From positions 10,788,001 through 10,852,000 of the forward strand of contig CM119375.1 of NCBI GenBank assembly GCA_051294905.1: 64,000 nucleotides of DNA, read 5' to 3'. The position numbers and the translations under genes are program-made. The DNA is from Botryllus schlosseri. Lineage: Eukaryota. The notes under the pieces were generated by a model that was given only the letters and a program-made list of their open reading frames with translations, ran no database searches and was not told where the DNA came from. Positions 1 through 64,000 of the stretch are shown in pieces; the first letter of the stretch is position 1; every line of letters starts with the position of its first letter.

Positions 1-92
1 ATTACTTACCGCGACTGTCTGTTGACGACGATAGACTCTATCTATTTGTTACGGATAGCAGCTTTGGTAGAGTGTGACCACTGTCATCGGTC

Positions 93-611
93 ATGACGTC
101 AAGCGCCGTAACTCGCAAGATTAGGCCCAAGCCTGGTACAGCCGACTTTCCGAAAGCCAGGACTACTGCGACACGCAAAGTTTTGAGATGCGCTTCCGGG
201 CAAATATCATTCGACTGCAAGTCCGTACAGCTGCGTCCTTGGACCGACAAAATTTCGAAACAAAGTCGGATGCTGGACGACAGGTTCAGACGCATTCACG
301 AAACTAATTCAGCCATGTCCTACGTCCCAACATCGTATATATGCGCCAAAGTAGTGCTAGTCGGATCTCATTTGAGAAAAAAAGCACGTTTCGCCAACGC
401 CGATATTGAACCTGACTGTACTGGAAGATGCTGTATTCCGTTAGCCATTAAATCTCCCTGCATGTCGTCGTTTAAAAGATCTGGGACGTCAATAGAATGC
501 AGTCCATCGAAAAAACAAGTCAAATTTTCCCCCAGAGTCACGGTGTTCGGCGAGGAAGAGGTAAGGCCGAATCACGAGTTTATTGCCTGCGCCGTTTCGT
601 CCATTTCCTAG
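93..611 (+). CDS. 172-aa ORF of unknown function; alternatively a first coding exon (93-560) spliced into the DYRK gene
   Basis: In-frame stop at 75-77 precedes ATG 93. Strong donor GAG|GTAAGG at 560/561 in phase 0 matches the phase-0 acceptor of the first DYRK exon at 3105. Contains KKQVKFSPRVTVF, an RVxF-type motif. No recognisable domain. Confidence 0.45.
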   Translation: MTSSAVTRKIRPKPGTADFPKARTTATRKVLRCASGQISFDCKSVQLRPWTDKISKQSRMLDDRFRRIHETNSAMSYVPTSYICAKVVLVGSHLRKKARFANADIEPDCTGRCCIPLAIKSPCMSSFKRSGTSIECSPSKKQVKFSPRVTVFGEEEVRPNHEFIACAVSSIS

Positions 612-1968
612 GTTGCAGGTAGCATGATTGTCGTGCCTTGGGTTTGCTCAATAAAATTTCAATACGGCAAAACCGGAGTACATAGGATAATGGTGGAAAT
701 ATGTTAGGCATTGTAGATGCCTAGATATAGGGCAGATAAGTTTATAGATAGGATAGACGTATAGATCTATAGGCCCGAGTGAAAAATTTGAAAGCATTCC
801 GCGCCATTTGAAGTTAACGGCGAATAAATACTTAGCTTATGCGACACTGCGATATTCATGCATCGCTCTGCACGCCACGTTATATTTTCGCAGCGCAGAA
901 ATGTACTGTTCGACATGGTGCATTATACACATGGACTGTACTCGGGAAATCTTATTAACTTAGTAAACTCGAAAGTTTCTTACATGGAGAAATCATCAGA
1001 AAAGCCACCCCAAGCCATGCGTCTGTCACTACCTGCTAAGGTGGAGTGAAAAATGAAAAATTTTGAATTTCAAAAAAGGGTCTTGATATGTGGTGCCAAA
1101 TAGCAAATAAATAAATTCTATCATAATTTTGGGTTCGTAACACCCTCTAGTGGTCGTGCAATTTCACCGAACGACCCAAAAATGGCTAATTTCACCATAT
1201 CCTGATAACCGCTCACACTAGAATGTTAGTTTTGGGCTTAAAAGATGCAGAAGCAACATTACCCTACTGCCTACCACGGCTGGACATATTGATACGAGTA
1301 TAGTAGGAGACGATTTTTTTGATTACTGAAATTATCCGCTCCTTTCCACTGAGAGCTATACTGCAATCGATAATTATAATTTCTATATTATTCCTACCGC
1401 GAAATTCTTGAAACTTCGATTATTCGTATCACAGCATACAAAGCATGTAGCACAAGGTTACGTACATTAGTGAAATTAACATTTCTGCGCGAATTCGTCA
1501 GCGAGCCACAATATAATCACTAGTGCAATGAAATGAATATGGTCGAAAAAATACGTAATAGCTGGTGGAGAACTGGCATCATTTTCTTTGTGGTCGCATA
1601 ATTGAACTTTCCACATCATCCGTAGGTGGTATCACAATGAGTGACTTTGCCCGGCCCTACTGGCTATAATTGTACTCATATGGGATTTAAACAGCGTATT
1701 GTCGAGGCAGTTATGACGTCAATCGATTCCTAGACTATAGAGGTCACGCGTAGTGCCGACAGGTAGAAAGTAGTCTATACTAAATAGGCTAATAATAAGT
1801 AAGTAATAACAAGCTGAACCACTACGCATATTCGCCGGTACGTCACTGTGAGGGAGTAGATAATAACGCCAATTCCCATTCTGCAACCATGCATAATTAT
1901 ACGCGTGGTGCTTTGCAAGGTTTCCATATCATGTCTTTCAGGGTCGACTAATGGCGATTGTCATAGAT

Positions 1969-2790
1969 CAGCGGTTCTCAACCGGGGGTCCGCGAAGCCT
2001 CAAAATATTTTCTAACCTAATTTGCATTTTTTTAATTCGGCAAATCACGAGGCTGTTTGACTTCATTACTAATAAAACCCCAGAGCTCACATCAACAGAA
2101 TGGCCGTGTCAGATGAAATGCCCTACTGTGCAGACGACTCATTTTAATTGCTTCATAGCCACTAGCTCACTGATACAAACATTTTGCTGTTTTGTTGGTG
2201 ATTGTGGGAAAGAAAAGTTGGATGAGTAAGGTCAATCACGGTGACGCCGAAATGTTCACAAAAATCGATTTTCTTCTGTGTAACATAACCATTTTCCATA
2301 ATAACTTCAGGATAAGCTGCTGGATAAAAATAACCAGGCTTGAAGTTCTATGTTCATAAGAAAATTTGTTTGTCAATTTTGGTGCCATATTTGTTGCGAT
2401 CATACCCAAATGTGTCGTCGGAACCGTTCCGCGTAATTATTACATTCGCCATCTATATTTGTGGAAATGGATTCTCGGCACTCGTTCATGCCAAATCGAA
2501 GGCGCGGATTTTCAAGACACCCCCACTTATTTCAAGAAATGCAGTTGCAGAATTCGCTTTGAAATAATAGAAATCAACCAAATTTCTACATGAATATATA
2601 TAGTATGATCTTATTTTCAAGAAAAATCATTTTGTCGGTGCTTTACTAATGCTACAGTTATCTTTTGCACAAGACAGATGACGATTGCGCGATAATTGAG
2701 CTAAATTTGAACTAAAACTTTGTGGGGGTCCGCGGGGGTCGGTGACGATCCGAAAGGGGTCCGCGAAGACAAAAAGGTTGAGAACCACTG
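1969..2790. mobile_element. hAT (Charlie/Buster-like) non-autonomous element, 822 bp
   Basis: TIRs CAGCGGTTCTCAACC / GGTTGAGAACCACTG; 8-bp TSD tcatagat / tcttagat (7/8). Confidence 0.85.
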
Positions 2791-3104
2791 TCTTAGATAT
2801 TCGCTGATAGCGCAGTTACATAGTGTGGCAATGTTGCACACGCGGCCATCGCGCACGGATGACTGACGAAACACCCACGTAACCTAAACAATATCGTTAT
2901 TTTCTGTTTTCTGAGTCGTATTTTTCAGCTCGGGAATTACAGGCGATATCAGAAACTGCAGTATTCCTATAATTTGATTAGATTGTGCCTCGTTTCCAGC
3001 GCATGGCGGTCAGAGACTACTCTCTGTCAATGCTATCGAGAATGCCTTTCAATTTTGTCACAACGCTTACATACAAATAATTAATTCATGACTTTCCTCC
3101 ACAG

Positions 3105-15604
<12,500 letters not shown>

Positions 15605-17307
15605 CGGACACCGCCACCCGGGAACGCAAGGATGGCCAGCCTGCCTGATTTTGTCACGGTCACCGGGCGTGTTGAACCCATTCGATCGCCTGTTGATAAT
15701 AAATAATATTTATGATCGTTTTTTATTTATACATTTCTTTGCTAATACACCGACGGCAATGCTCTCGAATGTCGCCCGAGCTGTCGAAGAATTGACATAA
15801 ACGTCCGATAGCAGACTTGGATACCTTGATAATCAGGCGAATTAGACGAAATTCCGGTGATCTAACTGTAGCCTAATTTGTGAAATGTTTTATGATGTAA
15901 TTTTAATTGATGGTATTCTTGAAAATTATACGGGAGAATTGTACTTGCACAGTGCGAAGCGCGCCAATCTTGGTGTGCAAACATTTGTAATTGGTGTGCT
16001 CACGAGGATGAGCTCTGATTTAAAATGAAATGAACGTGGTTTTTCTTGAAATTCCTTCCAAATCAGGCTTTTAATTTAATCTCCGGATTTTTGTGAATTC
16101 TCTAATTACAATTCTAATCAAACTGGGGTAAAACTGTTTAGCTATAATTTAACTCTATCTAATTTGGAAAAGCTGAAATTGTCTCTACTTGAGCTATAGT
16201 TCCAGTTGTATCGCGAATTCACGTTCTTTTCCGAATTCCCTTGCTCTTTCACGATTACAGCCAGATTTTTTATATTATTATATCGCGGTCCTTCTCGTAA
16301 CGACTCCCTGTCCGTCACTCGGAAGCATCGTGGGGAATTATTGAAGCCACGATGTCCATCGATGGTGAATGCGGAGTCGTATTTACCCCTCACCTGACGG
16401 ACATCACTCTGTGCGTTAAGATGAATCCTTCTTAACTATATCAATGAAAAATGTGCCATCTCAATTTTTTTACAATGCCATATATATTGATGTTGCCATA
16501 AGCTCTTACAATACCGCCCGCGTAATGATGCATTTCGCCAATCAGAATTATGGCCGTAGGCCTGATGATCATGATTCGTTTGACGCCCCCGCATTTAGTA
16601 TTTTGTTCTCTTTCTTTGCTCTGCGATTTATTTTTGCTAGATGAAGACAATTTTTATTTTCATTATACAACGGCATTTTCTTTGGGACATCTTCGTGATG
16701 ACGGTGGTTTCCGGGGACGTAGGTTACCTCGAACCACAAGGGTAACGCCGGGGTCTAGGGTAGTGAGGAGACACACACGTCTCTTTCGGTATCAAAATTG
16801 ATGGAGAAACGCATTCTTATTTGGCGTACCGCTTCGGTAGTTTAGTTTAGAGTGTTCCCGTGCGCAGAAGAGTTACATTACTGGGGACTGCTGCGATCAA
16901 ATCAAACCTTATTGAGACGAGAAAAAGCTGCAGTCACATTCTGCCATTCCGTGATTTCATACGTTGATGCGGAGATCGACATCGGACGATAAACATCTTG
17001 ACAGGAGATGAATATTTATTCTGCAATGAACTATCTAGTTTTTCATATCCTTTTCTCATGTCTGACAGAATCTATATGGTCCAACCTTAGTGGTATTGGT
17101 TTATCCCTATAGCTAATACTTGGTTGGCTATACAATATGCATTGCATAGAATTAGATACTTCCTGGCAGTTTTACGTTGGCTCGGCTTGTAGAAGGCCGT
17201 CTTCAATAGTCCAGTTGAAGAAATGCGTAATTAGATCACCATAACAAATTGCCCCGAATACGTGGAACAGTAGAAAATTACAGATTGGCAAGACGGGTTT
17301 TCGATCA

Positions 17308-17325
17308 TCACCGTAAAGGCTATAC
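17308..17325 (+). promoter_or_regulatory. PSE-like element of a type-3 Pol III promoter for the RNase P RNA gene
   Basis: TCACCGTAAAGGCTATAC at about -64 relative to the predicted RNA 5' end; resembles the metazoan snRNA PSE (TCACCNTNA...) at the usual distance. No clear TATA box. Confidence 0.55.
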
Positions 17326-17371
17326 TCGCCACGATTCCCACCTCATATTCCTCAGATAGACGGCGACTATC

Positions 17372-17585
17372 GGCGAGAAGCCCGCTTGTCGGTCGTGAAG
17401 CGACCGGGGGAAGGTCCGAGACAAATGCCGCCGTTGCGTCCGAAATGGGCGCTCGCTTAACGTGAGGGCGGCGCACCAGAAATACACCCCTCACCGGGTT
17501 GGGAGCGCCGCCGGCAGGCTTAAAATTAGTTCAATAAGCGGGGCTCATCGTAGATGGGTAACTCGATTCGGACTACTCTCTCGCC
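17372..17585 (+). ncRNA. RPPH1: Nuclear RNase P RNA (RPPH1/H1 homologue), compact, about 214 nt
   Basis: All five conserved regions occur in order: CR-I GGAAGGUCCGAGAC (17409-17422), CR-II AGAAA, CR-III UGGGA, CR-IV AGUUCAAU, CR-V AACUCGAUUCGGACUAC. Helices pair: P1 GGCGAGA/UCUCGCC, P2 CCCGCUUGU/AUAAGCGGG, P3 CGGUCG/CGACCG, P4 GUCCGAG/UUCGGAC, P7 UGCCG/CGGCA, P8, P9, P10/11 GGCGGCGC/GCGCCGCC, P19 GCUCAUC/GAUGGGU. Confidence 0.92.
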
Positions 17586-17589
17586 TTCG

Positions 17590-17594
17590 TTTTT
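17590..17594 (+). terminator. Pol III T5 terminator of the RNase P RNA gene
   Basis: TTTTT begins 5 nt after the 3' strand of P1. Confidence 0.7.
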
Positions 17595-17792
17595 CATAAA
17601 CATTTTCCTCCAAACATTTGACCGGGACCGCGGAGGTGACGGTCAATAGCAATCTTGTACATACATGTGACTACTAAAACAGTGTGGGCTAGAGTCCTCT
17701 CCATTTGCGTTGCTTTTATTCGTAATTTATTCTGTTTTAGATATCCATATCATAGCCAAAGTTGCACGGGAGCCTGGATGTGCAACTGAATT

Positions 17793-18060
17793 GCTACTCA
17801 AAAGGTTTGATGTTTTAAACATATAAGATATGAGGAAACTAGAAATTGCCAAGTTTATGTATCAGTTCCATTGCGGTCATGTCCCTCAAATTTCAACGAC
17901 TACTTCACCTCGGAGTCAGAAGGGCACAAGTACGGCACACGCGCGTCAACGAAGAAGAACTAGGCTACTATATGATCAGGACGGAATACAAGAAAACGCA
18001 TTGCGCTATCACAGTGGTTCCCAACCTTTTTACATCCACGTACCATTTCGAGGTTTTATC
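17793..18060 (+). mobile_element. Degenerate LINE (L2/CR1-like) RT C-terminal fragment
   Basis: Frameshifted translation VLNI*DMRKLEIAKFMYQFHCGHVPQ/NFNDYFT..HKYGTR..IRTEY..NALRY resembles the typical C-terminal tail of CR1/L2-clade ORF2. Confidence 0.7.
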
Positions 18061-18810
18061 CAGTGCTCGTGTACCACCTACACTACATAAGATAAGCGCG
18101 CCGAAGGCGGTCAAAAATGTTTCCGCGGTGTTGAGCTGCCTATTTGAAGGCGCAGTATATGATTTCTGCAGTGGATCCATTTGGAATTGTTGTAGTCAAA
18201 TGTAATAAAACATAATTTGGTTAGGTCAGAATCCCAATGCTTTACGACTAGATATCTTCTCCGTATGTCGTCGTTGGTGGGATTGCCAATACCCACGACG
18301 ACGACGGCTTCAAAAAACCCAAAATCACTTACATCCAACTCTCTTCGGTCGAAAAAAACAGAATCTACCCGCGTACCCCCTGGGAGACCTTCGCGACCGA
18401 AAATACTTGAAAAATTCTCCGTGATAGTCCTATGATTACACTACGCGAGTTTGTCTACAATGGCATGCTGGCAAAATCTTTCCTCACATGAAGAAAACTT
18501 CGACATGCGTGAGTTGTGGGGTCTGTGACAAATGATTTACGTTTCTGGGGGTGTAAAGTAAATTTGGATCGACATATGCATTTTTCTATATCCCCTTCCA
18601 GACTAACAAACCCGCCATAATTTTTGATGTGAAGTATAGGGCTTGCGGTATATAACTGCATATATTTTTGAATCAATACCATCCTCGAGGGGACTATTTT
18701 CAATTCAAATACAATATTTATAGGGTGGGGGACCTAAAGTACCATAGCTAAATCAAACAAAATAGATGGACCAACTATAATCACTTAAGAACAGAAACAC
18801 GCCTACATAT

Positions 18811-19369
18811 TAGAGATCGACCGATTATCGAAATGGCCGATTATCGAGGCCGATATTTAGAGCTTTCCCGATTATCGATATCGGCCTATGAAGGCCGATA
18901 TTGCAGCCGATATTTTATATTAAAAAAAAAATTCAAAACTACCGGAAATTCAATGCTCCGTCTTCTCAATCTCAAGAAATCGACGAAGTAAAGGGTGATA
19001 TATGACAGATTTACCCTTGCACGACGAATTTAACTGGGTGAGCATGCAGAGAAACTATGCTTTCTGCATTACAATCTACCTTTTCTGTACTGACCTGCAA
19101 TTCTGTATCATGTTTTGTTTTTTGGGTTATCCCAATTTTCAACGAATGTGCACAATTAAGCAATAATTCTTTTCAATATCAGCTTTGTCGTTTGTTGTTC
19201 AGCTTTCTGTGGCATGAACAAGTGCCATCTTGCCTAATATATAATATTTTTGGTGAAATTGTTCTCTGCTCCTTCCATAATAATATCGGCCTATGATATC
19301 GGTTATCGGCCTGTGAGTGTGCCGATATATCGGTATCGGCCTGTAAAAATCAATATCGGTCGACCTCTA
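18811..19369. mobile_element. hAT-type MITE (TAGAGATCGACCGAT termini)
   Basis: TIR TAGAGATCGACCGAT / ATCGGTCGACCTCTA; perfect TSD ctacatat; the paralogous site near 20075 is empty. Confidence 0.92.
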
Positions 19370-19644
19370 CTACATATATATAGGCTGTAAATCATAGTTA
19401 CCTGTGGTGTTTTATCGCTAGTACGAGGTATTTGAAAGTCAAAATGTCGATTTTCGGTTAATATGTATGCGGCAATAATTTTGTAAGTTTGGGCGTAAAC
19501 CAAAACGTGATTTTATGCAAACATTTGAGTTGATATAATATATTTTATTCTTGAAGGTGGCGACGAAGCACTTTTCATTGGCTTGCTGTAGCTTAGATTA
19601 TAGTTCACAACAAAACAATTGGCACATTTGAGTTTTTGAGCGTA

Positions 19645-20605
19645 GGGGGAGATGTGGTACCGATGGATCACTGGGACCGAAAATACTTGAAAAATCTCCA
19701 TGATAATTCCATGATTACACTCTGTGAATTTGTCTACAATTACATGCTGAGAGAATCTTTCCTCACATGCAAAAACATTCGACCTGCGTGAGTTATGGGG
19801 TCTGTGACAAATGATTTACGTTTTAGGGGGTGTAAAGTAAATTTGGATCGACAATTGCATTTTTCTATATCACCTTTCAGACTAACAAACCCGCTATACT
19901 TTTTAATGTGAAGTATCAGGGTATATAACGGCACATATTTTTTGAATCAATACCATCCTCGAGTGGACTATTTTCAAGTCAATTACAATATTTATGGGGT
20001 GGGGGACCTATGGTACCATAGCCAAATCAAGCAAAATAGATAGACCAACTAATCACTTAACAACAGAATCTCGCCTACATATATATAGAGTGTAAATCAT
20101 AGTTATCTGTGGTGTTTTATCGCTATTACGGGGTATTGGAAAGTCAAGATGTTGATTTGCGGGTAATATATGTATGTGGCATTAATTTTGTAAGTTTAGG
20201 CGTAAATCAAAACATGATTTTATGCCAACATTTGAGTTGATATAATCTATTTTATTCATGAAGGTCGCGACGAAACATTCTTCATTGGATTGCTGCAGCT
20301 TAGCTTATAGGACACAACAAAACAAGTTAACAAATTTGAGTTTTTAAGCGTAGGCCTATATGTCTCATAGGTCCCATGGTCGTGTGCCTTTGTAGCCATC
20401 GGGTGGGGACCGATGACACGTTCGAGCAACAAACTTTAAGCGTTTATAAATATTTTTTGAAAAGGCGGATATTCATGCAAATGTCCGCGATAGGTAGAGC
20501 TTGTATCGAAGTGTTGAGACAGCAAAAGATCTGCTATTCTCGGCTGAAGATTTGAGGGCCAGAGATCATTTTGCAATTTTTGATCCATCGGTACCACATC
20601 TCCCC
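19645..20605. mobile_element. Element X, complete inner copy (961 bp); Tc1/pogo-like non-autonomous element
   Basis: TIRs of about 26 bp GGGGAGATGTGGTACCGATGGATCA / TGATCCATCGGTACCACATCTCCCC flanked by TA on both sides. Confidence 0.88.
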
Positions 20606-20840
20606 TACGTCTCGTAGGTCCCATAGTCGTGTGCCTTTGGACCCACCAGGTGGGGACCGATGATACGTTCGTGCAACAAATTTGAAACGTTTATAAATAT
20701 TTTTTGAAAAGGCGGATATTCATGTAAATGTCCGCGATAGGTAGAGCTTGTATCGAAGTGATGAGACAGCAGAAGATCTGCTATTCTGGGCTGAAGATTT
20801 GAGGGCCAGACATCGTTTTGTAATTTTTGATCCATCGGTA

Positions 20841-21130
20841 GGGGAGACCGCGGGGACAAGTAACACTTTTTGTATTTTCTAATATCACGTGTATTTCTCG
20901 TGGAAATTTCATTTACAAAGTTTTATATAAAGAAGCCAACAACTCGATGTTTGATATAAAAACTAAAATGGAACTCAACAATCAATAATGGAAATTTTGG
21001 GTCGCGAATATCGCCGCTCAAATGTCACAATTGCCCCGTACCCAGGGGTTTGGTACTAAGCAAATCGTTCACACTGCTGAGACAATCGACAATGGGAAGT
21101 TGGAGACACTTCTCGCCAAAGTATTTCCCG
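20841..21130. mobile_element. Left end of another TA-targeting (pogo-like) element
   Basis: TA + GGGGAGACCGCGGGGACAAGTAACAC, with an internal inverted echo gtcacaattgccccg near 21024; right end not located. Confidence 0.5.
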
Positions 21131-24100
21131 TAGCTTCACATATTGCGTTAAATTTCGTTTTCTCATTCAACAGAGTAGTTTTGTCTTGCCTTGAAAATTC
21201 CACGCATGACGAAGTTTGGATAAAAGAAAAATTCCAAACACCGGTTTTTCGTCATTCTGAACAAACGTAAGTTTCTTACAACTTGACAATCTCTCACTAT
21301 CTCCAGAAGATGCATGATGATAATACCGCTAAAATATACTACTAAATCCGTACAACCATGCTCATAAAAATCCTGCGCGAGTCACTTTCCACCGCACACA
21401 TCCCGGGTTCTACCCAAGTCTTCTCATATCATGAAACAAGATATCCTCCTCTCCTCTTCGGCCGAAACAAGCACACGTTGTCGACTGCACGAATGATAGA
21501 GGCAGTGTATTTTCTATCGTGTTGTATACAAGTTGACATAGTCGGTGTTCCTAAAATTGGCGGCATTTTCAAGATATGGGGAATTTCTACTGTGCCTATG
21601 CCAGACGAAATGACTATCATTATTCGAAAATATCGCCTTTAACATGCCACGACGCGCGAACGGCAGCGAGTAAATGACAATATCCCGAAGAAAAAACCTC
21701 AAGACTTCATATTTACAGTTGACTGCGTCTCCTTGGACATTGAATAGGAGTTCTAGATATATCCTGTCCTTAGCACATACGGTAAGGACGAGGAGCCAAT
21801 CTAGATATTTTAGGAGCCGATAGAAACGCAATATAGTGTACCGTTTGTCCATCAAACAGGCCGACACTAATACGGAATAGGGCCGAACAAGTGTCTCGAA
21901 ATAGGGCACGCCAATGCAGTGTCGGCCAAATTCATTACACGCAATACACGCAGGGGGTCCATCGAATGTTAATGTGAAGCTTCCATTTTATTCCTATTCA
22001 TCATCGCTAACTTGCGCGCTACAGTGGTGTACGGAAAAGTAAGAAATAGAAAAGTTAAATCTGTGATAGCAACACGAAATATACAATTCATATTTGAATA
22101 AAGAATCAATTGTGCCACTGTAGAATTGTAAGAACGATGTCCCGCGCCAAAATACATAAAACATCATCTACTCGACACGGCATATGTATTGCATCCAACA
22201 CCAGAGCGAACGTGTCCCGTACGCTGCAATATACGACTCTTAAATTCAATGGTTACAGAAGAAGCAAAAATATATTGAGAGTGAATGTATCGTAAAAGTT
22301 GTAGTCGATCAGAGTCGTGTTGAATTCGACTTTCATCATAATTATCTTGTCAATGTTTCCGGTGCTGATTTGTCACCAATCAAATGTCACTAAGATGAGG
22401 TTGAACATGATCGAGAGATTGTAAGTTCAGGCGAGCTACATAAAGAATGTTCACAGTACATTTTATGGTCAGACGTTCAAGTTATGGACAGTTGGACATT
22501 GCATGATGTAAAAACACACCGACAGAAGCAGCAGTGATAGTGGCTGCCCCACAGGATCGAGAATCCACTTCCTTTTATTGAGACCTTCAGCCCAATTGTG
22601 TACATTGGCATGTTTAGTATATGGAGACCCGCAATTTTCAGGATGCAATTTGAAATTTGAAACATAAACTGCGCTACTCTTGAGATGCAATTCGAGTTTC
22701 GAAACATACATTGTGCTACAGAGTATTGCAATATTTTAAGGTTATTTGTGTTCGAGGATACCAGCACGGCATAATATGACAGAATATAACAATTCAACCC
22801 CTGCGATTCATACTAGGCAACGTTTTATATAGTATTACAAATAGCAATCATATGAAAACCGTGATATACGTATGACACAAAAAAGACGACCTCCTTACAA
22901 AACAAAGAGCGCAAAACGATGTCAAGGCGGAGAACGAAGGAAAAAACAAGTTGGCACGAAAATAAATTGAGGCCGACCCGATTTCGCCGTGCCGGTCGGA
23001 ACGGCAGTCGCAAAAATCCACGCTTCCAGTCGCCTCCTATGTAACAGGTCCGTAGCGAATCAGTTGAACAGCGGGAGATTGTAAAATCTGAAGCCGCGTT
23101 TTCCTTTTACCGCGCAATAAACGGCGATTAGATGGTACACTGGAAAGAAAGGGGATAATAGTCATGACACCGTAACTGGTTCTCTCAAGGTTTGATACAA
23201 AAATTTGAGCGTCTTTTTCAAGTTGAAACTACTTACAGCACAAATAAAACTAATTCCTTTTTACAATGCAAATTTTAAAATGTATAAAGTAGTCTTGAGA
23301 TGAGTTTGCGTCGTTTGTATAGGTAAGAGAATCACAAGAACAGTGTGAAATGGCGCCTGTATCACGACAGCTGAAGCATGCGACCCCTCCACCAAATCCA
23401 CATTTTGAAACTACTTGAGTACTTTTTCGACCATTCATTCTCTACTGGATGCAGTTTTGATATGTCTTAGATATCGCTAAGATTCTACTTGTTAATTGGG
23501 TGGAAAATTACAGCTCTACTTCTTGAGCACCTCTGAATATAATTTTAATAGGCTGCAAGACGCCGTGTAAAGTAAAATTTCAATTCAAGTTACTAAAACA
23601 TGTCTCATTTGATACCACACTATTCAGATTTACTATCATTGAAACAACAAGGTAAAAAGTGGAACCTGAAGAACTATCACTGATACTGAACAGAATTCAG
23701 ATCTCAGCTATGTGATGCCACGCAACAGATTTCGGTTATAGGACAGTTTATGTGCCTTCTTGTGCTTTTGGCTTTGAAGCTTTAACCATACCAGCCAGTA
23801 TAGTATGTCCTTGAGTCACTACAAGCTACCTATTAATGAAATGTATAAAAAGGAAATTAGTCATACATCAAGTATCACAGCCTCACTGACAGCGGCGTGT
23901 ATTGATACCGAACAGGACAGTGAGAGACAATGCGAAAAAGCTCCCGGATGTTGAAGGAAAAGAAATTTTACAGCCGACACAACGTCCCAGTTAAACGTAG
24001 TGCTGTGACAATGCATTGGAAAATATTTCCAAACAGATGATGCAGTCAAGGTTTGTCACAAAAAGCAGCTGTGAAAAGCCAAACGCCTATCAAGCAGCTT

Positions 24101-25501
24101 CCTTCCAGGAAACAAGCTGAGTTGGCAGATCATTACGAAAACAACGCACATGAGTGTAGCGTGCTCTCAGTCATAGCACGACCATATGGTTGCTTCAAAG
24201 GAAAAGGCTATTTTACACAGTAAAGCTAGTTAGTTTTCACCAAACCATGTCCGTTGCGATAAAATATTGGGAAAACAATGTAAAGGAACTCTTAGCATTT
24301 AGAGTGAAGGTGGTATTATATTAGCATTGCTATAGCGTTCTCAGGAGGAATTTGCATTAAGATGAGCACCAATTGTAGCTGTGATTCATCAAAACATTCG
24401 CACGGTTTGTCTGCAACAAGTATGCATACGTAACTAGGAAATGCTTAGACAGTGAGACATTACGACATTTACTATTGCTGCTTCTTTTAAAATAAATAAC
24501 GATTACGTAATGCAGATTACTATATGTCTTACTGAACCATACATACGTTAAGTCTTTTAGCAGATCACCAGGACATCAGCATATAGATTTTAGGAAAGTT
24601 ATTTTCATACCTTTAGTTAACATTACTCAATACTCATACATGTCACTAGCACAGTACAGAACAAAAATCAGTGTGGTAGGTAATTCTTCTTCTGAAATTA
24701 AGACAATGATTAGTAATACTCATAATTTTAGGTTACTCTGGCTCAAACATAAATTTGAATTACAACTACCTCTAGACATGATTACAGTTCAACCAAAACT
24801 GCACTCGACTTCAAGTCTCAAGTCAACCAAAAAGGTAGTTCTGAAGTAACTGAGTAACTCGGCATGCAAAAATTGGGTGACATTTGGTGTTATGGATATA
24901 GGCTACTATTTCTCATTGACAACAAAAAAAGGTGAAATTTCACTAAAGGTAACATACCAACAGGAAAAACACTATCCAATGTGTAACTGTGACAACCATA
25001 GAATTATTTGAGCCTTGGTTTGGCAGCTATAGCATTAGCAGGTTACAATTCACTAGTATTTTATAGATATTGAACTGTTTCCTTGTAACAAACACTTAAC
25101 AATAGCGGTAGTCATTTCAAATTTGTTTCTCCTTGTAAGGCATTGCTGCACACAATTGTACACAGGAAGACATCAACGATCGAGCCTGAATAGGTCTGGG
25201 TAGAATTCTTAGTATTTGAATCTATAGCTGGCAATATATTAGCATTAGGCAGCATAGCGAATAAGGTTGTATTCATCCAGACAGTATAGGACAAGTGGAT
25301 GTATATAATATTGCGAGATAATACAATGGAGATTATTCATACCAGGACCACCTGAATATGAATGGATTTTGCGTTTGGAGCTTCATGCTTGGAGTCATAA
25401 CAACTGGCTGTGTGAATAATTTTTGCATTACTTGTGCAGACCAAAAAAGTAACCGTCCTTTATATTCTTTGTGTATCGCAGAATTTCATTTGTATAACAC
25501 G

Positions 25502-28500
25502 ATGCCTGTGAGTGATCCGTTGTTGAAAAGTTTGAAATACTTAATTGAAGAGTTTTATTCAATTGATGAAGTTGTGACGGATGGAAGTCCTTATTTGGCG
25601 TCATTCTGTCAGACCGTCGAACATGCGATAACAAAAGGAATAAAACTAGGTAAGTATCAACAGTAAAGTGTGTTACTTTCGTTTTAACACCTGATGCAGC
25701 AGCGTCGCTTTGACAGTCCATGTTAGAAATAAAGTTACAAAGTTTTCAATCGAGATAATGTCATTGTCAATGTATTTCTAAAACACCATAGCAAATAGAA
25801 CAAATCAGTAGGGAGCATCCAGCCTGATTGGTAAGTGATCCATGGGCAATTGGGCATGCATACCCAACCGATACGTCAGTTGAGTAGAATAACGGGGCAA
25901 ATTTTCATGCACGGTAGTGAAACTGTATACTATCAGCAAGTACTTGTCCGTAAAGTAAACTCAAGCAAAATACACAATGACCAATCCTTCATGCAGAAAA
26001 AAATTCCGTTCTTATTGATCACTTTGTTGTAGTCAAGCTAAGTCAGGAAGTGAAGACAGTTACGCACGATTCTAATAGAATATTGTCCGGTTGGAACAAA
26101 CGTCTCCGATTCACCGCTGGGATTGAATTCTTATAGCAGAGCATGGCTGCCACTAACACCGTGTAAGGCATCAATCCGCATGAACTGATATAGACACGAG
26201 AACACTTGTTCGTTGACTCGCATAGATTCTAGCTGGGTTGAAGCTGACTTGTACCATGGCGTCAGCGTGGGTATTCGTTGAGTAACATCAGCGTTCAGTT
26301 CGGATCACAACAAAGAGATGAACTAGCCCCACCAAAAATATGTTGACCAATTTTGTATCACCAACATCTTTTTTCGCCAACTTTTAGATGACATTTGAGA
26401 TCCATAAACTTAAATACCTAGGTTAATGTCATTGAATAATTCTCTGAGCGTTTCACTACAATAATGGGAGCTTTTAGATATTGCTTTATTTCATCTGTGG
26501 ACCACATACCCTACGATGGTGAATTCAGCAGCAGTAGGTGCATTTACATGTAAAAGAAAATTATAATTTGCAATAGTACATTTGATACTAGCCACCTGTC
26601 GCCGATCAAAATACATTACTGCCGTCAACAAAACGGTTCATTGTTATATTATATTTCATCACCGGAAAATAATACGATACTCGTGAATTACATTATCACA
26701 TTATTCAAATTAGATTTGCGAATATCTCGAGCTTTGATGGTGCACAGTGCACACTTCCCAGCGCATTTTTACTAATAACTCGCTGGCTTTTAAGGATCTT
26801 GGGACCATTTCAAGTCGGATGGACAAAGTATAAGACGGAAACAATTTTGGACAATTCTCGAATATTTTCACGCCAGCCAAACGTTACCACTCGCTATTTC
26901 AACCGCTGTACGCGCTGCGCAGAATAATAAGAGGTAGACAATCCATTTAGGTACATAACTAAAGGCAAGGTTACCCGAGGGGCCACTTCGGGCAATGTAA
27001 TGTACCCAACTCTACGATGACAGCATGACAAATCTGTGTTGATAGTTGAAAATCAGTATCACATCTCGCACTCAGGGGTGTGCATTGCACTGTGCAACTT
27101 AGACTTACCCTCATAGAATAAAATCGTGAATCTCTTAAAGTGCTCATTTTGAATGGTGTGTGGCAGGCGACATGGTTTTCCAAATCACCTTATAGTATGG
27201 TACGTTTAAGTCAAGCTAAATTGTCCAAAAAAGGGACAAAATGCTATCATTACTAAGATATGGTTATGCTGACCTTGCACGAATATTTTTTTAGCCAAAA
27301 TTATTCAAGGACCTCAATACAATTTCTCGTAGTCTTAAATCGAATTTAATCGATCAATCTCGCTACCTCCATTACCAATTTTTAATGAAGTGATCGGCCC
27401 CGCAACAGCTAGAAAGCTTAAGTGCTGCTAGCGGGTGCACTGCATTATTTCTATCTGACCGTCCACACGTTATTGAAGATACAAAACTCCCAATCGAAAG
27501 CTGCCGTATTGTGATGGCATTATATGAGCAATGAATATTATGCGAATTTTCAGTCGGTGGGTATAATTGACATCTTTCCACAGCCTGAAACACAATGATG
27601 GGCGTCTGCGGTATTTCATTCGTCAATGTCTGATAAGAAGGACGTTACACGTGGTGGTCGAATTCCTCAGAACCCGCAAAGAGGAGCTTGAAAGCAGCTG
27701 GTACGACTCGAACGAAGGAAATCAGGAGCAACACAATGCAGCCACAATAATAACACATGAAGTTCTAGCCGAGCAATTAAGGTGAGTGGGCCTGCTGGTA
27801 GGCTATATAAAGTACTTCATGACCACATGGTAAGTTAAGTAAGTATAGTTCTTGCATTGTCCGAAAGTCGAGAAATGACATAAAGCGCTGTAGGCCAAAA
27901 TTGTAGAATCTCAAAAAGACGAGATATTCACGATATTGAACTGTGTTTTTTAGGTCCCTATTGCTGACCGTGTCTACCTCCATCACGTTTGAAATCAACT
28001 TGGAAAACTTTTACTTCCTCGACCACACGTGGAATATCCCGGATATGAGAACGGTGGAATTCGTGCCGACGCAATATCTCGGAATAGGGATGCTGTATAT
28101 TGACGGTAAGTCGAGACCACGGCAGTGTACAATTTCCGAAGCGAACTAAATTACCGCTCGACACAAATTATTGCATCATATATCGTTATCAACTACCCCT
28201 AATGCCGTCATTACTGCAATCGCCCATTTTAACACTGGGCGGGAGTGATTAAATCAAGTGGTTTCCAACCTTTTATGGTCACTAGGGCTCTTCAAAAATG
28301 ACTTTTTTTCTCAAATCGCACTGGCTACTTGATAAAATTGTTAGGTTACTTAATTTAAGCCTACACACAAAATTTGGTTCAATTCCAGCCAGTAACCGCG
28401 TTGCTACAGGAGAAGAAAGTTTCTATTTATTATATAAAAATAAACAATAAAAAATTTGAAAATTTTCTGTTCACCCCATGAAGGTGTTCGGTTGTCTATA

Positions 28501-30613
28501 GAAACGAACCTCGCCGAATTTGGTTCAATTTCAACCAGTGGAAGCGGAGTTATTGCCGTCGAAAAATTTTGATTTGAATAAAATAGTATTTACAGTGAGC
28601 ACAACTATAATAAATAAACCAAGATTCGGTCACCGTAAATACTATTTTATTCAAATCAAAATTTTTCGACGGCAATAACCCCGCTTCCACTGGTTGGAAT
28701 TGAACCAAATTTGGTGAGCATCGTTTCTATAGACAGCCTAACACTTTCATGGGGTGAACAGAAAATTTTCAAATTTTTTTTATTTATTTTTAAATAATAA
28801 ATAGAAACTTTCTTCTCCTGTAGCAAAGCGGTTACTGGCTGGAATTGAACCAAATTTTGTGTGTAGGCTTAAATTAGGTAACCTAACAATTTTATCAAGT
28901 AGCCAGAACGATTTGAGAAAAAAAGTCATTTTTGAAAGGCCCTAATGGTCACGTACCAATTCCCAATTTACAAATGTCAGGTCAGCACCATGGTCACAAG
29001 TCAATATCACTCTTACAGTTTTGATTTGAGTCAAGTCGAGTCATTTTCAAGTCACCACCGAGTCAAGTCCGAGTTCAAGTCAGCAAGCAGAGGATCGAGT
29101 CCGAGTCATGGTATAATGACTCGAGTCCGAGTCCACGTCATTGTGTTGACTGCTCAGTTTCCAATCAAATTCTTGTGAAACCCCCTTTTTATAACTCTGT
29201 TTGGTGATATCGAATGGTTCGCATTTCTTATAGAATAATTTTCCTCACTTTTGGCAGTTTCTGATCGCATTTTCCAGTACCAGTACCAACAGACAAAATC
29301 CCAACAGTATGGCTACGTTACTATTCTTCGAAATTACAATGAAATGTCAGAGTCTCAAGTCATGCGCAATGACTCGAGTTCAAGTTGAGTCAATACACAG
29401 ATTGACTCGAGTCATCAGAAAATCATGACTCGAGGTGAATCATGACTTGAGTCATTACAACCCTGGTCGGCACCCCCCCTCCCCCAGACCTACTTACGGC
29501 CTATTTTAGAAGCCGATTTCAGACTCGCAGGTAGAAAATTACTGGTATAGACAAAATGTTTTAGCGTTACTCCCTAAAAAGCAATATACTTACTGCTACA
29601 ACATTAACTTGATTGTACGACAGCTAGGACCACACATTCAGGGCCAGTAGTATGATCAAACTTTTGTGAAATCCTTGTGTACAAATTTGATTTCAGGATA
29701 CGGAATCATCACAAAACTACGAGCTGGAAGCGTAGCCGCAGACCAAAAAGATCTCGGAATAGGCGACCTTCTCGTGACGATGAACGAATACATGCTGTTC
29801 CCGGCAAAGAAATCCGGTGACAACGAAATCGTGTCGATATGGAAGAAATGCCGCAAGAAAGACAATCCGTGCAGGTTGACCGTGATAAAACCACGGTGCC
29901 CCGCAACGAGAGGAATATTTCCGCCGTTGAGAAGGGTGCTGTCCGAATATCAAGACGTAATGGACGAGTATTACAACACGCAAAAGGAGAGAATCGAAGA
30001 GAAACTGCGTGAGGCGGAGGAACGTAAAGCTACGTCTCTCGCGCCAGAAGCCAACAAAGCAGGAACGATGTCAGTGGCGGAGAGCAATTCGGGATGTGGC
30101 CGCCATTCGGTGACATACATCGGCAAGGTGTTTGTGGGAGAACAGGGCGGAATGGGCGAAATCGAACATGTAATCAAATCAGCTTTGGTGGAGCATTCCG
30201 CAAAAGCACCCGTAGAAGTAATATTGGAAATAACTGAAATCGGAGTGTTGATCAAAACTAAAGAGCCAACAGAGAGTAAACCGCTAAGGGCAGGAAAGAA
30301 AGATAACGTCCAAAGCCTGCTGGGAGCGTCGTTCGACTTACTAGCCGACGATGACATTGACAAAGTAACGCTTCCAGTGTACAGCGAAGAGGACGCCTCC
30401 GACATTGTTTTCAATCACAAATTCGCAGACATATCCAGCTGCGGAAAGATCGTACGAGACGAAAAGCACTTTTGCTACATCGCCGGCGACACTTTCTGCA
30501 CGATATCGAAGCAGTTCCACGGCTACGTGTTTACCGCGAGGTCGCTGGGTCAGGCGAAACTGATTTTGAATAGCATTTATCAGGGCTTCAAGAGGACAAC
30601 GTTTTTCATGTGA
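25502..30613 (+). CDS. RUN-PDZ-PTB(PID) domain adaptor protein
   Basis: Exons 25502-25649 (MPVSDPLLKSLK..FCQTVEHAITKGIK, RUN helix), 27584-27781 (DGRLRYFIRQCL, RUN core), 27954-28105 (FLDHTW..FVPTQYLGIG), 29697-30613 (PDZ GIITKLRAGSVA..GDLLVTMN; PTB VTYIGKV..DISSCGK..FCYIAG..GYVF). One small exon between 25649 and 27584 is required by phase but was not identified. Confidence 0.8.
28283..28944. mobile_element. Palindromic hAT MITE family A, copy 2
   Basis: Perfect TSD atggtcac; inserted in the left end of a Charlie-like remnant (aagtggtttccaacc). Confidence 0.92.
28978..29465. mobile_element. hAT-like remnant with GACTCGAGTC/CAAGTC subterminal repeats
   Basis: Repeated gagtcaagtc/gactcgagtc units; right terminus attacaaccctg; left end and TSD unclear. 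Related pieces near 46030-46100 and 50105-50200. Confidence 0.5.
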
Positions 30614-31438
30614 GCGTGCAGAGCACAGTGTTTTATCATGCCGCAAATTTGAATTCTATTAATACAAAACTCGCGAGAAAACTTTTCTACTGCCGACAAC
30701 TGTGCGATATTATCATGGCGGAAGTACGTTAATGAATTCTATTTCAAGAACAATCCATACATTAGATGTTTGCAAACAGAAAATTTAATGCACTTTCCAG
30801 TTTATTTTTATGGTCACGGACCACGGCAATGAATTTTGTACTTAATTCACCTTGCTTTTAAAGGATATGGTATTTCACATGTAGGGTGTAACGCTAGTTC
30901 ACAGTCGGGTGCCTGCATATATCTTTACGATGCAAGAAGCAAAGTCAGTTTCAGTTTCACACAGGATACCTCAGGCCATCGTTTAAAAATCCAAGCACAA
31001 TTCAAGGTATGGCCTTTACGATATAATGTCACGTGATGTGATGTCACCCAATATCTTAAACAAAAGATTACGCTAAGAATGGAAATCCATCCAGTATCAT
31101 CCCACAGCTGCGACTGGGTAACTTACGCGTTCTCAATAAAACGCATATGTTGAGGTGGAAAAATTGAGAACCACAGCATGAAACATTATTACTCCAAATC
31201 TATCTCTATAGAAGGCAGTATAAGGTCCAATGTCTCGCAAAACAGCGTTTAAGAAGCACTTATAGAAGACATCGGGCATCAAGATATGAATTCAAAAATG
31301 TACTCACCCCCAGGAATAAAACAGACTGCACCAACAACGAAGAAAATGTAAATAGCGCTCACTGAAAACAAAAGTGTTTCATCTCATAACTCTTTTAAAG
31401 GAACTGGCCTATACATGGACTTGGTAAAAGTAACCTAA

Positions 31439-31838
31439 GACTCTTTTTCTCAAATTGTAAAATTTGGATTTGAATAGAAAAGTAGTTACGGTGGGCAGAA
31501 ATATAATAAATAATTAAAGAATTGACCACCGTAAATACTATTTTGTTTAATTATAAATTTTTCGACAGCAATAACTCTGCTTCCACTGGTTAGAATTGAG
31601 TCAAATTCGGGGAACATCGTTTCTATATACAACCCAACACTTTGATGGGGTGAACAGAAAATTTTGAACATTTTTTTATTAATTTTTATAAGAAGTGGAA
31701 ACTTTCTTCTCCTGCAGCAATCCGGCCACTAGTTGGAATTAAACCAAATTTGGTGTGTAGGCTTAAATTAGGTAACCTAACAATTTTGTCAAGTAGCCAG
31801 TACAAATTGAGAAAAAAAGTCATTTTTGAACACCCCTA
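31439..31838. mobile_element. Family A MITE (TAGGGGTG subtype), left arm deleted
   Basis: Right arm and terminus gtcatttttgaacacccctA followed by atgaacag; left side jumps from gactctttttctcaaatt to the central palindrome. Confidence 0.85.
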
Positions 31839-34800
31839 ATGAACAGTTTTAAAATTGTCAGACTGGATATGACGAAGGAAAGCATATTGCGTCGCTTCAG
31901 GAATTCAAAGGGAGGTCGGGCTCCTATAAAGTCGTGATAGGTAAGTAACACGCAATGACCACCAACGTATATAAATTTTAGATGTCTGGCGAATTAAAGA
32001 AGGTAGGATGCATGTTGACGGCCTGTTGGAAAAGTAGCAATCATGCCTAGAGATGATGCGTATATTTTTACTCATGGATGTAATATTGGGATTCAGCAGT
32101 TAGGAAATCTGGGAGAACTTCGATTTTTAGAAAGAAAAAGTCTGAAATACCGTACCGTATTCATAAAACACCCCAGGCAGTTTTACAAAACCCTGGTGTA
32201 ACCCAGGGGTTTCCAACATTTTTATTACGCTGTCGCCCCCCTTTGAAAACTTTCAAAATTCAATAACCCACCTTTTTTCCAACTTTTTTTTCAAAACTCA
32301 ACCCTCTAACCCGTAGGGGCTACGGGCCCATAGGTTGGGAATATCAGTGAATATTGAAATTAAAATATCAGTCAACAAACAAGACAAAACGGACCTGTTT
32401 CAAGTGTGGGGAAGGGGTAATAAACTTTCAATTCGAAAAATGTCTGTCAGATTTTTAGAAAAATCACTTTCACCATTTCATTTGTTGTAGGATATGTGCA
32501 ATTGTGCATGTAATGATGGCGACACATCACATATGATCATTATGAACTGCTCATTACCAAGGGCTATCAGTTTAAATTCGACTTACATTCAACTTTAGTA
32601 GCTTCTAAGATGATACCGGTAATACAAAGGCCTGCAGAAAACAAATACAAAATGTTATTCACCATACATAACTTACCATGAAGCACGAGTGTGGCGAGAT
32701 TATCAACACCATTACAAAACCCAATGGAGAGTCATGTGGTGGCCCGGACAACCAGTACACTGCTATAGACCAGTGACTTTCAAAGAGCGGGGTACTTTTC
32801 ATACAGCAAGGATTGCCCAGCGACAAGAATCAGAGCACTGATATTCTGGGTGCTCAGAAAATTACTCTACCGATTCAATCCCACAAAAACACGTCATTCA
32901 TATAGACTACAATGGAAGCTTTGGTGTGACAGAATGGAAATACAATATAGTAGCCTACCAAGTTTTGTCAAAAGTGATTCGAACTTTATCTGCGCTACTA
33001 ATAAATCTATAAATTGCCACCTATGAAACAGTGTAGGCTACTATTTTCATCACAATAGATTGTCATGACGAAGCCACAAAAAAGGCATTCAATGCACTAT
33101 GACAGTATTTCGATCAAAGTTTACAACACAACCAGGTGATCGTACATATTTTAGTATATTGAATGTAATATCACAAAATTTAAAAGAGATTGTGGAAAAG
33201 AGATTATATTTCATATACTTGGATATTGGATTGTTATCCATGTGTCCCAAAGTAAGTCACTTCCAGCATAATAAATTTGTACGAAGAACTGGAGGTATGA
33301 AACCAGAATTACACCCTTCACTGACCAGCTACATGCTACTGGGTATTGATGTGTCAACAACAGGAGTCTGTGTTTCCCAATCATTATACGGGCAACATTT
33401 CAAACTAGGAAGAAAGATCACTCCACATAATCCAGTTAACCTAAATCACGACACCTGATAAGCAACATTGTGATAACACAGAGAGAAGTGTTCACAAAAA
33501 TTGAATATCACAACCGACCACAAAGAAGATAAGTTTGAGAGGCTTCTTGTCAATAATAGCCCTGAATAATAGAGTGAAATGGATACAGAAAACATATTTG
33601 CCTGTCTTAGCTTCAGATTGGGTGATATTCTGTCTCAGATGATGAAATTACGATAGATAGATACCATTGATATTTACAAGTATTACCAACTAATGAATTA
33701 CAGCAATTTAAAACATAATCTCCCAAATTCAAAGGTACCTATAATTATAATGGTAGAATTCATGCTATTTATCAAGGCCACAAAAAGTCCAATATACATA
33801 CTAGCATGCATATTAAAGATGAAAGATTTTACACGAAAACATGAGGTATATCTTACCTAATCCGATGAAAAATAATATAAAAGACATAACAACAACTTTC
33901 CAGTGCTCTCGAACTTTCGGATGTTGGTACCATCTAGAATGCATTTCAAGATTTCAGATGTTAACCACAAAAAGTGAAGTTCCACGTGGATAGGCAATGC
34001 AATAGGCCTACTGAATGAACATAAAATTTGTCGGTCATAGTTGAGGAACCCCAATTACTAGAAATTATCAAATATAACAAAAAATTACCTCAACATAGAT
34101 GGGGCTGAAGATGCGTTACTTGTATCTAAAGACCAATTGCTCCCAGAGTCCTTCATTCTAGAAAACAATACAATAGACATCGTTTATGAACAATGAAATA
34201 GAGTAATATCACATTAATATGGTGTGACACTGTGACAGCCATAGTACCACTGCTAGTGTCGCAGACCAGAGATTGCAGATTCAATTCCAGCTGGCTGCCC
34301 CCAAAACTGACAAGCATCAACACGTATCGATGCCAAGCCAAAGTGAAATAGACAGGGTTACGGCAGGAACGGCAGTCCATATAAAACTTCAGTCAAATCA
34401 TGATGTGGATCAGACATGTAGGCCTAGTGATTACTACATCAATGTATTCACTTAGAATTGAGATTACTTTGGTTATTAGAAATAAGCTGTGAATATGTAT
34501 AGTTAATGATAGTCGAGTGCTGATTGGAGGCATAATAGACCATTTTTACGATTTGTCATGAGTGAATTTCTATGTATAGACTTTGTTCATTATTCAAAAT
34601 CTTGAATGAGCAATTAGTAACAAGCAATGCACGTGATGGACATGCTATTATGTCATTGCACATACCATCTCGCAGTCTACACTACTGAACACTAGACAAC
34701 CCCCGTGACATGAAACAGAAAAGCAATTAAGTTTCTATTAATAGCTTCCATTATCAGTGTGCATGAAATTTCTAAACGTTAACCACAACAGACATATGTT

Positions 34801-35516
34801 ACGCTAGATGAGCGAAAATACCATGGGTCAGGCTCTATGGGCCTGAAGTATCACTATATATTACATACATGATCATTTCTGTAACACTAAAAGATCACAA
34901 GACAAATGCGTCTACTAAACACCTTCGCAAAGGAAACGCAATCGTTTTTCCAGTCCTGACGAGAGCACAAAAATTTCAATCATAGATGGATCCTGACGTT
35001 AAATAGGATCACACCAATCTGCACATTTAGGCTACACTTCTCCAATGAGTTAATCACTCAGTCAAAAGTGTGAAGTAGTTGTTAGATCAAACAGGGCCGT
35101 CAGATATTTTTAGATGTTAAAAATCATGGATCAAGTGTGTGAGTGCTAACATGTAATCGTGTCAAATCAACTTTTCCACTCAAAATGAACAGTCAGCAAT
35201 ACCATATTTTTTTAAATTAAATAATAATAATCCTACGAAATTTGATGTAAGCCTAGTGTTAAGATAAACTTTTGCAAATTATTGTTGGCTTATTCACCAA
35301 ACAACAATGTCATAACATGTGATTCAACTCACTGTATTCTGACGTTACCAACGTGATTTTCTTCATTGTCTTCGTTCTGTGAATAAGTAGAGCACGGTAT
35401 GGGAGCAATCCATTAGGAATGAAAAATATAACTTCTGACGTCAGAAAATTTCAGAAATAGGGGGAACGTATAAATTAGAAGTCTATAGCCTACATTATTA
35501 CTCACCACCAGGCCTA

Positions 35517-36764
35517 CCGTAACACGGGGTGACTTTGTACCACTTTTCACGCTCAATGCTAAATTATTTTATGATATGTCATGATGTTCTGCCTTTTGCT
35601 ATTCTGTTATATGCGGATGGGCTACAGCTATGGAGTAAGCATGAAAAAAAATATTGTTTTCTAGTTTTTGATCATTTTTTCAAAATTTTTCTGTGGTGGT
35701 CAAAGTTAGGCCTACCCATCGATGGGGTGACTTCAGCCGAGCACCATTTTTTGCAATACTACGACAGAGGAGTCATACATGCCAATCAGACAAGCTGAGA
35801 TGTTGAATTTGGTCCCCTATGGTCTTTTAAAAACAAAATATCAATCCAGTAGTGACACACTGCTACACTATGAAGCTGGTTGGTTAGAAGGTGGAAATAT
35901 TCCTGGGTATCATCGGTTGTCCCATCTGCAAGTAATTATTGTACACAACCTTTGTGTTAATGACTCAATGCTTATCAGAAATTCCTTGACCCAGTTTGAT
36001 ATGAACAGTTTTGATTGAATTTTTCAACTGTCATAGTAGTCATGTCATGTAATCGATTAGGTTTTGTGACAATATTTGTAAGAAATCACTCGTTAGCAAT
36101 AGAAAGCCCAAAATTTGTTCACGCTACGCAGTGGTCAGCTTATTTCATCCCCAAATCTAGTGATGAAGCAGGCTAGCATTATGGTGACTTCAGATGCTTC
36201 ACAGGTTGTAGCCGATCTTATGAGCAGTCTAAACAGCCCGTGGCATCAAGTTTTATTTTATATTTCCTTGGCTTTCTTCCTTACTTTTGATGATACTGAT
36301 ACTACGACTAATCTAAAAATACTCATGTTAGCTGACTGTAAATAGATGGTCAAAGTCACCCCAGAAATTTTTCAAAAATGAAAAAATTTATCAGCCGAAG
36401 TATTTTGTGTATTTTGAAAAAATGAACTATAATTTCGAACAGGAAAACCAATAAATGCTGTCACGTGCACAGCCTTTGTCGGCAAATGAAAGGAAACCGC
36501 CTCAAATGCTTTCTTTGTATGAACACCCAACAAAAGTTACAGCATATAAAATTTGGGATGGAATTTTTTACCTCACCTGTCACTATACAAAGGTGTTCCA
36601 GTCAGTTAAAATGTTGCCATTAAAGCATTCTTTTGATGCAGACCATCATAAACAACAGCTCAAAATATTCGTATAGTGATATCTTGCTCGATGTCGGCAA
36701 TAGAAACGAATATTGGTTTTTGGTCAAAGTCACCAGACAGTTTCAAAGTCACCCCGTGTTACAT
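35517..36764. mobile_element. TA-targeting (pogo/Tigger-like) non-autonomous element, 1.25 kb
   Basis: TIR CCGTAACACGGGGTGACTTTG / CAAAGTCACCCCGTGTTAC, TA flanks, internal repeats of the GGTGACTT motif (35724, 36183, 36352, 36725). Confidence 0.8.
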
Positions 36765-37123
36765 TAACTACAAAAAAAAATACCGTAACAATTTTCCTTG
36801 ATTTTGTGATGAAAATCAGGGGACATAGTGCTTGAACATCACTATTTGGATAGTTTTATGCATATTTCAGAACATAGTTTGGATTTCGATATGAAATGAA
36901 CCCGGAGCTCAGCCCCTTGCAAAACAGGAAACAACATAAAACAAAGCGGAAAGATAAACCAACGCTTACCCAAACGATGATGTCATCTTTTTGTGGCATT
37001 TTACCCCATTAGTTTAAAAGGCACGGACAAAAAGCAACCGGACAAAAGGCAAGAACCGCATTCTCCATTCAGGGGACAGTAATATTTAATATACAATTAA
37101 ATAGTATATTCATATTGAAATGA

Positions 37124-37157
37124 ACCCGAATATTTTCGGCTGACACTCGTCAGGGGT
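37124..37157 (-). ncRNA. Minimal type-I hammerhead ribozyme (- strand copy, identical sequence)
   Basis: Exact reverse complement of 37187-37220. Confidence 0.75.
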
Positions 37158-37186
37158 AATCATCAGCAACTAGTAGAGTGACGATT

Positions 37187-37220
37187 ACCCCTGACGAGTG
37201 TCAGCCGAAAATATTCGGGT
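37187..37220 (+). ncRNA. Minimal type-I hammerhead ribozyme (+ strand copy)
   Basis: ACCC-CUGACGA-G(UGUCAGC)C-GAAA-AUAUU-C-GGGU: conserved core CUGANGA and GAAA, stem I ACCC/GGGU, one-pair stem II, palindromic stem III AAUAUU, UUC cleavage triplet (cut predicted after 37216). Confidence 0.75.
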
Positions 37221-38417
37221 TCATTTCAATATGAATATACTATTTAATTGTATATTGAAGTTCTGTACCTCCAAGAAGCTCTTCAAGTAATATTTAACAA
37301 CATTGGTGATGCAAACAGTAATAAAGGTCAATGGATCTACATGTATTGACATTTGGTATACGAGCTATTCATTATTTATAAAAAGTTTTGATAAATTGAA
37401 GGCTTGCACTGGTAGCGGTTTTTATTTATTGACCCAGCAAAAGCAAAAGTAGAGTTCACCGATATGATCGGTCTGCAGGAAACAGCTATCAAGAGATCAC
37501 TTATCTTCTATTATCAGTGGAGCGAATCTCTTTGCTTATTTGTTATATATGTTAAATGTATTATCCTCAGATATCAAGTCATCAAAGACTATTGCACAGC
37601 TATGAAATTGCCTACAACATATCCAACTGATAAATACTCTAATACCTGTCGCTCAGTACTTGGGGGTAAGAACAACAGTACAGCCCAGTAACATACATAA
37701 AGCATTGTTTGCAAATAGAGATTTTACACCTGGAATTGTGGTGCTGAACTGTATGAAAACTATCAGGCCATGGCACAGTGTCTTAGTAACACAAAATATG
37801 ATTTTTCGAAAGACATATTTTCAAAATTAAATTCAGAATGCGATATTGATATATATAACATCATTTTGACATTTAAGAATGTTTATTACGGCATATGGAT
37901 ATTATATGCTCATATTATGCTTAACACTGAGCAGTCTATGAATAAGTTCACCATACTAGGCTATGACAATCATCCCATGGTTTGCAAATCAAAATTGTAT
38001 TTCACTCTCATGACAAAGACTCGCTGACCTAAATTATTTACTTGGAAAACAAATATCCCCAATAGCTCACTGAAGCATGGAACTATGACTCACTATGGAG
38101 ACTATGGTGATTCACTAGTGTTATGGAATTTGTTCATAGTTTTTCTGAACTGCACTTAGAATTATTAAGAAAGTTGACAAATACATGACTTTACTACCAG
38201 TTGAATCGATGGTCTTAATTAGCCTCACTATCAAGGCATCATAATATGATTTTTAGATGCGATTGACAGTATTTGCTTCTTCAAATACAGCAAAGAATCA
38301 GCAATTTTGATTCACACCATACAGATTCAAAAACAAAGTTCTATCAACACATCTTGAGTAGTTTCACTGTATGTATGCATGACATGTATATACCGCTAAC
38401 TTGAATAAACTTTTTCA

Positions 38418-38655
38418 GAGATAGCGTAGTGGTGAGCGTCGGCGCCATCCAAGCAGGCTGCCTGGGTTCGATTCTTGCTGTTTGAGGATATTCTGGGCTC
38501 CTCGTCCCCCCCGAGTCGCTGTCGATGAAGACTGTGACATCGGGGACTAGGTCGAGGTGGATACCCCCTATCTATTCTGTATATCACATTGTACAATGTA
38601 CATTGTGTGTGTGTCTTAGGCAGAAAGAAATATAATCTGACGAATGATTGATTGA
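38418..38655 (+). mobile_element. tRNA-derived SINE, family 1
   Basis: A box TAGCGTAGTGG, B box GGTTCGATTC (38465-38474), no acceptor stem, ATTG-repeat tail near 38645. The 3' boundary is approximate. Confidence 0.65.
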
Positions 38656-38814
38656 TTAATTCCAAAAATTGTTCATGCTTACAAAACCAGCACCGACGGC
38701 TACTAGAATTGACCCGCACTTCAGTCCATCAGTTGAAAAATAAATACTTTTTCGGTCAACAAATTTTAAAAGGTCCCTCCATATGTCTACACGAGTCTTG
38801 TAGAAAGGAAAGGA

Positions 38815-39128
38815 CGTAGTTTATTTTTGTCCTTGATGTTTTTTGCGGCATATACACCGACTCATGATACACATACACACGATCTGCGCATATGCATACC
38901 ATGAGTGCATGATGGGCATATGCCGCTGGACAAGGAAGTGCAGATATAGCCTTTACGGGTTTCCAAGCCATGCACCACCCCTTCATGCTATCCCAGTAAT
39001 GCATGAGCGCCAAGCAGGGATGTCATGGATACCAGTGTTACTAATCAGATCTTTGGTCTGACCCGACCGGGGATCGAACCCACGACCCACCGATCAAGAA
39101 GCCGGACGCTTCACCATTACGCTATCTT
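38815..39128 (-). mobile_element. tRNA-derived SINE, family 2 (full length)
   Basis: Reverse strand AGATAGCGTAATGGTG (A box) ... GGTTCGATCC (B box); body repeated at 15077-15290; A-rich tail. Confidence 0.8.
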
Positions 39129-40083
39129 ACTCACTTTGAACTTTGAGTAGCTCTCTGACTTTTTATGTTGCGTCAGAGACGCAGCAATGTCTGTAGGCAG
39201 TGTGAGTTTATCCACCAGTTTGCTTCCTCTCAGAGGTGTGCTTTCTCCATTGGTCGGACCGACTGGGGTTATTGGTACCGTATCTGTAAAATCATGTTAT
39301 TAAATGCGGTAATTGAAACTATTACAAGTTAGAAATCGCGTCCACAGATTGTTCAATCGAGCCAAGTCTCTCGGAAACGGTCTCCAATATAATAATGACA
39401 ACTATTTATCTTGTTACAGTTGTGGATCAGAAGGCCTGTTGATAGTTTTAAAGATACAGTAATTTAAAAATTAGGAAAATGCTAGAAGGGTAAATTGGCA
39501 ATGACGACAGGTCTAGTTTAGAACTTCAGAAATATCACTGAATAATTGCGAAGTCACAAGTCCAGTAGCCTAGACCACTAAGCCTAACTACCCTGTCAAT
39601 ATCAATTGAGTTTATTTTGTTAACATAACAAATACAGAAATAATGAAACAAGGAATGACGAAAAACTGGCAAATGGGATGAAGTGAAGGGATGAAAAATA
39701 ATCAAGTCTACTGCAGCCCATTCATAAGAGAAAAACAAGTTATGGTTGCATTATTGTGTACATATAATCTAATCTATTGATAAACCATATAAGTTGAGAT
39801 AAATAAAACTAAGAATACATGACACCAATGAGCAGTATTTCATAAGTTCACAATAGAGAATTAGCAAAAAAAAATATACAATACACGGATGATTTATATT
39901 TTATAATATACCGCCATACCGGTATTATATAAATAGAATAATAGGATGAAGAGACAAGTCTACTACTTCTATCCATCCCAGAACTGGGTCAAGCTTTGAT
40001 GTTCATGGCCGCAAGACAGATTCTGTAATTTTGACATTTTGATCACTTGAAAGCAAGAGATATATGATTTAATTGATTTAAGG

Positions 40084-40293
40084 CAGAGATCATAAAGGTA
40101 GCTTATACACAAGATTGCTAATCGTCTGATTAAAAACTGGTCATCATGGCAACCTACGTCGCTGGATTAAAAATTTCACCTGATGACTAGAGATAATCCT
40201 CGCGCGAAGTCCAGCTTATTGAAATTTATGTACCAGGATTACCACTTTTAATCAGATGATTATCTTCCGGATAAGCTTACTTTATGATCTCTA
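40084..40293. repeat. Short imperfect inverted-repeat element (MITE-like)
   Basis: agagatcataaag..gcttat..tctgattaaaa / ttttaatcaga..ataagc..ctttatgatctct; no TSD seen. Confidence 0.55.
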
Positions 40294-41165
40294 TAACGTA
40301 ATATATCTTGGTAATTATCTTGGCGAATATAATTATCACATAGGTTAAATCTGATATATTAGCTTGAAATGATATTTAGGAAGACCCCAATAGGGCAACG
40401 TGGCGTGATATGCTACAAGTCGTTCACTGAAGGTTCGTCAAAAGTGAAATAAACACAGCAAATAGTAGGCCTACAAGTAACCTTCTGGAGTCATCAGATT
40501 ACACAAGTTTAACATCACAAAGACATTCGCTCTGTGTGAAAATCTCCACCCTGAGATTCGAAGTCAAGAGTAGCACCAAAATTCAATTGAAACCACAATG
40601 GAGAGAAATAATCAAGTATATAAGCTTGAATAGGGAGTCAGAGTATTGAGTGAAAGTCAAAATTTCTATTTTAGAGCTTAGTAGGGGGAGCACAAGTCAA
40701 AATTCTGTGTGGTTTAGGAGCAAATTTTTGGTTATTTCAATATGACGGTTTTAGAGTCAAGAGTCATAGTGAGAATTCTCTTTGTTACTCATCTACGAAA
40801 TCGGTGTCCTGCACACGCACACTTCCTTATTTTTCATTTATTTCATATTCAATCACTTTAACTTGGAGAATCATCGCTGCTCATCTGTTATATTAGCCTA
40901 GGTAAAACGTACCGAGATTCCAGTAGAGATTGTTAGGAAGTTGGTAGGTTAAGTTAACTTGAACAATGAGCGATTCCCTAGTCATGGTCCAGTAGTCCAA
41001 TTACAATTTGCTTCAAGATATTAGTGGGGATGGGGCAGTTGGATCGGATAAGAGGGCGTGAGTGATACCATTTGGTAAAATATGTGGTTGACTTAAGGAC
41101 ACACACAATATAAGCTTTAGGTCTAGCTCTAGCCTAGCTGTCTTCGTTCAGACTAAGAGCCGTTA

Positions 41166-41262
41166 TGGAATCTCGGTTCATTTTGAAATAAATCCTGCGT
41201 ATATTATACGCATATAATAATTGAGTAATTAAACAGAAAATTCCGTGTGACGTTGCCACCGC
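41166..41262 (+). repeat. Dispersed repeat, second copy at 42759-42862
   Basis: ggaatctcggttcattt..gaaataaatcctgcgt..aacagaaaat..cgtgacgttgccacc present at both loci. Confidence 0.6.
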
Positions 41263-43351
41263 CCTGATTGTAATCGCTGACCTTTTTGCCTGATATATCA
41301 GGTGAGCAGCGATGATTTTCCAAGTTTAAGTAATTTAATAAAAAATAATTAAAAAATAAAACAGTGTGAGCACAAGACACCGATTCCATACAGGGCCACC
41401 AATTCCACTCTGGACTCAAGAGCACCATGACCTAAATGTTGGGAGTATCCATCGGAAAATGAGAGCATCAAAGATTTCAATTAATCAATTATTAATTTTT
41501 AATCAATTATTATTTAATAAATTAAATTTCGCGTGAAAGTGCTGCTTTCGCGATTGTCCTGATGTCGGTGTCGTTCCAATTAAGGACATTGTGCGCTCAT
41601 AAGCCACGAGACAACAGTCTTACTCTCTCTTCTTAGTGAGCGGAATTCAATATCATTCGAAATCATGCAGTATAACTGAAGAACACTCACCAGTGCCATT
41701 TTCGGAGCTTCCTTCACTTTTAGGGACAGATGACATGATTAATCCTCACTCACGAAACGAAGCTTTTTTTCGTGGCTTCTTCTTACTGACCAGACTTTAT
41801 CGGAAGAAAATGCAGGCTTACGGTTTTGGAAACGATAACGAAAAGACTCGCACAGTAGCCTGCGTCATGCGATAGCAAAACAACGAACGATGAAAGATTC
41901 CTGATATCCAGTGCAGCTGAAAACATTAACGACCAAAGTTGTTATTTATGCCAAGATTATTATAATATGGCTCATGTGATTTTTGTTCCTGCTGGATAGC
42001 GAAAATCGAATGTAATTCAAATGTTTACATTCGATGTTTTGAGTATACCTCAACCAGATTTGATTGAATTATAGTGGAACTAATACATATGCGTGGCAAT
42101 TTCTAGTTTCCGCATATCTGAATGTTTAGGACACCGATTTTTTTACAGTGATCACCGGGGATATCCCAATAACCCGTCTAAAAACCGTTACTTTAACCCT
42201 TAAACGTGAAATGCACGAAATATATTATCATATCTTCACTATATTTCCTTACATCGACGACATCACAAAAGCATAGTCTGTCATGCTGCAAACGACTATG
42301 CCTAAAAGATACACTGATATATCCGACATTGCAGACATCACTAAATTACATCCACCCGTAAAAATACGGTAACTTAAATTTTTGTTTTGATCTTCGTTGT
42401 CGTCTGTCGTCTGGTTTCTCAGTTTGTACTGCGTGTTTTGAGTTGTCTGGTGTCTCATATTGGCAGTGGGCATTGCGAGCAGCTCTGTTGTTATCCAGAG
42501 CAGTCTCTTGAAAGAGTCGGCGTTGCGTACGCACATGTGAGAACTGATCTCACGGATAGGGCTAGTGAGCTAGTGTGATGTGTGACCATGGCCAGCGAGA
42601 CAGAGAGAGAGTCTTTATTTTCATCCAACCAAAATACATAACACACGGCAGTGGTGGTGGTACAGAAAATATGCATGCACAGTATTCGGTATTAGATAGG
42701 AATAATCGGTGAGACAGTGAAGGTCATCTAGTCTGATCACACCAGTACCAAACCTATTTGGAATCTCGGTTCATTTTTTGAAATAAATCCTGCGTGATGA
42801 GAGCTTTTCTATAAAGAATAATTAAGCAAATGAACAGAAAATCCTGCGTGACGTTGCCACCAATTCCATTCCGGGTACCAAACAGTTACACTTGACTCTG
42901 AACAGTCTTACTGCAAGGTTTGTAATCAATAGACGTAATCTTAATTTAACTGGGAATGTGTGTGTCACTATTAAAACAGGGTGGAGTCTCTGCCGCCGCC
43001 CCTTGGCTAGTTTAGTACCCCAGTATGCGCAACGGTTCCCTGTATCACGCCGTATGTGGTGTTAGTATGGTGTGTACAACTGTACATGGCCACTTAGCTT
43101 TACTAATATCCATATAATTCATCTTACTCTTACACATCACACATGAAATGTATATGTGTACCATACTGACCCTATCTATAATTCAACTCAAGGGAATGAA
43201 TATGTTTCTGCTTTGGTAGTTTGGTCGTCACTCATCACACATACCTCCTTTGCTTACCCTATAGTGGAAATTGTTTGATTGATCTGAACATTTTATTCTG
43301 CCCAACATTATACAGTTTTACTAGTATATAATATACTGGTGGATCATATAG

Positions 43352-43954
43352 ATGGCTTCACAATGGGTAGAGTCACTCAGATCTGCTCGAAAAACTGCTT
43401 TACTGCAGGATGGCAGAAGGAAAGTCCATTTTACGTTTTCTGATGGTGAAGAACTCATTGAAGAATACGATGTGAAATCAGACGAACTTTTAATTCGCAA
43501 ATGGCGTCGGAAATCTCAACTCGGCGGCCAGAGACCATGGGAGATGGAAATTGGTGAAGACCACACCTCATCCGTGGTGCAGACCGGCTCCGACTTCTCT
43601 GAATCTGCTGCTAATCCTTTCCTATATCGCAAAGACACAAGCAAAGCATTTCAATGGAGAGTCCGAAACCTGCCTTATCTGTTAGAAACGTACAGCGTGA
43701 AGGTAGAGGGTGACGATGCCATTGTGGTACGGACTACAAACAAGAAGTATTTCAAACGCATTGAAATACCCGACATGAAAAGAGAAAACTTGAAGCTGGC
43801 GCAATCCGATCTAACCTATGCACACGCGAATAACACACTCATCATACAGTACAAAAAACCTGCGAAAATTCTGAAAATTCATGATACAATAGTCCAAGAA
43901 ATGAAGCAGTTGAAAATATCCAAAGACGGTGATGCGGACTGCCGGCCATCATGA
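43352..43954 (+). CDS. DPCD: DPCD (deleted in primary ciliary dyskinesia homologue), single coding exon, 200 aa
   Basis: KTALLQDGRRKVH..EEYD..RKWR..ESAANPFLYRKDT..FQWRVRNLPY..VRTTNKKYFK..AHANNTLIIQYKKP matches DPCD over its full length. Confidence 0.96.
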   Translation: MASQWVESLRSARKTALLQDGRRKVHFTFSDGEELIEEYDVKSDELLIRKWRRKSQLGGQRPWEMEIGEDHTSSVVQTGSDFSESAANPFLYRKDTSKAFQWRVRNLPYLLETYSVKVEGDDAIVVRTTNKKYFKRIEIPDMKRENLKLAQSDLTYAHANNTLIIQYKKPAKILKIHDTIVQEMKQLKISKDGDADCRPS

Positions 43955-44276
43955 GATAATGAGAACTTTTGAATTGAATATTCAAAATTTGGTCCTAGAG
44001 ATATCTCGCTATTAGCGTGTAGAGTAGACCTGAATACCACAGAAGTGATGAAACTGTGAACGGTGATGATTCAAATTTGAAATACAGCTGTTATTTTCTT
44101 AATGACAATCGGTGTTTAGGAGGAATGTATAGTGAACTCTGAAAACTGGAAGACCTCATAAACTAAGCTTGGCATTTCTTTATACATAATCTACCAAGAG
44201 GTCAGTTGGCTCGGAACAGACGTAGACAATTAGACTAATTGACCTGTTCTTTGAGCTTTCTCTCCTCCATGAACAG

Positions 44277-44886
44277 TAGGGGTGTTTAAAAATGACTTTT
44301 TTCTCAAATTCTACTGGCTACTTGATAAAATTGTTAGGTTACCTGATTGAAGCCTGGTTGGTTCAATTCCAACCAGTGGCCGCATTGCTACAGCAGAAGA
44401 AACTTTTCTATTTATGATATAAAAAAAAAATTGTCTGTTTACCCCAATTGTTCGGTTGTCTATAGAAACGATGTTCGCCAAATTTGGCTCAATTCCAACC
44501 AGCGGAAGCAGAGATATTGATGTCGAAAAATTTGGATTTGAATAAAACAGTATTTACGGTGGGCACAACTATAATTAATAAATAGAGAATTGGTCACCGT
44601 AAATACTATTTTATTCAAATCCAAAAGTTTTCGACGGCAATAACTCTGCTTCTTGTGGTTGGAATTAAGCAAAATTTGGTGAGAATCGTTTCGATAGACC
44701 ACCTGACAACTTCATGGGGTGAACAGAAAATTTTTTAATTCATTTTTATATAATAAATAGAAAACTTTCTTCTCCTGTATTTTGAATTGAACCAAATTTG
44801 GTGTGCAGGCTTCAAACAGGCAACCGAACAATTTTATCAAGTAGCCAGTAGAATTTGAGAAAAAAAGTCATTTTTGAACACCCCTA
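44277..44886. mobile_element. Family A MITE (TAGGGGTG subtype)
   Basis: Foldback; TSD atgaacag / atgaatag. Confidence 0.9.
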
Positions 44887-45045
44887 ATGAATAGTCACTA
44901 GAGCAAAATTTTGATATTCTAATCTAATTTGTAACGCTCCTTCTCTAATTTCTAGTTTTGCTGAAAATGTTACATAATCTGTAGTATGAAACGAGCTACG
45001 TTTGTCATTTTTATCAGAACCAACCCTGATTTGATAAGAACTGAA

Positions 45046-45658
45046 CAGAGGTGGTCAAAGTAGTCAAGAAAGCTACTCAAGTACGAGTAGAAGTAGTCCT
45101 TTTAAAAGAGGCCTAAAACTACTCGAAGTAGAAGTAGAATTGACTGACTTTAAATACACTCAAGTAAGTAAGAAGTTCTGAAAACGATCGTAATTCGTTC
45201 GCATGGACTGTTGTCCAACTATGACTAGGAAGAGAGACTTTTACGCCCTTCCTGAACCCTTGGTGATTGTGAAATAAGACTAGTGGTACCAAGGAACCAA
45301 GTGATAAATAACAGTTGTTATTGAAACAATATTTCATAATGTAAACAAACATGAACAGTGAATATGGAGGAAGTATCACAGTAGAACTACATTTCAAAAT
45401 ATACAACTGACTTGTGTGAGCGGCTAATCAGCAAAGAATTACTACACACTATAAGCAAAAATCCAGTACTATATGATGATTATACCGAATCGTTTTGTAA
45501 TATAGCAACGACGGTTCCGATTTTGAGCATACAAAAATCATGTAAAATTGTGCAACAGTATCAAAACATGAACTATAGCTACCTACAAAAAGTGAAAACG
45601 TACCCAGGCCACAAACATTGAGCCATCAAGTACAAACTTGAAAAATGACACGTGCCTG
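45046..45658. mobile_element. Degenerate hAT-like element (CAGAGGTGG, AAGTAG-rich); relatives at 53753-54225 and about 14570-14690
   Basis: CAGAGGTGG start and repeated caagta/gtagaagta units; right end and TSD unclear. Confidence 0.45.
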
Positions 45659-45716
45659 GTAATAAGCTTACGCATAGCCCTTCATCGTGAGAGACACAAA
45701 TAAAGAAATTGCCCAT

Positions 45717-48700
45717 TCACATCTTGGTCCATCTGTTCTTTTCCTGTCTCCTGTACGCTTCCAATTCCCTGTCCTTTTGAGCCCTTGCTTCGTCTAAAAG
45801 GGGCTCCGCGAATTGTTCCTCTTTCGCGGGATCCGGTGCTTTTGTGAGGTTCTTTTTGTCATCTCCCTCTTGTGGAAAGTGCCCGCAAAACGCCGCCCGC
45901 CACATGTCCATAGGATCCCTAGCATTGGAGAGTTAATTAGTGGACACAAGCAACGTACAACTGTGTGACACAGCGATTTGGGTTAATTTCACTATAATTG
46001 TTCCAAAGACCGGAGTCACGCCACGGAACTGACAGTGCTCGGAATGTGAGTCACAAGTCATATTGAGTCATTGTACATTTTGACTCGAGTCAGGTCGAAT
46101 TTTCAAAGTACGGAGCATTTTTCAACATAATTGAAGTACAGATTTATTCTCTATTTCTTCTGGATCGAATAATGAATATTCAGTTAATTATGCATGCAAA
46201 AGGGTGTTGTATCGCTCGGACAAACTGGACATAACTAAATTTCCGACAAACTTCGGCGGCACACCCAACATTTAGGCCATTACTAGAGCTGGTCACAATG
46301 ATTCTAATCCAGTGAATTTTTCAAAGCAGGCCTACAGAAATTATCCACTCCTTGCCACTAACAGGGCTGTGGAGTCGGTAAATTTTACCACCGACTCCGG
46401 CTCCGACTCCGACTCCACACATTTTCAATATACCGACTCCGACTCCTGAGTCTTTAAATGTTCCGACTCCGACTCCTGGGTCTTTAAACGTACCGACTCC
46501 CGACTCCGACTCCAGCATTATTACCAATTTACTTCGAAAATTATATGCCACATTGTCGGTTGAATGACTATCATACAACCATTAAACATATGCAAACATA
46601 TGATTAACGGTGGCACGCTAAATTGTTTCATTGTGGAACAGCTCGAATTATCCACTATGCAATTAACATGAAAGAACGATTTGCTAAATATCCTTCCTTT
46701 TTCAAGTTTTTATAACATGGACTCTCTAATATCCTGAAATGTATGAATCATTCAAATATGGCAGATATCCAATCCTGTATCATAAAAATGTAGATAAAAA
46801 ATCCAAGTGTAGCTCTTGTGTACGAGTCAGCAACTAATAAAGAGATTGAACTTGCTAATTTTGTCATTGCACACTATACTGATTACAAGCACACACACTC
46901 TTACTACTAATAGACATTGGTCATAAATGGAATTTAGTTAAGTAGCCAAAGACCATATCATATGTCTAGTCTACATGTACTTAATCAAGTATTCAAGGAT
47001 TGGGACTTGCAGTTTTCCTTAATCATTTGTTCGACCCAAACAGCTAAGCTACACTACAAATATTTTTAATTTTGTAAGTGGGAAGCATCGTTTGGTCATA
47101 TTTACATCATTTTTAAAATTTTACAAAACCAGCCGATGCATTTGCTCTGTCACAGTATCACGGTATAATTCCAAAAATTGGATCAATTTTGACTGCATCG
47201 CGAAAACACATATTGCGATTTTCTTCCCCTGTGCAACTGAGTTATAATTTGCAAGTAATGTCTAATTTTATCCATATCAGGGGTGGGCAACTTTTTCGGC
47301 CAAATGGACACATGAGATTTACGATGCTGATAACCTTTTTTTAGTCGTCCGATAGGAGCGAACCGAAATAGGTAACATTGCAAACAAGACTTATATTAAT
47401 ACGCTCTAAAATTGACAACAATATGTCATGCAAATGTGCAGTGCAATCAGGCCCTGGTCGTGCGAAGCGCGAATTTTTTTTGCAAGATAATGAATTATAT
47501 CAATAAATATGTTGCAAACATACATTGGGGGTCGCATCTGTATACCACTGGGCTCATTTGGCAAGGACTGGATTATTCGACGTTTAGACATAGCAAAATC
47601 GACGGTATCAGTGAACATGCCTCTATCATTTTGTGCAAATGTTTTGTCAACGATCTCGCTGCGAGTGCACAAGCATAGCCGCATGTTGGACGACACGTTA
47701 TCTCCTAATTGCGAATATAGTTGGACTCAATTCTGTGAATAATATGTATTTATAATTTTCAGAAGGGGGCTCAAATACTGAATGCAAGAAATCTAGTGAC
47801 AATGAATCATGCGAAGTACCGAGAAAAATTTCAAGTCAAATAAATCTGCTATGAAATATTCTACTTTATGGTCATATACGAAGATCTGGGATAAATGTGG
47901 CTGGCCCCTGGATACGTCAATGCGTCAGAACTGTTGTTTTAGTCATCATCAAATTTCGCGGTCATGCTAATCAAATTTTGGTTGGCCTTGCAATTGTACC
48001 TGATGTCATAAACAATTTCGAGAATTACCTCGCAGGCCACACCTAACCTTCTCGTGTGCCAAATTTGGCCTGCGTGCCACTGGCTGGTCGCACCTGATCT
48101 TTATGGTTATTAATAACAGTGATTGGTGGTACATGAAAATTCTATTGAAAATTCTTTGAAAGCAAATGTTTTCATGATAGAGAAGTCGGAGTCGGAGTCG
48201 AAGTCAGGGTCATTCTCACAAACTCCGACTCCGACTCCAGTCAGTATTTTCCCACCGACTCCGACTCCAGCTATTATAGTTTTCACGACTCCGACTCCAT
48301 CAAGCGAAAATTACCCAGACTCCGACTCCGACTCCACAGCCCTGGCCACTAAGAGTTGATTCATCAATGACAGTTCCAGTTCCAGTACTATTATCCACCG
48401 TGACAGCATTAAAACCTCCATTGGTTGCGAAACAACATACAAACATTTAGCATTTCGCATTAGTGGAAATAACGTATCTGTAAAGTCATGATCAACGCAC
48501 AGCGTTGTCACAAAGTGCACTGCAATATGAATTGTCAAAAAGATACGAATTTATCATTAATGCGATGGACAACTGGCATTATAGTTTTTGTGCTAGCATC
48601 AAAAAAACGTATTTGTGCTTTCCACGTCAAACTGACGTGATGTGATAATTAGTGATACTCAAATCGAAGAGTCCATTCAAAATCGCATCACTCAACTATT

Positions 48701-51700
48701 CGATTTTTCCCAGCCGTAGACATTACATTACAGACACTTATTCAATGTAAATGTTTGGTCTGCCACAATCCCACTGAAAGTAAAACACAACAAAAACTAG
48801 ATCTAAATCACACAAGTGGCTTGTTAAGGTGAATAGGCCAACGAGGTAACTGCTCGGTGCAATTAGATGGCTATTGCATTTTGGATTATATGTGGGTATT
48901 TATTGTCAATAGACACAATGACTGGTGACTGCCTATAGTTAGAATTAGGAAATATCTCAAATCTAATTAAGGGCTGGGCAAAATTGAGTACCTGAGTGAT
49001 TCGATTCTGAATCACGTAAAATACTTCGAGTCGAGTATCACTCATTATGACATAACAGCATGTAATATGTCAAAGATCAAATGAGTGTCTTTTATGCCAG
49101 CACAAAGAATATAATGCCTGTTATCCGTCATATTAAAGATAGTTGGGTATTTTTTCTACCATACGGGTTTCATTGCCCTTTGTGACAATGTTGTGGGATG
49201 ATCATGACTTCGGAAATGTGTTATTTTCAGTAACGTTCGTAGCTTTGTACTATGTCTCGTATGCTGTGATAAGGCAAGGTTTCAAGGCTTCCACAGGCAA
49301 AAATAGCATCGAAACTACAATTCTCGTTGATAAACAACTGTCAGTGGCGAGGAGTGTATAATTTCAGTACCCGAAAAAATCGACTTCTACTACTCGACTC
49401 GAATCATTAAAATTATTACTCTATCCAGCCCTAATCAAATGTAGGCCTACTATTATGCTTGGCGTGACACGTAATGTTGATTAGTCAACCAGCATGTGCA
49501 GTGTGCGCTCATGTAACGATCACGCTAAAACATTGAAATCATTGCTTCTCCCAGCTCTCCAGTAGAACACCTTGCAGGCCATTTCGACGCTTACAGATTA
49601 TGTAATTTGTCAATATAGGCAGTAATAGCAGCTAGATAAACTTGTACTTTCACACCAAAACTCATGATCCAATACCTTGATGATAATCTGCCAATATCAG
49701 AACTTGCCACCACTGGGTTGCCAATGCCCTCATATGTGTCCATTCCCGGTGGAATATAGAGCGGTTTCTGTGCATCAATTGTAGGCTTTGTACTGTAATA
49801 AGGTAGAATACCCGTATAAATGCTCGAACCCTTACCAAACCCACAAATTTTCAACTCGATTTGTCACAGAGACATCGAACTACGGATAATTGACATCTTT
49901 ATAAATTACAATTAAATTCTGTACAAAATTACCTCAAGTCTGTACCAAAAGTGACATGATTCATCACATGCTTGAGAACGCGAACTGTCGATTCATTATT
50001 CTTGCTCAGATACATCAGCATCGCCCCATGCGCGTGCGCCAGAAACCGCATGGTTTTCGTAATGACCTGTCAATAGTTATAGCAAATGATGAATGGCCAC
50101 GAGTCAGGCTCGCCAAACTCAATTGTCATCAAGTCAAGCCCGAGTCCAAGTCACATTTTAAAAGAGATCAGGTCCAAGTCCAAAGCGTGGTCAACATTTT
50201 GAGCAGGAATGGTTGTCAATGATTTCAGCGCTTGATGAATTTTGCGATATAAATGTAATACGTGTTATTAATAATAAACCATTGTATCAATAATGGAGAA
50301 ATAAATTCGAAAATGAATTGATGTAATCAGGTAAGAGTTTAGAGTTATGGATTAGGGGTAAGGTTAGGGTTCGGATCAGGGGTCAGGCTAGGGGTAGGCG
50401 AGGATTATGATGAGGGTACGCCAAGTGCTGAATTCACTAGTAACCACACGAATAGATAATGTGACTTGTAGGCATTTGGCAGAGAAACGCCTCATCTGAA
50501 AATAGTTGTGCAATGTGCAGGGCTGTTAAAAAAATCCTTTTTCTTCAGATTTCACCCGCTACTGTATATGATAAAATTGTTAGGTTGGTGAAAACAACGC
50601 TGCACGCCAACTTTGGCTCAATTCCAACCAGTATAAGCGATTTTCTTGCAGTAGAAAGTTTTGAATTTATCATTAAAAAATAAAAATAAATTTTTCTGTC
50701 AACCCCATCAAATTGTTAGGCTGTCAGTAGAGATGATGCACACCAAATTTGACTCAATTCCGACCACTAGAAGCGAAGTTATTGCAGTAGAAAAATTTCC
50801 AATTCCATGATTTTATAATAAATAATTACAGAGTTACCCACCGTAAATACTATTTTATTCAAATCCAAATTTTACTACTGCAATAACTTTGCTTCTAGTG
50901 GTTGGAATTGAGCGAAATTTGGTGTGCATCATCTCTACTGACAGCCTAACCATTTTATGGGATTGACAGAAAAATTTTGAAATTTAATTTTTTAATGATA
51001 AATTCAAAACTTTCTACTGCAAGAAAATCGCTTCTAGTGATTGGAATTGAGTCAAAGTTGGTGCGCAGCGTTGTTTTCACCAACCTAACAATTTTATCAC
51101 ATAGCGAGTGAAATCTGAAGAAAAGGGTTGGTGTGTTGGTCATGATGGTAGTGTCATGTTAATTGATGAACCAAATGACATGACAAACTGATATATGTGA
51201 ATATGATGAAAACTCATAGCCTATGATTGACATCTAGCCTACATTACGTAACTCAATGACAGAGTGTCTTTTAAATCCCTGTTGATATTGATATGATATT
51301 GATGACTGTTTCCTACTCGTTGAGGCTAGACTCTTGATAATTTGATGCATTCAGGTGGATTGATTGTAAACTGAAGGCAAAATGACTTGATAACACAGAC
51401 CTTTCTTTGCTCCGATTCAAGATTTTGGAATGTGTCATACTTGCTTCCGATTAGGATCAACGGGACAGGGAAAGGTTTGATTGTGCGTGAATCCTGAAAA
51501 GATGATAGCAAAATATAAATGTGTGCCACAATGAAAGTCAATAATACTGAAATATCAAACAAAGCACAAGAAACTAAGATTCGGTGTTAATGCAAGTCTC
51601 ACAACCATTACGAAGCCTTTTCGGTATCTTGTCTAGCACTACATGATATTCTCATGAGCCCTGCCCATGTTCAAAGCACATGAATAGAATTACTGATCAA

Positions 51701-54700
51701 GAAATTCATCGAAATCCATTAAAATTAATACCGGATGATCTTTCCCTCCAAGTCTCATCCAAGCTTTCTCTTCAAGTTGGTGCTGAAAATTTGATTGCTT
51801 CCTACATTCTTCACGTATCACAATGTTCAGACGTGTCTTTGCAGCTTCAATCAATGTTTCAGCAGTGTACCAAAGTGTCGCAGGTTTGGATAGGTCCAAT
51901 ACCTAATAAAACACTAATTATTGTGACCAAAGCATGTGACCAATGATGTTGCACATAGCACATTAAGAGATCATAAAGAGATTCATTGTTCTGATGATTG
52001 AAGATTGGGAGAATAACACAATGAAACGCGATGAGATTAATGTTGTAGTATTTTCCAAATTGCTCAAAGTCATAGTGTTCCGCTTCGCAAGGTTTGTTTG
52101 CAGTGTTCTCATTTCCCTTTGTCTCTTTATCAAGCCCACTCTCGTCTTGAATGACATTTATGCTAAGAGCTAGACACACAGTTGACTATATAGTGCACTG
52201 ACACAAAGTATCTTTGATGGCTGAGATTAGAAAAGTTATAGTTTTTGATTGCAGTGGTCCGCTGGGAATACAAATATTACAAAAGGCAGCAAGCCATGGT
52301 AAGATATGAAAGATTGTGTGTAGTTAAAGTGTCTTAAAAGTGCATTTAGATTGGATATACAAAAGCTTCAAGATTCCTACCCTGACTATGTGAAATGTCT
52401 AATGTATGCATAACTATGTCAAAACCTGCAATATACCAAGGTTTATGCATAAATAAAAGCTATACTATGTATTATGCATTATAGATACTTAGCAATCTTC
52501 CTAATGAAACAAATGTAATTATTCACAGGGTTGGCGGTAACAGCATTTACAAACTGCCCTGATACTATTCCAAAGATCATTTCGGAACAATTACATGTTG
52601 TAAAAGGAGATGTACTGGACGAAGAAAATGTGGAAGAAGCATTAATGGGACACGATGCTGTCTTTTGCGCAATTGAATCCTACAATATGTTCTGTAAGTT
52701 TCTTTTTGCAAATAATTGTCTTTGAAGAATACTTTTTCAAAATACAATTCACCACATAATCATGTTACATCACTGTAATCATCCAATATGTCACTCTCAT
52801 TTTTATCATTCAGGGCGGTAAATGTAGATGCCAGTGGCAGACTTCATCATATAGAACTGTAGCCATTTGGTTTGTGCCTTTGTCAAGAATATCCTCAAAC
52901 AGGACAGCACTAATTTAATGAGGATGTAATAAGAAAATGTGGGTGTCAATGCGAGCTATATATAAATAGGCATGATGTCTACTAATCAGTAAATCAAAAA
53001 ATTTCGCAGATAGGCCCGATTGAACCTGGGTTGCATTTATCTTTCGTCTTTGTGACTTACATTTTTTTCACAACAGCACAAAAGCATGTAATATCACAAG
53101 GATGTCAAAATATTGTTGACGGTATGAAGAAGCACAATATTAGGAAACTAGCACTTGCCGGCAATGGTAACGCAGATCACTGTAGCATTTCAAGCATGAC
53201 TCACGACAGGATAATGTTTCAACAGCATGCGCTATGTGTGGAGGAACTGGACTCTTTGACAGAATCCGAAAAAGCTATGGGAAAAACGCTGAGTATGTTC
53301 GAATGATGGACATTTTGAAAAGGGAAAGAGCATCAATTGACTGGGTGGTCATGATGGTGCCGAAACTTGAAATTAGTGATCGAGTGAATTCTGAATACAA
53401 GGTGAGGTCATAATTATAAGTAGGAATCCTACTGTACGATAAATATATTATTTTTCCTAAAGTCATTTAATTTGTGATAGATGCAGTTGTCTATAATAAT
53501 TTATTCCCACCGCAAAAGCATTTTGCATACCCTGTATGGCTATTTTTTCAAGTTTCAAAACAGAATCAAGGTGTTAAGCATGTTCACGCAGGTATTGTCA
53601 CATTGCTAAGTTAGTGTTTTACTCTACAGAAGTTAACAATACGAGAGTTACCACATACCAATGCAAGACTATACCATAAACCGACCTTAGAACTGAATAT
53701 TATTTATTGTATGCGGTCTACTGTTTTTTATCTGATAATTCATTATTCTTGTAAGAGGTGGACAAAATAGTCAACGTTGCTACTCATGTAGAAATATTCA
53801 ACTACAAGTAGAAGTAGCAATTCCCAAGATATGTCTAAATTACCCCAAGTGGAAGTAAAAGCTATAAAAGTTATATATAGTTGAGGGGACGCATACTTTT
53901 AGCCGCAAATCGCAGGTGGTTCCTTTCACAAATGCAAGATGTACCTCCGAGACTAACACAAAATGACTAATGGCAATACAAATAGGTAGAATCATCAAAA
54001 GTATATTCAGTTACTGTAATACAAAGGCTATTTCACGCGATTCTTAAGACAATTTCACTCATAAAAGCGTGCAAACTCATTGCCAAACTACGTTATGTTT
54101 TTCATGGTTAAAGTAGCGAGTTTGGTCAATAATCTGTTAGGTAGAAGGGGAAGTAAGTTGTGTAAGTATGAAAAACCTACTTGAGTACGGTACTTCGAAA
54201 AGTAGCACTTCGTTACTGACCTCTGACCATGTGTGGTTAATTGTCTTTTGTTGAATTGTGATAGCGAAAATGAACAACCACTTTTATGCAGAGTAACCTA
54301 GAAAAGTCCAGCTAATTTGAACATATCAATTGTTTTAGGTTGGGAAAAACAACGTCCCTGGTGTCTGGTCTGTTACTACAGCAGAAACAGCCGACTTCAT
54401 GGTGAAAGTTTTCATGGATCAACCATCAACAGAGCATTTCAGGCATAATTCAATGGGAATATCATCCAGACCCAAAACAAACTTTTCGAGTGTTGCTACT
54501 TACATGAAAATCACAGCTGGACTGATGACTGTGGTTGTTGCTATATTGGCATATCATAGGCAGCTTCCCTCAATACTTCAGCGATACATCGATGAAATAA
54601 CTAATTTGGATTGATTAATTTGTAGATCAAGAGATTAACATGTACGTGAAAAGTACATGCACTTATTCACTTTTTCATAGTGCCATCGTGTGCTTTTATC

Positions 54701-57700
54701 AACTTGACGCTGTTACTTGTATTGTTCACAAAGTTTCACCAAACATTCAATTTTCATGTATATTTTATCCTTTCTTGAGGTCATTTCTACTCAAGTAACT
54801 GTATGACTACTTTTACCATCTTCGTGTAATGCATTCCGATTAAGAATGTTAAATTATCACCTTGATTGAATATAGGATATCCAACAAAGAAATGTAAACT
54901 TACAAGAATGATTATTGATTACTAGTTTGTCAAGTTTTCAATTCTAGCTCACAACCAGGTAGTATTTTCCTGCACTTAGACAATATCTGCCAAATCGCAC
55001 TTTGCCATGAACACATTTTGCATGATTCTGTATTTTACTTTTTGTGTTGAATTGTTGATACATCATTAGAAACACATAGTACCTGCTTAGCCAACTCATA
55101 AATTTTATGTGTTACAGTATTGTTTCTTGTATAACCGTTAAATACTGTTCAATATAAGATTATTTGCATAGAAAATATCAATTGGGAACGAATAGGACCA
55201 CAGTACCAGTACCGGTAAGTAATTGCATTGTACCAAATATTTATTCACCAATAATAACATGAAAGACAAGGCAAAAGAATGGTAGAAAACTGCCCAAGGA
55301 GAACCATTAATAAGAGTCCTGGCCAGTCAAAGCCGGGGGTGGGCCAATTCACAGCAACTAGCATCGCCTAATGTTGACGCACTTTGTTAACACAACCACT
55401 AACGGCACAAGAGGGTGTCAGCTTGAGTCTCGGTAGTAGCACGTTTCAAAGGGTCAGAGGTTTGTTCTAATTCCTCCACTGCGTCACTGTCCATATGTCA
55501 TAATAAAAAGAAAGATATGACCAAAGACCAATACAATGGAAGAGAATGACAGAGTAAGGGAGCCTAAAAGATCCAGAGGTGGTCATGAACTATGTCACTG
55601 TTGCCTAGGGCTCTTCAAAAATGACTTTTTTCTCAAATCGTACTGGCTACTTGATAAAATTGTTAGGTTACCTAATTTAAGCCTACACACAAAATTTGGT
55701 TCAATTCCAAACAGTAGCCGCACTGCTACACGAGAAGAAAGTTTCTATTTAATATATGAAAGTAAATAGCAAAAAATTTGAAAATTTTCTGTTCACACCA
55801 TGAAAGTGTTAGGTTGTGTATACATACGTTGTTCACCAAATTTGGTTCAATTCCAACCAGTGGAAGCGGAGTTATGGTCGTTGAAAAATTTGGATTATGA
55901 AAAAAATAGTATTTACCGTGACCAATTCTTTAATCATTTATTATAGTTGTGCCCACCGTAAATACCATTTTTTTCAAATCCAAATTTCTCGACGGCAATA
56001 ACTTCGCTTCCACTGGTTGGAATTGAACCAAATTTAGTGAACAACGTTTGTATACACAACCTAACACTTTCATGGGGTGAACAGAAAATTTTCAAATTTT
56101 TTGCTATTTACTTTTATATAATAAATAGAAACTTTCTTCTCCTGTAGCAATGCGGCTACTGGTTGGAATTGAACCAAATTTGGTGTGTAGCCTTAAATTA
56201 GGTAACCTAACAATTTTATCAAGTAGCCAGTACGATTTGAGAAAAGAAGTCATTTTGAAGAGCCCGACTGTTGCCGGGTGTTAATGGTAATTAATATCGG
56301 CAGACCCATGTGTTGTTGTATTGATGGATGCGAAATTTTCGTTTCGATATCCTTCTATCTGTTCATTGCAATGCATTGTGTAATGCAGGGGTGGGCAAAC
56401 TACGGCCCGCAACACCATTTTATGCGGCCCGCGACCGTCTAAAGAAACTTAATAAAACGCGTACTAAAAATCGAATTAATGCAGGAACTTGATTAAACCT
56501 TTTCGTGGTATATCTCGCCATGATTTAAGGCAGTGGTTCTCAAACTGGAGGCGGGAAAGCATCTGAAGGGGGGCGTGAAGCTGGGCTCGACTGAAAAATT
56601 ATTTCGCGCTCCGCGCGATTTGCATGTCATTCTTCATTACATGCTCTGTATTTATGTATGCATTTCATATTTTAAAATCTCTCATCCACAGTAGTAATAT
56701 TCCATGCTATCAAATACCTGTTAGGTTTGCTAGCATCCTGGTTGCGTCTAGCGATATTACGATAAGGGGTACGCAAAATCTTTCACCATCATAAGGGGGG
56801 GGGGGGGGCGTGTCTTAAGAAGTTTGATAATGACTGTTCTAAGGTAAATACTGCCTATATTATATAGTATCTTTAATTTCTGGCGCGAGAGCCCGATCTC
56901 AAGGCCCACGCAGTTTGAAAGGTTTCAACTGCTAAACATTACAGAAATCCTAAACGAGATTGGCATAATTCAGATTGGATTGGCCACTCCAGTTTTACTT
57001 ATTCAGTGATGTGCTTATAAAAAACGATTCGCGCGTGTCTTAGGCAGATTCGTTCTCTGTATGCGTAGAATTGGGTATTTATATTTTATCTACACATAGT
57101 AGAAGCGTGCTTGAAGCTTACATGGTTATGATGCTGTCAGCATAGTGTGTCCTGGAACTGGACCAAAAGTGGAATTAGTAAATCTATGCGCAGATCGATG
57201 CTCACAGATTTAAATTTCAATCCGGTTCTAAGAATCGGGACAACCGACTTTCATCTCTATAGTTTTGACAAATTGGTTATTAATTGCTCGACCGGCCTAT
57301 GAAATCTCGCCACTGTTTCAGACGCGTATCGAACAATGTTTGGTTTGTTTTAATAAGCATATTTATTATCTCCATGACATCACTATATAATCAAATACCA
57401 ATAATACGTTTTGGTTTATAATCCCAATTTTATATAGTGCGGCCCGCGAACGGATTCAGATGTTGAATGCGGCCCGCGGGCTCAAAAGTTTGCCCACCCC
57501 TGGTGTAATGTGATATTGTACATAGAGAGCCTTGAGCTGATAAAAATGATATTTCCTCTGCTTTTTACAGATACGCTAATAGTGAAGACAATTTTGGTGG
57601 AAATAAGTTTGATAACTGACAGTAATGCATTGTCTCGCATCAAATAATGATATAAAATTACACGGCCCAAGACGTAGAATAGGTTACACAACACTCCGTT

Positions 57701-60700
57701 GGAAGATTATAGTTGTCACTGGAATCAACCTGCAGCCGTTTGGCAGCTTCGGAGTTGTGATGTCACAATGACAGATATCAATGACTACATCATTTCGTAG
57801 CAATCGATTTATAGGTGTGGTTTAACCTTTACTCTCTAATGCTTGCTATCGTGTTTTTGAAAAGCAAAGTTGATAAGCATCACTGCACCGGAGACAATGG
57901 GAAGTGTGGAAAAGGTTTTACTATTTGGCTCCACGGGGCGCATAGGTGCTGGTTTACTCAGGCGCTTGGTGAAAGGTTAGTATTTCAATAGAAAATAATA
58001 ATATGATATGGATCTACATCTGTGATTAGATTCCGGTAAACTCTCTATAGACCTCTCAAAATGGTTACGAATAATAGATTTGTGTGTCTGTGTATGATGT
58101 ATAAATCATTTGCAACATAATATCAGACACAAAAGTAGGTTTGCTTCAAAACTAAAGTGATGTAAATTATCCAGATTGTAGAATTTCCATTGTACTTGCT
58201 TGTGGCAATTACTCAAGCTTCCTTACCAATGAGAATTAACGAATGCAACTTCTCCAATACCTCAAGTCATTGCATTTAGAGTTCCAAGTATCCGTGTTTG
58301 TAAGAACACCTTCAAAAGTGCCAGAAAGCATGAAGGATAAGGTGAAAATAATACAAGGAGATGTTTTCAACGAAGAACAAGTTGAGCAAGCAATGGAAGG
58401 TCATGATGCAGCAGTATTCGCAATTGGACAACACCGAGTATTAGGTAGAAATATCTAACATAATAAAACACAAACCGCCATTCTCAGTAACCTTGGAATT
58501 TAAAACCTGACAACTGATTTATTGTGTTTAGGTGGAGGCTCAATTGCAACTGACGCAACAAAATTAGTTTTAGCTGCCATGAAAAAGCAGAATGTATCGA
58601 AGTTGATAGTAATCAACATACGTGAGTGTTTGAAAGCCAACGGTATTGTAAGGCATAGGCTTACCCGGAATATTCTCCAACTAGCCCATGCATATCAACG
58701 AGGGACTTTCAACCACACTATGTTGAAATCTATAACCTCAATCGGTGACCATGGTAGACAGATGGAGGTTCTCAAAGCAGAGAAGGATATAGCCTGGGTG
58801 GCCCTTGCCACACCGTGGGTTAAATATGTGGACACGGTCAATCCTACATATATGGTATGTAGAATAAATGCATTGTTCCCTATTGCTAATGTCATTCAGA
58901 CATAAGAAGACAATATTACCTATGAAATCATAACTAGCCTGAATTCAGGGCCCGGATATAGCTGTTTACCACCGTAATGCATACCATCCCATTCACCGGA
59001 AATTCTCCTGAAACCACAACTAACCAATAATACTCACAGGTAGAATTGGGCAAGGATCCTGGGGTTAACGCCGTCACCTCAGGAGAGTTGGCTGATTTTA
59101 TGGTGAAGATCTTGAAGAATGAAGATGAATATAAAAAATATAATCAAGGCCTTGTCGGAATTTCATCCAAACCAAAGACGGGATGGTTTTCGTGATTTCA
59201 TTGCAAGCATGTCACAGCCAAATTTTTGTGACCCAGTTCTTAAACTAATAATCCAACAAAATGAAACAGCTGATAAGTTTCCAAGATATTCAGCAAAAGA
59301 TGCAGACTACCACCGATCTAAAATTTCAAAGGACTATAATGCTATGTTGAATGTTAATGTTATTATTACTACCTACCACACTGGGATTAATAAACTATAA
59401 TAAATGTGGTGAGTGATTGTTTCAACAGGTCTGCCAAATGATATACAGCGGAGGAAATCAGTCCAAGAGCAATTTCTCAAGAGTTTGTATTCTGGTTCTG
59501 ATATAGCTACTTCAAACTGATCAACAATGTCATTGACATCTGATGAATTAAGTCGATTACTATTCAAATATATCCAGTTCAGACCTGTGATATTTTGACT
59601 TTTATTACAGTACATACAGTACATAAGAATGACAGGTCATCATCCGAGAATGCATCAGAAGATGTATTAAATGCTTCGTGCCGTGTCCGTTCGGTTCGTG
59701 GCGAATATTGATAAATAGTGATAAAATTGTTTAACGCTCAGCTATTACAGGGAGTCATGCGAACGTTCATGTGAACTGCTAGCAACAATCTCGGAATTAC
59801 GGAGAAATCGATTTGCAAGTGTCACCGACTATGTCACCGGTGCAAAACCCTAATTCCGTTTGATAATTGCGAAAACTAAAAGTGATGTTATTTCCGACAC
59901 CATCATTACTTATGGGAATGTATCAAATGCCGAGGCTGGCTTCGGTATCAAATCATCCTTGTACAAACTTTAGTGCGATAGCTCTCAGCCGTCAGCAGAC
60001 TTAATAATCGGGCGTTTCCGCCGTTTCGGGTACGAAAGTCTGACGCCAATACATTCGACAGTGCCCGGAGACATCATCGGTTGTTGTAGCTGTTTAGATA
60101 TCCATGGTGTTTCGTACACATTCGTCATTTTACACCAGGCCGACATTCGTTATTGTGATTACATTGCGAATTTACCGACTTGTAGCACGGCCCGCTTCTA
60201 GGCTTTTTCAAGACACCGCCTACGCGGACCACGTGGCGAGGACGTCATCGACGTGACGCACCTAATCTTCGAGAGATATAGGTATAAAATTACACAACAT
60301 GAAATTGCCATTGGAATATACACTATACTCGTTGGGGGCGTTGTGAAGATGCCATTGCCAAGCGCCGGCAGGAGCAGGCAATCGGTAACGAAACTACGCT
60401 AATTCTGTTGGCGCTACGATAGATATTCGAAAATCGAGGGACATTTAATTCAATTACGAACATTGTGACTCCTCCGTCATGAAATCATTAATCCGTCGTT
60501 ACGATTATTCCGTCATAAATAATTAAGCGACATCAGCGCCGCAAGGATCACGTGGATTACCTGAACACCTAGAAAACAGCAACGGCACGGGGGCGCTAGA
60601 GGCGTGCTGAATTGTTGTGAGAGTTCGCGAAAGTTCGCTCTGCTGCAAACCGCAGCAAATGAAACGCCTGTGCTAATAACGAATCAGGTGTAAATCATAC

Positions 60701-63700
60701 CAAAAGACGCCGGCTGTGGGTTAATAATTAGTGCCGTATATTAAAGGGCTCGTGTATGAGATCCGTTAAACAAGCATAGTACCAGTCCGCTAAAATTGTG
60801 AATGATAACTGACAATGAATGACTAGTAGACCACAGTGTCCCATTCGTTGTTGTTGATTCTTATCATTCCAGTAACAAGCTGAGACGATTAGACGTAGAA
60901 TATATGGAAACCGGAAGTTATTGACATAGAATATAGGAGTTTAGCCAAGTTAGCTAAACAGGCAATTATGGAAGTAACAACGGCTGTAATATTTCATCTG
61001 ATACCCAGATAACATATAGCAGGACCTGATAACCTGCTGCCATGTCTGACATTAAAATCATTGTATTTGGAGCAACTGGAAACACGGGGTCCACAATCAT
61101 AGAAAGAGGAGTGAAAGAAGGTAACATTTTCCTCACTGTGATCAAACCGTGTCCTCAGCAATTATATAATCAAGCCAGGATTCATCATAAGCGCATTTGT
61201 GAGGAGTCCGTCAAAGTTGTCATCGAACCTTCGGAATGATGTCAAAATAATTAAAGGAGACGTCTTGAAACGCGAGGAGGTAGAAGACGCGATTGAAGGC
61301 CATGATTTTGTTTTATCAGCACTGGGCACAGGCTGGTCAACAGGTCAGTGCATACTGTATATCAGTGGACAGTGGTCTTCATTTAAACACTCAACTCTCC
61401 AAGATACTATTTGTCGATACTTTGAAACTGACTAATAACCTGATCCACGATGTTAATTTCTAGTTCTGGCAAGCAAACTGATTCTGGGTAGATGGTGTTA
61501 TGAACCCGTATCATTTTAAGGTCCAACCACGTTAATGTCAGAGGGCATGAGTAATATCGTATCAGGCATGAAGAAACATGGCGTAAAAAAACTAGCCTTT
61601 GTCGGCGTAGGTGAGTAAGAGTATTTTCTACTCTCATATCGACAAAAATATTTATATCCGCCATCTTGGTTGCAGACAGTTTGATACCTGGCAAGTGGAA
61701 TCCCTATATCTTAAGACATCTCATAGAAGACCATCGAAGGCAAGTGGAGCTTTTGGAGAAGGAAAAGGACTTCATCGATTGGGTAGCGCTGATGCCGCCG
61801 TCTTTGTGGAAAAGCAGTTCTGTCAGCCCTTCGTACCAGGTTTGACTTGGAAGTTTATTGGTTGTGTATGTTTATGGGTGAGAGTGGACCGACAACTAAC
61901 TGATGGCATCAGTGTGATATACATGTCAGGAATAATTGGGCCTCCCAACAAAATTTATCATAACCGCGCCATGTTATCCCTCATTTGGTTTAAAGAATTG
62001 ATGTTCCTATTAACGGTAGCATCTGTTTAGATTTGCCAGAAAAATGTGTGTTATAAGAGAACGTAGAACTGTCGTCCAATCTAACTGATGCTATGGCTAT
62101 TAAAATCAGAGGCTAAACAACCTCAGTGATGACTCGGCCCCTCTTACAAACTTCAAATATTTCCAAACAAACAGTAGTCAAGTAAGGCAGGCCAGCAGGT
62201 TCTCCCATGTATCAGAATATGGTGTCATGCAGATTCCAGCACATCATTGCTCGACACCTCAGTCATGATCAATTTGCTCATTACCAAATAGGGCACAACA
62301 ATTTGAGTACTCTCGCTAACCTTAATCGGGTATTGACGGCAATGATTCTTGAAACATTGATTCACAGTAGCAGAGCAAACATAACATGCAGGATGCAGCA
62401 CAGTTGTGCTTAATGAAATTCAGAATATTTAGATAATTAGGATCTGGTACGTTTTTTTTTTTTGCTGTGCAAAGAACATAAGTATTCAATCATTATTCAT
62501 ATCAAGTACTTAGTAGCAGGGTCACCATAACATGCAGCACGGTTGTGCTTTATGAAATGCAGCATATTCAAAAGAACATGGCCTAAGTATTCAATTATTA
62601 TTCATATCAAGCTCTTGCGTAAAAGTACTGATTGATATTTGCATTCTCGACTCCACGTTTACTACCTGAGAGGCTCGATTTTGCGCAGCACAACCACTAA
62701 CATTGCTTCGACGCATTCAGGTGCAAAAGGGAGTCCAAGACGGGTGTATGTTCGTGACAACAGGTGAACTAGCCGACTTCATGTTCAAATGCGTAAGAGA
62801 TGACAACACTTGCCAAGAGTACAAACACATGCTGGTTGGAATTTCGTCACGACCCGCCATCGTAACACCAGTCAGACTTGCAGTTGGATTGATTATTGTA
62901 GGAGCGGCAACGGCATATTTTATGGGTTATCTATCGTGACTTGAATGAACAAGTCCACGGATTGCCCGTCTCCGGAGATGAAGTAAAAATCATGGTTGCC
63001 ATTTCCTTTTTTACAATCACATAACCGGACAATATCTATTCGCGACATTCTCAATCTCATTAGACTGGATAATATATAGCCTATAAACCTTACATAAAAT
63101 ATTTGATCAATAAAACAACACTTGTTATACCGCTGGTTAACCGGACAATATCTATTCGCGACATTCTCAATCTCATTAGACTGGATAATATATAGCCTAT
63201 AAACCTTACATAAAATATTTGATCAATAAAACAACACTTGTTATACCGCTGGTTAAGGACTGCTAGGCATTGGCAGAGGTTGTTAGTGTCGGTATATAAT
63301 ATCGCAATATTGTTGTGAAGTGGATACTACTCAATTCCTGTATCATTGAACCTCATAAATATACACGTAGAACCTGCATGTGTTCAGTGCGTGTAGACTA
63401 CTGCGTTCAATTTAAACTGTCAATCCCAATAAACTATATGTTTAATGTGACTTGATAGATTATATCTATAATTGTGGATTGTAAAAACTTGACCACTTTG
63501 GAAATTCTTACACATTGTAGGTTGTTCGTTAATGCTGACAGAGTGTGCTCGCATGCCTGAATTATATATCTCTATATGCGTAATTGTGTATATTGCATAA
63601 AGAATCCAACAGTTATACTTTTAAACAGCTGGATTGATTTCACACAGTACAGAAAGACAATATTTGCATCCTTATCTTACAGTAGAGAATAATTGAACTT

Positions 63701-63813
63701 ACGATGACCACTGACATATGATTTATAGTGTCTGAATTCAGGGGCACATCCAGCAACTTTGAGAGGAAAGTCCCTCCTCCCAGTTCCCATATATGTCCGA
63801 TACTGGTTTCTTG
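45717..63813 (-). CDS. DYNC2LI1: Cytoplasmic dynein 2 light intermediate chain 1 (5' exons beyond window)
   Basis: Phase-consistent exons 63703-63813 ([19 protein letters not shown]), 51732-51902 ([15 protein letters not shown]), 51401-51493 ([14 protein letters not shown]), 49933-50066 ([12 protein letters not shown]), 49676-49792 ([12 protein letters not shown]), 45717-45918 ([25 protein letters not shown]). Confidence 0.93.
46362..48344. mobile_element. hAT-type element (CAGGGCTGTGGAGTCGG), 1983 bp, containing a nested Charlie-like element at 47278-48096
   Basis: TIR CAGGGCTGTGGAGTCGG / CCGACTCCACAGCCCTG, perfect TSD gccactaa, CCGACT subterminal arrays. Inner element cagggg..cacctg has TSD atccatat / atctttat. 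Confidence 0.88.
48969..49433. mobile_element. hAT-type MITE (AGGGCTGG termini)
   Basis: aagggctgg / ccagcccta; flanks atctaatt / atcaaatg (6/8). A diverged inverted relative (about 46284-46361 plus 48345-48560) hosts the 1983-bp element. Confidence 0.65.
50341..50416 (+). repeat. Degenerate (TTAGGG)-like tandem tract
   Basis: attaggggtaaggttagggttcggatcaggggtcaggctaggggtagg. Confidence 0.5.
50518..51127. mobile_element. Palindromic MITE related to family A (CAGGGCTG subtype), right terminus missing
   Basis: Same internal architecture (gataaaattgttagg, ctcaattccaaccag, central accgtaaatactatttt) but diverged; foldback. Confidence 0.8.
52217..54614 (+). CDS. BLVRB: BLVRB/flavin reductase-like paralogue 1: degenerate NADPH motifs, C-terminal hydrophobic tail
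   Basis: Exons 52217-52298, 52529-52693, 53077-53166, 53226-53401, 54339-54614. Motifs [33 protein letters not shown]. Same intron phases as the other copies. Confidence 0.85.
55606..56267. mobile_element. Palindromic hAT MITE family A
   Basis: Perfect TSD ctgttgcc. Confidence 0.92.
56386..57502. mobile_element. Charlie-like hAT element with nested family-C MITE (56531-56836)
   Basis: TIR CAGGGGTGGGCAAACT / AGTTTGCCCACCCCTG, perfect TSD gtgtaatg; inner TSD atttaagg / ttctaagg. Confidence 0.9.
57897..59195 (+). CDS. BLVRB: BLVRB/flavin reductase-like paralogue 2: intact motifs, no hydrophobic tail
   Basis: Exons 57897-57975, 58280-58444, 58532-58621, 58685-58854, 59040-59195. Motifs [30 protein letters not shown], ends [12 protein letters not shown]. 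Confidence 0.9.
61042..62939 (+). CDS. BLVRB: BLVRB/flavin reductase-like paralogue 3: intact Rossmann motif, C-terminal hydrophobic tail
   Basis: Exons 61042-61120, 61179-61343, 61521-61610, 61676 (or 61658)-61839, 62721-62939. Motifs [40 protein letters not shown]. Confidence 0.9.
63022..63253 (+). repeat. Perfect 116-bp tandem duplication including AATAAA, downstream of BLVRB paralogue 3
   Basis: 63022-63137 is identical to 63138-63253. Confidence 0.9.
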
Positions 63814-64000
63814 CTATAAAGTGAATATAAAACAGATGTAAGAGTGCATTCGGGGCTTAAATCTCAAACGGAGATGCAGTCAAACAATAATTTTGAGGAA
63901 AATGGCATAAAATCATGTGATAAAGCAATAAGCATAATTTGGCTATATTATGACGATATCCAGATAGCGATATTTGAGGTGAGCCCTACTGGCATGCATA

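What the first reader, a model, noticed from the sequence alone, without database searches (positions are those of the whole stretch)
17308..17594. Very compact nuclear RNase P RNA gene with stripped P3 and P12 domains
Seen: a GC-rich island of about 214 nt folds into a full eukaryotic RNase P RNA (CR-I to CR-V, P1-P4, P7-P11, P19), with a PSE-like element at -64 and a T5 terminator. P3 is only a 6-bp hairpin with no internal loop, and P12 is about 4 bp. Known: human H1 RNA is about 340 nt, and the P3 internal loop is the docking site for Rpp20/Rpp25 (Pop7/Pop6). Insects and crustaceans embed this RNA in Pol II introns, whereas this copy looks like a stand-alone Pol III unit. Inference: this lineage may run a minimised RNase P with altered or lost Rpp20/Rpp25 dependence. 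The gene has no ORF and is easily missed by annotation.
Basis: partly seen in the sequence, partly recalled or inferred. Interest (0 to 1): 0.82.

Follow-up and report, generated by a model that had tools for sequence, protein, structure and literature searches.

The report
Compact sea-squirt RNase P RNA gene
This is a genuine, apparently working gene for the RNA core of nuclear RNase P (the enzyme that trims tRNA precursors) in a sea squirt; it is about 80 bases shorter than in other animals because two protein-docking arms are cut down to stubs.

Summary
Rfam's nuclear RNase P model (RF00009) matches window 17372-17585 (+) end to end: 117.5 bits against a cut-off of 28, E 4e-33, 214 nt. It is the only Rfam hit in the window. 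All conserved regions and helices P1, P4, P7-P11 and P19 are present. P3 is a plain 7-8 bp hairpin with no internal loop, and P12 is 4 bp.

An alignment with eight environmental animal-type RNase P RNAs (286-306 nt) shows exactly two clean deletions, in distal P3 and in P12. The retained helices are kept by compensatory changes. Didemnum vexillum, another tunicate, has a 286-nt RNA with full-size P3 and P12, so the reduction is lineage-specific.

The gene is intergenic. It has a PSE-like box at -64, a TATA-like box at -28 and a T5 terminator, which is the normal deuterostome Pol III layout. A gene-only contig in a small run, probably RNA, suggests a discrete transcript. A related species carries the same compact form, and its differences all fall outside helices.

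The proteins themselves are probably kept, because RNase MRP shares them. The whole genome could not be searched for a second copy. I rate it a new variant of a known kind, of moderate interest.

The parts
17308..17327 (+). PSE-like proximal sequence element (starts TCACCGTAAAGG), at -64 to about -45 from the RNA start
   Evidence: Sequence read. Environmental animal RNase P genes carry a CACC-type motif at about the same distance. Only one change (17320) separates the related species across 17293-17364. The likeness to the human H1/U6 PSE is from memory.
17343..17350 (+). TATA-like box (TCATATTC), about -29 to -22
   Evidence: PMC4287351 places the TATA box 21-27 nt upstream of Pol III RNase P RNA genes in non-insect animals. 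It is a weak match to TATA.
17372..17585 (+). Nuclear RNase P RNA, 214 nt
   Evidence: RF00009, 117.5 bits, E 4e-33, full-length model match. The MFE fold reproduces the helices. Compensatory pairs against comparators. A gene-only contig 17367-17550 in run X7.
17389..17407 (+). P3 reduced to a 7-8 bp hairpin with a UGAAG-type loop; no internal loop and no distal stem
   Evidence: Comparators and D. vexillum have about 35-45 nt here in a helix-loop-helix.
17410..17422 (+). CR-I and the 5' strand of P4 (GAAGGUCCGAGAC)
   Evidence: Invariant columns in alignment A1, except for the C at 17417, which co-varies with G 17570.
17475..17505 (+). CR-II (ACCAGAAAU), the 4-bp P12 stub (17486-17489 / 17496-17499) and CR-III (UUGGGAG)
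   Evidence: About 70 nt of P12 present in the comparators is absent here.
17566..17578 (+). CR-V and the 3' strand of P4 (AUUCGGACUACUC)
17590..17594 (+). T5 run, a Pol III terminator 4 nt after the end of P1
   Evidence: Comparators have T4-T6 runs at the same place.

Best explanation
Window 17372-17585 (+) is most likely the functional gene for the RNA subunit of nuclear RNase P of a stolidobranch-like ascidian (tunicate). It appears to be transcribed by RNA polymerase III from an external type-3 promoter (PSE at -64, TATA-like box at -28) and to terminate at a T5 run, giving an RNA of about 215-222 nt.

The RNA keeps the whole catalytic core: P1, P2, the P4 pseudoknot, and CR-I, CR-IV and CR-V. 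It also keeps the module that reads the tRNA elbow: P7 to P10/11 with CR-II and CR-III. It has lost the distal half and internal loop of P3 and nearly all of P12.

In human and yeast enzymes those two elements dock Rpp20/Rpp25 (Pop7/Pop6, together with Pop1) and Rpp38 (Pop3). I therefore infer that this enzyme assembles without those RNA contacts. The proteins would either be held by protein-protein contacts or be absent from the P particle, while still serving RNase MRP.

Shown here: gene identity, anatomy, selection on the structure, intergenic position, and that the reduction is not shared by all tunicates. Inferred: Pol III transcription, catalytic activity, and the consequences for the protein subunits.
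For: - Identity: a full-length RF00009 match at 117.5 bits, E 4e-33, the only Rfam hit in 64 kb.
- Anatomy: alignment A1 with eight RF00009-positive environmental genes of 286-306 nt shows conserved blocks throughout and only two large gaps, at distal P3 and at P12.
- Selection on structure: helices are maintained by changes on both sides relative to the comparators. Examples are P4 C17417-G17570 against U-A, P7 U-A against G-C, and several pairs in P8 and P19.
- Related species: organism B carries the same compact gene with 4 substitutions and 1 insertion in 214 nt. All of these lie in unpaired linkers. The flanks have 21 substitutions in 399 nt plus indels of 1, 4 and 29 nt. A second sample of organism A has G17449A, which turns a U-G pair into U-A.
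- Transcript: run X7 holds a 184-nt contig confined to 17367-17550 at depth 8, with nothing on the flanks.
- Stand-alone unit: poly(A)-type RNA-seq runs show no reads over 17100-17720. The gene lies between a DYRK2-like kinase gene, whose recognised exons end near 13.3 kb, and the 3' end of a TMEM230/134 gene at 23.06 kb.
- Promoter and terminator: their layout matches that of the comparators and of deuterostomes in PMC4287351.
- Plausibility: yeast RNase P reconstituted without Pop6/Pop7 still cleaves at the correct site, though weakly (PMC6061874). Yeast Pop3 works without a kink-turn in P12 (PMC10966300).
Against: - The rest of the genome could not be searched, so a longer canonical copy elsewhere is not excluded.
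- The library type of run X7 is not on record, so the transcript evidence is indirect. Its contig starts 5 nt upstream of the modelled 5' end and stops 35 nt before the 3' end.
- The TATA-like box is a poor match to TATA.
- No activity or protein-binding data exist.
- Covariation against the comparators could not be scored in P1, P9 and P10/11, because the MAFFT alignment is out of register there.
Confidence: 0.85

Rival explanations
1. It is a truncated extra copy or pseudogene, and the working RNase P RNA is a canonical gene of about 300 nt elsewhere in the genome.
For: The genome beyond the 64-kb window could not be searched. Mammalian genomes do carry RNase P RNA pseudocopies; degenerate Canis and Rattus rows appear in the alignment printed.
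Against: - The two deletions are exact removals of helix tips, re-closed as stable hairpins, with every conserved region intact.
- Pairs are kept by compensatory change.
- The gene has its own upstream PSE and TATA-like boxes and a terminator, which retrocopies lack.
- It evolves more slowly than its flanks, and only in unpaired positions.
- A gene-only contig is present in run X7.
- No other contig of organism B or of X7 mapped to the gene at 85% likeness or more.
- No other RNase P note exists for this genome in the scan.
Confidence: 0.08
2. It is a functional RNase P RNA but is not an independent Pol III gene. It would be cut out of a longer Pol II transcript, as in insects and crustaceans.
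For: The TATA-like box is weak. The X7 contig begins 5 nt upstream of the modelled 5' end. The DYRK2-like gene lies upstream on the same strand.
Against: - No reads from two poly(A)-type RNA-seq runs fall on 17100-17720.
- The PSE-like, TATA-like and T5 elements sit at the canonical distances.
- PMC4287351 reports the intronic arrangement only in insects and crustaceans, and independent Pol III genes in deuterostomes.
- The upstream zone 17293-17364 is nearly invariant between species A and B.
Confidence: 0.05
3. It is the RNase MRP RNA, or a dual P/MRP RNA, rather than RNase P RNA.
For: P and MRP RNAs share P1-P4 and belong to one Rfam clan (CL00002). The P8 loop here reads GAAAU, which loosely recalls the GARAR loop of MRP RNAs (Woodhams 2007), whereas the comparators have UAGCA.
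Against: - Within the clan, Rfam keeps RF00009 as the best model, at 117.5 bits over the full length.
- CR-II (ACCAGAAAU), CR-III (UUGGGAG) and the P7-P10/11 junction are present and align column by column with P RNAs. These define P RNAs and are absent from MRP RNAs.
Confidence: 0.01

Closest known systems
Human H1 RNA (RPPH1) and other animal nuclear RNase P RNAs (Rfam RF00009)
   Same: Same family. CR-I to CR-V, the P4 pseudoknot, P7-P10/11 and P19 are present, with an external type-3 Pol III promoter layout and a T-run terminator.
   Different: 214 nt against a 301-position consensus and 286-306 nt in the eight comparators. P3 lacks its internal loop and distal stem. P12 is 4 bp and cannot form the kink-turn that human Rpp38 recognises (PMC10966300). 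P4 carries a C-G pair where the others have U-A.
Didemnum vexillum RNase P RNA (PMC5006418, supplementary files)
   Same: Another tunicate. A single RF00009 gene with the same conserved blocks.
   Different: 286 nt, with a P3 helix-loop-helix of about 38 nt and a long P12. This shows that the reduction seen here arose within the tunicates and is not a phylum-wide trait.
Microsporidian and Giardia RNase P RNAs
   Same: A very small P3 and a reduced specificity domain (Rosenblad et al. 2006, PMC1636426).
   Different: Those organisms also lack Rpp20 and Rpp25 and have generally reduced genomes. This is a chordate, whose relatives keep Rpp25-like and Rpp38 proteins. This RNA still has full CR-II and CR-III and a P19.
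Archaeal type T (Pyrobaculum) minimal RNase P RNA
   Same: A naturally minimised RNase P RNA of about 200 nt (cited in PMC10966300).
   Different: Type T lost most of the specificity domain. Here the specificity-domain core is intact and only peripheral protein-docking helices are trimmed.

Membership tests
Nuclear RNase P RNA (RF00009) | Covariance-model score above the curated gathering score over the whole model | tested here: met
   117.5 bits against 28, model positions 1-301, E 4e-33.
Nuclear RNase P RNA (RF00009) | P4 long-range helix flanked by CR-I and CR-V | tested here: met
   17413-17419 pairs with 17568-17574. CR-I and CR-V columns are invariant in A1. The C-G at 17417/17570 co-varies against U-A in 8 comparators.
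Nuclear RNase P RNA (RF00009) | Specificity-domain core: P7-P8-P9-P10/11 junction with CR-II and CR-III | tested here: met
   All four helices are fully paired. ACCAGAAAU and UUGGGAG align with the comparators.
Nuclear RNase P RNA (RF00009) | Eukaryote-type P3 helix-internal loop-helix (Pop6/Pop7 or Rpp20/Rpp25 site) | tested here: not met
   Only a continuous 7-8 bp hairpin is present, with 8 nt where the model has 34. This is a usual feature, not one that decides membership: Microsporidia and Giardia P RNAs also have a tiny P3.
Nuclear RNase P RNA (RF00009) | Extended P12, with a kink-turn in many animals | tested here: not met
   A 4-bp stem with a 6-nt loop. P12 length is known to vary, and not all P RNAs have a kink-turn (PMC1636426).
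Nuclear RNase P RNA (RF00009) | Expressed as a discrete stable RNA | tested here: inconclusive
   A gene-only contig 17367-17550 at depth 8 in run X7, whose library type is unknown. Poly(A)-type runs are empty, as expected for such an RNA.
Nuclear RNase P RNA (RF00009) | Pre-tRNA 5' leader cleavage by the RNP | not testable with these tools
   Needs biochemistry.
Type-3 Pol III gene (U6/H1-like) | PSE near -65 to -45, TATA near -30, T-run terminator, no dependence on internal boxes | tested here: inconclusive
   Motifs are present at the right distances and resemble those of the comparators. The TATA match is weak and no transcription data are available.
RNase MRP RNA (RF00030) | Lacks CR-II/CR-III and the P10/11-P12 arrangement of P RNA; GARAR loop in P8 | tested here: not met
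   CR-II and CR-III are present. Rfam's clan competition keeps RF00009. The P8 loop GAAAU fits only four of the five GARAR positions.

The most novel reading that the evidence does not exclude
This would be a chordate whose only nuclear RNase P RNA has shed both the Rpp20/Rpp25-Pop1 docking loop (P3) and the Rpp38 kink-turn arm (P12). It may be the smallest animal RNase P RNA. These subunits would then be partitioned to RNase MRP alone, or be held in RNase P purely by protein-protein contacts. That would make it a natural experiment on what these 'essential' peripheral modules do.
Probability: 0.35. Interest if true: 0.6.

Novelty: new variant of a known kind. Interest (0 to 1): 0.45.

Why it matters
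P3 with its internal loop is treated as a hallmark of eukaryotic RNase P and MRP RNAs. It is the platform for Pop6/Pop7 (Rpp25/Rpp20) and Pop1, and human Rpp38 reads a kink-turn in P12.

An animal that keeps the proteins, as its relatives do, while its P RNA lacks both sites would allow a direct test. One could ask whether these subunits are needed for tRNA processing or mainly for RNase MRP and other RNPs.

The finding also shows how far the RNA can be trimmed in a normal-sized chordate genome, as distinct from the reduced genomes of parasites. Practically, it gives a 214-nt natural minimal scaffold for reconstitution and structural work.

Tried and rejected
- **Metagenome scans.** A scan of JGI metagenome contigs for compact relatives, with CR-I to CR-V spacing of 115-145 nt, found nothing. 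The same anchors at normal spacing found 8 genes. With so few, this says only that the compact form is not common there.
- **Other collections.** The compact pattern in prokaryote genome contigs and viral contigs also found nothing, as expected.
- **Synteny to Styela clava.** I fetched 10 kb on each side of the Styela DPCD gene and of the RUN-domain gene, plus three other ascidian-like contigs. None contains an RF00009 hit. Neighbouring protein genes are syntenic, so the Styela RNase P RNA gene lies elsewhere or further away.
- **DYRK2-like neighbour.** Searching its last exon to reach relatives' contigs returned nothing. Pfam on the flanking ORFs gave nothing.
- **Literature.** Piccinelli et al. 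2005 (PMC1183490) and Marquez et al. 2005, the papers most likely to show Ciona P RNA structures, are not held. The RF00009 alignment in the Didemnum supplement has no Ciona row. Whether Ciona shares the reduction is therefore unknown.
- **MFE alternative for P7.** The fold pairs 17430-17432 with 17513-17515. I rejected this pairing because organism B changes 17430 and 17431 without compensation.
- **Unused tools.** I did not use the protein-representative search or the structure-prediction tools, because the feature is an RNA.

Full report
**What is there.** Rfam cmscan of the whole window gives a single hit at gathering threshold: RF00009, nuclear RNase P RNA, at 17372-17585 on the + strand. 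It scores 117.5 bits against a cut-off of 28 (E 4.1e-33) and covers model positions 1-301 without truncation. The RNA is 214 nt. Its G+C is 0.61, against 0.42 in the flanks. The printed alignment shows 8 nt where the model has 34 in P3, and 3 nt where it has 59 in P12.

**Fold.** An unconstrained MFE fold (-91.9 kcal/mol, z = -2.5) recovers P1, P3, P4, P8, P9, P10/11, P12 and P19. Coordinates are given under the observation check. P3 is a continuous 7-8 bp hairpin (17389-17396 / 17400-17407) capped by a 3-5 nt loop. P12 is ACCC/GGGU with a 6-nt loop.

**Organism.** The single-exon DPCD gene at 43352-43954 is most similar to ascidian proteins: Styela clava 67%, Ciona 58-60%, Phallusia 58%, Clavelina 55%. 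A RUN-domain gene gives the same order. Gene order around it matches Styela clava chromosome OZ123512.1: TMEM230/134 hosts the RUN gene, and DPCD lies next to DYNC2LI1 with nested NAD-binding genes.

**How unusual the size is.**
- A pattern made of the CR-I and CR-V anchors at normal spacing pulled eight genes from metagenome contigs. All are full-length RF00009 hits of 286-306 nt at 130-173 bits.
- The same anchors at the compact spacing found nothing in metagenome, prokaryote-genome or viral contigs.
- A MAFFT alignment of the window RNA with the eight (A1) shows conserved blocks all along and just two large gaps in the window sequence. One is about 30 columns in distal P3 and the other about 70 columns in P12.
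- The sixteen metazoan rows printed from the Rfam-based alignment in the Didemnum vexillum paper span 268-394 nt, going by their coordinates.
- Didemnum's own RNase P RNA is 286 nt, with a P3 helix-loop-helix of about 38 nt and a long P12 (PMC5006418 supplement). The reduction is therefore not a general tunicate trait.

**Evidence that it is a working gene.**
- Compared with the eight comparators, every pair in P4, P7, P8, P19 and proximal P3 is a standard pair in the window RNA, several through changes on both sides. Examples are C17417-G17570 against U-A in P4, U17426-A17516 against G-C in P7, and three pairs in P19. P1, P9 and P10/11 could not be scored because the alignment is out of register there, although each is perfectly paired within the window RNA.
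- Mapped contigs show that a related species label, organism B, has the same compact gene on a 1077-nt contig. It has four substitutions and one inserted base in 214 nt. All lie in unpaired linkers: 17430, 17431, 17435, after 17484, and 17520.
- The 399 nt of flanks carry 21 substitutions plus indels of 1, 4 and 29 nt.
- A second sample of organism A (X7) has T17435C and G17449A. The latter converts a U-G pair of P8 into U-A.
- Five of the six variant sites are unpaired and the sixth (17449) preserves its pair. About half the bases are paired, so five unpaired out of five is about a 3% chance outcome. That is a modest but consistent sign of purifying selection.

**Transcript.** Run X7 (226 million letters, library type not on record) contains a 184-nt contig confined to 17367-17550 at depth 8, with nothing on either flank. 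A DNA run of that size would not give a gene-shaped island, so this is most simply a transcript. It remains indirect evidence. Two cDNA RNA-seq runs show no reads over 17100-17720 in the 6-13% of each run that was read. This fits a non-polyadenylated Pol III product that lies outside any well-expressed Pol II transcript.

**Context.** Upstream on the + strand lies a DYRK2-like kinase gene, with recognisable exons from about 5.9 to 13.3 kb. Downstream, the first conserved exon is the 3' exon of a minus-strand TMEM230/134 gene at 23063-23161. A high-copy repeat starts near 17750. The RNase P gene is therefore intergenic.

**Promoter and terminator.**
- TCACCGTAAAGG starts at 17308 (-64), CATATT lies at -28 to -23, and T5 at 17590-17594 follows P1 by four bases.
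- The eight comparators show the same plan: a CACC-containing motif near -65, TATA near -30, and T4-T6 shortly after P1.
- Manivannan et al. (PMC4287351) describe exactly this layout (PSE, TATA 21-27 nt upstream, poly-T of 4-5) for deuterostomes and other non-insect animals. The stand-alone Pol III arrangement is thus ordinary.
- The zone 17293-17364 differs at only one base between organisms A and B.

**Mechanism.** The catalytic domain and the tRNA-elbow-reading module are intact, so the RNA should support normal pre-tRNA 5' cleavage inside an RNP. What is missing are two protein platforms.
- Rpp20 and Rpp25 footprint on P2/P3 of human H1 RNA (PMC3141246).
- Pop6/Pop7 bind the P3 internal loop and cooperate with Pop1 (papers listed).
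- Human Rpp38 recognises a kink-turn in P12, whereas yeast Pop3 works without one, through Rpr2/Rpp21 (PMC10966300).
- In yeast reconstitution, leaving out Pop6/Pop7 keeps the cleavage site but lowers activity and stability (PMC6061874).

A P RNA without the P3 loop is therefore viable in principle. It most likely relies on Pop1, Pop5-Rpp30, and Rpp29-Rpp21 contacts.

**Precedent and what stays open.** Rosenblad et al. link a very small P3 to the absence of Rpp20/Rpp25 in Microsporidia and Giardia. They also report an Rpp25-like protein and Rpp38 in Ciona (PMC1636426). These proteins also serve RNase MRP, so I expect the genes to be kept. What may have changed is their place in RNase P. That is inference only; nothing here tests it.

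**Limits.**
- Only 64 kb of the genome is visible, so a second copy cannot be excluded.
- The papers most likely to show Ciona P RNA structures were not available.
- The attempt to fetch the Styela orthologue by synteny failed, so the phylogenetic breadth of the reduction is known only as 'species A and B yes, Didemnum no'.

**Verdict.** This is a real and almost certainly functional RNase P RNA gene, and a clear member of RF00009. It is an unusually trimmed variant for an animal. The promoter arrangement is ordinary, and the proposed change in protein dependence is reasonable but untested. Interest is moderate.

Noticed in passing
window 17750-17850: A high-copy repeat begins about 165 nt downstream of the RNase P gene. 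Summed contig depth jumps from under 10 to several hundred in runs of organisms A and B, with many divergent copies and loose ends at 17816-17817.
   Followed up: no
window 23063-39296 (-) and 25322-30610 (+): A RUN-domain gene on the + strand (exons at 25322-25663, 26794-26934, 27567-27782, 27940-28146 and 29651-30610) is nested inside a minus-strand TMEM230/134 gene (exons at 23063-23161, 31282-31383, 33816-33953 and 39120-39296). The same nesting is annotated in Styela clava (L005).
   Followed up: partly
window 5903-13303 (+): A DYRK2-like kinase gene is spread over at least five exons. Recognisable motifs are [19 protein letters not shown] and [11 protein letters not shown], with a C-terminal ...[13 protein letters not shown]. 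It ends about 4 kb upstream of the RNase P gene on the same strand.
   Followed up: partly
window 43352-43954 (+); L001: A single-exon DPCD gene (200 aa) lies next to DYNC2LI1 (minus strand, from about 45.7 kb), which has BLVRB-like NAD-binding genes nested in an intron. This order is conserved in Styela clava. There, however, DPCD and the RUN gene are about 97 kb apart, against 13 kb here.
   Followed up: partly
window 17442-17446: The P8 loop of this RNase P RNA reads GAAAU, whereas all eight comparators have UAGCA. It loosely resembles the GARAR loop typical of RNase MRP RNA.
   Followed up: no
window 17361-17376: A short direct repeat CGGCGA...CGGCGA straddles the predicted RNA start. The X7 contig starts between the two copies, at 17367, so the true 5' end may lie a few bases upstream of 17372.
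   Followed up: no
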